NCBI GenBank assembly: GCA_903841185.1
Contig: CAIMIV010000012.1
Span: forward strand, 86 to 64,085
Origin: an uncultured bacterium
GTDB taxonomy: Bacteria > Patescibacteriota > Minisyncoccia > Moranbacterales > UBA2206
Reading direction: 5' to 3'
Length of the DNA: 64,000 nt
The position numbers were made by a program, and so were the translations under genes. This document shows positions 1 through 64,000 of the stretch, one piece after another (within the stretch, counting starts at the first letter, position 1; every line of letters begins with the position of its first letter). Below the pieces are notes generated by a model, which had not been told where the DNA came from, did not search any database, and saw only the letters and a list, made by a program, of their open reading frames with translations.

Positions 1-11457: not shown

Positions 11458-11928
11458 CTAGCCTCGATTCTCTTTTTTTAGCTTATCCATCAAAGCCTGC
11501 CATTTTTCATCTGCCGGAGTATCCTTCCATGCACCCTTTAAAAATTTCTTAATATGGGTTCCATGGATATAATCTCCGTCTGCATCAAAATAGATCACAT
11601 TAATGGCGGTTTCTGGAACAGAACCACCTGCCAGCCCTCTCGCTTTGTAATCACCTTTTCGTACATATGAATACTCTGTATTTCCTCCGTCTGATTGAGG
11701 AATTTTAATTTCCCACAAATAAAGACCCTGTTCATCTTCCAGCACTCTGATGTCCTCAAATTTATCTTCTCCGATTATTTCTTCAAACAAAGCAAGAACC
11801 TCCTCTTTGGTATGAATATGTTCAGGCACTTCTTTTTCAACAATCTCTTTTTCTACTTCTGATTTTTTTTCTGACTGTTCAGCAACTTCTCCCACCTTGC
11901 TGACTGGTGATATTTCCCATATAGACAT
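11458..11928 (-). CDS. Hypothetical protein
   Basis: 156-aa ORF with an acidic N-terminus. No recognised domain. Confidence 0.45.
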   Translation of the reverse strand: MSIWEISPVSKVGEVAEQSEKKSEVEKEIVEKEVPEHIHTKEEVLALFEEIIGEDKFEDIRVLEDEQGLYLWEIKIPQSDGGNTEYSYVRKGDYKARGLAGGSVPETAINVIYFDADGDYIHGTHIKKFLKGAWKDTPADEKWQALMDKLKKENRG

Positions 11929-12045
11929 AATTTTTATAATTTCTAATACTTAACCTTGATCCAAGTTTAGCACAAACGTTCCAGATATAAAAACAAAAAA
12001 ATAGGGATTTGGTTGCAATTGCAACCAAACCCCTCGGAAAACTGT

Positions 12046-12288
12046 TTAGATCTGGCGTATTCTGTTTCTACAATGATGACAGATAGGGTGAGACCCTTTT
12101 GCCTCAAAGATCTTCATTGCAAACGAACAAATGTCTGTGAAAAACAGACCGGTATTTGAGAGATCGCTTAAATCCAATTCTCCGCCATCACCCAAGCCAA
12201 TCCAGACGACCCTAACGCAATTCTCTGTAACTGGCCCAATCCCCCTTCTTTCTGCAACCATCATTATTTCACTGATAATTACATCCAT
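12046..12288 (-). CDS. Hypothetical small protein
   Basis: 80-aa ORF. Weak call. Confidence 0.25.
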   Translation of the reverse strand: MDVIISEIMMVAERRGIGPVTENCVRVVWIGLGDGGELDLSDLSNTGLFFTDICSFAMKIFEAKGSHPICHHCRNRIRQI

Positions 12289-12507
12289 CTGCTCCCTCCC
12301 CAGCGCCTCGATCTGGCTTTTTGAGTTATTATTTACACCATCACCTTATAATAATAAGAACTATTCCATATTAGAAGATTACCAAAATTGACACAGCTAG
12401 TCAATCAAAAACACAAAAACTTAAATAGACTCGCAGGAATAAAAAAAGAGGGTTGATGGACAATCCCACGCAGCCCCCTTCGTATGCATCAAAGCATCTT
12501 ATTTTGT

Positions 12508-13011
12508 CTAAAGACTATTTCCGCCACAGATACATTTTTTGTGATCAGCACCCGCCAACATTAAAGTCTCGCAGATTTGATCAACTCTTTCTCCGCAACC
12601 AACACAAATGACATCTACGCTCGTGCTCTCTGGATCTGAATACGTTGGTCTATATTCATATCCCACAAGTTCTTTTCTAAAAACAAGACTGGCACGCCGC
12701 ACAAACAAGATGTTATTGTTTTGAAATTCATTTTTTACGGAAAATCTATGCGACCCGCTTTTCAAACACACAGATCTCAGCATGAATTTTTTTATCCCCG
12801 CCGCCTTCTTCTCCCTGCTGACAAAGGCCTTGATTCTCTCCAGGCCAACTTTTATGGCATGGCTAGGACCGAATGCCTGGAAAGAAATCTTGAATGGATA
12901 AGAAGATTCATCTTTCCATTTATTTCTTCTCAGGCATATCTCACCTGACAATATCCATTTTTCTTTGGGTACTGAAGCATTAAACTTTTTCCGTCTTCGC
13001 ATAACCGCCAA
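12508..13011 (-). CDS. Hypothetical protein with C-terminal CxxC...CxC zinc-ribbon-like motif
   Basis: C-terminus 'ICVGCGERVDQICETLMLAGADHKKCICGG'. Confidence 0.4.
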   Translation of the reverse strand: MAVMRRRKKFNASVPKEKWILSGEICLRRNKWKDESSYPFKISFQAFGPSHAIKVGLERIKAFVSREKKAAGIKKFMLRSVCLKSGSHRFSVKNEFQNNNILFVRRASLVFRKELVGYEYRPTYSDPESTSVDVICVGCGERVDQICETLMLAGADHKKCICGGNSL

Positions 13012-13136
13012 GCCTCCCTCATCTAATTTGGAATATTTTGCCTCTATCTTAATGCCCAGGAATGTGACCCCTCTCCTCTAGATAGTGCCTTTTTACTTTC
13101 TCCGTTTTTTCCTCACCGAGGAAAATAAACTTATTT

Positions 13137-13508
13137 TCAATTGCCTGACACTGGTAATCCAGCCGTCATACAAGCACCCTTGCCCGGTCCGGCAGGAAAC
13201 AACTCATAAATCCTCCCGAGTGGAGTATTAGTCGAATGAGATATCTGTCTGGCCATAGGCGCAAAACCATTTTTTCTATGATATTCTTGCAAAAAATTAA
13301 TGATTTTATAGTGCTCATCAGTCAAACTACCATCCGCATTCAGGCAAGCAATAACTGGATATGGACATGGTGATCCATCTGGATATCTCACCTTTACCGT
13401 TTTGCAATGTTCAATCCAGCTCGGATCCCACTGCGATCCGTCAACCAAAAAACCTTTTTCGTCTACCTCGTAGAATCTTCCTCCGTGCTCAATTGTGGGC
13501 ATAACCAA
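13137..13508 (-). CDS. TusE/DsrC-family sulfur-relay-like protein (atypical C-terminus)
   Basis: Aligns with the E. coli TusE consensus blocks (…SQW…, …LFP.GP.K.A…AGLP…). It carries a ~25-aa Cys/Pro-rich insertion. It ends 'AGLPVSGN' and lacks the conserved terminal Cys. Confidence 0.65.
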   Translation of the reverse strand: MVMPTIEHGGRFYEVDEKGFLVDGSQWDPSWIEHCKTVKVRYPDGSPCPYPVIACLNADGSLTDEHYKIINFLQEYHRKNGFAPMARQISHSTNTPLGRIYELFPAGPGKGACMTAGLPVSGN

Positions 13509-13806
13509 TATTCTCCTTCGATAAAAGATTTCTTATAACCCAAAGATGCATAAATTTATGCTATTTCTGAGATCTTTTGGAAAAAACTACTTTAAATCAG
13601 TTTACAGAAAAAAATGCGTAAGTCAAGCTAAAATGCGGAATAGGTGGACAACTCGAAATAAACTCACTGTGAAATATAAATTAATATTTGTGAAAATTAC
13701 AACTGTTACCTATTTGTTGTATAAAAAAATCCTTGCTACCGAGTAGATCGGCAACAAGGATAAACCCCTACAAGCTCATTGCATTAATGTATGAATAAAG
13801 TCTTTT

Positions 13807-14322
13807 TCACTCAGCAGGCCTCTTCCATTCAATCTGAAGCCTCTCGTCCGCTGCATGGATTTCTTTTATGGCCTCTACTCTGGCTAGAAGCAGTTTTTTT
13901 GCCAAAGCTGGGTCACTGAGCGCCAAAATCTGAGCAGCCAACCAAGCTGCATTTTTGGCTCCATCAATAGCCACCGTGGCGACAGGCATGCTCGGTGGCA
14001 TCTGAACCGTGGCAAGCAGCGCGTCAACACCGGCCAATGGTGATGCCTTTGAAGTCAGTGGCACGCCGATAACAGGCAAGGTTGTTTCGGCAGCCACAGC
14101 TCCGGCCAGATGAGCAGCCATACCGGCGCCACACATAATCACTTGACAGCCTGCCGCTCTCGCATCTTTAACAAGCTTTCGAGTGCGCTCAGGACTGCGA
14201 TGCGCGCTCGTTATGTGCATTTCATATGCGATGCCCAATTCATCCAGCACTTCTTTTGCCTTGGACATACAAGGCGCATCCGACCCACTACCTATAAGAA
14301 TTAATACCTTTATTATCATCAA
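13807..14322 (-). CDS. purE: N5-carboxyaminoimidazole ribonucleotide mutase PurE
   Basis: Motifs 'GSGSD' and 'SAHRSP' together with a Gly-rich 'GAGMAAHLAG' stretch. Confidence 0.85.
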   Translation of the reverse strand: MMIIKVLILIGSGSDAPCMSKAKEVLDELGIAYEMHITSAHRSPERTRKLVKDARAAGCQVIMCGAGMAAHLAGAVAAETTLPVIGVPLTSKASPLAGVDALLATVQMPPSMPVATVAIDGAKNAAWLAAQILALSDPALAKKLLLARVEAIKEIHAADERLQIEWKRPAE

Positions 14323-14700
14323 TCATTCCTCCTTTTGTCATTAGATCACTAGATTTTTAAAAATTATTCCGAAAGAAACAATCCTTGCTATTACGCTCAG
14401 CTATTAACTTTTGCCATAGGCAACGTCTCCCATAAGTGATTGATCTTAGGCCTCAACTATCATCAAAATCCGACGATTTCGATCTTGTCGAGATCTCCTT
14501 TATTCAATTTACAAGGTTCTATGTCATATTGACTCATATTAATCAATAACTCACTCTAAGGTAAATTACCAGCCAAGTCAAGGCAAGATACAAAAACAGG
14601 GCTGTCTCTATTCTGTTTTTTCCTGCATGTACGTTCAGTCAATCCTTATTCGCCATAGGCGGATTGATGTTTGTGGCTAAATTATAAATTTAGATGATCA

Positions 14701-15321
14701 TCAAAATCTCTTGTGCAGTATAAATATAATCAGCAAAGTTATGGCTCCAAGTAACCACCCACCCAAGACATCACTCATCCAATGCACTCCCAGATAGATC
14801 CGCGACAAGCCCACCAGCAAAATCAGCATCGCCGCCAGAAAGGCTACTCCATTCTTCTGCCAGCGTTTTTGGCACCACGACCAAAGGATAAAAAGCAACG
14901 CTCCATAGAAGACCATGGCCGTCGTAGCGTGTCCGCTGGGAAAAGCGTAGCCGTCACTGGATATCAGGGAAAAACTCGCGTCCGGACGCGTTCGCCCAAT
15001 TGTGATTTTCAATATTCGTTCCAGCAATTCACCCACAACTACGGAAGCGATTAGAAATTGCATCGAACGCCATCGCTTGAACAATAGCAAAGCCAGCAGC
15101 ACAGCTGCTCCAAAATATATGATTACGCGCATACTACCTAGAACCGTAAAAAATAAAAAAACATCGGTCAGCAAAGGACTGCGCACGCCCATCACCCACT
15201 GCATTATTTGTTCGTCCATGGCAGTTAACGGACCGGCCAGCCAAACACTCCAGACCAAGACAAAAAACAAAACTGAAAGCCCCATCATCAACCCCAACAA
15301 TTTTCGCTTATCTTTTTCCAT
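14701..15321 (-). CDS. PAP2-family membrane phosphatase (undecaprenyl-diphosphatase-like)
   Basis: PAP2 motifs 'KxxxxRTRP', 'FPSGHA' and 'SRIYLGVHWMSD', with multiple TM helices. Confidence 0.8.
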   Translation of the reverse strand: MEKDKRKLLGLMMGLSVLFFVLVWSVWLAGPLTAMDEQIMQWVMGVRSPLLTDVFLFFTVLGSMRVIIYFGAAVLLALLLFKRWRSMQFLIASVVVGELLERILKITIGRTRPDASFSLISSDGYAFPSGHATTAMVFYGALLFILWSWCQKRWQKNGVAFLAAMLILLVGLSRIYLGVHWMSDVLGGWLLGAITLLIIFILHKRF

Positions 15322-15358
15322 AGCATTAAGTCTTCTAAAAAAATCTTTTTTGCCTTTG

Positions 15359-15817
15359 CTAAAATCCCACCACCGTTATCCGAGGATGGCTTTTGAATTG
15401 TTCTTTTTTGGCGCTCACGCGGTTTTCCAGCGTCAAAATATATACCTCGTCGAAACCGGTCGCTAACAAAGCGAAGTCATCGCCGTTGACGTGATTCAGC
15501 ACGGAAGCAATTTCAATAACCGGAATGATGACCGTGGCCGCTATCCCCCACTCCGCCAAAAGATCTTGCACTTGCATCTGATTCTTCTCCAGCACATCCC
15601 TGGCCAGCTTGCGCTCTTCGAAAGAGTTTGTGATTCGCCCTTGCGGACCGAACTCGATAGGAAATCCTTTTTCCTTGAAAGCCTCGTTGATCTGGGTGCC
15701 GCCTCCGACGCAGACGACTGTAAAAAAAGTTTGCGCAGTTGCCTTCAGCCACTGCAAAACATTTTCTTTGTCAATCAAATCCCCGGACACTTTTATAAAC
15801 GCTGTTTTTCTTTGCAT
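15359..15817 (-). CDS. Short amino-acid-kinase-fold-like protein (uncertain)
   Basis: N-terminal 'FIKVSGDLI' resembles the AAK-family nucleotide-binding start. At 152 aa it is only about half the usual size for that family. Confidence 0.3.
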   Translation of the reverse strand: MQRKTAFIKVSGDLIDKENVLQWLKATAQTFFTVVCVGGGTQINEAFKEKGFPIEFGPQGRITNSFEERKLARDVLEKNQMQVQDLLAEWGIAATVIIPVIEIASVLNHVNGDDFALLATGFDEVYILTLENRVSAKKEQFKSHPRITVVGF

Positions 15818-15863
15818 GAGGGTTATTTTTTATGGGATATTTTTTAATGTTATATTTTTCATA

Positions 15864-17006
15864 TTACTCAACCACCCTTCTTAGATGTTGCGGAATATGC
15901 ACTAAAATTTCATAGGGAATCGTGTTTGCCATTTTCGCCATATTTTCAACTGAGTTTTCTTTTTCAGGCTCATTGCCCAGAACAACAACCAAGTCTCCCA
16001 ATTTGACTTCAGGCACTCCAGTCACATCTATTGAGGTAATATTCATACTGACCCTTCCGACAATCGGACAGGCCTTGTCCCCGACTGTAAAAAATCCCAC
16101 ATTGGACAATCGCCTATCCACACCCTCAAAATATCCAACCGGCACCGTGGCAATTTTTCTTTCGGTTTCAGTTTTGTAGGTGTTGTTATAGCCTACATAT
16201 TCCCCCGCCGGAATGGTTTTGACTGAGCTGATGACAGACCGCATCTGCAAAACCGGCTTCAAATCCAGCTTTGCCAGCGGTGCAGTATTTATTCCATACA
16301 ATCCCAAGCCCAGCCGGCCGACATTACAAAAGGCTTGCTGAGCATACTGAGTCCCCGCCGTAGCCGACAAATGAAAAAATTTGATGTTTTCAAAATTGCG
16401 CTTGAAAGATTCCACCACGTTTTGCCATTGCTTGATTTGGAGCTTGGTAAAACTCTCATCTTCATCATCCGCATCAGCCAGATGGGAACAGACGCCCTCC
16501 AAATTTATGAACTTGTTGGAGGCAATGATTTCCATAGCGCTTTCAATTTCCCGAGGCAAAATGCCTTGGCGATGCATGCCGGTGTCAATTTTGATATGAA
16601 AAGTCTTTCTTTTTTTCAGCCCTTCCGCTATTTCCCTCAATTGCTCCAAGCTGGTAATCGTAAATGCCACATTTGATAGCCGGCTCCCGAAGATGTTTTC
16701 CGGGCTGACGTACCCGATCACCAGAACGGGAGTCTGGATGCCATCTTGTCGCAAAGCATTGGCTTCAAACAAGGAATCCAGGACAAAAAATGCAACCCGC
16801 TCTTTTTCCAAAATTCGGCCAACCTCGATAAGGCCGTGCCCATAGGCATTACTCTTCAAAACTGGAGCAAAAGAAATTTCCGGATATTTTTCCTGATATG
16901 CATTCAGATTATGCAACAAATTTTTTCTGGAAATCAAAACTTCTACAGAAGGTCTGTAATTGGAAAAATTCTTTTTTATTGTCCGCAATATATTTATTAG
17001 TTTCAT
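15864..17006 (-). CDS. alr: Alanine racemase
   Basis: PLP-lysine motif 'VLKSNAYGHG' and C-terminal 'GRVSMNITSIDVT'. Confidence 0.85.
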   Translation of the reverse strand: MKLINILRTIKKNFSNYRPSVEVLISRKNLLHNLNAYQEKYPEISFAPVLKSNAYGHGLIEVGRILEKERVAFFVLDSLFEANALRQDGIQTPVLVIGYVSPENIFGSRLSNVAFTITSLEQLREIAEGLKKRKTFHIKIDTGMHRQGILPREIESAMEIIASNKFINLEGVCSHLADADDEDESFTKLQIKQWQNVVESFKRNFENIKFFHLSATAGTQYAQQAFCNVGRLGLGLYGINTAPLAKLDLKPVLQMRSVISSVKTIPAGEYVGYNNTYKTETERKIATVPVGYFEGVDRRLSNVGFFTVGDKACPIVGRVSMNITSIDVTGVPEVKLGDLVVVLGNEPEKENSVENMAKMANTIPYEILVHIPQHLRRVVE

Positions 17007-17112
17007 TGGTTTTTTTATTACCCATAAAGCATCTTGATTATAGCTTATCTTGAAACAAAAAAACAGGGGGTGGCACTTCTCTAAGTGCTCACCCCCTCCG
17101 TGCCTACAATAA

Positions 17113-17832
17113 TCAGAGCTTGCCCCGAATCTCCATAAGTTCTTCTACGGACATATTTGCAACATCCGTTAGATCCACCCCCATTGCTTGCAGTTTTTTG
17201 TATTTCTCAGTCATGTCAGCCACAATCTCATCCACTTCAGAAGCAAGGCAGAGCAACTGGAATGCACCCGTGTCAATGACGGCCAGCAATTCTGGATGAT
17301 CAAAGTCACTCAGAGCCTCATCCAATCGACCGGGCTGCACCATCATAACATTATTTTTCCTGGAAAAAATTTGTTCTACCATCATTTTTCCAGATGTAGC
17401 TGGTCTTCCCATATCAATGCGCATTCCGTCTTTCATCAAGTCCGCAGCCATAGCGAATTCGTCAATCTCCACAATAGAAGCGTTTACGCTCTCGACAGAA
17501 AGACCTTTGTCCCAAATCACCTTTACTCCATTCTCGAGCTCAAAAATGAAAACACCTTCATCCATGATGCCAGTGTCTCTTGCCTTTGCAACAGTCAGAC
17601 CGGCACTGCCTCCCATTCCATTATTGCGAAAATCATTGAGCTCCAAAACAAGTGGCGTTGATTTGAAACCAAGCCCCTTGCCAGACCCCTGTCCAAATTT
17701 GGAGCCAATGTCCCAGAGGTTCCACAACATCTCCCCACTTACACCATCGGGCAACCCCATAATGGCGCTCTCCGGAATTATTTTGAAACCATCCCTATTT
17801 TTGCCGAACTCAAAATACCTTTCCTTATCCAT
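17113..17832 (-). CDS. Hypothetical protein
   Basis: 239-aa ORF with a Gly-rich N-terminal half. No recognised domain. Confidence 0.45.
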   Translation of the reverse strand: MDKERYFEFGKNRDGFKIIPESAIMGLPDGVSGEMLWNLWDIGSKFGQGSGKGLGFKSTPLVLELNDFRNNGMGGSAGLTVAKARDTGIMDEGVFIFELENGVKVIWDKGLSVESVNASIVEIDEFAMAADLMKDGMRIDMGRPATSGKMMVEQIFSRKNNVMMVQPGRLDEALSDFDHPELLAVIDTGAFQLLCLASEVDEIVADMTEKYKKLQAMGVDLTDVANMSVEELMEIRGKL

Positions 17833-17984
17833 GCCACTCCTCCTTACAAGTTTTCTGGTTGACTAGCGCCTAGATGACAAAACTCGTCCTATTGATTTTT
17901 AAAAGAAATCTTCATCAAAATTGATATTTCCTGATGAATAAATAATCATAGCACAATTGCAGAATTTGTAAATGCCTCACATCA

Positions 17985-18065
17985 ACTCTAAAAACAGGCC
18001 TTTCCCCCGCTCTGTTTCTTTTCTTCGTGTATAAGTCAGCCATCAAAATCTTTTGTGATTAGTCC
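17985..18065. repeat. ~80-bp direct repeat, copy A (terminator hairpin + 'GTGTATAAGTC' + 'TTTTGTGATTAGTCC')
   Basis: Near-identical to 20033-20113, with about 4 mismatches. Confidence 0.8.
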
Positions 18066-18128
18066 ATTCATCCATCACTACTCTCCAAAAAGGAAACGAT
18101 TCTTGGGAAAAATTAAATATTGAATTTT

Positions 18129-18701
18129 TTATTTCCAAAAATAATTATACATCAATAGCGAAATCAGTATTGAAAAGTAAGCTACTGTAAATACAAAGTA
18201 TATAAAATTACTAAATTTTAAGCTTTTTAAGGTCTTCATCATTTTTGCATCACTATATATTTTTTCAAATGATTTATTTATATTTAATGAAAAAACATCC
18301 AAATATTTTAGCGTTATGTTTCGTTGGAAGATTCTATTAAACACAAACATCACTGCATATGCTACGGGTAAGCCAGCAACAAATCCAGATATACTCATAA
18401 ATACCAGCATTATAAAAATCAACCCTGGTTCTTTACTGGTATTGGTCGCAATATCTGCTTGTTTAGATGCAAGCAAGAATAACCCCATTCCAAACACAAA
18501 CATTCCAAAGAAATAAAAAAAGAAGAGATAATTTCGATAAGACTTCTTAATCTCTTCATTTTTTTTCAAATACTCAACTTGCCTATTAAACTCATCTAAT
18601 TCTTCTCGGCTTGGCTTAGAATAAAGTCTCGCCCCCTTCATAATAATTTTTATGATAATTGGTATCAAAAGTAATGAGAATATGCTGATAAAAATATACA
18701 T
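18129..18701 (-). CDS. 4-TM membrane protein (hypothetical)
   Basis: 190-aa ORF with four predicted hydrophobic helices and a short charged loop. Confidence 0.5.
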   Translation of the reverse strand: MYIFISIFSLLLIPIIIKIIMKGARLYSKPSREELDEFNRQVEYLKKNEEIKKSYRNYLFFFYFFGMFVFGMGLFLLASKQADIATNTSKEPGLIFIMLVFMSISGFVAGLPVAYAVMFVFNRIFQRNITLKYLDVFSLNINKSFEKIYSDAKMMKTLKSLKFSNFIYFVFTVAYFSILISLLMYNYFWK

Positions 18702-18970
18702 GAAGGTTTTTTATTATTTAGAATAAATTTTATTTACTAAGACAACGATATATCTATTCGCCACCAGTTCATTATATTTTTATTATATCACAAATTTTTA
18801 TAAAACAAAAAACACCCATCCATTGAGTGCTTGATTTTTTTACATATATTTCAGTATTAAAATCTTCCCATAGGTTCAAGAAAGCCGCATAAAAAAAGTG
18901 GCCATATCTGTATAGATACCAGCCACTCATGCGTTCTATAAAAACGCTAATTTGTTGGGTGTAATTACCC

Positions 18971-19930
18971 TTAAATATCAATGGGCTCATCAGGGGTTTT
19001 CTCCGGATAGAAGCTGCTAAAAAACATTGAGTCTGTTGTGGCTCTTTTGATACCGTTAGGATCGATAAATCGCGGATGGTCAAGCTCCGTAATTATCTTT
19101 CTATTCAGACTTGTCCGCGGCCATTCCTTCAATGCCAGATAAGGCAACCCAAGGGATCTCTGATGTCGCTTCCATTCCTCCCTCTGCAGATTTTCCGCAT
19201 GGATACAAAAATCAATTGGTTTGACCTCTTCGAGGACTGAATTTTTGACACCGGGAAGATTAATCTGATTCTCTATAGGAAAACGATATACCAAAAAACT
19301 TTCTATGCCATCAAATCCATAGTTATCAAATGGCGCATTTAGTGAAAGTTCATCCTCAGGAAAATAAAGCAACTTATTCATTTCCTTCGTCAAAGAACTT
19401 GGCCACGCATGATATGAACAAAATCCCGTCAGGTCCAATGAATGACAGATAAATCTTTCAATATTATAATCATACCTGATGCCATTATGTTCCAATCCCA
19501 TTCGACCCCATGCCTCAAGGCTAGTAGAAAAATCCGGATTCTTCACTCCTGTTACCGGCTCTAAAATCATCGGTTCGCCATTCTCATCCTCCTTGGTAAT
19601 CAGAAATAACCGTGGTTCCACAAGAACCTCTTCCTGAATCAAAGTTTCTGGATCCATTAGAAATATTTTGTCATAAGACACCACCGCTCTGAAATCAAGT
19701 CCAACGATAACAATATCCACATCATTGAAACCCCCCGTAAGTGAACTTCCGACAACATACAGCCCGCAGCCTTGAAAAAAGTCCTTATTTTTTTCGGAAA
19801 ATTCAAGAACTTTAGCGATGCAGCTTAATATATGCCTTGCTTGGCCACAGCTAAGTTTTTCCAGCCAGGACATCACCTCTCCACCAAAACCAAATCTTGT
19901 CAGATAAGTATTCATTGAAATCCCCCTCAA
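18971..19930 (-). CDS. Nucleotidyltransferase-fold protein (Pol-beta-like superfamily), function unknown
   Basis: Motif 'VVGSSLTGGFNDVDIVIV' fits the hG[GS]x(7-13)DhDh nucleotidyltransferase signature. A ~230-aa C-terminal extension has no recognised domain. Confidence 0.5.
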   Translation of the reverse strand: MRGISMNTYLTRFGFGGEVMSWLEKLSCGQARHILSCIAKVLEFSEKNKDFFQGCGLYVVGSSLTGGFNDVDIVIVGLDFRAVVSYDKIFLMDPETLIQEEVLVEPRLFLITKEDENGEPMILEPVTGVKNPDFSTSLEAWGRMGLEHNGIRYDYNIERFICHSLDLTGFCSYHAWPSSLTKEMNKLLYFPEDELSLNAPFDNYGFDGIESFLVYRFPIENQINLPGVKNSVLEEVKPIDFCIHAENLQREEWKRHQRSLGLPYLALKEWPRTSLNRKIITELDHPRFIDPNGIKRATTDSMFFSSFYPEKTPDEPIDI

Positions 19931-20032
19931 ACCAAAGTTTTATCCGTTAACTCCGTTAATTTCTAGACCACATTCCCTTGATAATAAAAAGAACTTGATT
20001 AATAATACTACGTTAAACAAGCATAACTGTCA

Positions 20033-20113
20033 AATAAAAAACAGGGCTTTCCCCCGTTCTGTTTCTTTTCTTCGTGTATAAGTCAGCAATCAAAATCTTT
20101 TGTGATTAGTCCT
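20033..20113. repeat. ~80-bp direct repeat, copy B (16S rRNA 3' trailer, processing-stem strand plus terminator)
   Basis: 'TTTTGTGATTAGTCC' at 20099-20113 is complementary to 'GGACTAATCACAAAA' at 21895-21909 on the other side of the 16S gene. The two would form an RNase III-type processing stem. Confidence 0.7.
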
Positions 20114-20203
20114 GTTCGAGCCTAGCTTTTACCAACCGAAGTTGATAAACGACCATTAGATGATTGTAGTTCCGAAGAACTACTGTTCACCACTACTCCC
20201 TAG

Positions 20204-21770
<1,567 letters not shown>

Positions 21771-22285
21771 AAAATTGCAAACTTCCGAAGAAATTTACAA
21801 CTACCTGGTATCTAATGAATCCAGGAATTTGTTTTGCAGTCTTGCGACCACAAAGTTTTTTAGCTCTTATCAAACCACCCGAAGGTGATAAGAAAGGACT
21901 AATCACAAAAAATTGCGATTTTGTCTAAATCTTTGATTTAGCTACAAAATCGTATCCCGAGAACTCGGGAAAGACTCCATAAACTAAAATCAAATTTGAT
22001 TTATACATTACATTCTGATAGAGCTACTAATTCTATCAAATGTAGATTCTGAACATATACATGTATATTCAATTGTTAAGGAAGCTATCTTTTGAGCTCA
22101 CCCGAGGAGTGCGAACAAAAAACACAGCGGTAAAAATATTTCAGTCAATATTTTCATTGCTGTATCTTCTCTTGTCACGTCGCTTGGGAGCGACTGTGAA
22201 TTGTTCGAATACTAATTTTAACTATTATTCGTTTTTTGCTTTTTTGTTGTTAATCTTTAAGTGACTCTTATTTGAGTACTTGTGT

Positions 22286-22314
22286 ATTTTAGCAAGCTCT
22301 GAAAAACTTGTCAA
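22286..22314 (-). promoter_or_regulatory. Consensus sigma70-type promoter (TTGACA-17 bp-TAAAAT) oriented toward the 16S gene
   Basis: On the minus strand, -35 TTGACA (22309-22314 on +) and -10 TAAAAT (22286-22291 on +) with an exact 17-bp spacer. Flanked by a 13-bp inverted repeat AACCCCGTTAGAAA / TTTCTAACGGGGT. Confidence 0.45.
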
Positions 22315-22527
22315 CCCCGTTAGAAATATACCCTGTGGATATCTTTTAACGGGCAGTTTCTAACGGGGTCAACCCCCAGCGATTTCTCCCTGTTGATAAC
22401 TCATCTTGCCTCCTTTTTTTAACCTAGTTTCTTTAGTATAAAGCAAAGTTTGCAGATGGTCAAGGGCCAGGGCAAGCCAACAAAAAAACCTTGATTTTCA
22501 CCAAGGTTTTTCCTGTATTTTTCAATA

Positions 22528-22848
22528 TTATTGCACTCCCAAGTCCTTGTCTGATAGCCCCTGCGTGAGACTGGAATCATCCATCGCTTTCAAATCATTG
22601 TCAATATTTTTCACTTCCGCATCTACCGTGGCGCCGGGTTGTGTGCTGACAGTGGCCGGCAAAGCAATTTCTTTTGACGGAAGATTGCTATCCGTCACAC
22701 TTGCTGGAGGGGTAGTAGTAGATTTTTGAGGCGTCGAGGATATTGCCGGTGCATTTGTCCCCGGTATAGCTTGTTGCGTGCCGCACCCGCCCAAAACCAC
22801 GACTGCCAAAAACAATCCTCCGACTAAAAATAATTTTTGTTGCTTCAT
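22528..22848 (-). CDS. Small secreted lipoprotein (hypothetical)
   Basis: 'MKQQKLFLVGGLFLAVVVLGGCG' is a lipobox-like signal peptide. The real start is probably the internal Met at 22848. Confidence 0.45.
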   Translation of the reverse strand: MKQQKLFLVGGLFLAVVVLGGCGTQQAIPGTNAPAISSTPQKSTTTPPASVTDSNLPSKEIALPATVSTQPGATVDAEVKNIDNDLKAMDDSSLTQGLSDKDLGVQ

Positions 22849-22906
22849 CTTTTCTGGTCCGCCACTTTTCCCATCGGGGAGCATCGCGGAAATTTTAAAA
22901 TTTTAA

Positions 22907-23575
22907 TTATTCCAATTCCGGTGCACTTGTCTTAGTTGCATCGGTAGTTTTTTTGGCTTCCACTTTTTGAGTGCGCAGAGCTTGGATGTCTGGGCGCACC
23001 GTAGTCAGCATATATTTGCGAATGTCCATGGCGTCCGCGTGCACCAGTTGCAAAGAAGTTCTCGCCTCGGCCAATTTTCCCTTGAATTCACCGTCCGTTT
23101 TTCCGCAAGCATAATTTTTTGTCTCACCTAGTGTGGTCATTTGAGCCGCTCTATCGGTAGAAAATTTTTGAATTTTTGTTTTTAGTATTTCCAAATCTGC
23201 TTTCACCTTAGCCGTGTCATAACCTTCTCCCGAAAGTCTTTCAATAAATTTGGAAACTCTCGTTGCCATATTCTGATACACCTCCATGTGATTTTCTTTT
23301 CCCGCTTCCATATTTCCCATGCGATTTTGAATTCTTTCTTGGATTTTGGCACATCGCTGAGTCAGCATCTCTTCTTTTTTCTGCTGTATATCAACTCGCC
23401 CGGATTCTTTTTGTCTCAGTTTGTCTTGCATCGAACCATAGGCCGCTTTTTTTGTGGCATCCGTGCCAGCCACTGTGTTAGTGGTGGTCAGCGCAGTGGA
23501 ATCATTGTTTGCCCAGGCGATGCCAGAAACAGAGAGGGATGCCAGCACTGCCATGATTAGTAGATTTTTTTTCAT
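22907..23575 (-). CDS. Secreted coiled-coil protein (paralog of 25860-26816)
   Basis: Signal peptide 'MKKNLLIMAVLASLSVSGIAWA'. The C-terminal ~130 aa align with the 25860-26816 ORF (CxKIQE...ETK..CG..GEF..LAEA...VH.D..DIR.Y). Confidence 0.55.
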   Translation of the reverse strand: MKKNLLIMAVLASLSVSGIAWANNDSTALTTTNTVAGTDATKKAAYGSMQDKLRQKESGRVDIQQKKEEMLTQRCAKIQERIQNRMGNMEAGKENHMEVYQNMATRVSKFIERLSGEGYDTAKVKADLEILKTKIQKFSTDRAAQMTTLGETKNYACGKTDGEFKGKLAEARTSLQLVHADAMDIRKYMLTTVRPDIQALRTQKVEAKKTTDATKTSAPELE

Positions 23576-23618
23576 AGTTTTTTTATTAAAAAAATTAATT
23601 AATTATCCGGCCCATTCC

Positions 23619-24410
23619 TTACTTTTTAATGTGGATGGTGCCGACACTTATATTCTTATGGATATCTTCACTATGAATAGATTTGCTACCGCCATAAACT
23701 GTCTCCTGTTTATTATCTTCCAGTACTCGAGCGGTTTCGCCATTGACCATAAAACTGGAATGAGCCGCCCCATCCTGTTGTTCATGAGCCTGATTGACAC
23801 CCGTGGTTTCTGGCGTCGCCAACCCTCCACCCAGTTCATATCCCACCCCTTCCCGTACATGCACCACATCCAAACCTTTTAGACCATCTTGTTCCTCATT
23901 ATTGGCATCCAAGACGCTCACCGATTCCGTATCCGGATTCTCCTCCGACATGTGCGTGATTGCAACAGGTACGCCTTTGTCCGCACGCGCCTCCTGTGCA
24001 ACTGCACCCCCCAACACAATCAGCACGGAAGCAGCAATCATAGCGGCTTCCAGGGGCGATTTTATGGAGGCCCATAACATAATTTGTCCGCCGAATTGCT
24101 TAAGTTTGCCCGTTGTCCACAAATCCCCCTTCATAAAACCCATGGGAATTTTTTCGATGGTTTTGGTCACGATATCCTCGGCGTCCTCCGGGGTGATGGT
24201 TTCATAAAATGACAACATCTCTTCCGCGCTGATACCCATCATGCTTTCTATCTTGGCCAGCTCCGCTTCTACCTGCTCAGCTTTCTGAAACAGCGCCTCT
24301 TTTTCTTCCGGATTGGCTGTGCCTTCTATTTGATTATTAATAACCTCAAGGTCTCGCGTATTATTTTTCAAATCTTCTGATGAAACTACCCCTCTCATTT
24401 CCTCAAACAT
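23619..24410 (-). CDS. Hypothetical protein with central hydrophobic segment
   Basis: 263-aa ORF. No recognised domain. Confidence 0.45.
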   Translation of the reverse strand: MFEEMRGVVSSEDLKNNTRDLEVINNQIEGTANPEEKEALFQKAEQVEAELAKIESMMGISAEEMLSFYETITPEDAEDIVTKTIEKIPMGFMKGDLWTTGKLKQFGGQIMLWASIKSPLEAAMIAASVLIVLGGAVAQEARADKGVPVAITHMSEENPDTESVSVLDANNEEQDGLKGLDVVHVREGVGYELGGGLATPETTGVNQAHEQQDGAAHSSFMVNGETARVLEDNKQETVYGGSKSIHSEDIHKNISVGTIHIKK

Positions 24411-24573
24411 AAAATTTATTTTTTCTTTTTATTATTTATTGTTTATTACTTGTATTATACCACAAAAATTCTGTTTGCAAAAAAAGAAAAAAGCCCTTAT
24501 TTATCGGGCTTTTTTGCAAATTACTTTTTCCTAATTTCATCCATCGCCAGCGGCATGAATTTTTTCAAGACTT

Positions 24574-25527
24574 TCATAATTTCAAGAGGTAAAGTCTTTC
24601 ATTTACAATTTGTTGTTCTGGATATAATTCAGCTCTAGCATGCCTATATAATAAATATTTTGTCAATAATTTTCCGATGCTGTCTACTTGATTAAAATAT
24701 TCTTCAGAGAAAAATTTAATACTTTGCCCTGCTGCACCTTCAAAACCTCCAAGCTTTTCTAAATTAGATACTAGTGCGCTAACAACCACATTCACAATTG
24801 CATTAACAGAAGATATGCCAAAATTCATAATCAATATTTTCTTATATGATTCACCTTTGCTGATTGCATTCAATTTGAACATTTCATCCTTAATCTTACT
24901 ATAAGAGAAACTGGAAGTTCCATACTGATCCAAATAGATAAACCAAAAATATCTTAACTTTATATCCAGATAATAAAAATATACATACAAAGCAATTGGA
25001 CCGACAACGACAAGGTCTGCGATGGAAACTATGACTAAAAATTCAATGTTTTGTTTTATCCCCACAAGAAAACAAATAACGATAACCCCAAAATAGAAAA
25101 CAAATCCCATAAAATAATAATTAAAAAATAATTTTATTTTAATTTTCATTACTGGAATAAAAATATTTTTTGCTATTGTAAAACTTTCTTTGTCAGATAT
25201 ATTTTCTTTGTCGAAAAAAGAATCAATCCATATTACCTTTTCAATAAAAAACAACATCCTCATAAAATATATATACATCAGACAAAATGCTCCCCAAATA
25301 AGAATCCACGCAATAACTATGAATATAGTCATGCCAGAACTTGTAGAATCAATATTCTCATTTCCATTAATAATCTTTAAAATTGGAAAAGAAAAAAATA
25401 AGATTAAAAATGGCCAAGTTAGTAAAATCACTCTCTTGAAAAGGGAGCTCTTTCTTTTATATATAAACTGTGCTATCTCCTTTGTTATGGATAAATAACT
25501 CGGGGAAGCGTTGATTACCTTCTTCAT
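24574..25527 (-). CDS. Polytopic membrane protein (hypothetical)
   Basis: 317-aa ORF with several predicted hydrophobic helices. Confidence 0.45.
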   Translation of the reverse strand: MKKVINASPSYLSITKEIAQFIYKRKSSLFKRVILLTWPFLILFFSFPILKIINGNENIDSTSSGMTIFIVIAWILIWGAFCLMYIYFMRMLFFIEKVIWIDSFFDKENISDKESFTIAKNIFIPVMKIKIKLFFNYYFMGFVFYFGVIVICFLVGIKQNIEFLVIVSIADLVVVGPIALYVYFYYLDIKLRYFWFIYLDQYGTSSFSYSKIKDEMFKLNAISKGESYKKILIMNFGISSVNAIVNVVVSALVSNLEKLGGFEGAAGQSIKFFSEEYFNQVDSIGKLLTKYLLYRHARAELYPEQQIVNERLYLLKL

Positions 25528-25551
25528 TATATCAAGGTAGGTTTTTAATAG

Positions 25552-25824
25552 TTACAATCCCAGTTCAACATCTGAAAGACTAGCCTTATCAAGATCAATA
25601 TCGGGTATAGAATTTAAATCACTCTCAATCGCATCAATATCAGCATCATTTGATGATGGCGATATTACTACTTGATTATTTATATTTGTCGCAGGCTGAA
25701 CAATACTCGTTGAATTTTCTGCTTTCATTATTTGTTTATTACCTTTCAGAACAACCGCAACCACGAGGATAATTGCAATTATAGCTATACCAACGAGCGC
25801 TGTGATGATTTTTTTATTTTTCAT
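25552..25824 (-). CDS. Small single-TM protein (hypothetical)
   Basis: 'MKNKKIITALVGIAIIAIILVVAVVL' N-terminal TM helix. Confidence 0.4.
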   Translation of the reverse strand: MKNKKIITALVGIAIIAIILVVAVVLKGNKQIMKAENSTSIVQPATNINNQVVISPSSNDADIDAIESDLNSIPDIDLDKASLSDVELGL

Positions 25825-25859
25825 TTTTTTTAATTACCATAAATTTAGAAGGTTAATTT

Positions 25860-26816
25860 TTATTCAATAACCACCGCGTCATTTGTGTTATTAATTGTGC
25901 TTCCTTCTTTTGATGTTTGTGCTTTTAAATCTTTAATATCCACAAAGATTGTTTCATGCACATAAGTTCTAATGTCAGCAGAATCATCATGAACAATTTT
26001 CAAAAATTCCTTAGCCTCTGCTAAAGATTCCCTAAATTCACCCTCTGAATGTCCACAAGTAATTGTTTTGGTTTCTTTCAACTTTATTGTATACGCAATG
26101 TAATCATCGCTAAATTTATCAATTTTTGTCTGCAGCTCAACTGCATGATTTTTTATTACAATAGTATCTAGCTTCATCTCATCAAAGCGAGCAATAAATT
26201 TATTGATCCTGCCAACTAGATTTGCGTAAACTTGTGTATACTTGGTGCTTATATTATCAAAATTATTAGTTTTTTCCTGCACTTTTTCTTGAATTTTAGC
26301 ACATTTTTCTTCGGTAAATTTTTCTTTAAATTTACCGGTAAAATCATCTTTCACTTGTTTTAATTTTGCCAATGATTCCTGCCTGCTCATCTTCCATTGC
26401 GCCCTCTCTTTGGCTATAATACCAAGCTTTGGATCCCCTATAGCAACTACTTTCTTTGGAGCAACAGCTGCCTCGCATAAGTTATTTGATCCATCGTAAC
26501 TTTTAAGACTTTTGCAATATTTATCACATTTAGTCTTTTCATATCCCTGTGAAGAACAAAAAGTATTAACTTTTCCATTATAATATTTAATCTGTATTTT
26601 ATTAATCTCATTGTCATTTGAGTGTATATGTATTCTAGCCTGATAAACCGGGCTATTTGGATTGGTTGGATCAGTTCTTGGATTAATAGTATGATTATAT
26701 ACAGAATCAGAAATTGAGCTATAGCCACCTTGTGAATCATACCAGCCTCTTGACTCAAATGGAGACAAAAAAATTAACATAAACAGCATACCCCATATTT
26801 TCTTCATTTTTCTCAT
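25860..26816 (-). CDS. Secreted protein, paralog of 22907-23575
   Basis: Signal peptide and a shared C-terminal domain with 22907-23575. Confidence 0.55.
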   Translation of the reverse strand: MRKMKKIWGMLFMLIFLSPFESRGWYDSQGGYSSISDSVYNHTINPRTDPTNPNSPVYQARIHIHSNDNEINKIQIKYYNGKVNTFCSSQGYEKTKCDKYCKSLKSYDGSNNLCEAAVAPKKVVAIGDPKLGIIAKERAQWKMSRQESLAKLKQVKDDFTGKFKEKFTEEKCAKIQEKVQEKTNNFDNISTKYTQVYANLVGRINKFIARFDEMKLDTIVIKNHAVELQTKIDKFSDDYIAYTIKLKETKTITCGHSEGEFRESLAEAKEFLKIVHDDSADIRTYVHETIFVDIKDLKAQTSKEGSTINNTNDAVVIE

Positions 26817-26834
26817 TTTAATTAATTATTTTAA

Positions 26835-28151
26835 TTACTTCCTACGAATTTCATCCATCGCCAGCGGCATGAATTTTTTCAACACTTCCGGAATTTTGAC
26901 GCTGCCATCGGCTTGTTGATGATTTTCCAGAATGGCAATGAAAATGCGCGGACTAGGTAGAGCAGTGTTGTTGAGCATATAGACATATTGTTTATGGCCT
27001 TCCTTGTCGGCATATTTCACGTTCAATCGGCGCGCTTGCCAATCGGTGAAGATGCTGGCGGATCCGGTTTCCCCATAGCGCTGCATGCCCGGCATCCACG
27101 CTTCCAAATCATATTGGCGATATTTGCCGGCTCCCAGATCGCCGGTGCAAATTGCCAGCTGCCGGTAAGGTAATCCCAACTCTTCGTGCATCTCGCGCGA
27201 AATGGCCACCATTTCGTCTTGCAGTCTTTCCGCCTCTTTGTTGTCCGCTCCACATAAAATCACTTGTTCCACTTTCATAAATTCGTGCACCCGATACATG
27301 CCTTTGGTATCCCTGCCATAACTGCCAATTTCACTGCGATAGCATTGGGAATAGCCGCACATGCGCAAGGGCAATTGTTCTTCGCGCAAAACTTCATCAG
27401 AATAATAAGCCAACAGAGACGGCTCGGCTGTGCCAACTAAAAATTTCTTATCCTTGCTCACTTCACCGGTCGCCTCTTTTTCAGAAGTAGCCACTTGATA
27501 GATTTCATCTATTTCCGGATTATATTCCAAGCCTTTGAAATAGCCACTGCCAAACAAAGAAAATTCTTTCACCAGAGTTGGCACAATCATCGGCGCATAG
27601 CCGCGCGTCATCATTTTGTTAATGGCATACATCATAAACCCCATCATCAAAGACACGCCTTCGTTTTTCACATAGTAGCCACGATAGCCGGCCACTTTAG
27701 CACCCTTCTCCAAATCCAAAATATCCAAATCTCGGCCCAACTGAATATGATCCTTAGGCACGAAATCGAACGTAGGAATATTATTGCTATTATAGACTTC
27801 CACATTCTCCTCCTCGCCCTTGCCAAGTGGGGTGTCCGGTGAACAGGGCGCCGGCACTTTCACCATCAAGCTTTCAAAGGCATACTTGACTTTTCGGTAT
27901 TCCGGTTCCAAATTCGCCATCTTTTCTTTCACTTCTTTTCCGCGCGCAATCACCTGAGCCTTATCCGTGGCCGTCTTCATTTCCTCATTCAGTTTGTTTT
28001 TCTCCGCACTCAAGATTTCCATTTCCTGCAGCAAAGCCACCCGCTTTTCATCCGCGGCCAAAAGAGCGTCCAAATCCAAATCAATTTTTTTGTCTTGAAT
28101 AGTTTTTTTAATTAACTCCGCATTTTCCCGAATAAATTTGATATCTAACAT
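26835..28151 (-). CDS. serS: Seryl-tRNA synthetase
   Basis: N-terminal coiled-coil arm (MLDIKFIRENAELIKK...) and a class II aaRS core with motif-2/3-like segments. 438 aa. Confidence 0.9.
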   Translation of the reverse strand: MLDIKFIRENAELIKKTIQDKKIDLDLDALLAADEKRVALLQEMEILSAEKNKLNEEMKTATDKAQVIARGKEVKEKMANLEPEYRKVKYAFESLMVKVPAPCSPDTPLGKGEEENVEVYNSNNIPTFDFVPKDHIQLGRDLDILDLEKGAKVAGYRGYYVKNEGVSLMMGFMMYAINKMMTRGYAPMIVPTLVKEFSLFGSGYFKGLEYNPEIDEIYQVATSEKEATGEVSKDKKFLVGTAEPSLLAYYSDEVLREEQLPLRMCGYSQCYRSEIGSYGRDTKGMYRVHEFMKVEQVILCGADNKEAERLQDEMVAISREMHEELGLPYRQLAICTGDLGAGKYRQYDLEAWMPGMQRYGETGSASIFTDWQARRLNVKYADKEGHKQYVYMLNNTALPSPRIFIAILENHQQADGSVKIPEVLKKFMPLAMDEIRRK

Positions 28152-28307
28152 AGTTTTTCATCTGTCATTCCGACCTTGAGCCGGAATCCACACCAACTAG
28201 ATCCTGAATTAAATTCAGGATGACATTCTTTTTTAATTACATACTTAGTCTATAGCATTTTGCCTAAAAAATAAAGCTTAGCTCTATTGTGTAATAAGTT
28301 TTATGGC

Positions 28308-30227
28308 TTACGTGTTCGAATTTTTAGTTTCATCAATGAGGGCTCGCACACCGGCCAAATCCACGTTCGGTTTGGTTTTTTGCGGTTTGAATTTTTTCGG
28401 AGCGATGTGTGTCATTTGCGATAAACTCATTGATTTTCCCGGAATGGCATGACTGACTAGTTGTGGTTCGTTGGGAATCACTTTCTCCGCTACCGGTGCG
28501 ACTTGGATTGGATTCCTGGGAACATAGCTAGGGGGCGCCACTTGCTTTTCCGCCTCCACTTTTTTTCTGGCGACCATTCGTTGATGCTCTTTCAAACATT
28601 CTCGACAGAAGGCCGGACGAGCCGGGTCGGGTTTGAAAGGCACCGTGATGCTTTCTTCACACACCGAACAAACAGCGGAAAACATTTCTTTTGGAGCTTC
28701 ACTCTTTTTTTCTACCACGACTTCACTCCTAGTTTCTGACTGAGATACTATTTTTTTTGTCTCAAGAATAGTCGTCTCCCGAGGCAAGGTTCTCGTCACG
28801 CTTGGAACAACTGCTTTATTAAAAACATCCTGCTCTCGGATAATCTTATGTTCCACCGGCGCCGGCGCATCTTCCTGCAATTCCACATCATCCATATCAT
28901 CCGTCTCTTCCCTTCCGCCGGCCGGAGCTTCCTTGAACACTTCCATTCCGCTCCACCGCGCAATACGATCCTCCACTTCTGCTTTTGGCCTACCATATCT
29001 TTCTCGCGTGACTCGAATGATTGTTTCTTCGTTCCCGATAGTCTCTGTTAAATCCAGTGGCGGCAAAGTAGTGGCAGAAAAAGCATCCCCTGCCACGCCA
29101 TCAATCATTAGTTTCAAATAAATATTATATTTCGTCAGATTTACAATGTCATTCATCATAAAGACCGGTTCAAATTCCTTCTCCAAATGCTCGGCATCCT
29201 CCGCCCCCACGCGAAAAGACACAATGGTGCCCACATTGCCGAAAACCGCGTCCCGCACCGTAGCATTGCCGTCAAAAATTAATTGGTTGATATATTGATG
29301 CGCCAGAATCAAATTGAGGCGATATTTTCTGGCTTCCGAAAGAATATTGGCAAAAGATTCTGTGGCAAAATTTTGGAATTCATCTACGTATAAATAGAAA
29401 TCTTTTCTCTGCGCTTCCGGCATCGTCACCCGACCCATGGCCGCTAATTGAATTTTGGTGATAATCATGCCTCCCAACAGCCGCATAGAATCTTCTCCGA
29501 TCCTTCCTTTGCTCAAATTGATAATCAATATTTTTTGGTTGTCCATAATCTCAGTCATATCAATCGTTGATTTGGCTTGTCCGACAATGTGGCGAATGAC
29601 AGAAGAAGAGAGAAATTGCCCAACCTTGTTCTGAATAGCCGCCACCGCCTCTTTCCGAAACTTATCCTCCCACTTATCAAACTCATTCAACCAAAAAGCT
29701 TTCACCACCGGATCTTTGATTTTTGGATACACCCGCTTGCGATAGTCCTTGTCATTCATCATGCGGTTCACGCCCAGCATGGTGGATCCGGGATAATCCA
29801 AAAGAGCCAGAATAGTATTATTCAAAATATATTCCATCCTGGCACTCCACACATCCGGCCAGATTTTTTTGAACACCCCCATCATGCCTGACGCCACTAG
29901 ATTTTTTTTGTCATCCGCCACTGACTCCAAAATATTGAAAGCCAAAGGAAATTCCGCATCCGACGGATTGAAATAGACTACGTCATTTACCCGATTGGCC
30001 GGAACCGCTTGCAACATTTTTTCCGCAAACTCACCATGAGGATCCACCACACACACGCCTTCACCATTGCGAATATCCTGGATGGCCATGTTTTCCAACA
30101 GATTAGATTTTCCCATACCGGTTTTTCCGATGACATACATATGTCTGGTGCGGTCATCCCTCTTGATTCCAAAAACTCTTTCCTGATTTCTAAAATTAGT
30201 TTTGGCAAAAAAATTTATCTCTGGCAT
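28308..30227 (-). CDS. P-loop NTPase of the FtsK/HerA/TraG-like (AAA_10/DUF87-type) kind, with C-terminal CxxC...CxxC zinc ribbon
   Basis: Walker A 'GKTGMGKS' near the N-terminus and Walker B 'LYVDEFQ'. C-terminal 'CSVCEES...FCRECLKEH'. Confidence 0.55.
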   Translation of the reverse strand: MPEINFFAKTNFRNQERVFGIKRDDRTRHMYVIGKTGMGKSNLLENMAIQDIRNGEGVCVVDPHGEFAEKMLQAVPANRVNDVVYFNPSDAEFPLAFNILESVADDKKNLVASGMMGVFKKIWPDVWSARMEYILNNTILALLDYPGSTMLGVNRMMNDKDYRKRVYPKIKDPVVKAFWLNEFDKWEDKFRKEAVAAIQNKVGQFLSSSVIRHIVGQAKSTIDMTEIMDNQKILIINLSKGRIGEDSMRLLGGMIITKIQLAAMGRVTMPEAQRKDFYLYVDEFQNFATESFANILSEARKYRLNLILAHQYINQLIFDGNATVRDAVFGNVGTIVSFRVGAEDAEHLEKEFEPVFMMNDIVNLTKYNIYLKLMIDGVAGDAFSATTLPPLDLTETIGNEETIIRVTRERYGRPKAEVEDRIARWSGMEVFKEAPAGGREETDDMDDVELQEDAPAPVEHKIIREQDVFNKAVVPSVTRTLPRETTILETKKIVSQSETRSEVVVEKKSEAPKEMFSAVCSVCEESITVPFKPDPARPAFCRECLKEHQRMVARKKVEAEKQVAPPSYVPRNPIQVAPVAEKVIPNEPQLVSHAIPGKSMSLSQMTHIAPKKFKPQKTKPNVDLAGVRALIDETKNSNT

Positions 30228-30279
30228 ACTGTTATTTTTTTAAATACTTACTCTTTTTTTAAATTATAAAATATAAACT

Positions 30280-31518
30280 CTATTCAATAGGCAAATTGAA
30301 TGGCGGCGTGCCTTTTTTCGATTCTACTCTCGGCACGGCTGGCGTGATAACCCCCATATCCGGAAAATGATAGATGGTAGCAAATTCCGTAGTAGAAAGA
30401 GCCACAGTATTTCCATCCGTGTTACGCTTACGATAGCGGTTAAACAATCTTCTTTTCATCGTTTGCGCTCTGGCATCCGTCGCAATGAAATGAGCGGTGG
30501 TCTTTGTATTATCAGGGCGAAGATTGTTGGAGTTCAAATCATTGAATTGGCGCAATACTCCGAAAAAAATAGTTGGCAAAGCTCCATCAAAATTTTCTCG
30601 CTTTCCCACACTTAAAAATCTCATCTTGACCTTATAGAAATTCTTGCTTAGATTCGTCTCCAAACCTTTCAACGTTTCACTCTCCATGGGAGTAAGACGA
30701 AAAGCCAAAGGTTGATCACTTTTTTTGGCCGTAGTGGCAAATTCCACCGGTCCCCACAAGCCTGCAAAAATATTACTGAGCACATCCAGAAAATCATCCA
30801 ATATAGTTCTTTTATCCCCAGTGTCCCGCCCCGCCAACTTCTGCACCTGTTTCATCTGTTCCTTTCGCCAGGTCTCAGGCAAAGGAGAGACAACCATCTG
30901 CCACAGCAAATTTTGTCCCGGAGAAATAGACGCAAAGAGTTCCAGAAAACCGGCCATCGGGTCAACCATGGTACCGGTGATGTCTTCCTCAAACTTATCA
31001 TAGGTGCGGATGGGGAAAGGGTCAGGCTGTGACAAGATAATATCCGATCCCCAAGCATCCCAATCTTTATTAGGTATCACCAGAGGAAACTTCTTGATAT
31101 AATCATCCACCTCAAAAACTTCCGCCCCCGGATATTGGGCATACACCTGACTCTCCACTAATGTCTTCAGTTTTTTCTGCACTCGGATGTAATAATGAAT
31201 TTCTCCACCCAGACTCACCAGTTCAAAGCTAAACTTGTCTGTATATTTCCCTTGTAACCATTCCTCGAAACAATTGAAAGTCACCACCACACCGCTCAGG
31301 GCCATAAAAATCACTTCCATAGGCTTAGGACCACGCTCCAGTTCGTTTGGTGGGATAACCTCCAACATAGTCCATTCCAAGCTGTTTGCCCAAGTATCCT
31401 TTATAAAGTCCGCCCAGGCTACTTTGAAAAGATAATAAAAAGCCACCGGCAAGATAATCCACCACAATTGGGAGAAAGGTTGCCAGAGGCTTTTTAATAT
31501 TTCGATATAAGTATTCAT
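30280..31518 (-). CDS. Hypothetical membrane-anchored protein, co-oriented with the upstream NTPase
   Basis: N-terminal TM helix (LWWIILPVAFYYLF). 412 aa. A 50-nt gap separates it from the NTPase gene. Confidence 0.45.
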   Translation of the reverse strand: MNTYIEILKSLWQPFSQLWWIILPVAFYYLFKVAWADFIKDTWANSLEWTMLEVIPPNELERGPKPMEVIFMALSGVVVTFNCFEEWLQGKYTDKFSFELVSLGGEIHYYIRVQKKLKTLVESQVYAQYPGAEVFEVDDYIKKFPLVIPNKDWDAWGSDIILSQPDPFPIRTYDKFEEDITGTMVDPMAGFLELFASISPGQNLLWQMVVSPLPETWRKEQMKQVQKLAGRDTGDKRTILDDFLDVLSNIFAGLWGPVEFATTAKKSDQPLAFRLTPMESETLKGLETNLSKNFYKVKMRFLSVGKRENFDGALPTIFFGVLRQFNDLNSNNLRPDNTKTTAHFIATDARAQTMKRRLFNRYRKRNTDGNTVALSTTEFATIYHFPDMGVITPAVPRVESKKGTPPFNLPIE

Positions 31519-31580
31519 TTTATTTTAAATATTTGTCGTTGCAAATTTACTCTTTTTGTTTGGATGGGATGGTGCTAAAT

Positions 31581-32639
31581 TTATTTCTTAAGCCCATATC
31601 TATTATCCTGTTTCACGAATTCTTTTTTATTATTCAAATTTATCATCACCGTGGTTTTTTTTACTTGTCTGGATTTAGCAATTTCTTCCAGCAACTCTTC
31701 TTTTGTCATCGCGTGGCCGCTCTTTTCCAATATTCTCTTGATCACCTCTTTGATTGTTCCCGGCACATAACCCCATTCCCGCAACGCATACGTTCCTCTG
31801 CCGATAAGCACAAAACGATCATCTTTTATCAGCTCGTTATGCACTGTTTGGATATGTGATTTTCTTTTGCCGATTCCAAAGGCATCAATGGATTTGGTAA
31901 TTTCCGTAAAATGCAAGGGCTTCTTTTCTTCCTTCAAAATAAGGTAGATTCTTTCTCTGGTTCCTTTGGGATTTATTTCCATCCAATGAGAAAACCCCCA
32001 TTTGCCAAATTTATTTTCGGATATTTCATTCAGAACATCCAAGAAACTGAGAATCTTATTTTTTGTCATTTCCGGATGAGCCTTGGTTATCTTCTCTACA
32101 ACCTCAGTGTCACTAAGTGGCACTTTGCTGAGAGAAAAAACATCTTTGGCTATCTTGGAAAAATTTTCTACTTCTCCTAGAATATCTCTTGAGACTGCCC
32201 ATGATTTTCTCAATAATTCCTTATTTTTAATTTCCATTATTCTATTCGAACAAAGAGCAAAAAAAGCAATAGCTCTTTCCTCCTTCAGATTTCCTGCAGC
32301 CAATTTTTCCAATAAATACTCTTCACTTATTATACCATCTCTTTTGGATATTTCCAAAATAATTTTTTCTTCCGCCAATTTGAAAACCTCCGCATCAGCC
32401 ATCTTGGAAACCTTTTTGATGGAATCGGAAATTATTTGCCGGACGCGTTCGCGCGTTATCTGATAGTCGCTGCCTATTTTTTCCAGTGTTTCTAGCTCTC
32501 CACTGGCCAAGCCATATCTTTTTTTCAAGATTTCTTGTGAACGCTGCGGCAAATGAGTCAAGATCGCATTCGCCAACCCTAAGAAAGTCTGTTTGACCTG
32601 CTTAGAGATTTTTTTAGTTGTCATGTTTGCTTTTTCCAT
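31581..32639 (-). CDS. Sigma-70 region-4-like HTH domain protein with C-terminal extension
   Basis: 'LPQRSQEILKKRYGL...LEKIGSDYQITRERVRQIISDSIKKV' matches the sigma-70 region 4.2 consensus. Confidence 0.5.
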   Translation of the reverse strand: MEKANMTTKKISKQVKQTFLGLANAILTHLPQRSQEILKKRYGLASGELETLEKIGSDYQITRERVRQIISDSIKKVSKMADAEVFKLAEEKIILEISKRDGIISEEYLLEKLAAGNLKEERAIAFFALCSNRIMEIKNKELLRKSWAVSRDILGEVENFSKIAKDVFSLSKVPLSDTEVVEKITKAHPEMTKNKILSFLDVLNEISENKFGKWGFSHWMEINPKGTRERIYLILKEEKKPLHFTEITKSIDAFGIGKRKSHIQTVHNELIKDDRFVLIGRGTYALREWGYVPGTIKEVIKRILEKSGHAMTKEELLEEIAKSRQVKKTTVMINLNNKKEFVKQDNRYGLKK

Positions 32640-32808
32640 ATGTAAATACTTAATTTTTTACTTCAAGCCATATTATCACATAATGGATATATTTGTCAAG
32701 GGCTTGTGGATTCTTGTCAAAATTATTCTTAAACTGCCTACTTTTTCGTCCTAATTGACTAACTAAAAAATCCCCTTTCGGGGATTTCACTTGTGCGCCC
32801 ACCAGGAC

Positions 32809-32950
32809 ATCTCACTCGCTTCGCTCTCAATAGGGCTTCCCTGCCTACCGGCAGGCAGGCGCCCTCTTGCCCTCCTCATTCTTCGTCGGTCACCCCCAAC
32901 GGGCACCTCCCGGTTCCCGACCCCTCCCCTGTCCTCGTCCTGGCGGGCCA
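32809..32950 (-). other. Anomalously GC-rich (~70%) 140-nt non-coding segment closed by a CCAGGAC/GTCCTGG helix and ending in a copy of the tRNA-Lys 3' end
   Basis: Composition contrasts sharply with the ~40% GC surroundings. Contains a CCTGCC-GGTA-GGCAGG hairpin. Flanked on both sides by near-identical AAATCCC(C)-GNNA-(G)GGGATTTTTT terminator-like hairpins at 32765-32787 and 32954-32974. Confidence 0.4.
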
Positions 32951-32982
32951 AGCAAAAAATCCCTCGCGGGATTTATATAATG

Positions 32983-33055
32983 TGCGCCCACCAGGACTCG
33001 AACCTGGGACCGTTTGCTTAAAAGGCAACTGCTCTACCAACTGAGCTATGAGCGC
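32983..33055 (-). tRNA. tRNA-Lys (anticodon TTT)
   Basis: Cloverleaf folded by hand. Acceptor GCGCTCA/TGGGCGC, D-arm GCTC-AGTTGGTA-GAGC, anticodon loop CTTTTAA, T-arm CCAGG-TTCGAGT-CCTGG. No encoded CCA. Confidence 0.8.
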
Positions 33056-33061
33056 ATTAAT

Positions 33062-33316
33062 TCAATTTTTAATAAAACTTTTTATAAATTCCCTGCCTCT
33101 AAAACTCTTTAATTCCTTCTCTCTTTTCACAACGTCTGCTCTTGTTGCAAATTCTTCTTTATAAATCAGCTCCCAATTTCCATAATTCTTACTCGTAAAC
33201 GAAGTGCTTTTATTTTTAAGCAATCCATTATGCCTTTGTAATCTTACTTCTAAATCAGCAGTTTGTCCAATATATATTTTATTCGATTGATTCCTAATTG
33301 CGTATACGTAAAACAT
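33062..33316 (-). CDS. Free-standing GIY-YIG nuclease domain protein (84 aa)
   Basis: 'FYVYAIRNQSNKIYIGQTADLEVRLQRHN' contains the GIY...YIG core and the conserved Arg and Glu (UPF0213/Slx1-like mini-endonuclease). Confidence 0.75.
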   Translation of the reverse strand: MFYVYAIRNQSNKIYIGQTADLEVRLQRHNGLLKNKSTSFTSKNYGNWELIYKEEFATRADVVKREKELKSFRGREFIKSFIKN

Positions 33317-33325
33317 ATTATTATA

Positions 33326-33386
33326 CCTGGGACCGTTTGCTTAAAAGTCCGCCAGCTGGCGGATCTACCAACTGAGCTATGAGCGC
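33326..33386 (-). pseudogene. Degenerate partial copy of tRNA-Lys (5' two-thirds) with a 16-bp perfect palindrome replacing the D/anticodon junction
   Basis: Matches the intact tRNA-Lys and its leader over 'GCGCTCATAGCTCAGTTGGTAGA' and 'CTTTTAAGCAAACGGTCCCAGG'. TCCGCCAGCTGGCGGA is inserted. The T-loop and 3' acceptor strand are missing, and the GIY-YIG ATG lies 9 nt after CCAGG. Confidence 0.55.
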
Positions 33387-33474
33387 ATTAATTCAATTTT
33401 TTGCAAAAAACAAAATCAGTTATAAGTTAATAACTTTTATTAGTATATCACTTCTACAATTTCCGTCAATGTTT

Positions 33475-33975
33475 TTAGCGATTAAGTTTTTTATGGATGA
33501 AAACCAGAAAAGCCAAAGGGATGACCATCCAAAAAAATCGGGCATTTTCTGAGGTCAAATACTCCATAGCGGTGGGAGAAATGAACCCTAGGGCAATCTT
33601 TTTTGGAACAATCACTAAAACTATACTGAGCAGGAGAATAACTTCCATAAAACTCATCACGAAAACTCGCCACAAGAAACCGGAGCCCGCACCGGAGATA
33701 TAAACCTCAAAAAGCTTTTTATCAATCAAGGTCAGAACGACCACGAGCGCTAAGAAAAAAACTAATTTATATAGATACTCCGTGAAGAATTGCGCCGGCA
33801 CCACCGTCGTCACAGCAAAGGCCACATACATATTGATGAGAATGGTCACCAATTTATAGCGCCCGATAAACATGCCAAAGATGAAACTAAACACCGTGAT
33901 CACAAGCAAGAGCGAAATGTCTTGTGTCAAAGCCGGTGAAACTCCTAATTTTGACAATAAAAATCCGATGTCCAT
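33475..33975 (-). CDS. Polytopic membrane protein (hypothetical)
   Basis: 166 aa with 4-5 hydrophobic helices. Sits next to the SPFH gene, so it may be an NfeD-like partner, but no OB-fold is evident. Confidence 0.45.
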   Translation of the reverse strand: MDIGFLLSKLGVSPALTQDISLLLVITVFSFIFGMFIGRYKLVTILINMYVAFAVTTVVPAQFFTEYLYKLVFFLALVVVLTLIDKKLFEVYISGAGSGFLWRVFVMSFMEVILLLSIVLVIVPKKIALGFISPTAMEYLTSENARFFWMVIPLAFLVFIHKKLNR

Positions 33976-33996
33976 AGAAACAACTTTTTAGCTTAT

Positions 33997-34842
33997 TTAG
34001 ATTTTTTCCTTAGTAAGAAAAGCTTGGATATCATTGACCGTGCCCATAAATTGCGCCGGGAAAATTATGGTGGAATTTTTTTCCACACTGATCTCCGCCA
34101 TAGTCTGCAAATTACGCAATTGCAAGGCAATGGGATGCGCCGCCATGATATCCGCAGTTTCTGCCAATTTCTGACTAGCCAAAAATTCTCCTTCGGCCGC
34201 AATCACTTTGGCTCGTTTCTCTCTTTCTGCTTCAGCTTGTTTCGCCATAGCGCGCTGCATATTCTCCGGCAATTCGATGTCCTTGATTTCCACCACTGAA
34301 ACAATCACGCCCCATGGTTCAGTGCGCTCATCCAACACCGCCCGAATTTCTTTGTTGATTTCATCTCTTTCTGAAAGCACCTCATCCAATTGAAAGCGTC
34401 CGACAATGTTACGCACTGTGGTTTGGGCAATTTGATTGATGGCGCTCATCACATTTTCAATGGCGACGATACTCTTTTGGGCATCTACTATTTGATAATA
34501 CGCCACCGCGGAAATGTCCACCGACACATTATCCTTAGTAATAATTTTTTGCGCCGGAATCGGCAAAGTGATGGTGCGAAAATCAACGTTGCGCATGCGG
34601 TCGATATACGGAACAATCCAATTCAATCCCGGTTCGCGACTGGAAATTATTTTTCCAAAACGAAACACCACTCCCACTTCATACTGTTGAACAATCCGAA
34701 AGCCGGGCAAAATAAAAAACATAAAGACGATCACTAGCAACGGGAATAGGCCTGCGATAAGTTCCATAATTTTTTTCTTTAAACTATTATTAGACCTGTT
34801 GCTTAATAGGTTGCGTAACGAAATTTTCAGATTTTGCGGCAT
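33997..34842 (-). CDS. SPFH/band-7 (stomatin-like) protein
   Basis: TM anchor plus 'QQYEVGVVFRFGK' and a long helical 'AEREKRAKVIAAEGE' region typical of stomatin/prohibitin. Confidence 0.8.
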   Translation of the reverse strand: MPQNLKISLRNLLSNRSNNSLKKKIMELIAGLFPLLVIVFMFFILPGFRIVQQYEVGVVFRFGKIISSREPGLNWIVPYIDRMRNVDFRTITLPIPAQKIITKDNVSVDISAVAYYQIVDAQKSIVAIENVMSAINQIAQTTVRNIVGRFQLDEVLSERDEINKEIRAVLDERTEPWGVIVSVVEIKDIELPENMQRAMAKQAEAEREKRAKVIAAEGEFLASQKLAETADIMAAHPIALQLRNLQTMAEISVEKNSTIIFPAQFMGTVNDIQAFLTKEKI

Positions 34843-35092
34843 AATTTTTCAAATAATTTTTGCGGTTTAGCCGTAGCTAAGCCAAGAAAATTTTTGGAAA
34901 ATTTGACCAAAATATGGAAATTGCAGTAGTGAGTTATTATGCAATAGGTCTATTATTTTCAATTATAAGACTATTACCAAAAATAAACAAGCCCGCTTCA
35001 CATTTATTTTTTTGTATTGGATGCCATTCGTCTTTTTTAATTGCTAAATCAATTCATGAATTTCCACCAAACCCATCCCTCTTGATAGCACA

Positions 35093-35151
35093 ACATTCTG
35101 GTATTCTGTTTACCCTGTTGCGTTATGCTATCAGGGCAGAATGTAAGAGTA
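35093..35151. repeat. Intergenic hairpin repeat R1 (long form)
   Basis: ACATTCTGGTATTCTG-[insert TTTACCCTG..GCTATCAGGG]-CAGAATGT. Confidence 0.7.
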
Positions 35152-35202
35152 TCAATTAGGAGTTAGTTTGTTATGATTACTTTTATTTTTTAAGCGAAGT
35201 CT

Positions 35203-35859
35203 TTAATTTTTTCCTTCTTTACATCTCAAACCAAAAACATCAGAGTTGCAAGAAAATGTATGATGTTTATCTCTAGCAGTAGCATCGCCCACTACTTCAA
35301 AAGTTGAGCTATCTGCATTATCTATAATTACATCCTCATAAAAGACATGTCCTTTGTCTTTTGAAAAATTATTTCCCAACACTATGAATGTTTTTGGGTC
35401 GGCATCTTTGATTATTTTTTCATCACTATTTCCGCCATAAGAATTAAAGACAAAATTTTTATCTCTTAGAAAGTCATCAGTTAAGTATTCCAAAGTTGCT
35501 GGGTCTGCCATTGTGTTTCTTTCATATAGACAATCCTGTCCACAAAAAGGGCGAAAGAAAACAACATTCTTATCTTTAACAAAACATGTGTTTACTACTT
35601 CAAATGTTTGAGGATCTAATTTATCCAGAGCCTCTTTAGGTAAACATTTATAGGCATCATAAACATGTGATTGATCTTTTGAAAATTCCTCGTTAATTTG
35701 TATTTTTTCAGATAGTTCTTGATTATTTACCGTATCCATTTTTATTGGCGCAGTATTTGAATTCATTTTTCTATTTTGCAACCAAAAGGATCCACCTAGC
35801 AGTAAGGAAATGACTAAAATGATACCAACTGCGATTTCTATTTTTATGTTTTTATTCAT
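35203..35859 (-). CDS. Secreted DKNYY-repeat protein
   Basis: TM/signal N-terminus and four 'KDKNxVF(F/Y)' repeats. Confidence 0.55.
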   Translation of the reverse strand: MNKNIKIEIAVGIILVISLLLGGSFWLQNRKMNSNTAPIKMDTVNNQELSEKIQINEEFSKDQSHVYDAYKCLPKEALDKLDPQTFEVVNTCFVKDKNVVFFRPFCGQDCLYERNTMADPATLEYLTDDFLRDKNFVFNSYGGNSDEKIIKDADPKTFIVLGNNFSKDKGHVFYEDVIIDNADSSTFEVVGDATARDKHHTFSCNSDVFGLRCKEGKN

Positions 35860-36012
35860 TTTTATTTACTATATTTTTTATACCTTTATTATACCACAAA
35901 AAATTTTGAATTAATAAAATTATTATCACCTTTCCCAGATTAAATTTGCGGAGATAAAAAAACAGGGTGAAGGAAATTCTTCCTCACACCCTGCCCCATC
36001 AAACTGAAAAAC

Positions 36013-36822
36013 TTATAGACTCATAAGTTTCTCTAACGCCTTGTCCCAATCCTTGCCCATATAGTTAATGAACAATACTGGCTGACCATTGATGATTTGC
36101 GGATCACGCAAGTCATCAAAGATGGCCGATACCCAATCTTGATGGTGATTAGCATCGGTGACAATGGCAAACCGCGCACCGCTCTTGGTGGCTGGAAACA
36201 TAAGAAACGGACCATTGTGGACGACTTCACCCAAGGATAGCGTGATGGCTTCCATGGAAAGAGCGGAGCCCTTAGTTTGGACTGGCATCTGACAATCAGA
36301 GAGAACGACATCATATTTATTCGCTCTTATCAATTGCTTACCCTCACCATAGCCACTTGCCAAAGTAAGGAAATGCTTTTCGCCCAACAGCTCCAATGCG
36401 GATAACAAGTTCTCTTGTTTGTCATCCACAACCAGGATGTGCAACGCATCATCCGCGTTCTCCGGAACATATTCCACGCCCATCTCAATAGCCCTGACTT
36501 GGTCAACCTCATCGTTATCAGGAGATGCCCCATTAATTTCTTGGGCAATTTCCGAAACATAAGCGGTTAAATCCGTTATATATTCAAACACGGAAATCCA
36601 CCTGACGTTTGCCGCTGAGAACTTGATCTCTTTAACCGAAAAAACTGCAAACTTTTTTTCCGTTGAATAGACCTCGTGCAGCTTTGATTCATCAAAAACA
36701 ATGATGAGATCAGCTTCGGCAGCAGACTTTGCTTGACCACAAACAGCTGGATCAATAAGAAGCGGCAACACTGCGCCTAAAGCACCCCCAATCGGTCCAC
36801 CAACAGCGATAAAATATTGCAT
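36013..36822 (-). CDS. Response-regulator receiver (REC) domain protein with non-canonical flanking regions
   Basis: Central 'ILVVDDKQENLLSALELL...YDVVLSDCQMP' CheY-like segment containing the phospho-acceptor Asp. Confidence 0.55.
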   Translation of the reverse strand: MQYFIAVGGPIGGALGAVLPLLIDPAVCGQAKSAAEADLIIVFDESKLHEVYSTEKKFAVFSVKEIKFSAANVRWISVFEYITDLTAYVSEIAQEINGASPDNDEVDQVRAIEMGVEYVPENADDALHILVVDDKQENLLSALELLGEKHFLTLASGYGEGKQLIRANKYDVVLSDCQMPVQTKGSALSMEAITLSLGEVVHNGPFLMFPATKSGARFAIVTDANHHQDWVSAIFDDLRDPQIINGQPVLFINYMGKDWDKALEKLMSL

Positions 36823-36998
36823 AACATACTCCCTTTTCTCGTATAGGTTTATTTACAGCCATCTCTGAATAGACTTCCGCCAAATTTTCAAAAAACTACG
36901 ACATTAAATACTAGCAAATTTTTCGTCTTTTGTCAACAACGCTTGACAGAAAGTAAAAAACGCTATAACAAGCGTTTTTTATGATGTATTATATATAT

Positions 36999-37157
36999 TT
37001 AGCCGATGAGCTCATAGTAGACGCCAGTGCCGGTTTGGCGGACCTTGAGTTCTTTTTCCAGTTCGTCCAGATAGTTGGTGACGTTGGAATCAGACACGCC
37101 CAAGAGTTTTTCGATTTCGTTGTTGTATGTTCTTTTAGTCTTGCAATGTTCTGACAT
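36999..37157 (-). CDS. 52-aa mini winged-HTH protein (MSEHCKTKRTYNNEIEKLLGVSDSNVTNYLDELEKELKVRQTGTGVYYELIG)
   Basis: ORF below the 60-aa track cutoff, translated by hand. It has an HTH-turn pattern. The same ~150-bp unit recurs at 44343-44495 and as a fragment at 40078-40140. Confidence 0.4.
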   Translation of the reverse strand: MSEHCKTKRTYNNEIEKLLGVSDSNVTNYLDELEKELKVRQTGTGVYYELIG

Positions 37158-37260
37158 AGTTATTTATTCAAAAAAAATGTACCTGACCCCATTCTTGCTT
37201 TTGCCTATCCCATCACTTAGCAGTTTTACATCTCAAGCAAAATGTTCATCGACATAATTG

Positions 37261-38610
37261 CTAATTACATTTTTCCGAAAAAACACATCCATCTTTTGTA
37301 CATTTTACATTCCCAGTCCCATTGCATTCAGGATAATTTTTACAATATAATGTATATTCCCAATCTTTATTTTTATAAGCAATAATCCATTGCGTATCGT
37401 TTACGTCACCGCACACGCTCATTATTGGCCACTTATCAGTATTGTCGTCACATACAAACCTTGGGGGCGCCCCTAATCCACTATTTTTTATAATTTTACC
37501 ATTTTCATCACATTTTTTTGCAGATGACACCATGGACATAGCAACGCTGGTGATTTGATCAAAATCCAGCTCTCTCTGTGTGGGGATTTTTTGCTCAGTG
37601 TTGCCTGTACTTGTATTATTTGTTTGCATATCTTGTTGCTTAGCTCCTGTCTCTTGATTAAGCTTCAACTCATTTAATATTTTTTCGCATGCAGATTTTT
37701 TTGATGGAGCAGCTATTTTATCACATATTATCCGCTGTGTTTCAATCATGCATTTTTTTGATAATTTTATATCTCCAATCTTCTGACAAACTGTAGCATT
37801 TTGAGTTGCTTTAGCAGTAAAATCATAACAATAACTCTTACCAACTTCATTGGGAATGGCATTGCACTGGTCAGGAGAATGCACATTTTTATAATCAAAA
37901 TCAAACAAATAGCCAATATAACAATCACTTTGCTCATTCACGCTACTCGATTTCTCACAAACACTCATATCTTTATTTCTGATAGATTTTTCAATGAGAC
38001 ATGCGTCCATTTCTTCAATATCAGCAATCCCATCACAATTATTAGCTCTATTAATTGTGATGTTCATTGCAAGAATGTTTGTCGAAACAGATAAAATAAT
38101 TATAATGCCAAATATTTTTAGCGAACTGATTTTTATATATTTTGACATTGCGACACCAATACATAGGCCAAATAATCCCATGAGAGAAGTAATAATCAAG
38201 GGAAAAAACATTCCTGTGAAAAATATAAAATATGGTACTAGGAGTATGGAAATATATGCCATCACAGAAGCGATAACAGAAACTTTCAAAATAGTTTTTA
38301 ATGATGATGGATTAATCAATACTCCTATGAGCAAACCTAATTCAGTAGGAATAAGATATAAGAAAATTTTAAAGAAGAATGTGCTCGCATTATATTCATA
38401 TCCACCAAGCGAAAAAAAAGTGCGAAATGCAAACAAGCTATTTGCAATAAGTAGAGCTGTTAAAATTCCAATGACGATTACTTTTAACTTACTATATTTA
38501 GGTTGACTTTGATCGTTATTTAGCTCTATTGGTGTTGTTTCCATTTTTTTAATATTATTTATAATTGAAATTGTGGGGGTTTTTGGTATTTCAGTCCGAC
38601 ATTTTGACAT
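37261..38610 (-). CDS. Membrane-anchored Cys-rich extracytoplasmic protein (hypothetical)
   Basis: Five N-terminal TM helices, then a ~250-aa domain with more than 20 Cys in CxxC-like spacing. Confidence 0.5.
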   Translation of the reverse strand: MSKCRTEIPKTPTISIINNIKKMETTPIELNNDQSQPKYSKLKVIVIGILTALLIANSLFAFRTFFSLGGYEYNASTFFFKIFLYLIPTELGLLIGVLINPSSLKTILKVSVIASVMAYISILLVPYFIFFTGMFFPLIITSLMGLFGLCIGVAMSKYIKISSLKIFGIIIILSVSTNILAMNITINRANNCDGIADIEEMDACLIEKSIRNKDMSVCEKSSSVNEQSDCYIGYLFDFDYKNVHSPDQCNAIPNEVGKSYCYDFTAKATQNATVCQKIGDIKLSKKCMIETQRIICDKIAAPSKKSACEKILNELKLNQETGAKQQDMQTNNTSTGNTEQKIPTQRELDFDQITSVAMSMVSSAKKCDENGKIIKNSGLGAPPRFVCDDNTDKWPIMSVCGDVNDTQWIIAYKNKDWEYTLYCKNYPECNGTGNVKCTKDGCVFSEKCN

Positions 38611-38666
38611 TCTGGCATTCTATTTACCCTGTAGCGTTATGCTTCTGGGGCAGAATGTCGGAGTGT
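38607..38666. repeat. Intergenic hairpin repeat R2 (long form)
   Basis: Same core with the TTTACCCTGTAGCGTTATGCTTCTGGGG insert. Confidence 0.7.
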
Positions 38667-38668
38667 CA

Positions 38669-38971
38669 TCAGAATGATTTCAAAAATTTCAGGAATCGCC
38701 GGCCATAGGGTGAGAGCGAATGAGCCACTCCCCGGCCTATATGGATTTTATTAATAAGTCCGGCTTGGGTCAATTTCTTGGTGTGCTCAGATAAGGTTTT
38801 GGCGTTGCCGCCCGTTGCCTGGCAAATTCCGTCTAGCGTAATGCCATTCCTCTCAGCCACAAGAAAAAGAATCTCAATCCGACGATGATTGGCCACGCCT
38901 TTCAAATGACGCTCCATCTGTCTGGAGGTCATCGGTCTCGGTTCAATTGTCACCCGCTTTTTCGCCAGCAT
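38669..38971 (-). CDS. ArsR-family winged-helix transcriptional regulator
   Basis: 'LSEHTKKLTQAGLINK' recognition-helix pattern. 100 aa. Confidence 0.65.
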   Translation of the reverse strand: MLAKKRVTIEPRPMTSRQMERHLKGVANHRRIEILFLVAERNGITLDGICQATGGNAKTLSEHTKKLTQAGLINKIHIGRGVAHSLSPYGRRFLKFLKSF

Positions 38972-39053
38972 TTTTTTGATGATAGATTACTAAGATTAAT
39001 CATCTTATCCTCAGTATATCACAACTATCGGCAAACATAATATTTGATAAATA

Positions 39054-39085
39054 ACATTCTGGTATTCTGCAGAATGTCGGAGTGT
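39054..39085. repeat. Intergenic hairpin repeat R3 (short form ACATTCTGGTATTCTGCAGAATGTCGGAGTGT)
   Basis: Nested palindrome: ACATTCTG/CAGAATGT and ATTCTG/CAGAAT, with a PstI site at the core. Confidence 0.75.
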
Positions 39086-39273
39086 TAGTTTGGAGTTGGT
39101 GCTTTTATTCTACCATGTTGCACGCTCTTACAGAAACGACCAGAGCGGCGAATAACCGTGAGAAGATATGCGGATTCGATCGGAAAGAGAGTTTTTCTTC
39201 AACATGCGCGTTAAAATTTCAATTGATTCTTTGTCTTCCATAAATATTTCCTACTAGCATTACCCTACATTTG

Positions 39274-39960
39274 CTACTCCTCTATTTCCAAAATCAATGG
39301 CAGATGATCAGAAACTTCATTATTCACCACTGAAAAGTTTTTCATCCTAATCTCCGGACTCAAAAATATATAATCAGCGTGATATTGTGGATTATTGGGA
39401 TACATTTCCCAAGCCACGCGATTACGAGTGGTTTTCACATCAAACTCCCTGATTAAATCACGGTAGCCATTGTTCGCGAACATCCGTATGCTTTCCGTAT
39501 CAGGAAGCATATTGAAATCTCCGCCGATAATCTTCAAACCTTTCTTATCCTTGAAATATTCAATTAGCCCAATTGACTGCCTAAGGCGCGCTGGCGTGTC
39601 GAGCTTGTCTCCAGGCTGGCAACAACCATGAAAATTACATATCTGAATTATTTTATTGCCAAATGTAATTTTTATATTCACACCAAGGCCGCAATCCGTC
39701 TGCGCATCCAAGACTTCGCCAGTCTCGATCACTTTAATTTTTTTATTCACATAGGTCGCCTGCGTAAAATCATCGCCTGAAATCTCTTTATATGCATAGA
39801 ATTCTTCATAATCAGAAAGGATGCTTCGAGCTAATTGCCTCATTTCCGGATAAACTTCCTGGAAACAAAAAATGTCCGTGTCGAGCGCCTGATTTCGAAT
39901 AAATTCTGTAATGCCATCTTTAATTTCTCCATTCCAAGTGTTTAGAAATACTATTTTCAT
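39274..39960 (-). CDS. Endonuclease/exonuclease/phosphatase (EEP) family protein
   Basis: 'FCFQEV' N-terminal motif and C-terminal 'SDHLPL' catalytic motif. Confidence 0.8.
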   Translation of the reverse strand: MKIVFLNTWNGEIKDGITEFIRNQALDTDIFCFQEVYPEMRQLARSILSDYEEFYAYKEISGDDFTQATYVNKKIKVIETGEVLDAQTDCGLGVNIKITFGNKIIQICNFHGCCQPGDKLDTPARLRQSIGLIEYFKDKKGLKIIGGDFNMLPDTESIRMFANNGYRDLIREFDVKTTRNRVAWEMYPNNPQYHADYIFLSPEIRMKNFSVVNNEVSDHLPLILEIEE

Positions 39961-39999
39961 ATATTTTTTGAAAATTATTAATCTCTTTATTTTAGACTG

Positions 40000-40056
40000 A
40001 CATTCTGGTATTCTGCAGAATGTCGGAGTGTCAGTTAAGGGTTAGTTGGAACGGCC
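40000..40056. repeat. Intergenic hairpin repeat R4 (short form plus 'CAGTTAAGGGTTAGTTGGAACGGCC' tail)
   Basis: The same tail is shared with R8. Confidence 0.75.
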
Positions 40057-40077
40057 AGATTGTGATTTAGCTGATTA

Positions 40078-40140
40078 GTTCGTAGTAGACGCCGGTACCG
40101 GTTTGGCGTACCTTGGTTTCGTTTTCCAGTTCGTCCATAA
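40078..40140 (-). pseudogene. Fragment (C-terminal 24 codons) of the mini winged-HTH gene unit
   Basis: Encodes MDELENETKVRQTGTGVYYELIS*, directly abutting the Fic stop codon. Confidence 0.4.
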
Positions 40141-41199
40141 CTATTTTCCAATAATCCTATATCTCGTGGTTCTCCCCATGCCAATTCGTTGGATTTTTTT
40201 CATATCCAAAAGACGATCCAAGGACTGATTGACGGTCGGTCTAAGTACTCCTGTTTTTTTGACAATTTCACCTGCGGTTACCTCTTCCACCGTTAGCAAG
40301 AAATTCCAAATCAAAAGCTGTTTTGGAGAAAGAATCATTTCCATTCTTTCTGTTGAAAGCAAGTCAATCGCCCGCATAGCCTGCATTTCCAGAATTTTTA
40401 GAAAATATTCCAGCCAGACAATAATCTCCTCTTTTTTTCCGTCAAATGTTTTCTGACTTTTTCGCAATGCCAAATAATATTCCGTTTTATTGTCTTCAAT
40501 TATTTTTTCATGTGAAATATATGGCACGAATCCATAGCCTACTTTTAGTAGTAATAGATTTGTCAGAATTCGCGAAAGCCGTCCATTACCATCTTGAAAA
40601 GGATGGATTTTCAAAAATTCCACCACGAAATTACCCACAATCAAAAGTGGATGATATTTTTTTTCTGCCAAAACTTCCTGTGTCCAAAGCACCAGTTCTT
40701 GTGTTTGCTTCGGGGCCAGATAGGCCCGTGTCGTTTCAAAAACCACACCGATCGGTTTGCCCTCCGCGTCAAACATAGAAACATCATTTTCAGTTTTCTT
40801 ATAATCCCCTCGGTGACGAACATCTTTCTCGGCATATTTCAAAAGTTCATTGTGCAAATGTTTTATGGAACTCTCTGAAAAAGAAATTGTTTTCCACGCG
40901 TTGAATACGTTTTCCAGAAGTTCATAATATCCCTGCACCTCCTGCCTATCTCGATCGCGAAATTTACTGATATTCAGGCCCTTGATAAATCTTTCCACGT
41001 CCGTATCAGACAATCTTGAACCTTCGATTCTAGTGGAAGAGCCTGAGGACGTGACCAATACTGATTTTTTGAGACGGCCTAAAAGCTGAGGTGAAAGGTT
41101 TACTCCCTCAGTCCAACGACCCTTTATTTCATCAATTCTACCAATTTTTGATAGGATTTCAGGTGTTATATTCCCCAGTCTTTGGCTAAAATCAGTCAT
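40141..41199 (-). CDS. Fic/Doc (Fido) family protein with C-terminal winged helix
   Basis: Canonical Fic motif 'HPFQDGNGRLSR'. Confidence 0.85.
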   Translation of the reverse strand: MTDFSQRLGNITPEILSKIGRIDEIKGRWTEGVNLSPQLLGRLKKSVLVTSSGSSTRIEGSRLSDTDVERFIKGLNISKFRDRDRQEVQGYYELLENVFNAWKTISFSESSIKHLHNELLKYAEKDVRHRGDYKKTENDVSMFDAEGKPIGVVFETTRAYLAPKQTQELVLWTQEVLAEKKYHPLLIVGNFVVEFLKIHPFQDGNGRLSRILTNLLLLKVGYGFVPYISHEKIIEDNKTEYYLALRKSQKTFDGKKEEIIVWLEYFLKILEMQAMRAIDLLSTERMEMILSPKQLLIWNFLLTVEEVTAGEIVKKTGVLRPTVNQSLDRLLDMKKIQRIGMGRTTRYRIIGK

Positions 41200-41261
41200 T
41201 TTTTATCTTATATTATAACTACATAAGATTATATTAGATTATATTAGATTTGTCAATTTTC

Positions 41262-41335
41262 ACTGTTGCGTTATGCTATCAGAATTTACCCAATAGCGCT
41301 ATGCTTCTGGGGCAGGATGTCAGAATGTTAATTAA
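41262..41335. repeat. Intergenic hairpin repeat R5 (rearranged long form, inner module duplicated)
   Basis: CTGTTGCGTTATGCTATCAGAAT...AGCGCTATGCTTCTGGGGCAGGATGTCAGAATGT. Confidence 0.6.
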
Positions 41336-41496
41336 GAGTTAATTAGCTCATTTTAACCTACTAGTGTAAACTGATACATCATTTTTGTTTATGCTAGTCA
41401 AATAGCATTAACTTCTGAAAATATTCTTGATGATATTATATCACTATAACAAAACCCTGTCCACTTTGACCCTGTGGATAACTTAAACAATACAGA

Positions 41497-41898
41497 TTAT
41501 TTCCAATTTAAATAAGTTATTGTCAGTTGCAAGATTGTGGCGAAAGAAACCCACAACAGATATGGGGTTTGAATATAGGTAATCCAGCGTGCATGTGGGA
41601 AGATTCCAATCATCCCCCAGATAAGTGTGCCCAGCACTAACAAAATATCAATAGCCGCTAGATAATTATTTTTGAGCCCAAATTGAATGGGTGTGAAAGA
41701 GAAATTGAAAATTAAATTCAAAATAAAAGGCAGTGCAACCAAGAATGGAATTTGCTTCTTGATTAACATCCAAAAAACCCTGCCAAAAGAAATAGCAATC
41801 AAGACATATAAAAATGTCCACACCGGACCAAAAACCCAGCTCGGTGGCGACCAAGTTGGTTTAAAAAGTTGCGCATACCAATTAGTTGTATTATTCAT
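41497..41898 (-). CDS. tspO: TspO/MBR family tryptophan-rich membrane protein
   Basis: 'WYAQLFKPTWSPPSWVFGPVWTFLY' is a classic TspO N-terminal signature, with five TM helices. Confidence 0.8.
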   Translation of the reverse strand: MNNTTNWYAQLFKPTWSPPSWVFGPVWTFLYVLIAISFGRVFWMLIKKQIPFLVALPFILNLIFNFSFTPIQFGLKNNYLAAIDILLVLGTLIWGMIGIFPHARWITYIQTPYLLWVSFATILQLTITYLNWK

Positions 41899-41967
41899 AG
41901 TTTTTATATTAAAAACTTATTTTTTAATTACTGAATTTTTATTATATCACAACTATTTCTAGAAATA

Positions 41968-41999
41968 ACATTCTGGCTTTCTGCAGAATGTCGGAGTAT
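41968..41999. repeat. Intergenic hairpin repeat R6 (short form)
   Basis: ACATTCTGGCTTTCTGCAGAATGTCGGAGTAT. Confidence 0.7.
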
Positions 42000-42099
42000 C
42001 GTTTTGGATGGACATTCTGGTGCAAGCGATGATAGTGAGGATGCCAAATTATAAATAATCATCAATTTGGGATAACTTAAAAAAACTCTATTATCTTAT

Positions 42100-42657
42100 T
42101 TATGCATGACAATCTAATATTAAACTACAGCTAGTATGGGCATGCTCCTGTAATATTTTTTTAACCTGCTCTTTCCATGCAATAAATTCTTTATAATCAG
42201 GGCTTTCTGCATCTATATACATAAACGCTTGCGAGGCTCTTATGAATTGGTTATCGGGAGTAATGATAACATCCGGAAATCTATCATAAGAATCAATTAC
42301 CTTTAAAAAATCATCTGTTAATAGAAAATCAAAAACTTCATAGGCATCATAAAAATTATGTTTTTCCAAATCTTTTTCAATTTTGGCAACACCTTTTTCC
42401 ATTAATTCTTGCTTAAAAACAGACGATATCTGATAAATGCCGTTTTCATCAACGCCTGTTTCTGTTCCATAAATCTCAGAAATAGCAAAGGCCAGTTCTT
42501 GATTGCTGGGATTTGGAAATTCCTCCCCCATTAATGCACTGGTCAGTGTTATCATATCATCCGACACATACGCTTTTGATTGCTTTGAAAAATCCGCTCT
42601 TATAGCAGTGACCGCATCAGGAGCAATTCCTATGAGAGCAATGGTTGTAAATTTCAT
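42100..42657 (-). CDS. Hypothetical cytoplasmic protein
   Basis: 185-aa ORF. No recognised domain. Confidence 0.45.
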   Translation of the reverse strand: MKFTTIALIGIAPDAVTAIRADFSKQSKAYVSDDMITLTSALMGEEFPNPSNQELAFAISEIYGTETGVDENGIYQISSVFKQELMEKGVAKIEKDLEKHNFYDAYEVFDFLLTDDFLKVIDSYDRFPDVIITPDNQFIRASQAFMYIDAESPDYKEFIAWKEQVKKILQEHAHTSCSLILDCHA

Positions 42658-42702
42658 ATGATTTTATTGTTAAATTTATGTAAGTAACTGATTACGTAAT
42701 TA

Positions 42703-42734
42703 ACATTCTGGTATTCTGCAGAATGTCGGAGTGT
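42703..42734. repeat. Intergenic hairpin repeat R7 (short form)
   Basis: Exact core. The extended 5' flank 'TTATGTAAG.AAC.GA.TG' is shared with R10. Confidence 0.75.
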
Positions 42735-42810
42735 CAATGGAGAGTTGATTGGAGTGACTAGGGATATGCCGTGCCATTCGTCGACTGCGTATAAAAAATC
42801 AATTGCCGCC

Positions 42811-43470
42811 TTACTTGTTCAAGTTATTCCAGTGTTCTTCGTTGAAATCAGCCAAAGAATCAAGTACAAGATCCGCTATAGCAATCTTGGGGCTCTGTTT
42901 TATCGATTCATCCGGAACACAGACACATTTCATCCTGGCAGCCTTGGCTGACAACAGACCGTTAAAAGAATCTTCCCATGCCAAACATCTTTCAGGCGCA
43001 ATATCTAAAACTTTTGCAGTTGTAATATAAACGCCTGGGTGAGGTTTTCCATATTCTTCCATCTCCGCAGAATAAAGTTCATCAAAATATTTTTCGATAC
43101 CAAATTTTTGGACGACTGTTTTTATTAGAATCAATTGAGAAGAAGACGCAATTGCCATTTTGACATTCTTACCCTTCATAAATTCGAGTATTTCATAAAC
43201 ACCCTCTCTTGGCGTTCCTTTTTCAATCACCAATGAAATTACACCGGACATTATATCTTTAACTACTATGTCTCTATCTTGTATGTTGCCTGGAAATTTA
43301 TAATTCCAATGATCAACGACTTGATCAACCCTTAATCCCATTGTTTCCAAGCACATTTTATTATCCAATACTATGCCAACCTTCTTAAATGACCTTATTT
43401 CCGCTTCTTGCCATAGTGGTTCTGAATCAATTAATAAACCATCCATGTCAAATATTACCGCTTCAATCAT
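42811..43470 (-). CDS. HAD-superfamily hydrolase (beta-phosphoglucomutase / sugar-phosphatase subfamily)
   Basis: Motif I 'VIFDMDGLLIDSE'. Overall spacing of HAD motifs II-IV. 219 aa. Confidence 0.8.
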   Translation of the reverse strand: MIEAVIFDMDGLLIDSEPLWQEAEIRSFKKVGIVLDNKMCLETMGLRVDQVVDHWNYKFPGNIQDRDIVVKDIMSGVISLVIEKGTPREGVYEILEFMKGKNVKMAIASSSQLILIKTVVQKFGIEKYFDELYSAEMEEYGKPHPGVYITTAKVLDIAPERCLAWEDSFNGLLSAKAARMKCVCVPDESIKQSPKIAIADLVLDSLADFNEEHWNNLNK

Positions 43471-43532
43471 AAAATTATATTAAATTATTTACTTATATAT
43501 TTTACCATGTAATTTTTGTTAGTTCTAATAAA

Positions 43533-43592
43533 ACATTCTGGTATTCTGTTTACCCTGTAGCGCTATGCTTCTGGGGCAGAATGTCGGAGTGT
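43533..43592. repeat. Intergenic hairpin repeat R8 (long form + tail)
   Basis: Same core with the 28-nt insert. The tail is identical to R4. Confidence 0.75.
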
Positions 43593-43739
43593 CAGTTAAG
43601 GGTTAGTTGGAACGGCCAAGGCGTCCTGCCTGCCGGTAGGCAGGGATTTAGCCGATTCGTCGATTTTCAATTTCCAGTGAATGTAACAGGTATAGGATAT
43701 GAAAGCGCAGCGTCCCCTCGCGTATGACACAGGCAGGAA

Positions 43740-44285
43740 TTAGTATCTAAATTCTTTAATCCATTCATCAAACATTTTCGTTTTATTATTACCAAATTTT
43801 AATAATCCATTTCTAATCTTATTAAGACTTTTTTCTTTTGATAAAAATTCTTCATTTTTAGAAAAGAATTTGTCAGCAAAGCAGATAATTTGCTCCTCTA
43901 TTGAAATTGGAAGCATATCTCTTTTTGGTATTGGTAATTTTTGTCCTTCAATATCTTTTATTGAAATTCCTACGCCTACATGCCTTTCGCAAACTAATGC
44001 GTGTTTTGGAAAACCTTCTTTCTCCAATAGCTCTCTACCTAAATATCCATGACAGATATAGGGGTTTTCACCAAAACATTCAATTTCAGGAGCATTAGTT
44101 AAGAATATTCCAATATCATGTATCATTGAAGCTTCTTCTATGAATTTCAAATCAGGATTAAGATGAGGAACTTTTTTTGCAATTTCAATAGCTTTTTTAG
44201 TAACTGCGTTGCTGTGCTCTACTAAAAGTTGATAAGATTTAGAATCTATTTGGTAATACTTTTGAATTATTTTTAATGGATCCAT
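43740..44285 (-). CDS. HD-domain phosphohydrolase
   Basis: 'HSNAV...MIHDIG' H...HD motif. 181 aa. Confidence 0.65.
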   Translation of the reverse strand: MDPLKIIQKYYQIDSKSYQLLVEHSNAVTKKAIEIAKKVPHLNPDLKFIEEASMIHDIGIFLTNAPEIECFGENPYICHGYLGRELLEKEGFPKHALVCERHVGVGISIKDIEGQKLPIPKRDMLPISIEEQIICFADKFFSKNEEFLSKEKSLNKIRNGLLKFGNNKTKMFDEWIKEFRY

Positions 44286-44342
44286 ATTAAGAAAATATTT
44301 GATAAAATATATAAATTTAATGTCTGCCGAGTAATATGTCGT

Positions 44343-44495
44343 AAATTATCTAGTCGTTGAGTTCATAGTAGACGCCGGTGCCGGTTTGTCCGACTTGGCG
44401 GACTTTGAGTTCTTTTTCCAGTTCGTCCAGATAGTTGGTGACGCTGGAATCAGACACGCCCAAGAGTTTTTCGATTTCGTTGTTGGTGGCTTTGC
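44343..44495 (-). pseudogene. Second copy of the mini winged-HTH unit, with no in-frame ATG (degraded or alternative start)
   Basis: About 90% identical to 36999-37157 (…NNEIEKLLGVSDSSVTNYLDELEKELKVRQ..TGTGVYYELND*). A TAA stop lies upstream in frame. Confidence 0.4.
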
Positions 44496-44537
44496 CGTTA
44501 TATTATCCTAGTTATATCAAGAATATTTCTGGAAATG

Positions 44538-44569
44538 ACATTCTGGTATTCTGCAGAATGTCGGAGTGT
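44538..44569. repeat. Intergenic hairpin repeat R9 (short form)
   Basis: Exact core. Confidence 0.75.
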
Positions 44570-44791
44570 TAGATGGGTATGTTTACTTTTATTTTTTCTT
44601 AGATTTTTTAATATTTTTTTCGAGTGACTTGAAACCCTTTTTTATAACTACGGCGATTATAATTCCAGCTAGGGTAAAGATCCAAATGCTAGGAGTGAAG
44701 AATCCTCCGAAAAATGCTTTAAAAATTACTACTGGGTCTCCATACATGGGTTTATTTTAAGATTTATGTAAGCAACCGACTGTTGTAATTA

Positions 44792-44822
44792 ACATTCTTG
44801 AATTCTGCAGAATGTCGGAGTG
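44792..44822. repeat. Intergenic hairpin repeat R10 (short form, 2 mismatches)
   Basis: ACATTCTTGAATTCTGCAGAATGTCGGAGTGT. Confidence 0.7.
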
Positions 44823-44873
44823 TTGTTTTGAGTGAGGATTTTAGTGCAAGTAATTGATTTCATTAATTTTTTA

Positions 44874-45491
44874 TTAGGATAAGTTTATTGTTATATTATT
44901 TCTATATCTGTTCTCATCAAACTCATTTATATCTGATGGGAACAATAAGCGCGAGTAACCATTTTTATTGTCCAATAGGGAGAAAAAGAAAATCATCTTA
45001 AAACAATGCCCTTCCTTATTTAGAAGATACTGCAAATGTTGAATTACTAACTCACTAAGGTTAAATTTAAAGTCAGTTGCATAAAGTAGCAAAGATAGTG
45101 GCAGTTTTTTATTCCCGTATTTTACTGATTTACTTTTTATTTTTTTAAGGATACTTCTGCTAAACTCAATATCATTACATTGGTTATTTACCAAGGAATA
45201 ACCATTCTTGTCTAAAATTGCAATTTCCATGAGATCAATGTCATTTTTCCCAAATATTGTTTCAACAGAAAAATCAAAATCATTTTGTTCATTTTGAACA
45301 AATGATATGAATTTAAACGGGGCGTCTTGATTATTTGTATTTTCAACGAATCTCTCCATAATGAAAACTTCGATCTCCTCTTTTGAATCTGGAAAAATAG
45401 TCTTTTTAAAAGAAATATCCTTTGGTGAAATTCTCATAAAACCACTTGTGCCTGTTGGTTTTTTCATAAATTTATTTCTCATACACATCAT
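44874..45491 (-). CDS. Hypothetical protein
   Basis: 205-aa ORF. No recognised domain. Lies at the distal end of the R-M-linked gene string. Confidence 0.45.
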   Translation of the reverse strand: MMCMRNKFMKKPTGTSGFMRISPKDISFKKTIFPDSKEEIEVFIMERFVENTNNQDAPFKFISFVQNEQNDFDFSVETIFGKNDIDLMEIAILDKNGYSLVNNQCNDIEFSRSILKKIKSKSVKYGNKKLPLSLLLYATDFKFNLSELVIQHLQYLLNKEGHCFKMIFFFSLLDNKNGYSRLLFPSDINEFDENRYRNNITINLS

Positions 45492-45578
45492 TTAACGCCG
45501 CCCACATAAACATAATAAAAACTTTTGCTCCTGGGAATTTTTTTGAAGTTTGAATATTTGAATATACTCATGAATGTG

Positions 45579-46406
45579 CTAAATAGCTACAACTTCTTTC
45601 TGAAAGTTGTTATGTTTTTTCAACTTCTCCCTCATTCCTTTATAAAAAGAAGTAAACATTAGTACAGCTTCAGAAAGTGACCTATGGTTATATTCTTGCT
45701 TACTAAAAATACTATTATTCCTAAGTCCCAAGGTAATAACAAGCGGTTCTTCTTTTCCAATTCTCAATGATGGAGACTCTCCATTTATCAATGAATGTTT
45801 ATATGCATTTGATGCTTCATTTAAAAAAGAAAGAAAAGCCACATCATTATCATCGTATTCATCTTTAAAGGGATGTCCTTCTGCCAGTTTAAATAATCTT
45901 CCGATCGAATCAATTTCAATTTTGTCCGGATATACTCCGTTATTTTCAAATTCGGCTAAAATCCAATGAATTGAAATTAATCGATCTGTGATACGACGCA
46001 TCCAATAAATTATTTCTTCAACTGTTTTTTGATGCCCAAGAACCCCATTATAATACATGCCAGTCGCGTAAAGTTTATAGCATTCCACGATACGACTATT
46101 TAAATATTCAATATCCTTTATGATATTTAGAAATATGAGCTGTAAATTACCGAAGGTCATATCTGAATCTAAGTTTATAGAATGCATAATATGATCAGCT
46201 CTAAATATATAAGTTCCATATAGTGGATTCGCTACATCGAAACTTAGGGGAATTTTAAGTATAGGAAATCCAAAAAATTGAAAATCAGACTTTGTAATGA
46301 GCGTATTGATGCCACAGTCCGCACAATAACCCCCTATTAGTTTTTTTCCACACTTGCCGCAATATGTAATATCCATAAAATTAAGATTATAAATCCTATG
46401 ACTCAA
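45579..46406 (-). CDS. Hypothetical protein with N-terminal CxxC...CxxC zinc ribbon, translationally coupled to hsdS
   Basis: 'YCGKCGKKLIGGYCADCG'. Its start overlaps the hsdS stop by 11 nt. Confidence 0.5.
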   Translation of the reverse strand: MSHRIYNLNFMDITYCGKCGKKLIGGYCADCGINTLITKSDFQFFGFPILKIPLSFDVANPLYGTYIFRADHIMHSINLDSDMTFGNLQLIFLNIIKDIEYLNSRIVECYKLYATGMYYNGVLGHQKTVEEIIYWMRRITDRLISIHWILAEFENNGVYPDKIEIDSIGRLFKLAEGHPFKDEYDDNDVAFLSFLNEASNAYKHSLINGESPSLRIGKEEPLVITLGLRNNSIFSKQEYNHRSLSEAVLMFTSFYKGMREKLKKHNNFQKEVVAI

Positions 46407-47706
46407 ACGCCTCCCTCAGCACCGACTGCATCAGACTGTCGGCGGTTTTTTTGTTTTGGGAAATTTCCGCTTCCAGCTTGTCCAGTTCTTGCATCAAGGT
46501 CTCAACTTTTTCCACAATAACTTTTTGTTCGGAGAGTGGAGGTAAGGGAAATAATAATAAATTTATGATACCTAGATTTATATTTTTTTGAGCTGTGGCT
46601 GGAGCAAAATCAGATATATTCTTTTTACTGACCTCAAAAAAATATTGAACATACTTAGAAATTGATAAGTCCAATAAAGAATCGAAACCTACTACACTAT
46701 CTGGAAAACACGCTTTCATTTTTAAAAAACCAGTCTCCGCAATATTGGCCGCAATGGTTATACATAGTGTATTTTCCTCCCACAATCTACTTTGTTTTAA
46801 ACCTATCTCATTATAATATTTATTGCAACTTTTGATTTGAAAATTATTACTTTTGGACCTAGCAACATCTCCCGTTTGCACAAATGGAATGTTTCCCTTT
46901 TTAAACAACCTCTCATCATTTCTCGGTCTATGTTTCGACTTTCCTCTTTCAAATAATCCCACATCGCCCAATCGACACCATTCCCACTCTTTTGGCAATT
47001 CAAATGGAATTTCTTTCTCTGAAATTTCTGGCAAATGTTTTTCTTTTTTTATCTTTTTCTCCGCAATTAGTTTTTCTTTTTCGGCTTTTATTTTTTTCAA
47101 AAGTTCGCTCGCCGGTTCAACATTGGGATTTTTTTTGCGCCAATCAACCGTCAGTTTTCCCTCAATCGAATCTTGCAGAATTGCTTGACGAAGCTTTTGA
47201 ATGATTATCTTTTGCCCACTCAATTCAACTTCAAGAGATTTTTTTTGTCTAGACAATATTTCTTCAAGTTTTATTATTTCCAATTGCTTGTCATATGCAG
47301 GAATTATAATTTCAACAGTTTTTATGCTTGATATAGACAATGAAACATTGGCCGCTCCCCTCATCAATGATACAAGCAGTTCATCCTTAAAATATGACAA
47401 ATAAATATGCAAATATTTAGGATGTAAATATTTTTCATCCTTTGGAATAATTGCCGCCAAAATGCTACCCAGGGCAAATTTACCTTCTTGATAATGCACA
47501 CGCTTCATACTTGCATGTCCATGTCCTGTCGAAGAAACCAGCTGAACAATTACAGCATTGCAATCAAATTGGTATTCCTCATGCAATGCCCGTTCTGTCG
47601 CCAGTGTGACCATTGGATATTTTCCTGGAACCGCTTTCATTATTCCAGTTGATCCTTTCACAACATCACAAACATCGCCTATTTTTATTTTTTTCACTTC
47701 TTTCAT
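46396..47706 (-). CDS. hsdS: Type I restriction-modification specificity subunit HsdS
   Basis: Two target-recognition-domain halves separated by conserved coiled-coil spacers (…LPPLSEQKVIVEKVETLMQELDKLE…). 4-nt overlap with hsdM. Confidence 0.85.
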   Translation of the reverse strand: MKEVKKIKIGDVCDVVKGSTGIMKAVPGKYPMVTLATERALHEEYQFDCNAVIVQLVSSTGHGHASMKRVHYQEGKFALGSILAAIIPKDEKYLHPKYLHIYLSYFKDELLVSLMRGAANVSLSISSIKTVEIIIPAYDKQLEIIKLEEILSRQKKSLEVELSGQKIIIQKLRQAILQDSIEGKLTVDWRKKNPNVEPASELLKKIKAEKEKLIAEKKIKKEKHLPEISEKEIPFELPKEWEWCRLGDVGLFERGKSKHRPRNDERLFKKGNIPFVQTGDVARSKSNNFQIKSCNKYYNEIGLKQSRLWEENTLCITIAANIAETGFLKMKACFPDSVVGFDSLLDLSISKYVQYFFEVSKKNISDFAPATAQKNINLGIINLLLFPLPPLSEQKVIVEKVETLMQELDKLEAEISQNKKTADSLMQSVLREAFES

Positions 47707-49133
47707 AATTCTTTCTTCAATTCAGTTAAAATCTTCTTGCTCTCAGAAAAAGAAGTCTCCAACATTTCAAGAAGTTCTTTGGTTGAATATTCTGCCTCCT
47801 CATCCTTTTTCGTTGGATTCTTGATGTCCAAATCCCAACCTCGTTTTTCTATTTCTTTGATAGAAACTTTCCATGCCACTTCACTTTCTGTGCGTTTTTT
47901 CCACCACGCTTTGATTGGGTCAAATTCAGAAAGTTTAATATGTTTGGTTTTGGAATATGATTTTTGTCCTTCCGGCAAACGGTGCTCATAAAACCAAACT
48001 TCTTTAGTCTTTGAGCCTTTTTTGAAAAATAATAAATTTGTGGCTACTGTTGCATATGGTGCAAAGACAGAATTTGGCAGACGGACAATTGTGTGCAAAT
48101 TACATTCTTCCAGCCATTTTTGACGAATGCGCGATTTCAATCCATCCCCCGTCAAAGATCCATCCGGCAAAACAATTCCCGCCTGTCCGTTCGGTTTCAA
48201 AAGTTTCATGAACAAAACCAAAAACAAATCAGCCGTTTCCTTAGTGCGAAGACCTGATGGAAAATTGGCCAAAATGCCGTCTTGCACCGATCCGCCGAAA
48301 GGAGGATTGGCCACAATTGCATCCACTCTTTCCGCAGGAGAAATGTCCTTAATGGGTCGCGCCAATGAATCACCGCGACGGATGTTGGTCGGCGCTTTGA
48401 TGCCATGCAAAAGCATATTAGTGATGCAAAGCATATGCGGTAACGGTTTCAGCTCATTTCCTGTGACAGTTTTCTTGATGAGCGCCTCATCTTCAGCTGT
48501 GTGCACTTCATTTTTTCGCAAATGCTCGATGACGGAAGTCAAGAATCCCCCCGTTCCGCAAGCCGGATCAAGAACTGTCTGGCCCAGTTTCGGATCAACC
48601 ATCTCAACGATGAATTGCGTCAATGCCCTTGGGGTGTAGAATTCTCCGGCATTGCCTGCGCTTTGCAAGCTCAAAAGAAGCGTTTCATAGATGTCTCCAA
48701 ATTGATCCCGATCGGCCTTTCGGTTGAAGTTCATCTCATTGAGCTTGTTGATGACTTTGCGAATCAAAGTGCCGTTTTTCATGTAGTTGAAGCTATCCTC
48801 AAAAACCGATTTCACGATATATCCTTCCGGATTTTTTTTGACATCAGCCTCAAGAGTTTTGAGCGCTGGAAAAAGATCATCATTGATGAGTTTCAATAGT
48901 GCGTCCCCTGTGATTCCCTCCGGATTTTTCGCCCAATTCCTCCAGCGAAGTTTTTCCTCAATAGGAGATTTATATTTAGGACTCAAAAGTTCAGTCTCGC
49001 TTTCCTGTTCATCAAAAATCTTCAAAAAAAGCATCCAGCCAATTTGTGACAATCGCTGAGCATCACCATCCACTCCATGATCCTCCCGCATTATATTCTG
49101 TATTGATTTTACTATTCCTGTTATGTTTGACAT
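47703..49133 (-). CDS. hsdM: Type I R-M N6-adenine DNA methyltransferase HsdM
   Basis: N-terminal HsdM_N region, AdoMet motif 'VLDPACGTGGFL', and catalytic 'NPPFG'. Confidence 0.9.
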   Translation of the reverse strand: MSNITGIVKSIQNIMREDHGVDGDAQRLSQIGWMLFLKIFDEQESETELLSPKYKSPIEEKLRWRNWAKNPEGITGDALLKLINDDLFPALKTLEADVKKNPEGYIVKSVFEDSFNYMKNGTLIRKVINKLNEMNFNRKADRDQFGDIYETLLLSLQSAGNAGEFYTPRALTQFIVEMVDPKLGQTVLDPACGTGGFLTSVIEHLRKNEVHTAEDEALIKKTVTGNELKPLPHMLCITNMLLHGIKAPTNIRRGDSLARPIKDISPAERVDAIVANPPFGGSVQDGILANFPSGLRTKETADLFLVLFMKLLKPNGQAGIVLPDGSLTGDGLKSRIRQKWLEECNLHTIVRLPNSVFAPYATVATNLLFFKKGSKTKEVWFYEHRLPEGQKSYSKTKHIKLSEFDPIKAWWKKRTESEVAWKVSIKEIEKRGWDLDIKNPTKKDEEAEYSTKELLEMLETSFSESKKILTELKKEL

Positions 49134-49175
49134 ATAATTTCTTTAAATTAAGCTAATTTATTTTTTTTAAACTTG

Positions 49176-50075
49176 TTAGACAGGTACTTTTATTTCAGAA
49201 GAACTAACTTCCGTTCCCTCTACCTTGGGATTAAATTGTATATCCTTATAATTTTCGCATTTAAACATTAAATACGCGTTTAGAGCATCCAAATCCAATT
49301 GGCCTTTTTCAATATCAGAAGGATGTATGCAAATAATTAATTTCTCACAAATAGTACTATGTTTAGAGGCGTCAATAAATGTATCAATTATTTGTTTTAC
49401 GACTGTATCTCTCGTGAGACTTGAATTTCTACCATGTTGAGTATTAATCAATGGTATAATTATATTTTCATCTCTGGCTGCATCCATAGCTAAATAATCC
49501 CACATGCCATTCAATGCCATCATAAAATCATCTATTGTGGAAGATGGTCTATTATTTTCATTTCGCTTAGAATTCACTAGTAAATAAAATTTCCTTTTAT
49601 TTTGTTCAATTTCAACTACCGTTCCTGAGGAATAAGGAATTTTTTGTAAATCTATCTTATTACAAATATCATTTTTTAGATGTTCTTCATTTGAAAAATA
49701 ATAATCATCTATTAATTTACATTGAATACTCTTAGCTTTTAAAACATTTCCACCCAAAGAAACATCAAAATGATCATTGATTGGTACTATCAATGATCCA
49801 TTTTCCTCAAACGCATCTCCAATTTTGATTCCTATTTTAACATCCTTATTTCTAATTCTACTAATAAAAAAAGATTTGGGATAATTCTTAAAAATTCCAT
49901 AAGTTACACTCGCACCCAGAAGATAACAAAAAAAACTGCCATTCTTTATTTGATCTGAGGTAGTGGAAAAAAAATAACTTATCAATTCCACGAATAACCA
50001 AAAAAAACCGATACCAACAAGTATGTCATTAATTATCAACTTCCAATTTTTAAACCAGCGACTCATTATATTCAT
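49176..50075 (-). CDS. ThsA-like protein: two N-terminal TM helices + Macro domain
   Basis: The Macro pattern is visible: 'IKIGDAFEENGSLIVPINDHFDVSLGGNVLKA' (cf. GDIT..DAIVNAAN..L.GGGV.GAI), 'GTVVEIEQNKRKFYLLVN', and 'IIIPLINTQHG'. Start overlaps the stop of the TIR-like gene (ATGA). Confidence 0.55.
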   Translation of the reverse strand: MNIMSRWFKNWKLIINDILVGIGFFWLFVELISYFFSTTSDQIKNGSFFCYLLGASVTYGIFKNYPKSFFISRIRNKDVKIGIKIGDAFEENGSLIVPINDHFDVSLGGNVLKAKSIQCKLIDDYYFSNEEHLKNDICNKIDLQKIPYSSGTVVEIEQNKRKFYLLVNSKRNENNRPSSTIDDFMMALNGMWDYLAMDAARDENIIIPLINTQHGRNSSLTRDTVVKQIIDTFIDASKHSTICEKLIICIHPSDIEKGQLDLDALNAYLMFKCENYKDIQFNPKVEGTEVSSSEIKVPV

Positions 50076-50572
50076 AATCCGAATTTTTTATATATTGAAT
50101 CATTATAATGATAATCTCCTTCCTTTCCTTCCCTGCGAAGCTTTTCATGATTCGCATACCAATTGCTAATTGCATGTTCTATTATTTTCTGATTGAAACT
50201 AACGTGTACAGAGAGCTCTCCATTCAAAATAGAGGGGCATAGATCAATATTCCGGCTTCTTTTACCATTAATATTAACAACTATGATCGGTAAATTTCTA
50301 TTCAATGCTTGTTCAATTTCCCACCTAACAAATTTATATAAATATTTAGTATTGTCGCCAACTAGAAGTATGAACACATTAGTACTTCGCATCCTTTCCT
50401 GTAAATTTCTCTTAATATTCTCCTCTGTATGAACCCTTATATTATTTAGATCATGTGCATCATAAAAATTAAATGAAGTGTTATCATTTTTCTTCCATGC
50501 CTGCATAAGCCAATAGTAACGAATATCATTATCTGCATCAAATGCTACATATGTTTTATTTGCGTAGGACAT
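50072..50572 (-). CDS. ThsB-like TIR-like domain protein (DUF1863 / MTH538 family)
   Basis: 'KTYVAFDADNDIRYYW...FNFYDAHDL...STNVFILLVGDNTKYLYKFVRWEIEQALNRNLPIIVVNING' matches the DUF1863 consensus (VFISF..D…W…FD.S…S.V.IVLIG..T..S.WV.WEI…..IIGV.I). Confidence 0.65.
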   Translation of the reverse strand: MSYANKTYVAFDADNDIRYYWLMQAWKKNDNTSFNFYDAHDLNNIRVHTEENIKRNLQERMRSTNVFILLVGDNTKYLYKFVRWEIEQALNRNLPIIVVNINGKRSRNIDLCPSILNGELSVHVSFNQKIIEHAISNWYANHEKLRREGKEGDYHYNDSIYKKFGL

Positions 50573-50590
50573 ACTATTCTTATGAAATAA

Positions 50591-52957
50591 TTAAGAATTA
50601 TAAATTTCCTTTTCTAATCCTTGCACCGCTATTACATATTCCTCCCTACCACCAAAAGCCTCCACAATTTCCATCGGCGAACCGAAGCGCACAAATGGTG
50701 AGATGGTAAGAATTGACATATCTTCAATGTGTTTCAACCCTTCGTCCGCATATTTCGCCAAAAGAGCATCCAAAACATTCCGCGCTGATTCGCCATATTT
50801 TTTCAAATAATCACTCTTGCGCACTTTTTCCGCTCGTTCTTTTCTGGTCATTAATTTTTGCTTGTCAAATGCCACATGCAAAATCAAATCGAATAGATCA
50901 ATGTCCTGTCCGATGTTTTTTTGCAATTCTTCCAGCATCACCCCATTATTTGCCAGCTCATCAATAATATAATATTTCTGTTTTGATTTATCCCATTTTT
51001 GAATGAATTCATCCAAAGAATTATATTCCTTGATGATTTGCTTTTTGGTGTAGTCCTTCAATGATTCCGTAATCAGTTTTCCACTGCCATCCAAATACTG
51101 CGCCCGCTTGTAGGCCACCTCCACCGGCACGCTGTCCACATAGATCTTGCCTGATTTTTCTTTAATCAAATCTCCCCCATCAACAATTGTGGGTTTTTCC
51201 TCAGTGCCATATACATTTTCAGTGTCCGTAATTATTGAAGCACCATCCACCAAGCCATCCTCTTCATTTTCATCCGGACCGAAATCTCCACCCTGTTCAA
51301 TTTCTTTTATCTGCTCTGGCGGACCATCAAACTCCTCATCAGCAAAAAGTTCTGTCACTTTGCGAAAGTCTAGAATAGTAAAATGTGTTTTGCCATAATC
51401 TTCTCTGACGCGAGTACCTCGCCCAATGATCTGTTTGAATTCGGTCATTGACCTAATATTGGAATCCAGCACAATGTTTTTGCAAGTTTGCACGTCCACG
51501 CCTGTGGTTAAGAGCTTACTAGTAGTCACGATTGTCGGATACAGACTTTCCGGGTCGATGAAATTATCCAACTCTCTCTTGCCCTCATCGTTGTCGCCTG
51601 TAATGCGCATCACATATTTGGGATTTTCCCTGACCAAATCAGCATTTTCATTTACCAGAGCTTGGCGCATTCTTTCTGCATGATCAATGTCCACACAAAA
51701 TATAATAGTTTTTCCAAAACGGTCTGTTTGTTTAAGATATTTTGTGACTTCTTTAGCAACAGTCTTAGTCCTCTCAATTAGCACTAGGTTTCTATCAAAA
51801 TCTTTATCGGTATAGATCTTGTCCTTAATTTCATTCCCATCCACATCCCTGTCATCAATAGCTGGACGATAGCCTCCTAAATCCTTGTCGAGCATGACTT
51901 GGATGACTTTGTATGGTGCCAAAAAACCATCATCTATTCCCTGCTTGAGCGAATAGGTATAAATTGGTTTGCCAAAATATTCGATATTGGATGTGTCCTT
52001 AGTCTCTTTGGGTGTGGCAGTGAGTCCGATATGCGTGGCTGATTTGAAATATTCCAACACTTCTCGCCAAGCGGAATCTTCCGAGGCACTCCCCCTATGG
52101 CATTCATCAATCACAATCAGATCGAAAAAATCCGGACTGAATTGTTTGTAGGCATTTCTTTCTTCATCATCACTGGTAATGCCTTGATACAATGACATAT
52201 AGATTTCATAGGCTTTATCAATTTGACGATTTTTCACTTTAGTCATTTTGTCACCGAAATGCTTGAAATCATTAACCATCGTCTGATCAATTAGAATGTT
52301 GCGATCAGCTAGAAAAAGAATTCGCTTAGCTCGCCCTGATTTCCAAAGTCTCCAGATGATTTGTCCTGCCACAAAAGTCTTACCTGTGCCAGTTGCCATC
52401 ACAAGAAGAATTCTATTTTGATTTTCTGCTACCGCCTTGACCGCCCGATTAATGGCTACTTCTTGATAGTATCGCGGAGTTTTACCTGAGCTATCTGAAT
52501 AATATGGCGTATGAATAATGTTTTCCGTTTCACTCTCAATTTTATTGGCAATTTTGTAGCGTTGATAAAGCTTTTCAGGTGATGGGAGTTCGTCCATTTT
52601 CAATTGACGCTCTTTGCCAGTCAAAAAATCATGTTCCAAAAATCCATCCCCATTAGAACTATAGGCAAATGGAACATCCAACGCTTCGGCATAATTCATT
52701 GATTGTTGCATGCCACTGCCAATAGATTGATTATTGTCCTTAGCTTCTATAACAGCAATGGGAAAATTTGATTCATAATAGAGGATATAATCGGCTCGTT
52801 TACCCTCGCCTCGCTTGATAGTCTTACCTTGTACTAAAATCCTTCCAGACGTAAAAGACACCTGTTCCCGCAATTGCGTTATCGTATCCCACCCAGATTT
52901 TTCAATGGCTGGCGTGATAAACTTTGTACAAATATCCTGCTCGGAAAGATTTTTCAT
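50591..52957 (-). CDS. hsdR: Type I R-M restriction subunit HsdR (SF2 helicase/endonuclease)
   Basis: Walker A 'MATGTGKTFVA', DEAH-type 'VIDECHRGS', and helicase motifs III-VI. 788 aa. Confidence 0.9.
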   Translation of the reverse strand: MKNLSEQDICTKFITPAIEKSGWDTITQLREQVSFTSGRILVQGKTIKRGEGKRADYILYYESNFPIAVIEAKDNNQSIGSGMQQSMNYAEALDVPFAYSSNGDGFLEHDFLTGKERQLKMDELPSPEKLYQRYKIANKIESETENIIHTPYYSDSSGKTPRYYQEVAINRAVKAVAENQNRILLVMATGTGKTFVAGQIIWRLWKSGRAKRILFLADRNILIDQTMVNDFKHFGDKMTKVKNRQIDKAYEIYMSLYQGITSDDEERNAYKQFSPDFFDLIVIDECHRGSASEDSAWREVLEYFKSATHIGLTATPKETKDTSNIEYFGKPIYTYSLKQGIDDGFLAPYKVIQVMLDKDLGGYRPAIDDRDVDGNEIKDKIYTDKDFDRNLVLIERTKTVAKEVTKYLKQTDRFGKTIIFCVDIDHAERMRQALVNENADLVRENPKYVMRITGDNDEGKRELDNFIDPESLYPTIVTTSKLLTTGVDVQTCKNIVLDSNIRSMTEFKQIIGRGTRVREDYGKTHFTILDFRKVTELFADEEFDGPPEQIKEIEQGGDFGPDENEEDGLVDGASIITDTENVYGTEEKPTIVDGGDLIKEKSGKIYVDSVPVEVAYKRAQYLDGSGKLITESLKDYTKKQIIKEYNSLDEFIQKWDKSKQKYYIIDELANNGVMLEELQKNIGQDIDLFDLILHVAFDKQKLMTRKERAEKVRKSDYLKKYGESARNVLDALLAKYADEGLKHIEDMSILTISPFVRFGSPMEIVEAFGGREEYVIAVQGLEKEIYNS

Positions 52958-53099
52958 AAATATAAGCTTATTCTTACTATTCTATTGTACCCCCTTCCCC
53001 CATTTTTGGCTAATTTATCCATTTTTCACCCCAAAACAAAGTCGCCTTTTCAAAGTTACACAGCCTTAAAGTTTGAATATGAGGCTTTCAAATTCAAAG

Positions 53100-53771
53100 T
53101 TACAGCAAATTTTTCTCCTTGAGACTCGCAAAGCCCCTTTTGGTCACAATCACATGATCCACGATTTCAATGCCTAGAATTTTTCCAGCCTCTTTGAGTC
53201 TTTTGGTGACTTCCAGGTCATCTTCGGACGGTTCCAGACTGCCGGAAGGATGATTGTGCGCCACGAGAATGGAAGCGGCCAAATGATCAATAGCCGATTT
53301 AAAAACTTCGCGCGGATGAATGAGACTGGCGTTCAGCGTGCCGATGGAAATGGTTTCTTTGCTCAACAGTTGATTGCGCGCGTTGAGATAGAGCGCCACA
53401 AAATGTTCTTTCTTGGCATGGCGCAGTTCTTGCAGTTGCGCCACCGCGTCACGCGCGGAGACGATGGTCGGCAGATTGTTGTCCTCCACCTCGAGAGCCC
53501 GCTTAGTCAGTTCAAAAGCCGCCAACAGCAAGCAGGCCTTGGCCGGACCGAGGCCTTTGATTTTAGCCAGACTAGCAAAATCCAGTGTCAATAAATTTTT
53601 GGTAGGAAATTTTTTCAAGATGTCTCGCGAAACCTGCAGCACATTTTTGCCGGTCACGCCGGTGCGCAACAAAATCGCCATCAATTCAAAATCCTTGAGG
53701 TTTTCTGATCCTCTCTCCATCAATTTCTCCCGAGGCATTTCATGCCTGGCCAAATCTTTTATTTTCGCCAT
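53100..53771 (-). CDS. radC: RadC-like JAB/MPN domain protein
   Basis: HhH N-terminus and JAMM motif 'HNHPSGSLEPSEDD'. Confidence 0.85.
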   Translation of the reverse strand: MAKIKDLARHEMPREKLMERGSENLKDFELMAILLRTGVTGKNVLQVSRDILKKFPTKNLLTLDFASLAKIKGLGPAKACLLLAAFELTKRALEVEDNNLPTIVSARDAVAQLQELRHAKKEHFVALYLNARNQLLSKETISIGTLNASLIHPREVFKSAIDHLAASILVAHNHPSGSLEPSEDDLEVTKRLKEAGKILGIEIVDHVIVTKRGFASLKEKNLL

Positions 53772-53819
53772 AAGATTTTATTTTTTAATCCTATCCATGA
53801 TCCAAGTTGCGAACCTCTT

Positions 53820-53841
53820 TCCATCCCCAAATTTGGCGATG
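53820..53841. terminator. Palindromic hairpin CCATC(C/G)CCAAA/TTTGGCGATGG 3' of the RhuM-family gene
   Basis: 11-bp inverted repeat with one mismatch. A perfect copy lies at 61163-61184 after the second RhuM gene. Confidence 0.5.
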
Positions 53842-53843
53842 GA

Positions 53844-54782
53844 TTATTTAAATCTCTTTTGCTTAACAAACTTCTCCATTTCATTTTTCACAACTTTTTC
53901 CATCTTATCATGAGAAATTTTTCCCTTGTCCGAAAGCACTTCCAACCTATTAGCCGTGAGCATATCATGCAAATATTTAACCCAATCTTTCATATGCATG
54001 ATATTTTTCCTTTCAATCTGAAACTCTGCAAAAGATAAAAATTGCTCCACCAAAAGATATAGCTGGCGCAATTCCGTTTCCAACATATAATTTTTTGCCA
54101 CCTCAGCTTCTTTTCTTGTCGGCGCCATTCCCTTCCAGTTTGTCATTCCCAGGTTTTCTTTTTTTCCACTAATCCGATTCACCACCAATTCAGCCGCCGT
54201 TTTTCCTGTTATGGCATAGTGAAATTTATTTTGCATAGTTGCGTAAAACTCGCGGGTCATATCTGTCCGTGGATCATAATCCACGCTGGTCGCAAAAATA
54301 TCTTTAACTTTCTCATAGAGATTCCTTTCGGAAAATCTGATCTTCCTGACTCTTTCTAGCCATTCTTCAAAAAATCCCTTTCTCAATCCCCCTTCTGACA
54401 ATCTTTCATCATCCATCACGAATCCCTTGACCATATACTCTTTAAGTTTTTGCGTCGCCCAAATGCGGAATTGCGTACCTCGCAAAGATTTGACGCGATA
54501 ACCGACGGAAATGATAACGTCCAGATTATAGAAATTCACATTGTATTTTTTCCCATCCTTAGCAGTATGCTGGAATTTCCGGCATACTGATTTTTCCGTT
54601 AATTCGCCCTCCTTAAACACATTTCCTATGTGTTCTGTAATAGTTTTTCTATCCTTATCAAAAAGTTCCGCCATCTGTTTCTGACTCAACCAAATAGTTT
54701 CACCCTCAAGACTGACTTCAATTTCAGTATTTCCATCTTCTGTCGTATAGAGAATTATTTTATTGTTCTTATCCTCTTTCAT
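53844..54782 (-). CDS. RhuM-family protein
   Basis: 'ILYTTEDGNTEIEVSLEGETIWLSQKQMAELF…YNLDVIISVGYRVKSLRGTQFRIWATQ' is diagnostic of the RhuM family. Confidence 0.75.
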   Translation of the reverse strand: MKEDKNNKIILYTTEDGNTEIEVSLEGETIWLSQKQMAELFDKDRKTITEHIGNVFKEGELTEKSVCRKFQHTAKDGKKYNVNFYNLDVIISVGYRVKSLRGTQFRIWATQKLKEYMVKGFVMDDERLSEGGLRKGFFEEWLERVRKIRFSERNLYEKVKDIFATSVDYDPRTDMTREFYATMQNKFHYAITGKTAAELVVNRISGKKENLGMTNWKGMAPTRKEAEVAKNYMLETELRQLYLLVEQFLSFAEFQIERKNIMHMKDWVKYLHDMLTANRLEVLSDKGKISHDKMEKVVKNEMEKFVKQKRFK

Positions 54783-55051
54783 AGTTTTTATTTTATTTGA
54801 TTTTTAACTTCTTCAAATATTTCCCCCATATCCTTTTCTTGCCATCCGAGGCAGTCGTCAAGAAATTCTTGATAACTGCATTTTCTTCTATTTCCCCTTT
54901 TTCAAACAAATGTTTCAAATCTTAATGATAATATATCACTACTCCCCAATTTTGGCAAATTATGTTAATAGCGAAACAATCCTAGTGCCACGCCAGAAAC
55001 GGCCAAATCGCCGTTCTGGCTGTTAAAAAATAGACCCCCCTATCGAAATTT

Positions 55052-55744
55052 TTAATTACTTAATTTATTTTTTATATATAAATATTCATTGTTGATTTCT
55101 TCAATAGAATCACAAACGCTTTCAATGATTATGGGCAGCTTCTTATCAAAAATAGCATCCAGTATCCCCTGCTGTTGGGTTTTGTACAGCGGGTCATGGA
55201 AGGTTTCGAATCCGCTCAAATGAAAGCCGACGATCCTGTCACGGAAAGCCTCCATAAATTCGCCCGCCAATTTCATCGTGGGATCATTGGCGAAACAATG
55301 ATTCACATCCAGCACCATCTTCACATCAATCTGTTGAAAAATCTTCTCGAGATCCGCCACGCTCTTGCAAGAAGTTTTTAGATTATCCATATTCTCGATA
55401 GCAAACGGGATGGAAAATTTAGCGAAGACATCCCAATTGCTGATTGTGTCCGGATGGACAACCACGTAGGCAAAGCCTATTTTTTGATGAGCTATTTCAA
55501 TCTGGTGCAATATCTCCCCTAATTCCTCATCGGAAACATTCGCAAATATCGGGGCGTGGAGTGACACATGCTCGAACCCTCGCAAGTCTTCCAAGGGAAT
55601 ATTTTTCAATAAAGGCGCGTCTGCCATATCAAAACACATGATTTCAATCGCATTGCTTCCGGCGCTTTTGAAAATATCAAAAGTTTCCTTTGCCAATCTA
55701 TTATGCGTTTTCCACAAACAACCCGATGAAAAGCCTAGAAGCAT
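55052..55744 (-). CDS. Xylose-isomerase-like TIM-barrel (sugar-phosphate isomerase/epimerase, AP-endonuclease-2 fold) protein
   Basis: 'VVVHPD', 'IPFAIENM' and 'LDVNH' metal-site motifs. Start placed at the internal Met (MLLGFSSG). Confidence 0.6.
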   Translation of the reverse strand: MLLGFSSGCLWKTHNRLAKETFDIFKSAGSNAIEIMCFDMADAPLLKNIPLEDLRGFEHVSLHAPIFANVSDEELGEILHQIEIAHQKIGFAYVVVHPDTISNWDVFAKFSIPFAIENMDNLKTSCKSVADLEKIFQQIDVKMVLDVNHCFANDPTMKLAGEFMEAFRDRIVGFHLSGFETFHDPLYKTQQQGILDAIFDKKLPIIIESVCDSIEEINNEYLYIKNKLSN

Positions 55745-55825
55745 AGTTTTTTTATTATTGCGATTAGTTGCGCAATTCCATTGTACCCTTTTCTGTTTTT
55801 TTTGACTACTTTCTGACAAAACTGC

Positions 55826-56095
55826 GTGTCTCGCGCAGAGTTCACCCGCAATTCCATATTTGTTTTGATTGCTTTTACGTGCTATTATTTTTTTATAAAT
55901 AAATCACTAAAAAACATGAACGAAACGAAACTAACTACCAGCATAGCTATATTGGGAGCTATATCCGTAATAGGCATAATATTATACAAAACAAAGGGCA
56001 ATCTTAGCCCTGAATTGATTTTTAGAATTATTTCGTCAATAATTATGCTTTCAGTTCTTATCTATGTATCCTTCTTCTACACTAAAAACAAATAA
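55826..56095 (+). CDS. Small two-TM protein (hypothetical)
   Basis: 89-aa ORF and the only +-strand gene in this region. Weak call. Confidence 0.3.
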   Translation: MSRAEFTRNSIFVLIAFTCYYFFINKSLKNMNETKLTTSIAILGAISVIGIILYKTKGNLSPELIFRIISSIIMLSVLIYVSFFYTKNK

Positions 56096-56272
56096 CGGCA
56101 ATCGTCCGGCGGCACCCAATAGAAATAGCTTCTTATTTCTATTTCCCTAAAAATTTGCCAATCCACCACTTTTTGATAAACGACGATGGGATTTGGCCCG
56201 GTAAAAAAATAAGAGCCCTGTAGTCGATTGACTAGCAGGGCTCATTCCTTCTACCTAGGTTGCATACATCAC

Positions 56273-56746
56273 CTATTTTTTGAAGATGATGGTGTCCGGA
56301 ATTTCATTGACGTCACCTGGTTGAATCGGAAAATGTTTGGAAAGGATCCGACCAACCATTATGATGGCATCGCAAATCCCCTCCGCTGCGTCCCCTTTTT
56401 TAATTCCGGATGTGATCGTGTCGACAACCACTTTCCATCTTTTCTGATCATAGAATTCACTGATAGATTTGCCGGCTCTGACCTCCACTCGACGTTCCTC
56501 CAATGAAATCATAATGAGGATGCCAGTGTGGCCGGTAGTGTGATCCAAGCCTTCGATAAAGAACTCTGCGTTGGCTCTGGTCAGCGTTCGTTCTTTGACA
56601 TCCCCAGGAAAGCTGGATGAATCTTGAACGACCAGTGGTTTTATTTCACCGGCCGTGCTTTTTTCAGCCAAAGCAATTGTGGCGTTTATTCTCTGAACTT
56701 CCTCTGGATTTAAAAAATTATCTATCGTTATCATCATCTTTGTCAC
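56273..56746 (-). CDS. TPM-domain protein (short, cytoplasmic form)
   Basis: TPM/DUF477-like core 'GILIMISLEERRVEVRAGKS'. Confidence 0.55.
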   Translation of the reverse strand: MTKMMITIDNFLNPEEVQRINATIALAEKSTAGEIKPLVVQDSSSFPGDVKERTLTRANAEFFIEGLDHTTGHTGILIMISLEERRVEVRAGKSISEFYDQKRWKVVVDTITSGIKKGDAAEGICDAIIMVGRILSKHFPIQPGDVNEIPDTIIFKK

Positions 56747-56765
56747 CTTTTTTTTCGTTTATTGT

Positions 56766-58724
56766 TTACCAGCTACCCGAAGCTCCGCCGCCGCCAAAAC
56801 TGCCACCGCCGAAACCGCCGAAACTGTCACCAGTACTTGAACTACCACTGGAAGATGATGAACTTTGACTGCTCCTCTCGCGAGCCGTTTCTGCATCACC
56901 AATATCACTCTTGGCTCTTCTTGTTGCATCTCCAGCAATTGAGATTACGGACTGGGCTAAAATTGCCAATCCGATCCAATCGGCCATTGACTGGTCGATT
57001 TTTTGCCGAAGTTCGTGCAATCCAGTCGTAGCCTGCTGCGCCAATGATTTTGCCTTAGATTCAACATCACTTTTTCTAACGTTGCTTTCGGCTAATTTCA
57101 CTTCCCGTATAGCAGTAGGCAGAATTCTTGCAACTTCCGATTTGGCTGTCTCAATTTTCTTAGCCAATTCAGAAACATCCTCTTGGAGAGAAACGACTTG
57201 CTGCCGAATTCTCCCCGCCTCGCTGATTTTTCCAACGGCGGAATTGATGCCGCTCTCTTTGGAAAGATTGCTGGCCGCAACCGCCGCAATGACACCGGAT
57301 ATAGAAGCGATTAATTTATCCGCTCCGGCATATCTGCCTGCAACATCGTGCCAGACAGTTTCAGGATTATTCTTCTGGATATCCTTCAACATCTCTCGAC
57401 GCTGAGCAATCCCAGCTTTCAAAACTTCCACGTCTCCAGATGTTTTCGTTACGAACGCTGAGACTTTCTCCTTCTGCCCCTGCAAACTGGCAACAGACTG
57501 AGAAAGGATGTTAATTTCTTTCTGAAGATTGGAAGCTTCCTGGAAAATGTCTCGACTGAAATCGTTCCGGCCAATTCCGCTTTTCTTTAATCTTTCTTGC
57601 AGCGCCGCTGTTTTACTTTTAAGGGCTGCCAGTTGAGCAGACGAAATATCAGCTACAATGCCTCCCTGTTCAAGCCTTTCAACATTAGTTGATGTTTCAG
57701 TCAAGAGTTTCTCAAGGCTTTTTACGGCAGGTTCGGCAGTTGTTCTGACTGTCGTAACCTCTTGCGGCAAAGACTCCATTTCTGTCATTTTCTTCAAAGC
57801 TTGCCGTTTAGTATTTTCAACATCATTCAGTTTTCGCACCGCCTTATCTGGATCGTCATCAATTATCAGCTTAGCGTTATTAATTCCGCTATAACCCACT
57901 GAGATTGAGTACTCCAACTGACCTAATAAAGAATTAAATTTATCCTCTGCCCAGATTGGCAATGTAACAGAATTTTTTGTAGATTCAGGCATGAATTTCT
58001 CCATGTCTGAAAATTCTTCTTCCAGATCGGCAATCCTGACACGCAATGATTTTCTGAGAGACTTTTTTCTTAGTGATTCTCTTATCTTCATCATAATCAT
58101 ACGGATAAAAAACACCATCCCAATCAGACCAATAGCCGCCACAATGAAAATTAAGATGCCAATCCCAATCTCGTTCGCCTTTTCTTCAGCAATCCGTTTT
58201 TCCTCTGCTCGATTTTGCGCCATGATAGCACGCTCCTGGACGGTATATTGTCCAAGCTTTTCAATGATGTTATCAACTGCCTTATTGATTCCACCATAGA
58301 AATCACCTGCCTTAAAAGCGGGGGTCATAATTTCATCAACGATTCGTCCCGCCATCAAGTCAGTTAAATCTCCTTCCAGCCCATAGCCAACTTCAATCCG
58401 CATTCTGTGATCCTTCTTGGCAATGGTAACTAGAACACCATTGTCTTTTCCTTTCTGGCCAATTTTCCACTCACTGGCGACTTGGATTGAATAACTCTCA
58501 ATGTCCGAGCCTTCAAGCGAGTTAATGGTCAAAATGGCAATCTGATTGCTTGTTTGCTTGTCGTATTGACCAAGCTTCTGTTCAAGCTGAGCAGCCTGTT
58601 CAGATCCTAACATGCCAGCAAAATCATTGACGTATCCCTTGTAATTAGGAATGTTCAATGCGACGGCAGTTCCAGACAACACCAAAAAAAATACCACCAA
58701 AAAAATCCACATTTTGTTCTTCAT
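56766..58724 (-). CDS. TPM-domain (YgcG-like) membrane protein with ~400-aa coiled coil and Gly/Ser-rich C-terminal tail
   Basis: Signal peptide, then 'YVNDFAGML…QIAILTINSLEG…RIEVGYGLEG' TPM core, a TM helix, a long heptad region and a 'GGFGGGSFGGGGASGSW' tail. AAAGGAGGAAG ribosome-binding site before the ATG at 58724. Confidence 0.65.
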   Translation of the reverse strand: MKNKMWIFLVVFFLVLSGTAVALNIPNYKGYVNDFAGMLGSEQAAQLEQKLGQYDKQTSNQIAILTINSLEGSDIESYSIQVASEWKIGQKGKDNGVLVTIAKKDHRMRIEVGYGLEGDLTDLMAGRIVDEIMTPAFKAGDFYGGINKAVDNIIEKLGQYTVQERAIMAQNRAEEKRIAEEKANEIGIGILIFIVAAIGLIGMVFFIRMIMMKIRESLRKKSLRKSLRVRIADLEEEFSDMEKFMPESTKNSVTLPIWAEDKFNSLLGQLEYSISVGYSGINNAKLIIDDDPDKAVRKLNDVENTKRQALKKMTEMESLPQEVTTVRTTAEPAVKSLEKLLTETSTNVERLEQGGIVADISSAQLAALKSKTAALQERLKKSGIGRNDFSRDIFQEASNLQKEINILSQSVASLQGQKEKVSAFVTKTSGDVEVLKAGIAQRREMLKDIQKNNPETVWHDVAGRYAGADKLIASISGVIAAVAASNLSKESGINSAVGKISEAGRIRQQVVSLQEDVSELAKKIETAKSEVARILPTAIREVKLAESNVRKSDVESKAKSLAQQATTGLHELRQKIDQSMADWIGLAILAQSVISIAGDATRRAKSDIGDAETARERSSQSSSSSSGSSSTGDSFGGFGGGSFGGGGASGSW

Positions 58725-58942
58725 CTTTCTTCCTCCTTTGCTTGAATGAATGCCAAAAATCAAAAAATGACTATTATTACTTTCGTGCTTTGCTATTCAA
58801 TTGACAAGGACCTTGAAAGTCTGGTTTTTTGAAACCTAACTTCCATAATTTAATCTGCTGAACAAACTAAATTATAAAAATTAAGATTGGGGCGGTGCTA
58901 AGTTTTTTCTACTTAGCACCACCCCGCAATTGGATGATGAGT

Positions 58943-59764
58943 TTACCACCCACCTGAAGCTCCGCCGCCGCCGAAACCGCCGCCGCCGAAACCAAATGAA
59001 GAGTCACCACCAGATGAACCGCCGCCGCCACCCATCACCGATGCCTCCAAGAGGAATTTAGCGATGAGGCCGAAAAAAAATCCGACCGCAGCGACAGCAG
59101 CAAGAACTGCGAAGCCTGGATGAAACAACCACGCTGTTGCGAAATACCAACCAGCTGCTCCCGTAATGCCTCCGAGTATTATATGGATTATTCCCATAAA
59201 TCCGGCAATCACCACAATGAGGCCATAAAAGAAAAGATAGGCCTTAACTTTTTCAGGGTCATCTTTCTTCACTGCATCAGACTTGAATTCGCCTTTAACA
59301 GCAAGCTGGATGGCATCAATCGCACCATCCAATCCTTTATAATAGGCTTTCTCCTTGAAAGCTGGTTTCATAACACTGTCAACAATGCGACCAGCGACCA
59401 GATCGGTCAAGCTACCTTCTAGCCCGCGTCCGACTTCGATCCGCATTTTGTGATCATTGAGCACGACAAGAACCAAAATTCCATTGTCCTTGTCTCTTTG
59501 ACCAATCTTCCACTTATCCGCTACTCGGATAGAGAAATCCTCCAGATCATCACCTTCGAGTGAAGGAATGGTCAGTATGGCTATCTGGTTAGACGTCTCA
59601 CCCTCATAACGCTCGAGTTTTTTCTCGAGCTGGGCAGTCTGATCAGATTTGAGCATACCAGAAAAATCGTTGACACGTCCTTTGTACGTTGGAACATCCA
59701 ATGCCATAGCACTTCCAACCCATAAAAAAACGGATAGAACAATAAAAAATATTCTTTTTGCCAT
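58943..59764 (-). CDS. TPM-domain (YgcG-like) membrane protein, paralog
   Basis: Same TPM core (RVNDFSGML…QIAILTIPSLEG…RIEVGRGLEG), C-terminal TM helices and a 'GFGGGGFGGGGASGGW' tail. GGAGGAG ribosome-binding site. Confidence 0.7.
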   Translation of the reverse strand: MAKRIFFIVLSVFLWVGSAMALDVPTYKGRVNDFSGMLKSDQTAQLEKKLERYEGETSNQIAILTIPSLEGDDLEDFSIRVADKWKIGQRDKDNGILVLVVLNDHKMRIEVGRGLEGSLTDLVAGRIVDSVMKPAFKEKAYYKGLDGAIDAIQLAVKGEFKSDAVKKDDPEKVKAYLFFYGLIVVIAGFMGIIHIILGGITGAAGWYFATAWLFHPGFAVLAAVAAVGFFFGLIAKFLLEASVMGGGGGSSGGDSSFGFGGGGFGGGGASGGW

Positions 59765-59777
59765 TACCACTCCTCCA

Positions 59778-60374
59778 TCAAAATTCCACTGTTGGTGCCT
59801 TGGATGCACCCGCATCGGCCTTGAAAGGCTCTCGACGCTCCAAGTGCAACAATAAGTTGTTAGTCAGGCTGTTAGGAAAGCTCCTGATTGAAGTGTTGAA
59901 AGTTTGAACCGCCTTGTTGTAGCGAACTCTGGCCACGTTAATCCGGTTTTCCGTACCTTCGAGCTGATGCTGAAGATCCAGAAAATTTTGATTTGCCTTA
60001 AGTTCAGGGTACTTTTCAACTACCACCATAAGTCGTGATAGTGAGCTCGATAACTCGCCCTGGGCCGCCTGAAAATTGGCAATCGCTGTAGGATCTTTAA
60101 GCATGTCACTGCCAACTTTCATCTGTCCAACCTTGGCACGCGCTTCGATGACTGCAGTCAGCGTTTCCTTTTCATGAGACGCATATCCTTTAACCACCTC
60201 CACCAAATTTGGAATCAGATCAGACCGTCGCTGATAGGTAGATTCGACATCTCCCCAAGCAGCAATAACAGCCTCTTCATTGCCTTGCATGGTATTGTAT
60301 CCACACCCGCCGATATTCAACACCATCATCAAAATTACCACTTTGCCTACGAACATTCCAATTTTTCTCTTCAT
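59778..60374 (-). CDS. lemA: LemA-family protein
   Basis: N-terminal TM helix, then '[47 protein letters not shown]', which matches the LemA consensus. Adjacent to the YgcG/TPM genes, as is usual. Confidence 0.8.
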
Positions 60375-61162
60375 GCTACTCTCCTCGCTTGTTGGGATTA
60401 GTGTTTTTTGACTCTTAATTACTAGTAAGAACACATTGCAACTACTTTTTAGTGCAATGTATCATTATAGCAATAAGGCTAAGAAAAGTCAATACCCTGT
60501 ATAAGGTGCACACGCCTTAGACGCTTTCTATATCCATACAACCTGATGCATATGTTTTATAGCAATAAAAAGCGCGCCCCGCTGGAGTTTTCAATCAATA
60601 GATTAATGCAACACCAGTACCATGCTGAAACGGCCAAATCATATTTTAGCCGTTAAAAAATAAACCCCCCTTCCATTCATTTTTTAATCCCGGGTACTTG
60701 GGATAATTTTTAAGCAAAAACCCTCCCCTATTCAAAGTTCAGCCTTAAAGTCTGAATATGCGGATTTCAAATTCAAAGTTACAGTGCGTCCGCCTCGGAT
60801 CGACAAGTAATTGTCTTCACGAGTCGAGACGGGCCATTTTCTTTGGCAGCAAAGAAAGTGGCAAAAAGAAACTGCTGCCCAGGCTCCCTCCATAGGCGGG
60901 CACGGCGTGCTGTCTAAATTTCTATCCGCCAGCTGGCGGATCAAATTCCCATAAATGCTAAAAGGATTGTTGGTAGGAAATTTCTTAACGCACACAAGTT
61001 TCAATTTGTAGCTTGATATTCCGCTAGTGCGGGAACTTTTTAAAAGTCGAGACGGGAGAAATGCACTTCGCTGTGGGCGAGAAAACGTTTTTTTAAAACT
61101 TTCATCTTGTGTATTCCTTTGTCATATCAACAGAAATAATATAGTCCTTGGCTAAAACTTTT

Positions 61163-61184
61163 CCATCGCCAAATTTGGCGATGG
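61163..61184. terminator. Perfect palindrome CCATCGCCAAA/TTTGGCGATGG 3' of the second RhuM gene
   Basis: See 53820-53841. Confidence 0.5.
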
Positions 61185-61189
61185 ATTAT

Positions 61190-62248
61190 TTATTCTTTTT
61201 TCTTCTTCACTTCTAAAATATTCTTCACCTCCCGATCAAAATCGGAAACATAGTTCCTATCCTGTTCTTTCCTAAACTTTTCATATTCTTCCAACGCCAA
61301 CGCTTCAGCCACTTCATGACTGATTTTCCCGGCATTACCCAATATTTGTCGCTCATTGAATTTTAGGAATGCATCCAGCTTTCCTACCCAATCTTTCATC
61401 CGCATTAGAACGCCACGAGTTGCTTGTATTTCTGCATAATCAAGATACATTGTTACGATCCTATTTAGATGATCAAGTTCTTTTTCGTTCAGATAATTTT
61501 TTGCAATCATTACATCAGTTTCCCGAATGGCACCTTTTGGAGAATTTTTCCAAACCGTCAATCCCATATTAGCCTTAGTACTATCAACTCTTCCGTGGAC
61601 TATCTCTGCGGCAGTTTTGCCAGTAATCGCAAAATGAAGCTTGTTCTGGACTGTTGCAAAAAATTTCTTAGTAATTTCTTCATTTGGATCATAGTCAGCG
61701 CTGCATTGGGCATAAATATCGGTGACTTTCTGATACATCCGTCTTTCGCTGGAACGGATATTTCTGATTCTTGCCAATTGCTCTTCAAAATAATCCTTAC
61801 CAGGAAAACTATTCGGGTCTCTAAGCCGCTCGTCATCCATTGTGAAACCTTTAATGATATATTCTCTCAATCTTTCAGTTGCCCAAATGCGAAATTGTGT
61901 CGCCTGCACTGAATTCACCCTATATCCGACAGAAATAATAGCGTCAAGGTTATAAAATTTTACCGACTGAGTTTGTGTTTTCCCCTCCAGGGCACCATGT
62001 TCTGTGGTATGTTCCAAAATGGAACTAACCACTTCTTCATCTAATTCTCCACTTTCAAAGATATTTTTCAAATGCTTGGTAATCGCTGGCCTCTGCACGC
62101 CAAACAAGAGGGCGATTTTATCTTGAGTCAACCAGATATTCTCATCACGCAAAAATATCTCTACTTTCACCTTGCCGTTTGGTGTGGTGTAGAGTAAAAA
62201 TTTCGTAAAACTGTTATTAGAAACTGCTTTTTGACTATTTTTTTTCAT
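61190..62248 (-). CDS. RhuM-family protein (paralog)
   Basis: 'FLLYTTPNGKVKVEIFLRDENIWLTQDKIALLF…YNLDAIISVGYRVNSVQATQFRIWATE'. Confidence 0.75.
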   Translation of the reverse strand: MKKNSQKAVSNNSFTKFLLYTTPNGKVKVEIFLRDENIWLTQDKIALLFGVQRPAITKHLKNIFESGELDEEVVSSILEHTTEHGALEGKTQTQSVKFYNLDAIISVGYRVNSVQATQFRIWATERLREYIIKGFTMDDERLRDPNSFPGKDYFEEQLARIRNIRSSERRMYQKVTDIYAQCSADYDPNEEITKKFFATVQNKLHFAITGKTAAEIVHGRVDSTKANMGLTVWKNSPKGAIRETDVMIAKNYLNEKELDHLNRIVTMYLDYAEIQATRGVLMRMKDWVGKLDAFLKFNERQILGNAGKISHEVAEALALEEYEKFRKEQDRNYVSDFDREVKNILEVKKKKE

Positions 62249-62468
62249 ATTTTTTAGGTAATACTATTATAATGATATTATATCACCACTATCACTATTT
62301 TGGCAAGCAGTGTAAACCATCATCTACAATGTCTTTTTCTGTTGATTTTTTGTCCGGCATATTCCTGATTAAGCCTCAATTACATATTTATTCTACGCCC
62401 AAACCTAACCCTTGGCAAAGCAAATTTAAAAGAGACCCCACAAAGGAATCTCTCTTAATTTGCGAATT

Positions 62469-63581
62469 CTAGATACCCTGATCGCGCATTTTTTCGATGA
62501 TATTTTTCTGCTCCCGACTCAAGCTCTTGGGCACTTTGACGGTGACGGTCACCAAGTGGTTACCCACATTCCTTCCGCCCAATTCCGGCACGCCAGATCC
62601 CTTGATGCGGAAAATTTCTCCGGATTGCGTGCCGGTAGGAATTTTCAAAATCAAACTGCCCCCCAAGGTTTCAATTTCCACTTTTCCGCCGAGAGCCGCC
62701 ACTGAAAAAGGAACTTGCTCCATGCTCAAAATATCCAAACCTTTGCGCTTGAATTTTTTGTGCGGCGCCACATGAATAGTCACCAGCAAATCACCGGCTC
62801 GCGCTCCGCGCTCTCCCGCCTCCCCTTGGCCACCCACGGATATTGTCTGTCCATCGGAAATACCCGCGGGAATTTTGATCTCCAATTTTTGTTCTTCTTT
62901 CACCCGACCATCCCCGCCGCATTTGGAACATTTCTTTTCATAAATCCTTCCCACCCCATGGCAATCATGACATTCACTCACTTGCGAAAAACTGCCAAAA
63001 AAACTGCGCCGCACTGTTTCTATCTTTCCGCTGCCATGACAAGTGGGGCAAGTTTTTTGCCCGGCGCCCGGCTCTCCACCCGAGCCATCACAACGATCGC
63101 AATGCACTCTTTTGTATAAATTCAAGACTTTTTCCACGCCTTTCACCATTTCAAAATAATCAATCTCCATATCCACATGGATATCCGACCCTTGTGCCTG
63201 CCTTCTGCCGCGAGACCCCCCACCACCGCCGAAAATATTAGAAAAAATATCATCATAACCATCACCGCCAAATTCGAAACCACCCTCTTGACCACCGAAG
63301 CCCTGAAAGCCGGAAAAGTCGAAACCGCCAAAACCTTGCGCTCCGCTTTGCTGTCCACTGCCACTACCACCATCAAAAGTCTGACCAAATTGATCATATT
63401 GTTGGCGCTTGGACTTGTCTGAGAGCACTTGATAGGCTTGATTGATTTCTTTGAATTTGGCTTCGTCTCCGCCGGACTTGTCCGGATGATATTTGTGGGC
63501 CATTTTTCGATAAGCCTTCTTAATTTCGTCATCTGTAGCGCCTTTTGAGACCCCTAAAAGATCATAATAATTTGCTGCCAT
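62469..63581 (-). CDS. dnaJ: Chaperone DnaJ
   Basis: J-domain with HPD (YHPDK), G/F-rich linker, and four CxxCxGxG zinc-finger repeats. Confidence 0.9.
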
Positions 63582-63693
63582 ATATATAAATACGATTTTA
63601 TTTTTACTAATTCAGTTTAGCATAAAAACAAAAAACTAGCAATCCCCATGCCTGAGTGCTAATTTGCTCTTTTAGAGTATGAATAGGTTCTTA

Positions 63694-63978
63694 CTATTCC
63701 AACACTTCCATTTCCACCGGAACATGCCTTATGGAAACTATTCCGACTTTCAGCAAGATCCAGACGAAAAATTCAGCCAGCATTATCCAGAGCGTATTAA
63801 GAATTGAACCCAAAGGAAGAATTGTCAACCATAGCACAATCGCCATGATGTATGGCAAGGTGGAGGTTTTTTTATTTTCACCCGCCCCAGACCCAAGATA
63901 TTGATCAATCTTATTATTGACGACACTGGCCAACACATCAGCCATTTTTTCATCCCCTCGTAATGTCATGCCCGACAT
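63694..63978 (-). CDS. Small membrane protein (hypothetical)
   Basis: 94-aa ORF with two hydrophobic helices. Weak call. Confidence 0.3.
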   Translation of the reverse strand: MSGMTLRGDEKMADVLASVVNNKIDQYLGSGAGENKKTSTLPYIMAIVLWLTILPLGSILNTLWIMLAEFFVWILLKVGIVSIRHVPVEMEVLE

Positions 63979-64000
63979 TTCAGAAAATTGCTTTCTTCCT

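Follow-up and report, generated by a model that had tools for sequence, protein, structure and literature searches.

In additive flexible genomic islands and tycheposon-type islands (e.g., fGI-2), direct repeats derived from the 3' end of a stable RNA, in these cases a tRNA, delimit variable cargo. Repeat number and cargo vary among close relatives, the host genomes are streamlined, and the cargo is mostly of unknown function, with defence genes possible. Variable regions also occur beside rRNA genes. Hypervariable region 2 (HVR2) of SAR11 is bounded by a 16S-tRNA-tRNA-23S cassette and by the 5S rRNA gene, and within these limits of a small genome some 50 genes, typically for membrane and hypothetical proteins, are thought to be exchanged by homologous recombination (PMC3448164). 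In integron cassette arrays, single-gene units sit at one anchored site and each is followed by a repeated recombination site, the imperfect palindrome attC, alongside IntI and attI. Bacteria of the CPR have tiny genomes and, to our knowledge, little has been described of how they gain or exchange accessory genes.

Here we analysed a stretch of 64,000 nucleotides (hereafter the window) of a 147-kb contig from a Moranbacteria-related CPR bacterium. We conclude that a 2-kb segment next to its unlinked 16S rRNA gene is probably part of an additive gene-cassette array located at the trailer of that gene. The locus looks like a recombination hotspot that gathers variable genes, not like a two-gene CBASS-like module. 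We rate it as another form of the known flexible islands flanked by RNA-gene repeats. It shares with tycheposon-type islands the features listed above; it differs in that the site is the 16S trailer (processing-stem strand and terminator) rather than a tRNA 3' end, and in that the units are single genes of 0.65-1.3 kb with their own promoter and terminator, with no integrase or mobility gene found. As in HVR2, variable genes for membrane and hypothetical proteins lie next to a conserved rRNA gene in a small genome, but the window region is small and punctuated by trailer copies, and internal repeats of the rRNA flanks are not mentioned for HVR2 (PMC3448164). Like an integron, the locus lines up single-gene units at one site, with a repeated element after each of them. 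Unlike integrons, the window has neither IntI nor attI, its repeats reproduce an rRNA trailer in direct orientation instead of being attC palindromes, and its cassettes have their own promoter-like sites and terminators; the locus does not classify as an integron.

The 16S rRNA gene of the window (Table 1) is unlinked, as an Rfam scan of the 64 kb found no 23S or 5S rRNA gene. It carries an expansion insert of ~110-150 nt near 20565-20715, an inverted repeat (I5) that folds as a long hairpin. A repeat search identified a 76-nt direct repeat with two copies in the same orientation (copy A, 17990-18065, and copy B, 20037-20112), identical at 73 of 76 positions (96%) and separated by 2047 bp from start to start. 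Pattern searches found no further full copy in the window, with a chance expectation of 0 matches. Because Rfam places the 16S rRNA gene at 20204-21771, copy B lies ~90 nt 3' of it. In the repeat, the strand that forms the 3' side of the 16S processing stem (referred to here as S) is followed by an intrinsic-terminator hairpin and a T-run. Only two substantial ORFs are present between the copies, one for a 314-aa nucleotidyltransferase (NTase)-fold protein and one for a 190-aa protein with transmembrane (TM) segments. The preliminary description of this DNA had reported a near-exact repeat in one orientation, about 2 kb apart, bracketing just an NTase-fold gene and a 4-TM gene, and our searches bear out both observations.

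The stem strand within the repeat is complementary to the 16S leader at 21895-21920 over 26 nt (88%). By RNAduplex, copy B pairs with the leader at -34.0 kcal/mol and copy A at -38.7 kcal/mol, compared with about -12 to -15 kcal/mol for shuffled sequences; the shuffles for copy B gave -12 +/- 3 kcal/mol. The genuine trailer comprises the trailer start, two small hairpins, S (20089-20112), a spacer and a terminator that we designate T1-type (20038-20060 plus T-run), and copy B provides the long-range complementarity of leader and trailer around a mature rRNA that is typical of a processing stem. In related genomes, GGACTAAYCRCAWAAGA followed by a terminator is found downstream of the 16S rRNA gene (L054, L135, L043, L133, L131 and L143), so that both the position and the sequence of copy B are conserved, and copy B is collinear over its full length with the trailers of L054 (16S rRNA 95% identical) and L143. 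The genomes to which L054, L043, L135 and L131 belong are JAUSNP01, JARLIA01, CAIKZD01 and CAVURJ01, respectively. On sequence comparison, we take copy B to be the orthologous 16S trailer. In copy A, ~70 nt of internal hairpins are gone relative to the genuine trailer and the first trailer bases are kept as a relic; by the same comparison, it is a derived trailer copy. The earlier claim that the repeat was copied from the 16S trailer thus stands. The relic beside copy A, TCCTTTTTGGAGAGTAGTGATG, matches TCCTTTCTAGGGAGTAGTGGTG at the 16S 3' end at 18 of 22 positions, a score reached by 2 of 500 shuffles, and lengthens the pairing with the leader. The trailer of L054 is only ~85% identical to that of the window (77/91), while copies A and B share 96%; the last event therefore took place within the genome or recently, or else the copies were homogenised by gene conversion. 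S contains an imperfect ATCRCA-N6-TGTGAT-like palindrome.

A third, decayed trailer copy (copy M) lies between the NTase gene and the 4-TM gene. Its terminator hairpin (18808-18832) was also called by a terminator scan. Copy M matches the trailers of 16S type in L143 and L144 at 56 of 69-70 positions; over 25 nt, AAGCACTCAATGGATGGGTGTTTTT, its hairpin is identical to the terminator of those trailers. The alignment scores of 78-79 compare with a shuffle maximum of 42. The order on the minus strand is 16S rRNA gene, full trailer with T1, NTase gene, decayed trailer with a second terminator type (T2), 4-TM gene, internally deleted trailer with T1, and a gene for a 239-aa protein. Beyond this gene, a region with S-like CACAAGAGATTTTGAT, an insertion and a T1-like terminator is a weak lead to a possible fourth copy. 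Its local alignment to copy B scores 53 (shuffle maximum of 42 in 1000; best unrelated tile of the window, 44), and the nhmmer E-value is only 0.27. Orthology of this region with the distal copy of L143 was considered and rejected (score of 47 against a shuffle maximum of 59). All trailer copies of the window are in a single orientation and at most 6 kb 3' of the 16S rRNA gene.

Table 1. Features of the 16S trailer locus and its surroundings (window coordinates).
Feature	Position	Strand	Basis or detail
Possible fourth, decayed trailer copy, after PAP2 gene	14585..14715	-	Local alignment to copy B, weak
Conserved right flank with 239-aa gene (CDS 17113-17832) and its promoter (TTTACA, 17972)	17113..17972	-	Alignment with L017
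Repeat copy A: S (18042-18065, identical to copy B), spacer and T1-type terminator	17990..18065	-	nhmmer E=4e-14
Relic of last 16S bases with start of trailer (TCCTTTTTGGAGAGTAGTGATG), adjoining copy A on its 5' side	18073..18094	-	18/22 identity
Cargo of putative cassette 2: 190-aa protein, 4-5 TM segments, 28% GC, orphan	18129..18701	-	Hydrophobic segments
Copy M, third trailer copy and a relic: 3' half of S in decayed form (AAGATTTTAAT), then spacer and terminator of T2 type	18802..18866	-	Trailer alignment
Cargo of putative cassette 1: 314-aa Pol-beta-superfamily NTase, unannotated CPR/DPANN family	18971..19915	-	RBS GAGGGGGA, ATG at 19915
Promoter-like site TTGACA-17-TAGTAT, directly past 16S terminator, upstream of NTase gene	20005..20033	-	Consensus scan 10/12, consensus match only
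Genuine 16S trailer, contains copy B	20027..20217	-	nhmmer trailer profile E=9e-60
16S rRNA gene, complete bacterial	20204..21771	-	Rfam RF00177, 1419 bits, model positions 1-1533
5' processing-stem strand in the 16S leader	21885..21930 (core 21896-21919)	-	Complementary to both copies

Repeats of this kind raise the question of metagenomic mis-joining, by which the second copy or the placement of the cassettes would be an artefact. Several contigs do break at the repeats and one (L003) terminates in a hybrid copy. However, four assemblies (L001-L004), from different samples and assemblers, show the identical structure at 99.5-100% identity, including the three SNPs that distinguish copy A from copy B. 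Contigs span both copies with these SNPs, and a Logan contig (L004) extends from copy B to copy A at 100% identity. The organism is present in ERZ18660456, ERZ18660404, ERZ27313544, ERR4194564 and the ERZ1426xxx series. Recurrence of the bracketed structure with its SNPs therefore argues that it is no assembly artefact, and we regard a mis-join as extremely improbable. The hybrid end of L003, in which the left side of the repeat comes from copy A and the right side from copy B, has the form expected at the junction of a circle or of tandem copies, but could just as well be an artefact of the assembly graph. No contig or variant of this species with an empty site was found. Two variants of the 239-aa protein (P0079 and P0086) were considered as empty-site strains and rejected, as their contigs have the same structure.

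The same architecture with other cargo was identified in related genomes, represented by short metagenomic contigs from few lineages. In L043, the 16S rRNA gene is followed by S and a terminator, a gene for a 170-aa TM protein, and an exact 28-nt copy of S with a different terminator. In L143, the order is 16S rRNA gene, trailer, a DsrC-like gene with a 52-aa ORF, and a second trailer copy (E=1e-10); in both genomes this other cargo lies directly past the 16S trailer. In L144, a NIF3 gene is followed by a full trailer copy that begins at the last ~10 nt of the 16S rRNA gene. The cargo here consists of housekeeping genes (LeuRS and NIF3), and genome rearrangement fits this arrangement as well as accessory-gene capture does. 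In L017, the same slot holds a T1-type terminator and genes for a CD-NTase and Cap15 (CBASS, confirmed by PADLOC), followed by the same promoter and 239-aa gene. Window positions 17972-17834 align with L017 2615-2753 (108/140), starting exactly at the -35 hexamer, and the 239-aa proteins are 70% identical. Thus, each added segment is flanked by direct repeats taken from the 3' portion of a stable-RNA unit (copies B, M and A in the window, and L043, L143 and L144), and cargo at one site differs among relatives (CBASS in L017, NTase and TM genes in the window). At 102 other 16S loci of Patescibacteria, one trailer duplicate was found, that of L043, which belongs to the same clade. We found no gene for an integrase, a transposase or any other mobility function, either in the cassettes or among 30 scanned proteins of the window, and in this respect the locus departs from an island.

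These comparisons bear on whether there is a hotspot at all. A one-off tandem duplication or slippage could have copied the trailer terminator beside genes that are residents, with the other loci representing coincidental reuse of a terminator. The near identity of copies A and B and the lack of detected mobility genes would agree with such an event, as would the homologs of the NTase elsewhere, which adjoin the housekeeping translation genes ArgRS, GluRS and TruB. However, a single duplication accounts poorly for a third relic copy with a different type of terminator between the two genes, for trailer duplicates with unrelated cargo in three more genomes, and for different cargo in the same slot of L017. 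Nor would the copying of just a terminator be expected to leave the relic of 16S end sequence that lies 5' of copy A. We consider a single local duplication unlikely. Insertion or duplicative recombination at the trailer, as initially proposed, is supported by the relatives that carry different cargo at the same place.

The NTase is 314 aa long when counted from the ATG at 19915 (the previous length of 319 aa was counted from an upstream TTG). Its motif GSSLTGGFNDVD, GS-x7-DxD, conforms to the pattern hG[GS]-x(7-13)-Dh[DE]h of the Pol-beta superfamily (G56-S57-S58 ... D65-V-D67), and residues D65, D67, G72 and D74 are invariant across 41 sequences. The core alpha-beta-alpha-beta-alpha-beta NTase fold is present. 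The invariant D74 and the near-invariant E241 are alternative candidates for the third catalytic carboxylate. A sub-threshold match to NTP_transf_2 covers exactly the motif stretch; nothing was found above threshold in Pfam, NCBIfam, PHROGs, PADLOC or SMODS. Foldseek found no match among PDB structures, and searches of PDB sequences with phmmer and a family profile returned only a 27-residue match to the motif of GLD-2 (E about 0.5). The protein shares the hG[GS]-x7-DxD active-site motif with TENT5/FAM46, aminoglycoside and lincosamide NTases, MNT and CCA-adding enzymes, but in contrast to these known enzymes ~190 of its 314 residues match nothing solved. The unmatched parts are the N-terminal helices, a middle insert and a C-terminal alpha/beta domain with an invariant H-x-E-N motif. 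Homologs occur only in CPR bacteria and DPANN archaea, and none were detected on phages or plasmids (tblastn of phage and plasmid collections and IMG/VR); S was likewise not found on a phage or plasmid. We assign the NTase to a CPR/DPANN family with the Pol-beta fold that is rare and unannotated and shows no specific CD-NTase signal. Direct repeats of at least 30 nt surround NTase homologs at four of seven loci (the window, L005 with 43 nt, L010 with 33 nt and L011 with 118 nt), compared with one of 72 control ORFs. This enrichment is consistent with mobile cargo. A 152-aa gene beside the homolog in L005 is different from the 152-aa gene of the window.

The 190-aa TM protein has a single known homolog cluster and no family match above threshold in Pfam, PADLOC, NCBIfam or PHROGs. 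Pairwise comparison rejected homology with the TM protein of L043, and in L020 the gene of 242 aa that lies upstream of the TM homolog, considered as a short NTase, encodes a WecG glycosyltransferase. The pair had been proposed as a minimal CBASS-like or abortive-infection module, in which a synthase of a nucleotide signal and a membrane effector were inserted as one unit. The parallel with Type I CBASS lies in the GS-x7-DxD motif and Pol-beta fold, the adjoining membrane-protein gene, and the presence of a true CD-NTase with Cap15, a 2TM effector, in the same slot of L017, so defence cargo does land at this site. However, neither the NTase nor 18 members of its family match Pfam (SMODS, Mab21, CD_NTase_C) or PADLOC Cyclase models, whereas the L017 CD-NTase, as a positive control, scores 2e-98 in the same PADLOC search. 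Nor does the modelled structure show a cGAS-like bilobed fold with a specific match that would identify a CD-NTase. The TM protein lacks a cyclic-nucleotide sensor domain and a Cap15-type receptor domain. No operonic sensor effector conserved as a gene pair was found: no examined NTase homolog has this TM partner, and beside the only homolog of the TM protein there is no NTase gene. Moreover, a 270-nt gap (18702-18970) that includes the relic-trailer terminator of copy M separates the two genes, which differ by 12 points in GC content (40.8% for the NTase, 28.3% for the TM gene). The GC difference, the terminator and the unconserved pairing therefore indicate two transcription units rather than one operon. 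The CBASS-like proposal is not borne out, and we judge it very unlikely.

From the observed repeats, trailer homology, shared architecture with other cargo and variation of the slot, we infer how an additive array could have formed. The 16S trailer, with its RNase III-type stem strand S and intrinsic terminator, would be the recombination anchor, and a trailer copy would have remained beyond the new gene each time that DNA was added. The NTase and 4-TM genes would be two single-gene cassettes, each with a promoter-like site and a trailer-derived terminator. The events may have been Campbell-type single crossovers, either by homologous crossover of a circularised fragment carrying trailer-like sequence with the chromosomal trailer, or through a recombinase acting on S in trans. 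The NTase could be accessory mobile cargo that transfers nucleotides to some RNA or small-molecule acceptor, and the distal trailer copies may by now act chiefly as terminators. Cases differ in the left boundary of the copies (the 16S end, -20, or S itself), which homologous or illegitimate recombination with decay fits as well as a precise site-specific process does. A more ambitious possibility, to which we give only limited credence, is that S acts as a genuine attachment site for small cassettes without an integrase in Moranbacteria-type CPR bacteria, forming an rRNA-anchored, integron-like platform that gathers accessory and defence genes with a host recombinase in trans. If so, the CPR/DPANN NTase family would be one recurrent mobile cargo of the platform, and cassette mRNAs might, through the S copies that were kept, be substrates for the pre-16S leader and RNase III or compete with them.

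The distal copies might also be functional RNA elements. The ends of the cassette transcripts would pair with the pre-16S leader in cis (by read-through) or in trans, and RNase III processing or leader titration would couple cassette expression to rRNA synthesis or 16S maturation. This idea, compatible with an array as the origin of the copies, draws on the complete conservation of S in copy A and in the second copy of L043, and on the form of copy A, which keeps both segments that pair with the leader, drops the intervening hairpins and pairs more strongly than the genuine trailer. However, recency alone could explain the high identity, and S is lost or interrupted in copy M, in the distal copy of L143 and in the possible fourth copy; leader pairing is therefore not generally maintained. 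We consider a regulatory role of the copies quite unlikely.

If the additive array is correct, it would show that an rRNA processing element can be used as a recombination target, like tRNA 3' ends. A variable locus anchored there would offer a well-defined place, simple to locate, in which to look for strain-specific genes, including defence systems, in thousands of CPR metagenome-assembled genomes. Trailer repeats break assemblies beside the 16S rRNA gene and may contribute to the poor linkage of 16S rRNA genes in CPR bins. The NTase defines a Pol-beta-fold family that is compact, well modelled, completely unannotated and common to CPR bacteria and DPANN archaea, and biochemical work on it would be worthwhile.

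Other features were noted around the related 16S rRNA genes. Two tyrosine recombinases are encoded 3.5-6 kb from the 16S rRNA gene in L131; att repeats around these integrases were considered and rejected, as only AT-rich gapped alignments were obtained. A candidate trailer copy from the metagenome scan (L145) proved to be coding sequence that matches over 24 nt by chance. The sole mobility-type feature in L017, by our reading, is a putative RAYT/IS200-like fragment. Finally, an apparent second 16S 3' end in L043 reflects an 860-nt insertion in the 16S rRNA gene, with an ORF read as LAGLIDADG-type, rather than a duplication.

Copies of the 16S rRNA trailer delimit single-gene units downstream of the 16S gene (listed in the table). 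Copy A lies 2047 bp from copy B, the copy adjoining the 16S, in direct orientation, and the two match at 73 of 76 positions. The near-exact direct repeat around two genes reported in the preliminary description is confirmed. The only two substantial ORFs between the copies encode a nucleotidyltransferase-fold protein (NTase) and a membrane protein (TM protein). The same arrangement recurs in contigs of other samples and assemblers, down to the SNPs by which A and B differ. No third full trailer copy was found in the 64 kb (chance expectation, none).

Trailer copies, cargo genes and related loci (window coordinates unless a locus is named; S, 3′ strand of the processing stem; T1 and T2, terminator hairpin types)
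Feature	Position	Strand or orientation	Description
16S rRNA gene	20204-21771	minus	complete, bacterial
S strand, GGACTAATCACAAAAGATTTTGAT	~90 nt 3′ of 16S	minus	complementary to leader 21896-21919
Copy B	20037-20112	minus	
NTase gene	ATG at 19915	minus	314 aa; GSS-x6-DVD; preceded by GAGGGGGA
Third, decayed trailer copy with T2	exact 25-mer 18808-18832, between NTase and TM genes		56/69-70 identity to L143/L144 trailers
TM protein gene	between copies A and B		190 aa; 4-5 hydrophobic segments
Relic of 16S end and trailer start	18073-18094, directly 5′ of copy A		22 nt; 18/22 match; 2/500 shuffles reach the score
Copy A	17990-18065	same as copy B	
Candidate fourth, decayed copy	~14585-14715, after PAP2 gene		weak support
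L043	after 16S		S + terminator, 170-aa TM-protein gene, exact 28-nt S copy + differing terminator
L143	after 16S trailer		DsrC-like gene + 52-aa ORF, then second trailer copy (nhmmer E=1e-10), S interrupted
L144			LeuRS, C39-like peptidase, NIF3, then complete trailer copy from ...GAATCACCTCCTTTCTAGGG (last ~10 nt of 16S)
L017 slot	from contig start		T1-type terminator, 43-aa ORF, type I CBASS, putative RAYT/IS200-like fragment
NTase-bracketing repeat, L005	2615-2657 and 3880-3922		43 nt; distinct terminator after each copy, as in L043
NTase-bracketing repeat, L011	4737-4853 and 6741-6858		118 nt
NTase-bracketing repeat, L010	~1181-1213 and ~3234-3266		33 nt

The 64-kb window encodes no 23S or 5S rRNA, and the sole further RNA gene is a distant tRNA-Lys. 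The previously proposed pairing of S with the 16S leader holds over 26 nt (88% complementarity; -34 kcal/mol vs -12 ± 3 for shuffles), and a G+C-rich hairpin with a T-run follows S on the minus strand. The 3′ end of the window 16S was scanned against one genome per species, yielding 120 loci, mostly from Patescibacteria. The nearest 16S genes are those of L054 (a Moraniibacteriota MAG, 95%), L135 (92%), L043 (a Paceibacterota MAG, 91%), and L133 and L131 (88%). All five share a layout in which the 16S is followed by a few small hairpins, then a conserved GGACTAAYCRCAWAAGA strand and an intrinsic terminator, 3′ of which are unrelated protein genes and no 23S. Because of this shared layout, and because copy B aligns over its entire length with the trailers of L054 and L143, copy B is the functional trailer, orthologous to theirs, of an unlinked 16S gene. 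S is partly palindromic (ATCACA-AAAGAT-TTTGAT in the window, comparing 21896-21919 with 18042-18065 and 20089-20112; the L043 counterpart is ATCGCA-AAAGAC-TGTGAT), so only three mismatches separate the leader strand from S itself.

Also identified in the 16S gene is an expansion insert of ~110-150 nt (window 20565-20715) that folds as a long hairpin. In L001, an assembly from another sample that is elsewhere 99% identical to the window, this insert and the adjacent helix are quite different in sequence, reflecting either a strain-variable expansion segment or a chimeric 16S assembly. The L043 16S has a ~860-nt insertion near its 3′ end (L043:5669-6529, minus strand of the locus), because of which the Rfam 16S end falls ~940 nt too early; an ORF inside it appears, on reading, to encode a homing endonuclease of the LAGLIDADG type (MELNPDYIVGLVDGEGSF...).

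The match in the 22-nt relic shows copy A to be a trailer copy whose start lay at the 16S 3′ end and from which ~70 nt of internal hairpins have since been lost. Two close relatives, L143 and L144, emerged when metagenomes were scanned with the stem strand; their trailers terminate in a differing hairpin, AAGCACTCAATGGATGGGTGTTTTT (T2). The alignment of the decayed third copy with these trailers extends back into the 3′ half of S (score 78-79 vs a shuffle maximum of 42). The minus-strand order is 16S, trailer (S + T1), NTase, decayed trailer (T2), TM gene, internally deleted trailer (S + T1) and a 239-aa gene. T1 and T2 alternate along this array, and both are known from trailer copies of the clade; every window copy lies <6 kb 3′ of the 16S, in a single orientation. 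A fourth copy is a weak lead; at window 14698-14715 the last PAP2-family codons (CAC AAG AGA TTT TGA) double as an S-like CACAAGAGATTTTGAT, where this candidate would start. An ORF at 18772-19083 (72 aa in some assemblies, 103 aa in the window), which overlaps the NTase 3′ end and spans the relic terminator, is probably spurious. At the end of L003, a MEGAHIT contig from another sample (L003:6499-6577), a hybrid distal repeat combines the left flank and first SNP of A with the second and third SNPs of B; this lead may mark the junction of a circle or tandem, or may be an assembly-graph artefact.

The relatives compared are short metagenomic contigs. The L043 TM protein shows no homology to that of the window. 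In L143 the proximal trailer copy ends in T2 and the distal copy in a T1-like hairpin. Of 102 Patescibacteria 16S loci whose downstream sequence was long enough, L043 alone has a trailer duplicate; trailer duplication is therefore clade-specific, not general. Upstream of the distal trailer copy, L144 encodes tandem LeuRS paralogs: a full-length LeuRS (L144:1744-4726, minus strand) is preceded by a different LeuRS ORF, whose C-terminal part is present at the edge of the contig.

Cargo differs at the same site. Beyond copy A comes the very rare 239-aa gene, for which a set of 5.8 billion proteins has three clusters; its homolog in L017, a contig from a relative of this CPR-like lineage, is 70% identical. 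The block shared by L017 and the window opens precisely at the promoter -35 hexamer (window 17972-17834, 108/140 identical), 17 nt from where copy A ends. L017 has neither the NTase nor the TM gene upstream of this promoter, and their slot is occupied by a complete type I CBASS (L017:636-2115), comprising a CD-NTase (PADLOC cyclase, 2e-98) and a Cap15 2TM effector (2e-56, Cap15_CD_rec). The interval from the 16S-type terminator to the promoter of the 239-aa gene thus reads as a variable slot. The suggested insertion or duplicative recombination at the trailer is supported by the 16S-end relic at the start of copy A, the parallels in L043, L143 and L144, and the different cargo of L017. At L017 ~2290-2390 the sequence (...YHVLNRANGREKIF...) appears, on an unscored reading, to be the RAYT/IS200-like fragment. 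An exact 19-nt direct repeat (TTTTTTCAAAAAATTACGT), absent from the window, surrounds the L017 239-aa gene (2432-2450 and 3525-3543), each copy directly after a terminator.

The NTase family is small: the 5.8-billion-protein set yields 21 members, and a 1.84-billion-protein set yields 64 representatives (E of 1e-3 or better). One member is named Woesearchaeota archaeon, and another is from a locus with archaeal-type ribosomal genes (S19e, L31e); the other loci look bacterial and CPR-like. Residues D65, D67, G72, D74, F75 and Y81 are among those that are invariant, and H239-x-E241-N242 is near-invariant. Pfam gives just a sub-threshold NTP_transf_2 match, NCBIfam, PHROGs and PADLOC give none, and PDB sequence searches give no significant match. 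The protein is a Pol-beta-fold nucleotidyltransferase, not demonstrably a CD-NTase, and its family is a separate item without annotation in the libraries searched. Neighbors of the homologs include ArgRS (with stop/start overlap), GluRS, TruB, MazG, GrpB and a tRNA. In four of seven loci (the window, L005, L010 and L011; control, 1 of 72 ORFs), the NTase gene, sometimes with one neighbor, is bracketed by direct repeats 30 nt or longer, which fits the NTase as mobile cargo.

The TM protein has one homolog cluster (46% identity), encoded between MazG and GluRS without an NTase. Its gene has 28% GC (NTase gene 41%, window 40%) and a promoter-like site of its own, with the terminator supplied by copy A. 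The suggestion that NTase and TM protein form a CBASS-like pair is not supported: there is no PADLOC match, a decayed trailer with T2 separates the genes, and the TM protein is never found beside NTase homologs across the loci examined.

Each unit may have entered through one crossover, either homologous or recombinase-catalysed, in which the chromosomal trailer recombined with a circular DNA bearing a trailer-like sequence. The insert would then have a trailer on either side. If such events kept recurring at the 16S-proximal copy, the newest unit (NTase) would come to lie beside the 16S, with older copies decaying distally, and the observed order is exactly as expected for such a series. Left boundaries vary among trailer copies, and neither an empty site nor an excision product was recovered from the contigs searched. 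Because copy A keeps both leader-pairing segments and pairs more tightly than copy B (-38.7 vs -34.0 kcal/mol), cassette transcripts could, speculatively, interact with the pre-16S leader. S is lost from the remaining distal copies, which argues against a general requirement for leader pairing.

Among known systems, the locus comes closest to additive flexible genomic islands or tycheposon-like accretion, for which repeated tRNA 3′ ends are the mark (PMC10872708), and to hypervariable regions bounded by rRNA genes, as in SAR11 HVR2 (PMC3448164). Unlike these, the window locus has the 16S trailer with its processing stem as the repeated site, each unit is one gene that has a promoter and a terminator of its own, and no mobility gene is visible. 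An integron was rejected, as no integrase was found among the cassette and scanned window proteins. In L131 (a Moranbacteria MAG), the region 3.5-6 kb downstream of the 16S has two tyrosine-recombinase genes (4616-5566 and 6379-7311; Phage_integrase, E=8e-37 and 3e-33), with no convincing trailer-derived repeats around them.

Elsewhere in the window, a 263-aa protein with Effector-associated domain 9 (EAD9, E=2e-6) is encoded upstream of the 16S (23619-24410), adjoining a block of 26-34% GC (24400-26800) that encodes multi-TM and secreted-looking proteins without a family match. Also encoded are a homolog of type IV coupling proteins, TrwB/TraG-like and with a zinc finger at its C terminus (28308-30227), and a protein that joins a Fic domain to a winged-helix domain (40141-41199).

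What the first reader, a model, noticed from the sequence alone, without database searches (positions are those of the whole stretch)
32790..33400. tRNA-Lys(TTT) locus invaded by a free-standing GIY-YIG endonuclease gene, with a partial tRNA duplicate carrying a 16-bp palindrome
Reading the minus strand, the order is: degenerate 5' two-thirds of tRNA-Lys, identical 15-nt leader included (33326-33386); 9 nt (TATAATAAT); ATG of an 84-aa GIY-YIG protein (33062-33316); 6 nt; intact tRNA-Lys (32983-33055). In the pseudo-copy, the D-stem/anticodon-stem junction is replaced by the perfect palindrome TCCGCCAGCTGGCGGA, and the T-loop and 3' half are replaced by the endonuclease ORF. The same palindrome occurs once more at 60924-60941. 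This looks like a homing-endonuclease-type insertion with target duplication at a tRNA gene. The TATAAT box directly before the ATG suggests a leaderless or very short-leader transcript.
Basis: seen in the sequence. Interest (0 to 1): 0.75.

Follow-up and report, generated by a model that had tools for sequence, protein, structure and literature searches.

The report
Mini-nuclease cassette inside tRNA-Lys locus
A tiny nuclease gene has been inserted between a tRNA-Lys gene and its promoter, next to a disabled partial tRNA copy that carries a 16-base hairpin. The same three-part module sits at tRNA-Lys or tRNA-Asn genes in at least about 70 other ultra-small (Patescibacteria) bacterial species and appears to be undescribed.

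Summary
Minus-strand order: promoter; tRNA-Lys nt 1-23; palindrome TCCGCCAGCTGGCGGA (PAL); tRNA nt 32-54; 84-aa GIY-YIG ORF; intact tRNA-Lys(UUU); terminator; 140-nt GC-rich element; 17-nt copy of the tRNA 3' end; second terminator. Orthologous empty sites exist (L146, L149, L152), so this is an insertion.

The pseudo-copy is not random decay. Among 80 related loci, 70 have the ORF abutting an intact, same-strand tRNA-Lys(UUU/CUU) or tRNA-Asn(GUU), and most exceptions are contig ends or undetected tRNAs. 77 of 79 carry PAL. Its stem is nearly invariant while the proteins fall to about 50% identity.

The protein is a bare catalytic domain. Its closest relatives are UPF0213/SLX1 structure-specific nucleases. 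Catalytic Tyr/Arg/Glu are conserved and dN/dS is mostly 0.07-0.19. It has no DNA-binding domain, and an intact target persists beside it, so classical site-specific homing is only partly supported. The "leaderless TATAAT" idea is not supported.

Best reading (confidence 0.5): a recombination-driven, tRNA-restoring selfish nuclease cassette capped by a cognate hairpin. I found no description in the searchable literature.

The parts
33442..33469 (-). Sigma-70-type promoter TTGACG-16-TATACT, preceded by TG. It is the resident tRNA-Lys promoter and now drives pseudo-copy, ORF and tRNA.
   Evidence: scan (10 of 12 matches). The same promoter and leader are conserved in the empty-site orthologues L146, L149 and L152.
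33364..33401 (-). 15-nt leader plus the left arm of the pseudo-tRNA-Lys (tRNA nt 1-23). It is identical to the intact copy.
   Evidence: repeat D1; exact run of 15 nt upstream plus 23 nt.
33348..33363 (.). PAL, the 16-nt perfect palindrome TCCGCCAGCTGGCGGA (6-bp GC stem, 4-nt loop). It replaces tRNA nt 24-31 (GCAGTTGC).
   Evidence: Hairpin energy is -10.2 kcal/mol as RNA and -5.9 as DNA. Present in 77 of 79 related loci.
33325..33347 (-). Right arm of the pseudo-tRNA (tRNA nt 32-54: anticodon loop to the 5' strand of the T stem), followed by the 8-nt spacer ATAATAAT.
   Evidence: repeat D3, 23 nt, 100%.
33062..33316 (-). 84-aa stand-alone GIY-YIG nuclease domain of the UPF0213/SLX1-like branch.
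   Evidence: dN/dS is 0.07-0.08 against L008 and L009.
32983..33055 (-). Intact tRNA-Lys(UUU), 6 nt after the ORF stop codon.
   Evidence: ARAGORN; RF00005, 70.5 bits.
32950..32974 (-). Intrinsic terminator 1 (AAATCCCGCGAGGGATTT plus a T tract). It lies inside the second insertion.
32809..32949 (-). GC-rich (up to 71%) element. Its 5' end (GCCCGCCAGGAC) pairs over 12 bp with the following tRNA 3' fragment. It contains a second palindrome type, PAL2, at 32840-32859.
   Evidence: fold z=-3.96; homologue in L153. PAL2.
32792..32808 (-). 17-nt exact duplicate of the tRNA 3' end (GTCCTGGTGGGCGCACA).
   Evidence: repeat D4, spacing 189 nt.
32765..32787 (-). Terminator 2 (AAATCCCCGAAAGGGGATTTTTT). 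This is the ancestral tRNA-Lys terminator.
   Evidence: Read. The core CCGAAAGGGGATTTTT is identical to the terminator of the empty-site orthologue L146.
60925..60940 (.). Solo copy of PAL in a 750-nt non-coding gap. No tRNA-like sequence or GIY-YIG remnant lies nearby.

Best explanation
This is one member of a Patescibacteria-wide family of small selfish cassettes that live inside tRNA-Lys and tRNA-Asn transcription units.

Each cassette has three parts:
- an approximately 85-aa SLX1/UPF0213-type GIY-YIG nuclease gene with no promoter of its own;
- at one end, a tRNA segment that rebuilds a working tRNA gene;
- at the other end, a conserved 16-nt GC hairpin (PAL) that caps and disables the left-over tRNA fragment.

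Shown:
- The cassette is an insertion relative to orthologous empty sites.
- It sits between the resident promoter and the tRNA.
- The ORF is intact, keeps its catalytic residues and is under purifying selection.
- PAL travels with the ORF across the phylum.
- Exactly one PAL-free tRNA copy is kept in every locus.

Inferred:
- The nuclease makes breaks at structured or PAL-containing tRNA-gene DNA. This would be structure- or hairpin-directed rather than recognition of a long sequence.
- Repair by homologous recombination between tRNA copies then copies or integrates the cassette into tRNA genes, possibly after DNA uptake.
- PAL marks the non-restoring cassette end. It is probably the nuclease's cognate site. 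It also splits the tRNA homology into pieces of 24 nt or less, which slows loop-out.
- Recombination between the remaining 23-nt repeats occasionally deletes the cassette. That would regenerate empty sites or leave ORF-less remnants.
For: Insertion:
- L146, L149 and L152 share the upstream 166-aa gene (51-69% identity), promoter and leader, but have an uninterrupted tRNA-Lys.
- None of the 11 metagenome contigs that match the 56-nt 3' part (nt 18-73) of this tRNA exactly encodes the ORF.

Family-wide module:
- 299 tblastn-confirmed relatives were found among species-representative genomes, and 80 were examined.
- In 70 of the 80, the ORF abuts or overlaps a same-strand intact tRNA: Lys-UUU 28, Lys-CUU 19, Asn-GUU 23.
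- Most of the rest are contig ends, intron-bearing tRNA-Asn genes or a tRNA-Lys that ARAGORN missed.
- Nine loci have the mirror layout: intact tRNA, ORF, then the PAL-bearing copy.
- PAL is present in 77 of 79 loci. The stem TCCGCC/GGCGGA is almost invariant. The rare stem changes are compensatory: CCCGCC..GGCGGG and TTCGCC..GGCGAA.
- PAL lies at nt 24-31 in Lys pseudo-copies (about 62 of 112 PALs) but in the D-loop in Asn pseudo-copies. Extra PALs occur in the T arm and variable region, and one sits inside another PAL's loop.
- No locus has two intact copies of the target tRNA.

Nuclease:
- Y5, Y15, G17, H29 and E66 are invariant and R25 is 90% or more conserved.
- The AlphaFold model has mean pLDDT 93.
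- The best PDB matches are UPF0213 proteins and SLX1.
- dN/dS is 0.07-0.19 in 8 of the 9 pairs that could be scored (0.39 in the closest pair, L024/L038). dS is about 1.3 between the window and L008 or L009.

Ongoing recombination or re-creation of the pseudo-copy:
- The pseudo-copy's left arm is 96% identical to the local intact tRNA, and identical in most loci, although the tRNA sequences differ between loci.
- Tandem arrays of pseudo-units and of whole cassettes occur.

Mobility:
- Asn-linked proteins form one clade, and host classes are intermixed in the tree.
- In L008/L009 and L074/L086 only the cassette aligns between loci whose flanks differ.
- An identical block running from PAL to the distal tRNA 3' end occurs with a different downstream flank in L005.
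- ORF-less remnants exist in L144 and L147.
Against: - No cleavage specificity is known for this protein or for any UPF0213 protein. Nuclease action on tRNA-gene DNA or on PAL is inference.
- If the tRNA gene itself is the target, the adjacent intact copy is not immune.
- If PAL is the target, it is unclear how cutting the donor helps the cassette spread.
- Strong purifying selection and saturated dS between species also fit a vertically inherited, host-useful gene.
- Filled versus empty sites can arise by deletion alone.
- The protein tree rests on 85 residues and is poorly resolved.
- No relatives were found in viral contigs, so no vector is identified.
- How PAL gets into new positions is unexplained.
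Confidence: 0.5

Rival explanations
1. Classical free-standing homing endonuclease. The protein would recognise a long sequence in the uninterrupted tRNA-Lys gene, cut it, and be copied in by double-strand-break repair. PAL would be a scar or polymorphism that makes the pseudo-copy uncuttable.
For: - Empty orthologous sites exist.
- The GIY-YIG catalytic residues are intact.
- There are weak hits to homing-endonuclease profiles: TIGR01453 at 31 bits, and PHROG and PADLOC 'homing endonuclease' models.
- The Asn-specific clade suggests heritable target choice.
- Every redundant copy carries PAL at the same Lys site, as an immunity patch would.
- Precedent: T4 SegB sits in a tRNA gene cluster (PMC2330249).
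Against: - The protein is only 84 aa and has no DNA-binding module. TIGR01453 scores below its cut-off of 56, and only over the catalytic core.
- The nearest relatives are UPF0213/SLX1.
- An intact tRNA whose 56-nt 3' part, including nt 24-31, is identical to the empty-site tRNAs remains 6 nt from the gene, so the host allele is not immune.
- PAL also occurs in the D-loop, the T arm, the variable region and another PAL's loop. One recognition site does not explain that.
- PAL has one conserved sequence unrelated to the tRNA, so it is not a local repair scar.
Confidence: 0.15
2. A host-beneficial, vertically inherited small nuclease that is co-transcribed with tRNA-Lys or tRNA-Asn, for example an RNA- or DNA-processing factor. 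The pseudo-tRNA plus PAL would be an RNA leader or trailer element (stability or regulation), and absence in relatives would reflect loss.
For: - dN/dS is mostly 0.07-0.19 with saturated dS.
- All 80 ORFs are intact.
- The ORF is obligatorily co-transcribed from the tRNA promoter.
- In many loci the stop codon lies inside the tRNA's first 10 nt. RNase P processing, which cuts at the tRNA 5' end, would then remove the stop codon, coupling ORF expression to tRNA processing (inference).
- Prokaryotic Slx1-like domains fused to the tRNA methyltransferase TrmH have been taken to hint at RNA roles (PMC1564403).
- PAL is a very stable RNA hairpin.
Against: - The PAL-to-ATG distance varies from 11 to 73 nt, and in nine loci PAL lies after the ORF. 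That argues against a fixed translational operator.
- Extra PALs in ORF-less tandem pseudo-copies and in T arms have no obvious RNA role.
- The distribution is patchy. Close relatives with the same synteny lack the gene, as do all 11 contigs that match nt 18-73 of this tRNA exactly.
- Host classes are intermixed in the protein tree.
Confidence: 0.15
3. PAL and PAL2 are autonomous-looking miniature GC-rich palindromic insertions, comparable to mitochondrial GC clusters or REP-like hairpins. They would accumulate wherever insertion is tolerated, which includes dead tRNA copies. The GIY-YIG gene would be merely a neighbour, or their mobilising nuclease, and the tRNA duplication would come from ordinary unequal recombination.
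For: - PAL occurs once elsewhere in the window with no tRNA or ORF nearby.
- PAL2 occurs at 43625-43644 and in many other loci away from the ORF.
- Pseudo-copies collect several different GC-rich hairpins (L014, L016, L024, L046, L061, L144).
- Nested PAL-in-PAL looks like insertion.
- L147 has a pseudo-copy carrying a degenerate PAL-like sequence plus PAL2, with no ORF.
Against: - PAL is more than 100-fold enriched within about 400 nt of the ORF. About 110 copies lie near 80 ORFs, against 3 in roughly 260 kb of other sequence.
- PAL is present in 77 of 79 loci, at a clade-specific position.
- A 16-nt unit has no known way to move by itself.
- The stem is conserved at sequence level rather than by covariation, which implies a specific partner.
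Confidence: 0.15

Closest known systems
Free-standing GIY-YIG homing endonucleases of T4-like phages (SegB in the tRNA gene cluster; PMC2330249)
   Same: - GIY-YIG catalytic core.
- The gene sits among or next to tRNA genes.
- Presence/absence polymorphism at the locus.
- Presumed spread by break repair with co-conversion of flanking DNA.
   Different: - Seg and I-TevI enzymes are about 200-250 aa and have DNA-binding domains. This protein is 84 aa and is closer to UPF0213/SLX1.
- It is chromosomal in Patescibacteria, not phage-borne.
- It duplicates its target.
- It carries a conserved hairpin.
- An intact target stays adjacent to the gene.
UPF0213 proteins (BH0048, EF2693; YhbQ-like) and the SLX1 nuclease domain
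   Same: - Best sequence match (E=7.6e-9) and best structure matches.
- Same size class: a domain-only protein.
- Same conserved Tyr/Arg/Glu set.
   Different: - To my knowledge (not tested here), UPF0213 proteins have no tRNA linkage, flanking repeats or cognate hairpin, and their function is unknown.
- SLX1 works with SLX4 on branched DNA.
Integrative elements that insert into tRNA genes and carry a tRNA 3' segment to rebuild the gene (tyrosine-integrase islands and phages)
   Same: - The insertion preserves a working tRNA through a duplicated tRNA segment.
- The 17-nt 3'-end repeat around the GC-rich element looks like an attL/attR core.
   Different: - There is no integrase.
- The cassette is about 330 bp.
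- The rebuilt part is usually the tRNA 5' segment.
- The left-over copy is capped by PAL.
REP/RAYT (REPIN) systems and IS200/IS605 hairpin-dependent elements
   Same: A single-copy nuclease or transposase gene is flanked by conserved GC-rich hairpins that look like its cognate sites.
   Different: - Those systems use HUH Y1 transposases, and their hairpins are dispersed genome-wide.
- Here the enzyme is GIY-YIG and the hairpins cluster in tRNA pseudo-copies.
GC-rich palindromes in AT-rich organelle genomes (yeast mitochondrial GC clusters; Neurospora PstI palindromes flanking tRNA genes). Recalled from background knowledge, not tested here.
   Same: Short GC-rich palindromes occur in an AT-rich genome, near tRNA genes, and look mobile.
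   Different: - Different sequences and a different host domain.
- No linked mini-nuclease module has been described for them.
Group I introns in Patescibacteria tRNA genes (PMC13011429)
   Same: - Same phylum, and tRNA-Asn is also a target.
- In L073 and L077 an interrupted tRNA-Asn, probably carrying such an intron, follows this ORF.
   Different: - Those are self-splicing introns in the anticodon loop, mostly without endonuclease genes.
- Here there is no intron: Rfam finds none, the ORF lies outside the functional tRNA, and the disrupted copy is not restored.

Membership tests
GIY-YIG nuclease superfamily (PF01541) | Profile match above the curated cut-off | tested here: met
   61.2 bits against a cut-off of 22.6, E=1.2e-16, residues 1-71.
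GIY-YIG nuclease superfamily (PF01541) | Conserved GIY Tyr, YIG Tyr/Gly, catalytic Arg and Glu | tested here: met
   Y5, Y15, G17, H29 and E66 are invariant and R25 is 90% or more conserved in 56 sequences.
GIY-YIG nuclease superfamily (PF01541) | Beta-beta-alpha-beta-alpha core fold | tested here: met
   AlphaFold2 model, pLDDT 93, elements E2-8, E14-19, H22-29, E49-56, H59-69. Foldseek top hits are SLX1, UPF0213 and HIGLE.
GIY-YIG nuclease superfamily (PF01541) | Nuclease activity | not testable with these tools
   Needs biochemistry.
UPF0213 / SLX1-like branch | Closest solved relatives belong to this branch, and the protein is domain-only | tested here: met
   1zg2 E=7.6e-9; 1ywl 2.1e-8; SLX1 about 1e-5; I-TevI 1.5e-5 over the N-terminal 33 residues only. 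Length is 84 aa.
Homing endonuclease (free-standing GIY-YIG type) | Extra DNA-binding domain giving long-site specificity | tested here: not met
   84 aa, all of it catalytic core. TIGR01453 scores 31 bits, below its cut-off of 56, matching profile positions 4-73 of 215.
Homing endonuclease (free-standing GIY-YIG type) | Presence/absence polymorphism at an otherwise conserved site | tested here: met
   Empty orthologous sites L146, L149 and L152. 0 of 11 contigs matching nt 18-73 of the tRNA exactly carry the ORF.
Homing endonuclease (free-standing GIY-YIG type) | The endonuclease-bearing allele lacks a cleavable target (immunity) | tested here: not met
   The intact tRNA-Lys beside the ORF matches the empty-site tRNAs exactly over nt 18-73, including nt 24-31, which PAL replaces. 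The true target is unknown, so this holds only if the target lies in that part of the tRNA.
Homing endonuclease (free-standing GIY-YIG type) | Site-specific cleavage of the empty allele | not testable with these tools
   Needs an in vitro cleavage assay.
tRNA (RF00005) | Covariance-model match or cloverleaf | tested here: met
   The intact copy at 32983-33055 scores 70.5 bits. The pseudo-copy gives no hit even at E<=10.
Group I intron in a tRNA gene | Intron ribozyme between tRNA halves | tested here: not met
   No Rfam intron hit in 31000-35000 at E<=10. The ORF lies outside the functional tRNA.
tRNA-targeting integrative element | Integrase gene plus attL/attR repeats of the tRNA 3' end | tested here: not met
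   A 17-nt tRNA 3'-end repeat exists, but its copies are 189 nt apart and no integrase ORF lies between them.
REP/RAYT or IS200/IS605 | HUH (Y1) transposase | tested here: not met
   The only ORF is a GIY-YIG domain.

The most novel reading that the evidence does not exclude
The mini GIY-YIG nuclease and its 16-nt hairpin would together form a new class of mobile element. A structure-specific (SLX1-like) nuclease would use or insert a cognate hairpin to break and rewrite tRNA-gene copies. That would make PAL the smallest mobile DNA unit known. The cassette would be a 'tRNA-restoring' parasite that spreads through the universally conserved tRNA sequence among naturally competent ultra-small bacteria.
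Probability: 0.25. Interest if true: 0.9.

Novelty: new variant of a known kind. Interest (0 to 1): 0.72.

Why it matters
- **A function for an orphan family.** Stand-alone UPF0213/SLX1-like GIY-YIG proteins are a very large family with no known function: 3,157 clusters at 50% identity match this profile at E<=1e-10. A strict, phylum-wide genomic link to tRNA-Lys/Asn genes and to one conserved hairpin gives the first concrete, testable substrate hypothesis for them.
- **A different way to parasitise an essential gene.** The cassette rebuilds the target by duplication and disables the spare copy with a hairpin. It does not use an intron or an integrase.
- **Annotation and assembly.** Many contigs break at these repeats, and PAL-bearing pseudo-tRNAs are not called as tRNAs.
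- **A possible tool.** The cassette might serve as a natural insertion vehicle in Patescibacteria, which are hard to manipulate genetically.

Tried and rejected
- **Known RNA families.** An Rfam scan of 31-35 kb at E<=10 and of the whole window at gathering thresholds found only the tRNA and a 16S rRNA. No intron, riboswitch or known sRNA matches the pseudo-copy, PAL or the GC-rich element. The region around the second PAL gave nothing credible either.
- **Leaderless transcript from the TATAAT before the ATG.** Rejected. The box is not conserved in L007 or L008, it lies 3 nt from the ATG, and it is not called by the promoter scan.
- **PAL as an intrinsic terminator.** Only the Lys-UUU context supplies a short U run. 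In the Asn context PAL is followed by GGTAGAGC, and the scan does not call a terminator there.
- **PAL templated from the local D-loop.** PAL's right half resembles CAGTTGGTAGA at 8 of 11 positions. However, the PAL loop variants do not track the local D-loop sequence. I treat the resemblance as unproven.
- **Phage link.** All 55 PAL hits in viral contigs lack tRNA flanks. No protein relatives and no GC-rich core were found in viral contigs.
- **GIY-YIG remnant or tRNA-like sequence at the second PAL.** None found.
- **Strain variation at the locus.** L001-L004 are identical to the window.
- **Structure of the GC-rich element.** Covariation analysis is uninformative with only two sequences.
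- **Literature.** Six full-text searches found no description of this module.
Full report
**1. Observation**

The window has 40% GC. The protein hits and record titles place it in Patescibacteria, near Moranbacteria.

Read on the minus strand, the region holds the following, in order:
- a sigma-70-type promoter, TTGACG-16-TATACT, at 33469-33442;
- a 15-nt leader plus tRNA-Lys nt 1-23 at 33401-33364;
- the perfect palindrome TCCGCCAGCTGGCGGA (PAL) at 33363-33348, in place of tRNA nt 24-31 (GCAGTTGC);
- tRNA nt 32-54 at 33347-33325;
- an 8-nt spacer;
- an 84-aa ORF at 33316-33062;
- 6 nt;
- an intact tRNA-Lys(UUU) at 33055-32983.

The ORF is a GIY-YIG domain (PF01541, E=1.2e-16). Infernal scores the intact tRNA at 70.5 bits and does not see the pseudo-copy. 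PAL occurs once more, at 60925-60940. Two copies compare with 0.02 expected.

- a terminator;
- a 140-nt element of up to 71% GC;
- an exact 17-nt copy of the tRNA 3' end at 32808-32792;
- a second terminator.

**2. It is an insertion**

I scanned metagenome contigs for nt 18-73 of this exact tRNA, a 56-nt pattern, and found 11 contigs. None encodes the protein.

Most of these contigs carry the same 166-aa membrane-protein gene next to the tRNA (48-69% identity). In L146, L149 and L152 the end of that gene, the promoter and the leader align with the window, and then run straight into an uninterrupted tRNA-Lys.

L146's terminator matches the window's second terminator. Compared with the empty allele, the window therefore carries two insertions:
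- a 331-bp nuclease cassette, flanked by repeats of leader plus tRNA 5' part;
- a 189-bp block (terminator plus GC-rich element), flanked by the 17-nt repeat of the tRNA 3' end.

L007, whose 166-aa protein is 73% identical, is filled like the window. L147 and L151 are orthologous to the filled locus L008 (SerRS gene upstream). They lack the ORF but keep a downstream pseudo-copy with hairpins. L144 keeps an upstream pseudo-copy with hairpins and no ORF.

**3. The module is conserved, not decayed**

L007 and L008 encode proteins 82% and 80% identical to the window's. They show the same layout and the identical palindrome, in different gene neighbourhoods.

A profile search of one genome per species found 299 relatives. 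I examined the best 80.
- In 70 of them the ORF abuts or overlaps an intact tRNA on the same strand: Lys-UUU 28, Lys-CUU 19, Asn-GUU 23.
- Most of the remaining loci are contigs that end right after the ORF, tRNA-Asn genes interrupted by what looks like a group I intron, or a tRNA-Lys that ARAGORN missed.
- Nine loci are mirror images: intact tRNA, then the ORF, then a PAL-bearing copy that keeps the whole 3' half. In these the ORF stop codon is the TAG of GGTAGA.
- No locus has two intact copies of the target tRNA.

Most record titles name Patescibacteria lineages. Some carry other automatic labels, which I did not verify.

**4. PAL**

- 77 of 79 loci have at least one PAL. It usually lies 11-50 nt before the ATG or 2-14 nt after the stop codon.
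- The stem TCCGCC/GGCGGA is almost invariant, while the proteins diverge to about 50% identity.
- The loop varies: AGCT 59, AGCC 19, AACT 17, GGCT 9.
- The few stem changes are mostly paired: CCCGCC..GGCGGG and TTCGCC..GGCGAA.
- Position depends on the cassette clade. In Lys cassettes PAL replaces GCAGNNGC, about 62 of 112 PALs. In Asn cassettes it sits in the D-loop and replaces 3 nt, or it replaces the whole D arm.
- Additional PALs occur in the T arm and variable region of near-full-length spare copies. L062 has a PAL inside a PAL loop.
- PAL is rare elsewhere. I count 3 copies in roughly 260 kb of other sequence, against about 110 near the 80 ORFs.
- A second palindrome type, PAL2 (CCTGCCTGCCGGYAGGCAGG), also lands in pseudo-copies and in intergenic DNA.

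**5. The protein**

- The family alignment keeps Y5, Y15, G17, H29 and E66 invariant, and R25 in 90% or more of sequences.
- The model is confident (pLDDT 93).
- The nearest solved proteins are UPF0213 BH0048 and EF2693, SLX1 and At-HIGLE. I-TevI matches only over its first 33 residues.
- The group I intron endonuclease model scores below its cut-off.
- The protein has no DNA-binding domain.
- dN/dS is 0.07-0.19 in 8 of the 9 pairs that could be scored, and 0.39 in the closest pair. dS is about 1.3 between the window and L008 or L009. The gene is therefore old and maintained.
- The wider family is large: 3,157 clusters at E<=1e-10.

**6. Dynamics**

- The pseudo-copy's left arm starts at tRNA +1 in most loci. 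It is 96% identical to the local tRNA, and identical in most loci, although the tRNAs differ between loci. This non-functional fragment is therefore being re-created or homogenised.
- Tandem arrays of pseudo-units (L015, L048, L066) and of whole cassettes (L049) show recombination among the repeats.
- Asn-linked proteins form one clade. Lys-UUU and Lys-CUU cassettes, the two layouts and the host classes are all intermixed in the tree.
- In L008/L009 and L074/L086 only the cassette aligns between loci.
- L005 and L006 start inside PAL. They match the window exactly through the ORF and the tRNA, and L005 then leaves into a different flank right after the distal tRNA 3' repeat.

**7. Interpretation**

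The best fit is a tRNA-restoring selfish cassette. It rides the tRNA promoter and moves or persists by recombination between tRNA copies. PAL caps its non-restoring end and is the likely cognate site of the nuclease.

The insertion, the conservation of the module, the selection on the ORF and the promoter capture are shown. Nuclease targeting, the recombination route and the role of PAL are inferred.

Classical sequence-specific homing is weakened by two facts: the protein has no DNA-binding domain, and an intact target persists beside the gene. A purely host-beneficial reading is weakened by the patchy distribution and by ORF-less PAL arrays. A reading in which the hairpins are independent of the gene is weakened by the more than 100-fold enrichment of PAL next to the ORF.

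**8. Novelty**

Six full-text searches found no description of this module. The nearest reports are T4 SegB in a tRNA cluster (PMC2330249) and group I introns in Patescibacteria tRNA genes (PMC13011429).

Noticed in passing
window 32809-32949 (-), with 32792-32808: A GC-rich element of about 140 nt follows the tRNA and its terminator and ends in a 17-nt copy of the tRNA 3' end. Its 5' end (GCCCGCCAGGAC) can pair over 12 bp with that copy, and the fold z-score is -3.96. L153 has a homologous element at the same place (84% over 82 nt, 87.5% over 40 nt) but no GIY-YIG gene. There is no Rfam match, so its nature is unknown.
   Followed up: partly
window 32840-32859 and 43625-43644; also L007, L014, L016, L046, L056, L061, L147: A second GC-rich palindrome family, PAL2 (CCTGCCTGCCGGYAGGCAGG), occurs twice in the window, with 0 expected. 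One copy lies in the GC-rich element and one in an intergenic gap. PAL2 also recurs in other Patescibacteria loci, often inside tRNA pseudo-copies or inside PAL.
   Followed up: partly
window 60925-60940 (gap 60435-61190): A solo PAL lies in a 750-nt non-coding stretch between a 218-aa and a 352-aa ORF (neither was annotated). No tRNA-like sequence, GIY-YIG remnant or credible Rfam hit is nearby. The motif GTCGAGACGGG is repeated in the same gap.
   Followed up: partly
L005 1-591, L006 1-557 (= window 33358-32784): Two short contigs from other samples begin at PAL position 6 and match the window exactly through the ORF and tRNA. They carry 2 SNPs in the GC-rich element. L005 then diverges into an L153-like flank right after the distal tRNA 3' repeat. 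In two other loci, scaffold gaps also have edges inside PAL (both edges in L019, the resuming edge in L017). This could mark the boundary of a mobile block, a physical DNA end, or an assembler artefact at a palindrome.
   Followed up: partly
L073 ~1040-1250; L077 ~1770-1980: The tRNA-Asn that follows the GIY-YIG ORF is interrupted after the anticodon region by a long structured insert. This fits the group I introns reported at position 35/36 in Patescibacteria tRNA-Asn. L073's insert contains a PAL-like sequence.
   Followed up: no
L015 1790-2074; L048 1-210; L066 1775-1905; L049 1501-2060: There are tandem arrays of 70-84-nt PAL-bearing pseudo-tRNA units. L049 has a tandem duplication of the whole pseudo-copy-plus-ORF cassette. 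Many contigs end at these repeats.
   Followed up: partly
window ~28300-32639 (-); L001 and L002 3668-6255: The genes downstream of the tRNA locus encode a Sigma70_r4/HARE-HTH protein, a DUF8128 protein and a TrwB/DUF87-type ATPase. The first two differ in length between otherwise near-identical strains L001 and L002 (352 vs 317 aa; 412 vs 390 aa). This may be a variable island next to the tRNA gene.
   Followed up: no

Follow-up and report, generated by a model that had tools for sequence, protein, structure and literature searches.

A 189-bp gene-less, G+C-rich block in the tail of a Moranbacteria tRNA-Lys gene and elements of like layout beside other tRNAs

tRNA genes are the classic landing sites of large integrative elements. 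In the 64-kb stretch of DNA analysed here (the window), which belongs to a Candidatus Moranbacteria (Patescibacteria) bacterium, a tRNA-Lys gene is followed by a short, G+C-rich segment that ends in a copy of the tRNA's own 3' strand, raising the questions of how this segment came to lie there and whether it is mobile DNA, an RNA gene or debris. An earlier note on this DNA had proposed either that a structured small RNA had been inserted where the tRNA 3' end and its terminator are duplicated, or that a second tRNA-Lys copy, its T-loop bearing a large insertion, survives here as a relic.

Anatomy of the tRNA-Lys locus

The G+C-rich segment makes up the far two-thirds of a 189-bp block that contains no gene and lies within the tail of tRNA-Lys (Table 1). 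The block combines a replacement 3' end for the tRNA with hairpin 1, the tRNA 3' strand in inverted copy and an interior of 128 nt, and no plausible ORF lies in its 189 nt. Two direct repeats, exact over 17 nt and spaced 189 nt apart, mark its limits; the second, hereafter copy C, is also the right arm of a 12-bp helix with one G.U pair formed by the arms GCCCGCCAGGAC/GTCCTGGTGGGC. A weaker complementarity of the left arm region to the whole T arm extends to ~32925 (24 nt, 75%). The arms and interior together (32948..32792; hereafter the element) span 157 nt at 67.5% G+C, which is the top G+C island of a window that is 40.1% G+C overall. The fold, at -95 kcal/mol, beats chance (z = -4.2), with none of 200 shuffles equalling it. 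The anatomy described in the earlier note thus holds throughout: a hairpin directly after tRNA-Lys, a G+C-rich stretch with pairing ends, its terminal copy of the tRNA 3' strand and a second, near-identical hairpin were all recovered.

Table 1. Features of the tRNA-Lys locus, in order of transcription of the tRNA
Feature	Position	Strand	Evidence or remark
Promoter-like site TTGACG-16-TATACT	33442..33469	-	head of tRNA-Lys locus; 10/12 matches, TG extension
Fragment A, partial upstream tRNA-Lys copy	33325..33401	-	BLAST pieces of 38 nt and 23 nt, 100% identity
PAL2 TCCGCCAGCTGGCGGA, 16-nt G+C palindrome	33348..33363	.	inside fragment A
84-aa GIY-YIG nuclease ORF	33062..33316	-	Pfam PF01541, E = 1.2e-16
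Intact tRNA-Lys(UUU)	32983..33055	-	ARAGORN; Rfam, 70.5 bits
Direct repeat 1 GTCCTGGTGGGCGCACA, tRNA nt 59-73 + CA	32981..32997	-	repeat search
Hairpin 1 AAATCCCGCGAGGGATTTTTT with T-run, terminator-like	32954..32974	-	consensus terminator scan; within inserted block
Left arm GCCCGCCAGGAC, inverted copy of tRNA nt 59-70	32937..32948	-	inverted-repeat search
Interior, 128 nt	32809..32936	-	65.6% G+C, 70% purine, several hairpins
Hairpin GGGAACC-GGGA-GGUGCCC	32901..32918	-	GNRA-type loop
Hairpin GUUGG-GGGUGA-CCGAC	32885..32900	-	
PAL1 CCTGCCTGCCGGTAGGCAGG, 20-nt palindrome	32840..32859	.	within GGGC/GCCC at 32864..32833
Direct repeat 2 (right arm, copy C), tRNA nt 59-73 + CA	32792..32808	-	repeat search
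Hairpin 2 AAATCCCCGAAAGGGGATTTTTT with T-run	32765..32787	-	homologous to the L149 and L151 terminators

The shape AATCC(C/T)...GGGATTTTT is confined to two places in the 64 kb, namely hairpins 1 and 2, and because of this we regard them as paralogues rather than as two examples of a generic terminator shape. Hairpin 2, which shows an 8-bp stem and T6 by eye and is absent from the list returned by the consensus terminator scan, is most probably the native tRNA-Lys terminator.

Upstream of the intact tRNA, the locus is itself a patchwork. Fragment A comprises, in order, a 15-nt flank AAAAATTGAATTAAT, tRNA nt 1-23 and nt 32-54, with a palindrome in place of the anticodon-stem region, and stops in the T-loop at T54. 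It represents a third partial tRNA-Lys copy, overlooked in the earlier note, and a further piece of the same mosaic. The GIY-YIG ORF is inserted between fragment A and the intact tRNA-Lys, with its 3' end overlapping a second copy of the 15-nt flank; among relatives it is missing from L148, L149 and L151 and left as a C-terminal remnant in L153. The promoter-like site at the head of the locus is kept in L149, and L151, L153 and L148 have a similar one. Other tRNA fragments interrupted by palindromes are also found at this locus.

The element recurs in three other contigs, identical save for an N-gap in one, and in diverged form in another species (L149), because of which we reject an assembly artefact; the window's version was reproduced in several samples. 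Three contigs break off inside the tRNA and one has its N-gap within the element: with their partial tRNA copies and repeats, such inserts break metagenome assemblies and can mislead tRNA annotation.

Empty and occupied sites

Comparison with relatives provides the polarity of the change. L151, L148 and L153 have empty sites, i.e., a tRNA-Lys without the element, whereas the window and L149 (neighbour gene 83% identical) are occupied and have 100% identical tRNA-Lys sequences. In L151 the tRNA is followed directly by CCCCGTAAAG...GGCAAG and the terminator; in L149 this native trailer adjoins copy C, not the intact tRNA. The placement of the L149 trailer, together with the empty sites, therefore indicates that the 189-nt block entered at the T-loop. 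Copy C is the original 3' end of tRNA-Lys, displaced by the insertion, and with it the trailer and terminator of the gene were shifted downstream, where they now close the element. The empty-site form would have had the tRNA joined directly to CAAGTGAAATCCCC. Insertion into the T-loop/3' end probably took place in the common ancestor of this Moranbacteria species and L149. The 3' end of the present tRNA-Lys from G59 on is part of the inserted block, which supplies replacement nt 59-73 and keeps the tRNA intact. Wherever it was delimited, the tRNA-end repeat starts inside the T-loop and runs to the tRNA 3' end; its length is 17 nt in the window and 16 nt in L149, and a metagenome contig considered below, L115, has 21 nt with CCA counted in.

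These observations bear on the two older proposals. The first was right about the insertion, the duplication and the paralogous hairpins; the functional RNA that it postulated is a separate matter, weighed below. The second, in the form given, is unsupported in that no second 5' half, D arm or anticodon arm can be traced, and the 5' arm of the element is an inverted copy of the 3' strand rather than an acceptor 5' strand; it came near in placing an insertion in a T-loop, but the tRNA-Lys in question is the single ancestral one and the 3' copy is its displaced end.

A complete and a partial tRNA copy bounding an insert are a recognised mark of integration into tRNA genes (PMC9897764). The present locus shows this footprint, with the partial copy adjoining the native flank and the sites in relatives empty and uninterrupted. 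Among relatives, the occurrence of the element is patchy, and the tRNA and element remain linked despite a rearrangement upstream (L003) and a break in synteny downstream. As an anchor for comparison, the downstream sigma/HARE-HTH gene, for which 80 species-representative loci and four closer relatives were compared, was uninformative because synteny breaks at ~32705-32728. The Band_7 protein is too conserved for choosing close relatives, and this anchor yielded the empty site L148.

The same layout beside other tRNAs

The same succession, running from a direct repeat within the tRNA through a terminator, an inverted arm and a loop to the second direct repeat, recurs in L013, beside a tRNA-Gln and with Gln-type arms, and in two unrelated metagenome contigs, L115 and L112. 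The latter pair came from an arms-only metagenome scan, in which the remaining 49 of the 51 matches were unrelated high-G+C repeats or chance. In that scan, L098 and L100 are a different tandem repeat; L025, from a generic scan, is a G+C-rich disordered tail within an ORF.

In each case where the tRNA 3' region can be read (window/L149, L115 and L013), the arms match the neighbouring tRNA; the L112 contig holds just the last 8 nt of its tRNA. The closing stems measure 12 nt at 92% complementarity in the window and 15-17 nt in L115, L112 and L013, enclosing loops of 110-130 nt in elements of ~135-165 nt, and of the two direct-repeat copies one overlaps the right arm, whereas the other, on the far side of hairpin 1, precedes the left arm by ~35-65 nt. 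The fold z-scores of the other three instances are -7.5, -8.0 and -5.4. In every instance folding of the tRNA-sense strand is favoured over that of its complement by 8-13 kcal/mol; the purine fraction is 0.56-0.70, and the G.T pairs are borne by the purine-rich strand. The interiors of the four instances are non-alignable and have no common core, and in L115 and L112 the two terminators of each are unrelated to one another. This recurrence beside the tRNAs of unrelated bacteria suggests an undescribed kind of small tRNA-targeting element.

Cassette, small RNA or debris

We give about an even chance to the proposal that the element is a miniature, non-autonomous, integrase-less hairpin cassette, most likely selfish DNA, with a functional small RNA as a possibility. 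Its attachment site would be the 3' end of its own target, carried as two inverted, tRNA-derived arms that, when folded as single-stranded DNA or RNA, would mimic the T-stem/acceptor duplex of the tRNA. A recombinase supplied in trans would recombine this site with the tRNA gene; a circle integrating through its hairpin site would yield the permuted layout observed, as it does for integron cassettes (attC) and the CTX phage (attP), and each inserting cassette would regenerate the tail of the tRNA and a terminator. Any transcript of the element would arise passively, by read-through from the tRNA. A selfish, modular nature is indicated because the interiors are non-alignable, the palindromes PAL1 and PAL2 are dispersed (see below), the distribution is patchy, and the locus also has the GIY-YIG insertion and other tRNA fragments broken by palindromes. 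If true, a recurrent cassette of ~190 bp without genes would add a new and minimal type to the mobile DNA that targets tRNA genes, one that repairs the tRNA it interrupts and bears a hairpin built from that tRNA's own 3' end, and would carry the logic of hairpin sites such as those of attC or CTX over to a new target. More tentatively, we raise the broader claim that such ~190-bp integrase-less tRNA-homing cassettes are an undescribed class, or else that the hairpin-rich core is a conserved small RNA with a tRNA minihelix as its cap, matured by the tRNA-processing machinery.

The closest topological parallels are the integron attC and CTX attP sites, which share the succession of core repeat, body, inverse arm, variable loop and core repeat. 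As with attC, the inverted arms are imperfect, and across the four instances structure is kept while sequence is not. In folded attC sites the recombinogenic strand is reported to be purine-rich, with more G:T pairs and greater stability (PMC5027507), and the tRNA-sense strand of the elements is of this kind. Gene-less integron cassettes with little beyond the site itself are conceivable. The differences are that the elements target a tRNA gene, with a stem that reproduces the tRNA's own T-stem/acceptor duplex; that the arms GCCCGCCAGGAC/GTCCTGGTGGGC lack the AAC/GTT core, and with it the RYYYAAC (R') and GTTRRRY (R'') core sites, of attC, which counts against the cassette; that most attC variable structures are smaller than the loops seen here; and that no attI, array or IntI was found in the 31 ORFs screened in this one 64-kb window.

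A comparison with MITE and BIME/REP elements is also apt in terms of size (~150 bp), the inverted repeats of 12-17 bp at both ends, a strong potential for hairpins, an intergenic position after terminators and the absence of coding capacity. Unlike MITEs, however, the element has no target-site duplication outside its inverted repeats, the right arm itself being the duplicated target, and its arms vary with the neighbouring tRNA. No multicopy family was seen in the 64-kb window and 1.09 Mb of related loci.

Further points count against a cassette. Pfam searches found no recombinase, transposase or reverse transcriptase among the 31 window ORFs (mostly at ~11-46 kb), and L115 offered only a borderline resolvase-type HTH match. 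An nhmmer search of the 1.09 Mb of related loci found no second full copy (the 64-kb window holds one), scans of viral contigs with the arms and conserved core detected no element, and BLAST against phages and plasmids matched only the tRNA part of L115; mobility of the cassette is thus inferred rather than observed. A circle of 189 nt is incapable of being an autonomous replicon, and the paralogy of hairpin 1 with the native terminator is unexpected for a foreign cassette. Finally, the window and L149 agree at 117 of 123 interior positions (95%) outside a 16-nt deletion in the latter, and judged from this pair purifying selection on some function fits better than decaying junk.

This identity is also an argument for the alternative of a functional structured small RNA of ~155 nt, which we hold to be possible but clearly short of probable. 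Such an RNA would share the tRNA-Lys transcript, by read-through past hairpin 1, and end at hairpin 2. The closing helix would imitate the acceptor stem of the tRNA stacked on its T stem, the 3' end would be the same as the tRNA's, and RNase P, RNase Z, the CCA-adding enzyme or RNase III could trim the transcript to a stable molecule; purine-rich GGA and GGAGG motifs suggest a decoy for a protein or the ribosome. At third codon positions the window and L149 share only 57% identity; for the spacer plus hairpin 1 of the same block the figure is 79%, significantly below the interior (Fisher P = 0.008). A protein-coding reading is rejected, in that the 1-nt and 16-nt indels between the two break every frame and a 7-codon ORF alone survives. 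Three substitutions fall in the proposed helices and loops: a C to U change that keeps a G.U pair, a G to U change that turns the A.G mismatch of the hairpin at 32901..32918 in the window into an A-U pair in L149, and an A to G change in a loop. All three are neutral for the proposed structure or improve it. The hairpin at 32885..32900 differs in L149 only in its loop. The better folding of the tRNA-sense strand throughout, with z from -4.2 to -8.0, the linkage of tRNA and element through rearrangements on both sides, and the discrete size of the instances also argue for an RNA.

Other observations speak against an RNA. There are zero compensatory double changes, none being possible with two sequences, and the most stable hairpin has lost one half to the 16-nt deletion in L149. 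A folded single-stranded DNA site would be just as likely to show strand asymmetry (PMC5027507). An unrelated 33-nt hairpin at the locus matches at 32/33 positions in L149 and L151, a pair with 49% identity at third positions, and is nonetheless patchily present; hence, the identity of G+C-rich hairpins at this locus need not mean selection on an RNA. The absence of an alignable core from the four interiors also speaks against the RNA, as does the lack of a promoter for the element conserved between the window and L149, with a terminator-like hairpin directly upstream.

Known RNAs that arise near or from a tRNA transcript, with an acceptor/T-stem-like closing helix and a tRNA-like 3' end, include tmRNA with its tRNA-like domain, the bacterial Y RNA YrlA and sRNAs cut from tRNA 3' trailers, such as 3'ETS-leuZ. 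The element differs from these in having no T-loop, D-arm mimic or family motif, and its acceptor mimic is imperfect, the top two pairs being mismatched in the window. Rfam 15 cmscan searches, run over the whole window at the gathering score and over 32650-33100 at E <= 10, found the tRNA alone, ARAGORN detected no tmRNA, and the elements of L112, L115 and L013 had no Rfam match either. Inspection by eye found no conserved motifs of SRP RNA, 6S, tmRNA or RNase P, in agreement with what the earlier note had reported for these four. To our knowledge, the non-coding RNAs of Patescibacteria have been little studied, and the core, if it is a selected RNA, would be a new tRNA-linked small RNA in this lineage.

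It is improbable, in our estimate, that the block is the deletion remnant of a kilobase-scale element, integrated by a tyrosine integrase at the T-loop/3' end of tRNA-Lys, that has lost nearly all of the content between attL and attR. The block does share with the attR-type tRNA fragments of prophages, ICEs and islands the repeat from the T-loop to the 3' end, the new 3' end supplied by the insert, the displaced fragment that retains the native flank and the empty sites in relatives, i.e., the classical footprint of an insertion (PMC9897764). However, it is 189 bp long, gene-less and without any integrase fragment, and reported inserts of such kind measure ~9-121 kb (PMC9897764). Its inverted repeat copy pairs with the attR-like copy to close a hairpin-rich loop, its interior, at 66% G+C, stands out from a genome of 40% G+C, and the right-hand repeat is not accompanied by the T-stem 5' half-site that a canonical core site needs. 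Moreover, the four independent instances share a small size and internal order that random deletions would not reproduce.

A local accident, in which slippage or fold-back repair tandemly duplicated the tRNA-Lys 3' end and terminator and palindromes later colonised the product, with neither mobility nor function, seems very improbable. It would explain why hairpins 1 and 2 are paralogous and both like the native L151 terminator, other partial tRNA-Lys duplications and palindrome insertions do occur at the locus, and fold-back repair would account for the adjacent inverted copy. Against it stand the interior, much better conserved than neutral sequence, and the five-feature layout beside different tRNAs in at least three lineages, with unrelated terminators in L115 and L112. 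A group I intron in the T-loop is rejected: joining fragment A (to T54) to copy C (from G59) rebuilds no T-loop, and the supposed intron would enclose an intact tRNA.

Dispersed palindromes

The interiors of the elements are partly made of dispersed G+C-rich palindromes. PAL1 occurs at two sites in the window, in L072, L074 and L054, and in 47 stretches of viral contigs, where it also lies within tRNA genes; its 3' half is deleted in L149. PAL2 has a second window site at 60925-60940 and is also present in L013, L043, L052, L074 and L153. Both are spread across Patescibacteria, with viral contigs known for PAL1 alone; the conserved core of the element is not dispersed. The 270-nt intergenic region that holds the second window copy of PAL1 has no significant fold and no Rfam match. 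Because the palindromes occur in independent assemblies from many studies, we reject an assembly-artefact or adapter origin for them.

Mitochondrial GC clusters offer a precedent: they are G+C palindromes that move, fuse into composites and pass between species via conserved flanks (PMC4478555). Like these yeast mitochondrial clusters and the hairpin elements of sponges, PAL1 and PAL2 are short, dispersed in an A+T-rich genome, patchy, sometimes flanked by short direct repeats, composite-forming and more identical between species than expected; they differ in residing in bacteria (Patescibacteria, and viral contigs for PAL1) rather than mitochondria, and in that the composite described here is framed by tRNA 3'-end arms at a fixed position in a tRNA gene. 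They thus point to a bacterial counterpart of the mitochondrial GC clusters. The 16- and 20-nt palindromes are also found inside tRNA genes, on viral contigs too in the case of PAL1, and apparently inside coding frames.

A miniature insert at the 3' end of tRNA-Lys

The strongest G+C island of the window is a hairpin-rich element on the minus strand, just 3' of tRNA-Lys(UUU), with a predicted fold of -95 kcal/mol (z = -4.2) for its segment. The earlier note had described a G+C-rich stretch adjoining this gene, closed by a duplicate of the tRNA 3' strand, with pairing ends and near-identical twin hairpins. All of this holds: the interior stands out against 40.1% G+C for the window, its arms pair over 12 bp with one G.U, the right-hand 17-mer is an exact copy of the tRNA-Lys 3' end at a spacing of 189 nt, and the hairpin shape AATCC(C/T)...GGGATTTTT occurs in 64 kb at the two sites of hairpins 1 and 2 only. 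The note had failed to match the stretch by eye to tmRNA, SRP RNA, 6S or RNase P, and Rfam searches over the element gave no match at either the gathering score or E <= 10. BLAST of the element against phage and plasmid records likewise returned nothing. A protein-coding element was rejected, there being no credible ORF, and its copies in the window and in the related locus L149 differ by 1-nt and 16-nt indels.

Features of the element and its surroundings in the window
Feature	Position	Strand	Details
tRNA-Lys(UUU)	33055..32983	minus	ARAGORN; Rfam 70.5 bits
Hairpin 1, AAATCCCGCGAGGGATTTTTT	32974..32954	minus	terminator-like by consensus scan
Left arm, GCCCGCCAGGAC	32948..32937	minus
Interior	32936..32809	minus	128 nt, 65.6% G+C, 70% purine
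PAL1, CCTGCCTGCCGG(T/C)AGGCAGG	32859..32840		dispersed 20-nt palindrome
Right-hand 17-mer (copy C), GTCCTGGTGGGCGCACA	32808..32792	minus
Hairpin 2, AAATCCCCGAAAGGGGATTTTTT	32787..32765	minus
GIY-YIG ORF	33062-33316	minus	84 aa
Fragment A	33325-33401		partial tRNA-Lys copy
PAL2, TCCGCCAGCTGGCGGA	33348-33363; 60925-60940		dispersed 16-nt palindrome
Promoter-like site	33469..33442		ahead of fragment A
Second PAL1	43625-43644	plus	exact recurrence
Intergenic region of second PAL1	43471-43739		270 nt
16S gene	20204-21771	minus	matches bacterial SSU model
Downstream gene cluster	28308-32699	minus	sigma-70 region 4/HARE-HTH protein, DUF8128, TrwB-like ATPase with zinc finger

Since the element is identical in three further contigs with the same neighbouring protein, save for an N-gap in one (L001), it is genuine and no assembly artefact. 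Three contigs (L150, L152 and L154) end inside tRNA-Lys, and the run of N in L001 (~2810-2900) falls inside the element; these breaks are consistent with partial tRNA copies and repeats confusing assemblers.

Our comparison of empty and occupied sites rests on the upstream anchor, which is the informative one. Upstream of the element lie the GIY-YIG ORF, a 166-aa membrane protein and a Band_7 protein. Downstream, the sigma-70 region 4/HARE-HTH cluster is common to the relatives compared (L084-L092, 84-64% identity), the genes upstream of it are different in every one, and homology ends at ~32705-32728 with a different gene beyond in each. These relatives and the window share a near-identical promoter-like sequence, CCCTTGACAAA...TGTGATAATATGG, at this cluster.

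Using the upstream anchor, we found the element absent from L148 (166-aa protein 48% identical), where Band_7, the 166-aa gene, tRNA-Lys and a terminator are followed after 56 nt by the next gene. It is also absent from L153 (73%) and from L151 (73%), where tRNA-Lys leads at once into a 33-nt trailer, CCCCGTAAAGTCGCCTTGCTCCTACGGGGCAAG, and a terminator. The element is present in L149 (83%), whose order is tRNA-Lys (73/73 identical to that of the window), hairpin 1, a diverged element and copy C; only then come the 33-nt trailer and hairpin 2. This placement identifies copy C, trailer and hairpin 2 as the ancestral tRNA 3' end and flank. What was inserted is accordingly 189 nt long, running from G59 of today's tRNA to the final base of the interior. 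The comparison thus shows that a 189-bp block entered at the T-loop/3' end, supplied the tRNA with a new 3' end and moved the original one downstream; the trailer was lost later in the window lineage. The direct repeat starts inside the T-loop and finishes at the tRNA 3' end, the footprint by which insertions into tRNA genes are recognized, the incoming DNA making good the portion it displaces; however, the footprints described bound elements of ~9-121 kb (PMC9897764), whereas the insert here is 189 bp and gene-less.

Recurrence of the layout beside other tRNAs

A metagenome scan fixing the two arms alone returned 51 loci, most of them unrelated high-G+C repeats, with the full layout in two, L115 and L112. 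In L115 (49% G+C), a tRNA-like gene ending in CAAGTCCTGGTGGGCCCACCA precedes a first terminator and the left arm GCCCACCAGGACTTG. The interior there is 68% G+C and is followed by 21 nt that exactly repeat the end of the tRNA, CCA included, and then by another terminator. Its tRNA-like gene (L115:1731-1800) has a CAT anticodon loop, an encoded CCA and 82-88% similarity to plasmid-borne tRNA genes; the D arm and anticodon stem are apparently disrupted, and there was no ARAGORN call and no match to the Rfam tRNA model at E <= 1. L112 opens on the end of a tRNA (TGGGCCCA) and a terminator; next come a left arm that copies the entire T arm in inverted form, an interior of 67% G+C and the 3' end once more. 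A fourth case, found by chance in L013 (Moraniibacteriota), adjoins tRNA-Gln: its arms are of the Gln type, its right copy matches the tRNA at 18/20 positions from the T-loop on, and its interior is a four-hairpin rosette including PAL2.

The layout therefore recurs next to different tRNAs, and the arms track the neighbouring tRNA wherever the 3' region of that tRNA can be read. Stem and repeat share their inner end in the window and L115, and approximately share it in L013. The L115, L112 and L013 elements have fold z-scores of -7.5, -8.0 and -5.4, and the interiors of the instances are unalignable except for short GA-rich motifs. Two other loci, L098 (756-1172) and L100 (330-626), carry tandem copies of another 133-141-nt high-G+C element with ends GGTGGCCCRCCAGGAG...CTCCTGGTGGGCCACC; they were retrieved solely through arms fitting the search pattern.

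Selfish cassette or small RNA

We give an even chance to the element being a gene-less hairpin cassette, a piece of selfish DNA. On this view a small circle would integrate by way of a hairpin site. Its stem would copy the T-stem/acceptor duplex of the tRNA gene and in this way resemble the double-stranded target, which would yield the observed order of direct repeat, body, inverted arm, loop and direct repeat. In its unintegrated permutation the unit would start with the left arm and continue through the interior and the right arm, which is the tRNA-like 3' end, to the terminator. The CTX phage attP is such a hairpin site, its stem mimicking the double-stranded target with the same resulting order. 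Integron cassettes reach the same integrated order via the attC hairpin site (PMC5027507), and a precedent for mobile G+C palindromes is offered by mitochondrial GC clusters, which merge into composites and cross species via conserved flanks (PMC4478555). Against the cassette stand several observations: no recombinase, transposase or reverse transcriptase was found in the 31 window ORFs screened, mostly at ~11-46 kb; neither a second copy nor an excised form turned up; hairpin 1 is paralogous to the native terminator; and conservation is high. Unlike PAL1 and PAL2, the conserved core of the window element showed no dispersed copies.

The main rival, a functional small RNA whose capping stem resembles a tRNA minihelix, we regard as possible but doubtful. 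Between the window and L149 the left arm and interior are 95.1% identical at aligned positions (117/123), as against 79% for the spacer and hairpin 1 (Fisher P = 0.008) and 77-79% for the neighbouring genes (P = 3e-6 vs gene); tRNA-Lys is 100% identical, and the 166-aa gene 89.5% at first and second codon positions and 57% at third. Three of the substitutions lie in proposed helices or loops and the rest outside assigned helices: one in the closing stem retains a G.U pair, one in the hairpin GGGAACC-GGGA-GGU(G/U)CCC turns an A.G mismatch in one copy into A-U in the other, and the third sits in a loop. Four points weigh against selection on an RNA. These two sequences contain no compensatory double changes. 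The 16-nt deletion in L149 takes out half of the most stable hairpin. The trailer is 32/33 identical between L149 and L151, where third codon positions are 49% and the neighbouring gene 69% identical, yet it is patchy, being missing from the window and L153; excess identity with patchy presence may thus characterize G+C hairpins here in general. Finally, the purine-rich strand, with its G.U/G.T pairs, is consistently 8-13 kcal/mol more stable, but folded attC sites are reported to show the same asymmetry on their recombinogenic strand (PMC5027507), and it hence does not tell an RNA from a folded DNA site. The trailer, CCCCGTAAAGTCGCCTTGCTCC(C/T)ACGGGGCAAG, lies directly 3' of tRNA-Lys or its displaced end at L149:2975-3007 and L151:3656-3688, and was not found in viral contigs or other fetched loci.

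A deletion remnant of a conventional island is improbable, and a purely local duplication accident slightly more so, both fitting poorly with the recurrence and uniform size. The ingredients are known, namely tRNA-gene integration footprints, hairpin recombination sites and dispersed G+C palindromes. What appears new is their combination: our literature search found no account of miniature integrase-less inserts, recurring in several lineages, with arms copied in inverted form from the 3' end of the target tRNA itself.

A mosaic locus and dispersed palindromes

Homologues of the flanking genes are labelled Candidatus Moranbacteria or Parcubacteria in their sources; no 23S match was found anywhere in the 64 kb. 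The relative L146 has a 16S gene (5890-7366) ~600 nt downstream of its pair of Band_7 and 167-aa genes, where other relatives have tRNA-Lys.

Fragment A, a third piece of tRNA-Lys, comprises a 15-nt flank AAAAATTGAATTAAT, tRNA nt 1-23, PAL2 in place of 8 nt, and tRNA nt 32-54, stopping at T54, where the GIY-YIG ORF starts. The flank is repeated just 5' of the intact tRNA-Lys, and the ORF is thereby bracketed by repeats of the flank and tRNA 5' part. This looks like a second, independent T-loop insertion, restoring the tRNA 5' part; both breakpoints, T54 and G59, are within the T-loop. The same palindrome-bearing fragment lies beside a GIY-YIG C-terminal remnant at L153:3590-3715. L149 lacks the GIY-YIG gene, and upstream of its intact tRNA-Lys (2580-2700) A+T-richer palindromes (TCAGCCATAGGCTGA, TCGACTATAGGTCGA and CCAGTCTATGGCTGG) break up two partial 5' fragments of tRNA-Lys. 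In L003, a contig of the same species from another sample, the same tRNA, element and sigma gene are preceded by a different 5' flank (1-160 vs window 33056-33120) that has a promoter-like site of its own and a divergent signal-peptide gene; the acceptor stem has C5 in place of T5. Either the 5' end of the tRNA was rearranged at strain level, or this is a second copy.

PAL1 also occurs in distant Patescibacteria loci (L072:8398, 8485 and ~8366; L074:8788) and in 47 viral-contig stretches (L155-L201) of contigs with 33% to 70% G+C, with up to 4 copies per locus. It lies in a stop-free frame at 26/54 sites, where it can read GLPAGRQ, and short direct repeats flank several copies. The intergenic region with the second PAL1 has a GGC/GCC outer stem like that of the element; it matches nothing in Rfam and does not fold significantly (z = -1.2 and -0.8). 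Three viral contigs place PAL1 within tRNA sequence: as the long variable arm of a 92-nt tRNA-Met called by ARAGORN (L185:2239-2330), within a decayed copy of that tRNA-Met (L157:~8616), and in the D-loop of a fragment whose anticodon loop is of the Lys type (L196:~515). PAL2 recurs at L013:122, L043:3110, L052:6818, L074:2215 and L153:3674; in the window and L153 it takes the place of the 5' strand of the anticodon stem in a partial tRNA-Lys copy, and in L013 it is part of the tRNA-Gln-associated element.

Follow-up and report, generated by a model that had tools for sequence, protein, structure and literature searches.

A quasi-palindromic repeat of 32 nt that punctuates an array of accessory genes in a CPR bacterium (Ca. 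Moranbacteria/Parcubacteria) is rather likely, judging from sequence and genomic context, to be a composite operator of the array's own ArsR-like repressor, copied before gene after gene, and not an integron site. Within the window, i.e. the whole 64-kb stretch of DNA that was analysed, ten copies lie on one strand and are confined to positions 35093-44823, with none in the remaining 54 kb. The putative operator would consist of four 8-bp half-site boxes bound by an ArsR/SmtB-family winged-helix protein, which is encoded within the array (38669-38971). In most Parcubacteria, one copy upstream of the regulator gene would serve autoregulation, and a second one, at the regulator's stop codon, would precede whichever gene comes next, in many cases tspO. 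In the window's lineage, the operator and a short promoter-bearing leader may have been duplicated before successive accessory genes, and the outcome would be ten copies in a co-oriented array of single-gene transcription units, presumably co-repressed and co-released by the signal that the regulator senses. Regulators are few in the tiny genomes of CPR bacteria, and genetics is not available for them. Therefore, a widely conserved ArsR-like regulator with an unusually clear putative operator of 4x8 layout provides a directly testable regulon, the candidate members of which centre on tspO along with enzymes of housecleaning or defence type.

The repeat array and its ten copies

The right arm of the repeat, GCAGAATGTCGGAGTGT, has 10 matches in the 64-kb window at <=3 mismatches against 0.10 expected, and the full 32-mer has 6 against 0.00 expected. 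All ten matches fall within the array, in agreement with the number of copies given by the first-pass annotation, a reading of the letters that preceded this analysis. Its claim that all array genes lie on the minus strand holds for every ORF with a family match, from the DKNYY gene (35203-35859) to the 205-aa ORF (44874-45491), and the ORF screen returned the same gene families that it had named (DKNYY, REC-like, ArsR, EEP, Fic, TspO, HAD and HD). It had also placed a repeat in nearly every intergenic space, which is correct for most of them but not among the four ORFs of a core-free block (35203..38610), namely the DKNYY gene, a REC-like ORF of 269 aa (36013-36822), a wHTH remnant ORF (36999-37157) and a Cys-rich membrane ORF of 449 aa (37261-38610). 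The 205-aa ORF, which has no family match and lies just upstream of R10, forms the border between the array and a type I RM/Thoeris island. All features located here and below, cores included, are on the minus strand.

Four 8-mer boxes make up the repeat, ACACTCCG, ACATTCTG, CAGAATAC and CAGAATGT, of which two are direct and the next two inverted; its generic form is TTCTGnnnTTCTGCAGAAnnnCAGAA, with 26 conserved bp. The boxes abut, and the folds of the 32-nt core contain no spacer, bulge or extrahelical base, the last being the attC feature that folding had been suggested to reveal. The earlier description as a nested perfect palindrome was too strong, since only the palindromic 12-mer ATTCTGCAGAAT and the 8-bp inverted arms ACATTCTG/CAGAATGT, offset by 8 nt, are perfect. 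Full 16+16 pairing of the core involves four G-T pairs on the plus strand and four A-C mismatches on the gene strand; 75% of cells are paired and compensatory change is scarce. A stem of 8 bp with an 8-nt loop, formed by the gene strand, folds better than shuffled sequence does (z = -4.05), the stems being A+T-rich at -5.9 to -6.2 kcal/mol (as DNA), and boxes 1 and 3 are conserved though unpaired in this fold. Conservation of the sequence of all four boxes, even of the poorly pairing ones, fits recognition by a protein.

Six copies (R3, R4, R6, R7, R9 and R10) have the short form of 32 nt, and R3, R4, R7 and R9 are 100% identical over this length, which goes beyond typical operators and suggests recent copying or gene conversion, not selection for binding alone. 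In R1, R2 and R8, which have the long form, 28 nt are inserted precisely at the CTG/CAG junction and bring the length to 60 nt. Together with the rearranged R5, they are the four insert-bearing copies recognised previously, R5 proving to be a double insert of the same form as L002. Central inserts at the dyad (28-nt, 2x28-nt or G+C-hairpin) are found in 4/10 window copies as well as in L002b and L003a/L004.

In gene sense, R10 (44792..44823), with the box 3 variant CAGAATTC and box 4 AAGAATGT, lies between the 205-aa ORF, whose stop is 50 nt away, and a hydrophobic 52-aa ORF (44589-44747), whose ATG is 44 nt further on; R10 is followed by leader B. The canonical R9 (44538..44569) is followed by leader A (CATTTCCAGAAATATTCTTGATATAAC), a wHTH gene remnant and the HD gene (43740-44285). 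R8 (43533..43592), with its insert at the dyad centre, comes after tail A and 62 nt ahead of the start of the HAD gene (42811-43470), and the canonical R7 (42703..42734), followed by leader B, lies 45 nt before the ATG of a 185-aa ORF (42100-42657); the 52-aa ORF, HD, HAD and the 185-aa ORF are each single-gene units. R6 (41968..41999), with the box 3 variant CAGAAAGC, stands 69 nt before the start of the TspO/MBR gene (41497..41898), and the leader A after it has an extended -10 (TGATATAAT). The degenerate R5 (41257..41328) has two tandem insert modules, has lost its left (box 3/4) arm and runs immediately into a perfect TTGACA-17-TATAAT match (41256-41228), 57 nt before the start of a SoFic-like gene encoding Fic and wHTH domains (40141..41199). 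The Fic-wHTH gene's 3' end and tail A (40032-40056) precede the canonical R4 (40000..40031), which lies 39 nt before the start of the EEP (endonuclease/exonuclease/phosphatase) gene unit (39274..39960); this unit occupies the R4-R3 interval. With the ArsR-like gene 82 nt downstream, the canonical R3 (39054..39085) precedes a leader A with TGATATACT, and R2 (38607..38666) begins 2 nt past the ArsR stop codon, the position of the conserved downstream copy of all related genomes. R1 (35093..35152), the most diverged long copy and the final one of the array, comes 50 nt after the DKNYY stop. The tail that had been noted as common to some copies is indeed present as CAGTTAAGGGTTAGTTGGAACGGCC after R4 and R8, and remnants made up of the 3' end of the Fic-wHTH type of gene plus tail A are found at 36997-37157 and 44348-44511.

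The distance from core to next start codon is 39-82 nt in 8/10 copies, whereas that from the preceding stop to the core is variable (2 to 188 nt). Extended -10 elements or a perfect TTGACA-17-TATAAT match follow R3, R6, R8 and R5, and the last box abuts TATAAT in the related loci L009 and L022; the promoter scan gave 51 promoter-like sites against 41 expected, -10-like hexamers being common by chance in A+T-rich DNA.

The candidate ArsR-like regulator and the repeat motif in relatives

The candidate repressor is a 100-aa ArsR/SmtB-like winged-helix protein (gene at 38669..38971) that matches Pfam HTH_5 above the cut-off (3.1e-07), an NCBIfam ArsR/SmtB subfamily model below that model's cut-off (1.1e-07) and the PDB ArsR structure 6j0e (7e-04). 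In Parcubacteria, 2561 homologues were found, the commonest neighbour of which is TspO in members other than the window's host. The motif flanks the ArsR homologue in 8/8 further genome lineages with an SEHT(K/R)K recognition helix, its upstream copy ending 36-132 nt before the ATG and its downstream copy beginning between -9 and +14 nt relative to the stop. Seven independent ArsR-anchored loci (103 kb) contain 16 copies of the short motif, where shuffled sequence would give 0.005, and 14/16 of these copies flank the ArsR homologue directly, an association that in L005-L022 came from anchoring on ArsR; the repeat-anchored loci L001 and L003/L004, free of this bias, have an ArsR gene beside the repeat too. 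L022, which was fetched later, has the motif around its ArsR homologue likewise. The association is strict, and the motif is kept at orthologous positions around the gene across order-level divergence. Most relatives have only two copies, both hugging the ArsR gene, and in L005 the upstream one occupies a divergent intergenic region that follows relA, encoded on the opposite strand.

The half-site changes together with the recognition helix. Helix KT(I/L)SEHTKKL goes with TTCTG/CAGAA boxes (window, L003/L004, L005, L008, L009, L017, L018 and L022), KTIGEHTRRLY with ACATCCTT/AAGGATGT (L019 and L020) and RTIGEHTRRLH with ACATCACT/AGTGATGT (L021), the homologues of L019-L021 being the more distant ones. 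The 4x8 layout is retained in all three classes, as are the positions on either side of the gene. L021 and L022 were used as a prospective test, and the outcome agreed with the prediction (TTCTG type for SEHTKK, a different half-site for GEHTRR). The sample is small, with three motif classes, and the co-variation could in part be plain co-divergence with phylogenetic distance. A motif that is tied to the array's ArsR-family gene and changes with its recognition helix points to the operator of a transcription factor.

The regulator resembles autoregulated ArsR/SmtB repressors such as SmtB and CzrA in that it is small (about 100 aa), has a winged helix and carries ArsR/HTH_5 signatures. Its 26-bp imperfect inverted repeat, which we take to fit the imperfect 12-2-12 type of operator in this family, stands, as those operators do, at or upstream of the regulator's own and the adjacent target promoters. 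R3 is proposed as the autoregulatory operator, the multiple half-sites of the core suggest binding by two dimers, and binding, repression and joint regulation of the units by the ArsR-like protein are predicted. Unlike those repressors, the array protein matches the models weakly and lacks the classical metal-sensing Cys motif. The second putative operator is fixed at the regulator's stop codon, the putative operator-leader module occurs ten times before unrelated accessory genes and several array copies carry hairpin inserts at the dyad, which is likewise unlike ArsR/SmtB systems. Such inserts would split an operator, and a structure-dependent site would tolerate them better than a double-stranded one.

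Alternative readings of the palindromes

Sedentary chromosomal integrons, whose site copies are highly homogeneous, and CALINs, i.e. attC clusters without integrase, share with the array co-oriented and mostly single accessory genes, homogeneous imperfect palindromes with a centre of variable length and relatives that differ by repeat-bounded units. The cores might be integron-like cassette recombination sites of R''-L''-variable loop-L'-R' geometry, possibly acting as a folded single strand, with four boxes read by a recombinase encoded elsewhere in the genome and with ArsR as a common cassette or accessory factor, which we hold to be unlikely. The direct-then-inverted boxes with variable-length inserts only at the centre do mimic attC geometry, folding of R8 is more favourable for the plus strand, which is antisense to the genes, than for the gene strand (-10.8 and -7.7 kcal/mol, respectively), the gene units of relatives differ exactly at the cores and the accessory cargo adjoins defence islands. 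However, attC sites of about 55-141 nt are built as R''(RYYYAAC)-L''...L'-R'(GTTRRRY) with an unpaired central spacer and extrahelical bases, whereas the repeats, correctly called shorter than classical attC at the outset, measure 32 nt (60 nt with insert), lack R/L spacer and extrahelical bases and do not conserve the GTT/AAC signature in the ten cores, the triplet after the core reading GTT six times and GTC three times, with R5 lacking the arm. In these features, the cores do not correspond to attC sites of an integron or CALIN. No tyrosine or other recombinase family matched in the screened ORFs of the 64-kb window, the main L001 ORFs or the gene tables of 10 further related loci; a test for intI with Phage_integrase gave no match in the window's screened ORFs and the related-locus gene tables, which upholds the earlier statement that no intI is visible in the window; over this range, the array lacks the adjacent intI that a complete integron has along with attI and Pc. 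In addition, a cassette platform would not predict the two ArsR-hugging copies of most genomes, and half-sites that follow the ArsR recognition helix, the tight spacing to the next start codon but not to the preceding stop, and indel borders made of gene remnants and 140-nt repeats instead of precise sites all argue against it. It is doubtful, to a slightly greater degree, that the cores are true recombination sites of a Parcubacteria-specific cassette system, integrase-less or with a trans-encoded recombinase, in which the ArsR-like protein would be a site-recognition or architectural factor and the inserts equivalents of the attC variable loop; if true, ultra-small CPR genomes would possess a second gene-cassette platform that evolved independently. 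Similar to the array, pdif (XerC/D) modules on Acinetobacter plasmids are small accessory modules bounded by short palindromes that resemble recombinase sites, with no dedicated integrase nearby, but pdif sites are 28 bp (11-6-11) in alternating orientation, whereas the cores are 8+8+8+8 and all direct, some with 28-nt inserts at the place of the spacer. Scans should treat palindrome arrays between accessory genes with caution, as these are not necessarily attC.

REP/BIME elements and MITEs, too, are short imperfect palindromes between genes, present in many nearly identical copies, and the perfect inverted repeats ACATTCTG/CAGAATGT and the near-identical, exclusively intergenic copies in short and long forms would suit a selfish palindromic element (MITE or REP-like) that was locally multiplied and has a historical link to ArsR. 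We consider this very unlikely, because target-site duplications were looked for at the repeat flanks and none was found, no screened ORF matched Y1-transposase as the RAYT test or otherwise provided a transposase, and the copies are not scattered as a plain MITE would be, 10/10 having one orientation within 10 kb and 0 lying in the other 54 kb. Unlike selfish insertions, they are also conserved at orthologous positions flanking one regulator gene across order-level divergence. Of the traits of a MITE (terminal inverted repeats, target-site duplication and dispersed copies), the repeat shares the inverted arms, and its direct and clustered copies do not fit REP/BIME with RAYT, in which REP pairs are dispersed and often inverted. 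An RNA hairpin acting as terminator, attenuator or stabiliser of the preceding gene's transcript seems scarcely probable. Cores do lie 3' of genes and directly at the ArsR stop codon, the gene-strand fold surpasses shuffled sequence and a weak T-rich stretch follows some copies; yet the A+U-rich stem is weak, the terminator scan called 0/10 cores, an intrinsic terminator having a G+C-rich stem followed by a T run, boxes 1 and 3 are conserved while unpaired in that fold, and the L005 copy upstream of ArsR has no transcript to terminate in its divergent region.

Gene units gained and lost between cores

Under the operator reading, the modules would have a second role. The identity between them extends over 32 bp, or 100-140 bp with conserved tails and leaders; therefore, they may act as portable homology between which gene units are inserted, deleted and swapped, and such swapping would lend the array a cassette-like appearance with no integrase involved. 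The first-pass comparison with a sedentary integron or MITE-punctuated island was apt for the layout of co-oriented, repeat-punctuated, unrelated accessory genes with unit-level differences, but not for an integron/attC or MITE mechanism. In the window lineage, a portable operator-promoter module could wire acquired genes into one regulon and at the same time supply the homology for unit gain and loss, resulting in an integron-like array without an integron.

The variation of single units between relatives that had been proposed as a check was found, and it is bounded by cores. The order is TspO-core-ArsR in L013, TspO-core-158aa-core-ArsR in L011/L012 and TspO-R5-Fic-R4-EEP-R3-ArsR in the window. 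Alignment A3 shows that L013 corresponds to the R4 side of the window left of its core and to the R3 side right of it; the EEP unit between R4 and R3 is absent from L013, a clean core-to-core indel. Presence of the 158-aa unit differs among the window, L011/L012 and L013 exactly at cores, and homology of the ArsR unit with L003 likewise stops at the cores. Units were probably gained and lost by homologous recombination between modules, which we infer to be the shuffling mechanism. The indel between L011 and L013 is bordered by direct repeats of ~140 nt that include a gene remnant. Finally, which box 3 variant (TAC/AGC/TTC) a copy has is independent of its tail and leader, indicating variable crossover points, as in homologous recombination.

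Distribution and anatomy of the repeat

In the 64-kb window, the right arm of the repeat (GCAGAATGTCGGAGTGT) gave 10 plus-strand matches at no more than 3 mismatches against 0.10 expected, and the full 32-mer gave 6 matches against 0 expected. These copies, the cores R1–R10, are confined to 35093–44823 with none in the rest of the 64 kb, and all ORFs with family matches at 35203–45491 lie on the minus strand. The array described in the first-pass annotation, ten repeat copies between co-oriented genes of the families named there, was thus recovered as such. One exact-pattern scan each of genome and metagenome collections yielded CPR contigs alone, the loci L001–L004, which come from Ca. Moraniibacteriota, a Parcubacteria-group MAG and a groundwater metagenome; a viral contig scan with the right arm gave 0 matches. 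In an Rfam search of the entire window at gathering thresholds, a 16S rRNA and a tRNA were the only matches, with none on the repeats.

On the gene strand, the core consists of four 8-mers, ACACTCCG / ACATTCTG / CAGAATAC / CAGAATGT, which are two direct and two inverted copies of a ACATTCTG-like box; the general motif was written as TTCTGnnnTTCTG(N0-60)CAGAAnnnCAGAA. Short cores of 32 nt (R3, R4, R6, R7, R9 and R10) are identical in four of six cases. In the long cores R1, R2 and R8, a 28-nt insert falls precisely between CTG and CAG; R5 contains two insert modules, and one of its arms is lost. The centre of the core is the site of all inserts: the 28-nt module, its duplication and, in L003/L004, a G+C-rich hairpin. 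This perfect hairpin, CCCTGCCT(A/G)CCGG(C/T)AGGCAGG, was found at 43625–43645 and 32839–32860 of the window, at 3160–3185 of L003 and at 970–990 of the related locus L011. It lies after wHTH-type stop codons and near tRNA, or inside the core centre in L003/L004, and may be a small mobile hairpin or a terminator module. The idea of a PstI site was dismissed, CTGCAG not being avoided outside the cores (7 other sites versus about 8.8 expected for the whole window).

As single-stranded DNA, the core forms no more than a weak hairpin (8-bp stem, 8-nt loop; −5.9 to −6.2 kcal/mol), and the plus strand of long-form cores folds somewhat better. Across 27 cores from 10 genomes, sequence is conserved in all four boxes and compensatory changes are scarce: 75% of cells are paired in the full hairpin with few such changes, and the stem of boxes 2 and 4 is 93% paired yet almost invariant. 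Since dyad symmetry is expected of a hairpin and an operator alike, base-pair covariation cannot separate the two readings.

The core precedes the next start codon by 39–82 nt in 8 of 10 copies and follows the preceding stop by 2 to 188 nt. The leaders 3' of the cores form families common to unrelated genes: leader A, with an extended -10, follows R3, R6, R9 and core L003b, and leader B follows R7, R10, L002c, L011dn and L014dn. A perfect TTGACA-17-TATAAT match stands directly after R5. Before the core, tail A occurs at R4, R8, L011 and L013, and tail B at R10, L002c and L003b; tail and leader combinations vary from core to core. A terminator scan led to the rejection of the cores as terminators.

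The ArsR-like gene and its flanking motif

The ORF at 38669–38971 encodes an ArsR-type winged-helix protein of 100 aa with 2561 homologues, of which those with names are Moranbacteria or Parcubacteria proteins. Most related loci were obtained by anchoring on this gene, and the DNA around 12 homologues was compared. In all seven scored lineages, each with a recognition helix of the SEHT(K/R)K type, the motif TTCTGnnnTTCTGCAGAAnnnCAGAA lies on both sides of the ArsR gene; upstream, it ends 36–132 nt before the ATG, and downstream, it begins at −9 to +14 nt relative to the stop. These two copies are usually the sole ones within 10–20 kb; the 103 kb contain 16 matches against 0.005 expected, and 14 of them flank the ArsR gene. 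The gene also adjoins the repeat in the repeat-anchored loci L001 and L003/L004. Its most frequent neighbour is tspO.

In distant homologues, the recognition helix and the half-site are both altered, with the layout of four 8-mers and both flanking positions kept. L019 and L020 combine the helix KTIGEHTRRLY with half-sites ACATCCTT...AAGGATGT, and L021 combines RTIGEHTRRLH with ACATCACT...AGTGATGT. L022 has the SEHTKK helix, and its boxes are of the TTCTG type. L021 and L022 were chosen as a test of the predicted link between helix and half-site, and the prediction held. Such a helix-linked flanking motif is what comparative genomics classically expects of a transcription factor with its operator, here a predicted pair. 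The 26-bp imperfect inverted repeat of the core also appears similar to the 12-2-12 operators of ArsR/SmtB proteins.

At its end, the ArsR-like gene itself supplies a motif box through its final codons (…ACA/TCA TTC TGA; window 38669–38680; L018 6292–6300; L008 and L017), and in three genomes the overlap between the stop codon and the predicted downstream operator is 9 nt. At 2940–2990 of L022, three extra tandem CAGAATGT boxes in the predicted upstream operator directly abut TATAAT, indicating that box number is variable.

Unit-level variation and candidate mechanisms

Between close relatives (95% identity in ArsR), the differences are of entire units: L013 reads TspO-core-ArsR, L011/L012 read TspO-core-158aa(reverse)-core-ArsR, and the window reads TspO-R5-Fic-R4-EEP-R3-ArsR. 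Aligned with the window (A3), L013 corresponds to the 3' end of Fic plus tail A as far as the core and to the window's ArsR leader from there onward, so the EEP unit is a clean core-to-core difference. The cassette-like character proposed at first pass is supported by these comparisons. The L011 insertion, whose 158-aa ORF has no Pfam match, sits between direct repeats of about 140 nt that comprise a wHTH gene remnant, tail A and the core, and homology between the ArsR units of the window and L003 (78% over 434 nt) stops at the cores. Cargo varies by genome (methyltransferase, APH-like kinase, Macro, NUDIX, Ham1, acetyltransferase and others), and restriction or defence islands adjoin the arrays in the window, L001, L002, L008 and L014.

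On these sequence comparisons, the repeat is probably an ArsR-family operator with a promoter leader, repeated before each accessory gene, whose modules would double as homology for the gain and loss of gene units. The box 3 variants combine freely with different tails and leaders, and unit borders carry gene remnants; both observations appear to fit the variable crossovers of homologous recombination better than one fixed cleavage site. The main fact that the operator reading leaves unexplained is the recurrence of hairpin-forming inserts exactly at the dyad centre. An insert there should disrupt an operator, which keeps alive the alternative that the core is a structure-dependent recombination site, although we regard this as improbable. 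The two mechanisms suggested earlier were not supported. For an integron with attC sites, no integrase, transposase or other recombinase family was matched among the ORFs screened in the window, and the defining features of attC fail; for a MITE, the repeats are not dispersed. No relevant literature was found on integrons/attC in CPR or Patescibacteria, cassette arrays in Parcubacteria, Moranbacteria repeats or ArsR regulons in CPR.

Other genes in and around the array

The Fic and wHTH gene at 40035–41199 (minus strand) is a match to the PADLOC defence model SoFic (1.8e-38). The ORF ends at 40141, but the conserved wHTH C-terminus (…VRQTGTGVYYELIS*) runs on in another frame to about 40070, suggesting a frameshift. 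Remnants of its 3' end lie at 36997–37157 and 44348–44511 (96% identity over 96 nt). In the core-free block between the long cores R2 and R1, a 449-aa ORF (37261–38610, minus strand) without family match combines several predicted membrane helices with a C-terminal half rich in Cys. Upstream of the array, ORFs of 205 aa and 275 aa were considered as possible novel recombinases or defence genes; they gave no match in Pfam, PADLOC or NCBIfam.

On the high-coordinate side lies a type I restriction-modification operon (46396–52957) with Thoeris genes inside (hsdM 47703–49133; thsA 49176–50075; thsB 50072–50572; hsdR 50591–52957), followed by RadC and two RhuM genes (53100–54782, 61190–62248). A complete 16S rRNA gene (20204–21771, minus strand) stands alone, with no 23S or 5S match anywhere in the 64-kb window, indicating an unlinked rRNA operon.

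At the low-coordinate edge of the variable region, the 3' part of tRNA-Lys(UUU) (32982–33055) has a partial direct duplicate about 330 nt away (33325–33408; 100% identity over 23 nt, 93% over 45 nt). Between the two copies is a small GIY-YIG ORF (33062–33316), and the arrangement resembles a scar left by insertion into the tRNA gene; in L008, a GIY-YIG ORF is found some 8 kb away from the ArsR-linked genes. Two genes are located a few hundred bases from tRNA-Lys on its low-coordinate side: one for a VirD4/TrwB-like coupling ATPase with a C-terminal zinc finger (28308–30227, minus strand) and, near it, one for a sigma-70 region 4 and HARE-HTH protein (31581–32639, minus strand).

Follow-up and report, generated by a model that had tools for sequence, protein, structure and literature searches.

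A type II Thoeris pair in the hsdR/hsdM cargo slot of an EcoAI-family type I restriction-modification operon

The two genes between hsdR and hsdM in the DNA analysed here, a stretch of 64,000 nucleotides from an uncultured bacterium of the Patescibacteriota (hereafter the window), are thsB and thsA, a canonical type II Thoeris pair; they add a clear further case to an arrangement already known and do not make up a new kind of system. We consider it likely, at a probability of about 0.8, that thsBA is an intact and autonomous Thoeris system that was acquired horizontally and occupies, as cargo, the variable hsdR/hsdM slot of an intact EcoAI-family operon. The pair itself matters little, as it is well conserved and of a type whose mechanism is known from Bacillus and E. 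coli systems; its genomic context is the more useful part. That type I restriction-modification (R-M) operons can harbour defence genes has already been published, and we found no report of Thoeris embedded in this way; what is added here is the variable cargo found in nine related operons, in seven of them in the hsdR/hsdM slot, and the embedding of 14 of 26 informative loci of the Thoeris clade in type I R-M operons, which represent fewer independent events.

The initial annotation had placed a Thoeris-like pair on one strand between hsdR and hsdM with an ATGA overlap, and the gene coordinates (Table 1) are exactly as it gave them: read directly in the sequence, the tetranucleotide ATGA joins the stop codon TGA of thsB to the start codon ATG of thsA. 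Translation of thsA could also start at M4, as another ATG lies in frame three codons further on. The genes are just as tightly packed beyond hsdM, with overlaps of 4 nt between hsdM and hsdS and of 11 nt between hsdS and the Zn-ribbon ORF, and an identical copy of the locus is present on several independent metagenome contigs. The genes may be co-transcribed; a promoter and terminator scan found no excess over shuffled sequence (30 against 35.9 expected, and 7 against 6.9), with zero matches inside the hsdR-thsB and thsA-hsdM junctions. A search for direct and inverted repeats or scars around 49134-50590 returned short AT-rich chance matches only.

Table 1. Features of the thsBA cassette and the surrounding hsd operon (positions in the window).
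Feature	Coordinates	Strand	Description
hsdR	50591..52957	-	788 aa; type IB (EcoAI/FtnUII family) restriction subunit
hsdR-thsB junction	50573..50590	-	18 nt; upstream edge of cargo slot
thsB	50072..50572	-	166 aa; TIR-like sensor/signal synthase, EcThsB2-like ("subfamily 9")
thsA	49176..50075	-	299 aa; effector with TM hairpin and Macro domain
ThsA predicted two-helix TM hairpin	49887..50045	-	codons 11-63
ThsA-type Macro domain	49323..49835	-	codons 81-251, Pfam match; predicted signal receptor
thsA-hsdM junction	49134..49175	-	42 nt, AT-rich; downstream edge of cargo slot
hsdM	47703..49133	-	476 aa
hsdS	46396..47706	-	436 aa; two target-recognition domains
Zn-ribbon ORF	45579..46406	-	275 aa; directly 3' of hsdS

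The downstream gene of the pair had been described as encoding two transmembrane (TM) helices followed by a Macro domain, and the upstream gene as a DUF1863 TIR-like protein; profile searches in Pfam and PADLOC, proposed as a check on that description, matched both strongly. ThsA matches PF20016 (ThsA_Macro) with E=3.8e-33 (115 bits against a cut-off of 25) over the entire model (1-183 of 183), and the PADLOC ThsA model PDLC00414 with E=5.5e-41 over nearly its full length; NCBIfam has a model for neither ThsA nor ThsB. Kyte-Doolittle hydropathy in 19-residue windows at 13-37 reaches 1.7-2.1, the second predicted TM helix being less hydrophobic than the first and only moderately so, and the AlphaFold2 model (pLDDT 81.5) places helices at residues 11-35 and 46-63 ahead of an alpha/beta domain. 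The structural comparison that had likewise been proposed shows a Macro fold for the 299-residue protein, with ThsA Macro domains as its best matches in the PDB: the leading Foldseek hits are 8v6q, 8v6r, 8v6s and 8r66 (target-normalised TM-score 0.70-0.78), the last being the Macro domain of BaThsA in complex with His-ADPR, and the Macro domains of EcThsA, PcThsA and BaThsA precede those of PARP14, macroH2A and OiMacroD. Residues D87, Q118, S169, R216 and H251 of ThsA align with D100, N133, S194, R240 and Y277 of BaThsA, in which R240 touches the histidine carboxylate of His-ADPR, and D87, S169 and H251 align with D83, S175 and H259 of EcThsA. All 24 ThsA homologues compared share D87, and nearly all keep S169 and R216. 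Gln118 stands at the position of the ribose-contacting Asn (N133 in BaThsA, N114 in EcThsA), a conservative difference through which ligand specificity could differ in detail. The phage collection that we searched for relatives of ThsA contained none.

For ThsB, the match to PF08937 has E=4e-21 (75.7 bits, cut-off 21.2) and that to the PADLOC ThsB model PDLC00429 has E=1.4e-72, with residues 1-166 aligned to 1-167 of 167. ThsB also aligns over its full length, C-terminal tail included, with EcThsB2 (PDB 8V6T; E=3e-32). The EcThsB2-like subfamily is described as specific to TM-Macro systems; in it a hydrogen bond links the catalytic Glu to a Tyr of the active site, and the C-terminal tail is about 20 residues long. 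By alignment with 8V6T, E85 and Y8 are the putative counterparts of this Glu and Tyr in the window protein, and Y8, W84-E85, Y156 and Y161 are invariant across 19 homologues. BaThsB, which produces His-ADPR, belongs to the same subfamily. EcThsB2, the closest solved ThsB, shows no NADase activity in vitro.

The surrounding hsdRMS genes, as read from their profile matches, form a complete type I R-M system of family IB (EcoAI/FtnUII). HsdR scores 1159 bits against the NF046051 equivalog for EcoAI/FtnUII (cut-off 550; residues 4-787 onto 1-768 of 768) and contains the Pfam domains ResIII, Helicase_C, EcoEI_R_C and HSDR_N. HsdM combines N6_Mtase (E=2.9e-71) with HsdM_N in Pfam and matches MTase_I in PADLOC with E=2e-199, while HsdS carries Methylase_S in two stretches (E=6.7e-31) and is assigned to Specificity_I by PADLOC.

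Comparison of the window with related operons (nine examined, HsdR 73-100% identical) indicates that the hsdR/hsdM junction is a variable site. All nine carry defence-like cargo that differs between them, and in seven of the nine the cargo lies between hsdR and hsdM; these seven cargos are thsBA, PIN (a PIN_12/PIN_8 protein), Abi_alpha, DUF8370, Schlafen/ATPase (a Schlafen/AlbA_2-HATPase_c_4 protein), HATPase (a 665-aa HATPase_c_3 protein) and AAA_15. HsdM of the window is 87-89% identical to that of three such operons (L080-L082) despite their unrelated cargos, and all three have AT-rich leaders upstream of hsdM that are similar in length to the thsA-hsdM junction. Genes flanking the window operon recur beside related operons as well, namely RadC (L081, L083 and L084), TspO (L081 and L084) and Fic/RhuM (L081). 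The third-position GC content (GC3) of thsA, 0.217, is the lowest among 30 large ORFs (median 0.426; 0.39-0.43 for hsdR and hsdM), pointing to a foreign origin of the cassette, and the hsd genes on either side, being conserved, may allow cargo to be exchanged by homologous recombination. The earlier label of a composite defence operon is a fair one, but Thoeris is not the only cargo to form such a composite: operons of this R-M lineage accept cargo of many kinds at the hsdR/hsdM junction. This EcoAI-family lineage, found mostly in uncultivated bacteria, could serve as a compact natural "cassette holder" for the discovery of new defence genes.

The same thsB-thsA pairing is found at about 70 related loci; the clade considered here has a ThsA at least ~43% identical to that of the window, and relatives were classified by single-seed phmmer. 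The 14 embedded loci, 54% of the informative distinct ones, have the cassette on the same strand as hsd genes of very different R-M families and gene orders, and occupy three operon positions (R|M, S|R and M|S). Gaps are often below 20 nt, and in some loci (L019, L072 and L013) a stop/start overlap joins the cassette to hsdS or hsdR. At three further loci an hsd gene adjoins on the only visible side. Among the 26 informative relatives, 11 are solo and lie in contexts that have nothing in common; by Pfam, the neighbours of loci classed as "none" are housekeeping, mobile-element or type II R-M genes, with no type I components. In the ThsA tree, the solo and the embedded relatives are mixed among each other. 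Between embedded loci the identity of HsdM has a median of 30% and that of HsdR of 31%, compared with ~71% for ThsB. The 11 solo relatives, together with R-M partners only ~30% identical to one another, argue for the autonomy of thsBA.

An alternative is that Thoeris is functionally coupled to its host operon as a PrrC-like guard, with ThsB held inactive by the Hsd proteins, or sensing their activity or their inhibition, for instance by anti-restriction proteins of phages, and firing when restriction is defeated. The frequency and tightness of embedding in the clade favour such coupling, as do the three loci at which an hsd gene abuts the cassette on the only visible side and the lack of adjoining hsd genes at five plasmid-borne type II Thoeris loci that are more distantly related; PrrC, which is hardly ever found outside type I R-M operons, offers a precedent. 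We nevertheless find the guard model unlikely: solo relatives are scattered among the embedded ones, a specific protein-protein interface would hardly be kept across such divergent R-M partners and three operon positions, the R-M lineage of the window holds unrelated cargos in the same slot, and the characterised type II Thoeris systems function without any R-M. It is likewise improbable that the clade has become a specialised partner of type I R-M systems, with its ThsB reading stalled or inhibited Hsd complexes or anti-restriction proteins and so doing, by means of a TIR protein, what PrrC does as the guard of EcoprrI.

That thsBA is instead a decaying or silent remnant, retained because the R-M operon around it is under selection, seems very unlikely. 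Its strongly atypical GC3 and the split of thsA into two ORFs in at least one relative (L027) would fit such a passenger, but both ORFs of the window are full length against their profiles, the predicted catalytic and ligand-binding residues are conserved, the ATGA overlap that would couple translation is kept, and independent contigs, several in number, carry the locus in identical form. We would give hardly any credence to a reading outside Thoeris altogether, in which a TIR NADase toxin has as its partner a Macro protein that acts as a DarG-like ADP-ribosyl-hydrolase antitoxin or otherwise processes ADP-ribose, in the manner of the DarTG2 embedded in a type I R-M operon of E. coli. Macro domains are commonly hydrolases; however, ThsA Macro domains lack the catalytic Asp of MacroD, in profile and structure searches ThsA-type Macro domains score best, ahead of MacroD- and DarG-like ones, the protein carries the predicted N-terminal TM hairpin typical of ThsA effectors, and the only PADLOC families matched are ThsA, ThsB and, more weakly, the ThsB-like candidate PDC-M50B. 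DarTG itself was considered as a toxin-antitoxin assignment and rejected, as the PADLOC models for DarT and DarG match neither protein and the partner here is the TIR-like ThsB.

If thsBA is the autonomous type II Thoeris system that we favour, its action can be proposed by analogy with characterised systems, for which His-ADPR signalling, ligand-induced oligomerisation of ThsA and a requirement for the TM helices have been reported. Upon phage infection, ThsB would use its putative Glu85 and Tyr8 active site to turn NAD+ into an ADP-ribose conjugate, by homology with BaThs most likely histidine-ADPR, which would be bound by the Macro domain of ThsA through D87, S169, R216 and H251. Binding would drive ThsA into higher-order oligomers and cluster its N-terminal TM hairpins, which could damage or depolarise the membrane, so that the infected cell would stop growing or die ahead of phage release; one E. 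coli type II Thoeris system causes growth arrest without classical abortive infection, which makes the choice between death and arrest uncertain. The R-M enzyme would provide a first layer of defence against unmethylated incoming DNA, and Thoeris a second, independent layer against phages that escape restriction, the placement inside the operon allowing joint inheritance and probably joint expression. For small-genome CPR bacteria, the defence repertoire would thereby gain an abortive-infection or growth-arrest system.

Among known systems, BaThs of Bacillus amyloliquefaciens Y2 (PDB 8R66) resembles the window pair in having two genes, thsB and thsA, a ThsA with two TM helices and a C-terminal Macro domain, a ThsB of the tyrosine-containing subfamily, to which the window ThsB probably belongs, and the residues D100, S194, R240 and Y277 at the positions of D87, S169, R216 and H251. 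It differs in a Macro domain only ~18-20% identical, in the Asn replaced here by Gln118, and in being stand-alone as studied, whereas the window pair lies inside an R-M operon of a probable CPR bacterium. The lead to such a host is a seryl-tRNA synthetase match of at least 90% identity that is labelled "Parcubacteria group bacterium". The type II Thoeris system of E. coli ATCC 25922, in which the TM helices are needed for defence, supplies the closest solved structures (EcThsA, 8V6Q and 8V6R; EcThsB2, 8V6T), including the EcThsA Macro domain that is the top Foldseek match for ThsA of the window; unlike the single thsB that overlaps thsA in the hsd operon here, that system has two thsB genes, one of them in divergent orientation.

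Self-contained defence modules lying between hsd genes on the same strand, as thsBA does, have precedents in PrrC of EcoprrI, DarTG2 of the EPEC RRDM island and TgvAB of V. cholerae VPI-2, and a "guilt-by-embedding" survey of such genes in type I R-M operons was reported by Payne et al. 2024. In the published cases the embedding site is regarded as a cargo slot or a hotspot of recombination, the embedded and host systems have been proposed to give complementary layers of immunity, and functional dependence on the R-M host is known for PrrC only. Most of them lie between hsdS and hsdR of operons in the order M-S-R, in contrast to the hsdR/hsdM position in the R-M-S order (type IB) found here. 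Thoeris, ThsA or ThsB are nowhere mentioned as embedded cargo in the portions of the text and supplements of Payne et al. 2024 that were accessible, and named known systems appear there as single embedded instances against hundreds to more than 1000 non-embedded homologues. The embedding rate of the present clade is far above those values and raises the testable question whether restriction and TIR signalling act in synergy or are co-regulated.

The Zn-ribbon ORF that follows hsdS has no family match in Pfam, PADLOC or NCBIfam. A homologue 60% identical to it likewise lies right after hsdS in L081, and the ORF is possibly an accessory gene of the R-M module.

The type I restriction-modification (R-M) operon of the window is a run of six closely spaced minus-strand ORFs, from hsdR through a Zn-ribbon ORF. 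Re-calling ORFs returned exactly the coordinates and description that the initial annotation had assigned to a gene pair between hsdR and hsdM on the same strand, and the ORF positions bear out its 4-nt ATGA overlap, which is both the stop of thsB and the start of thsA. The gaps from hsdR to thsB and from thsA to hsdM are 18 and 42 nt, and the hsdM/hsdS and hsdS/Zn-ribbon overlaps are 4 and 11 nt; a promoter/terminator scan did no better than on shuffled sequence. Several metagenome contigs, assembled independently, carry this gene arrangement without change. HsdR matches NF046051, the EcoAI/FtnUII (type IB) R subunit, at equivalog level (1159 bits vs a cut-off of 550), HsdM has HsdM_N and N6_Mtase domains and HsdS carries a pair of target-recognition domains; the R-M system appears complete. 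The Zn-ribbon ORF (motif CGKCG...CADCG) matches no family of Pfam, PADLOC or NCBIfam. A 60% identical homologue holds the same post-hsdS position in L081, a locus with a related HsdR, and the ORF is possibly an uncharacterised accessory of the R-M lineage. The operon lies within an island of genes associated with defence or mobile elements (Fic, RadC-like JAB, RhuM), with RadC immediately 5' of hsdR, a position that it also holds in L081, L083 and L084.

Features of the window and of related loci (L-numbers; other genomes or metagenome contigs). R, M and S are hsdR, hsdM and hsdS; bracketed genes are cargo, whose coordinates are given for L080, L082, L085 and L086; identity is to the window HsdR.
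Locus	Feature or gene order	Coordinates	Strand	Length	HsdR identity
window	16S rRNA gene	20204-21771	minus		
window	low-GC3 ORFs	24574-26816			
window	tRNA	32983-33055			
window	low-GC3 ORFs	37261-38610			
window	Fic	40141-41199		352 aa	
window	repeat copy	44530-44570		41 nt	
window	hydrophobic ORF	44589-44747	minus	52 aa	
window	repeat copy	44784-44824		41 nt	
window	Zn-ribbon ORF (zinc ribbon N-terminal)	45579-46406	minus	275 aa	
window	hsdS	46396-47706	minus		
window	hsdM	47703-49133	minus		
window	thsA	49176-50075	minus	299 aa	
window	inverted repeat	49772-49798			
window	thsB	50072-50572	minus	166 aa	
window	hsdR	50591-52957	minus	788 aa	
window	RadC-like JAB	53100-53771			
window	RhuM	53844-54782			
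window	R-[ThsB-ThsA]-M-S				100%
L080	R-[PIN_12/PIN_8 protein]-M-S	9372-10493			90%
L081	R-[Abi_alpha]-M-S				83%
L081	Zn-ribbon ORF homologue	12980-13753			
L082	R-[DUF8370]-M-S	7018-8457			82%
L083	R-M-[AAA_15]-S				80%
L084	R-M-[204 aa, AbiEii, Trypsin_2, SduA_C]-S				78%
L085	R-[SLFN_AlbA_2/HATPase_c_4 (Schlafen-AlbA_2)]-M-S	8367-9794			75%
L086	R-[HATPase_c_3]-M-S	8363-10360		665 aa (cargo)	73%
L087	R-[AAA_15/AAA_21]-M-S				75%
L006	ThsB_TIR gene, then Peptidase_C14 gene	1-1365			
L027	split thsA: ORFs 3856-4329 and 4338-4688; tblastn pieces 3787-4305 and 4296-4673	3787-4688			

The pair is a type II Thoeris cassette. For the upstream gene, described initially as a DUF1863/TIR-like ThsB, the HMM check passed: the protein matches Pfam ThsB_TIR PF08937 (E=4e-21) and, end to end, the PADLOC ThsB models (E=1.4e-72), and the crystal sequence of E. 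coli ThsB2 (EcThsB2, 8V6T) aligns with it over its full length including the C-terminal tail (E=3e-32). In the published classification, EcThsB2 stands for a ThsB 'subfamily 9' that is found only with TM-Macro ThsA effectors and has an active-site tyrosine beside the catalytic glutamate; the subfamily includes the B. amyloliquefaciens ThsB, which makes His-ADPR. Among 19 homologues, no variation is seen at Y8, at W84-E85 or at tail tyrosines Y156 and Y161.

For the downstream gene, two TM helices followed by a Macro core had been proposed. The protein covers the whole of Pfam ThsA_Macro PF20016 (E=3.8e-33) and matches PADLOC ThsA (E=5.5e-41); hydropathy together with an AlphaFold2 model built on 24 aligned sequences (pLDDT 81.5, pTM 0.75) predicts two long N-terminal helices at 11-35 and 46-63 and then an alpha/beta domain. 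In Foldseek against the PDB, the first matches of the model are the Macro domains of EcThsA, PcThsA and B. amyloliquefaciens ThsA (BaThsA, as its His-ADPR complex 8R66), followed by the classical macro domains of PARP14, macroH2A and O. iheyensis MacroD. HMM matches and a Macro fold were thus both found, the lack of either having been named initially as refuting. BaThsA contacts His-ADPR through D100 (adenine N6), S194 (ribose), R240 (histidine carboxylate) and Y277 (adenine stacking); profile-to-PDB alignment places D87, S169, R216 and H251 at these positions, and Gln118 at that of BaThsA N133. Across the family alignment D87 never varies, and S169 and R216 hardly do.

By homology, the mechanism would be the known one: ThsB would sense infection and convert NAD+ and histidine to His-ADPR, whose binding by the Macro domain would make ThsA oligomerise, so that clustered TM hairpins would damage the membrane and the cell would stop growing or die. 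R-M and Thoeris would then form two independent layers, the former first restricting unmodified DNA and the latter imposing suicide or arrest for phages that escape. Embedding gives co-inheritance and probably co-expression; Payne et al. found 96.7% of embedded genes oriented as the host system and suggested co-regulation.

Thoeris is one of several cargos in this R-M lineage. Among HsdR relatives on long contigs we examined the closest eight (73-90% identity), and all nine operons, the window included, have extra genes within them. HsdM of L080-L082 is 87-89% identical to that of the window and the cargos are unrelated. Since flanking genes are common to the window and L081, L083 and L084 (RadC in all three, TspO in L081 and L084, Fic/RhuM in L081), one chromosomal locus is being compared. 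Third-position GC (GC3) is 0.217 in thsA, the lowest of 30 large ORFs in the window (median 0.426), 0.263 in thsB, and a host-like 0.39-0.43 in hsdR and hsdM; no repeats bounding the cassette were found. The simplest reading is that homologous recombination within the hsd genes on either side, which are conserved, replaces the cargo, a step we infer. By 'guilt-by-embedding', the slot proteins of L080, L082, L085 and L086 are candidate defence genes.

Thoeris inside type I R-M is also recurrent. Scanning genome and metagenome collections with a ThsA alignment gave 68 further loci, in which ORFs were called and HsdM, HsdR and HsdS detected with iterated HMMs grown from seeds; collapsing ThsA at 90% identity left 52 clusters, 26 with enough flank on both sides. 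The cassette (b-a) lies between same-strand hsd genes in 14 of the 26, has an hsd gene on one side only in 1 and none in 11; Pfam searches of neighbours found no type I genes near the last group. Three clusters beyond the 26 have an hsd gene abutting on the sole visible side. The orders are M-S-b-a-R (L006, L008/9, L019, L072), S-b-a-R (L044, only hsdS visible upstream), M-b-a-S-R (L017, L018, L029/30, L055/57, L053, L027), M-b-a-R (L040), M...b-a-AAA15-S (L010) and, in the window only, R-b-a-M-S, with overlapping stop and start codons at several junctions (L019, L072, L013). Five distant plasmid-borne loci of type II Thoeris (24-30% identity) have no adjoining hsd genes, and for the system of E. 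coli ATCC 25922 a position well away from other defence systems is reported. MAGs of Paceibacterota, Magasanikbacteria, Moranbacteria, Gracilibacteria and Saccharibacteria supply many of the ThsA and HsdR relatives, and a seryl-tRNA synthetase labelled 'Parcubacteria group bacterium' falls into one 90% cluster with that of the window; the window is likely of CPR origin.

An embedding rate of 54% argues for a functional link of this Thoeris clade to the Hsd complex, like that of PrrC. We consider such a link improbable: R-M partners and operon positions are diverse, solo relatives exist, and cargo is interchangeable in the window's own R-M lineage. Between embedded loci the median identity is 71% for ThsB and 51% for ThsA vs 30% for HsdM and 31% for HsdR, with many pairs not alignable; one Thoeris clade therefore occupies deeply different R-M families. 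Embedded and solo loci interleave in a neighbour-joining ThsA tree (no bootstrap). Independent embedding events number well below 14, because gene order in part follows the clades.

The observation of Thoeris inside an R-M operon is confirmed, and its interpretation supported. Type II Thoeris is already well characterised, and defence modules embedded in type I R-M have ample precedent in PrrC, the DarTG2 of EPEC, the TgvAB of V. cholerae and the 'guilt-by-embedding' survey; earlier work named the hsdS/hsdR site as a likely hotspot of recombination. As far as the literature was searchable we found no paper on Thoeris embedded in type I R-M, nor is Thoeris mentioned in the text or searched supplements of Payne et al. 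What is added here is modest: in one EcoAI-family lineage the hsdR/hsdM junction serves as a cargo slot, and a clade of Thoeris II is enriched inside type I R-M.

Several further observations concern these loci. ThsA is >90% identical in L036, L032, L042, L043 and L077, yet hsdS directly precedes thsB in the last four and no hsd gene was detected in 4.3 kb upstream in L036, which suggests that the R-M context was gained or lost very recently. The split thsA of L027 (Omnitrophota) is a probable frameshift or pseudogene within an hsdM...hsdR operon. In L006, a second ThsB_TIR gene ~6 kb upstream of the embedded Thoeris is followed by a Peptidase_C14 (caspase-like) gene, adjoining a serine recombinase; the pair resembles a recently described TIR-caspase immune system.

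Elsewhere in the window, ORFs in two stretches have GC3 ~0.25-0.27 vs a median of 0.43 and may be additional segments acquired horizontally. The window also has a complete 16S rRNA gene of bacterial type; because no 23S or 5S gene was found anywhere in the 64 kb, and only one tRNA, the rRNA genes are unlinked. Within thsA, where the Macro domain begins, a perfect 10-bp inverted repeat with a 7-nt loop (GATCATTGAT...ATCAATGATC) scored as terminator-like on both strands; it may be chance, because total terminator-like matches equal the shuffled expectation. Two 41-nt copies, 88% identical and each containing the palindrome TTCTGCAGAA, flank a hydrophobic, lysine-tailed ORF, and resemble a pair of operator or terminator-like sites on either side of a gene for a small membrane peptide.
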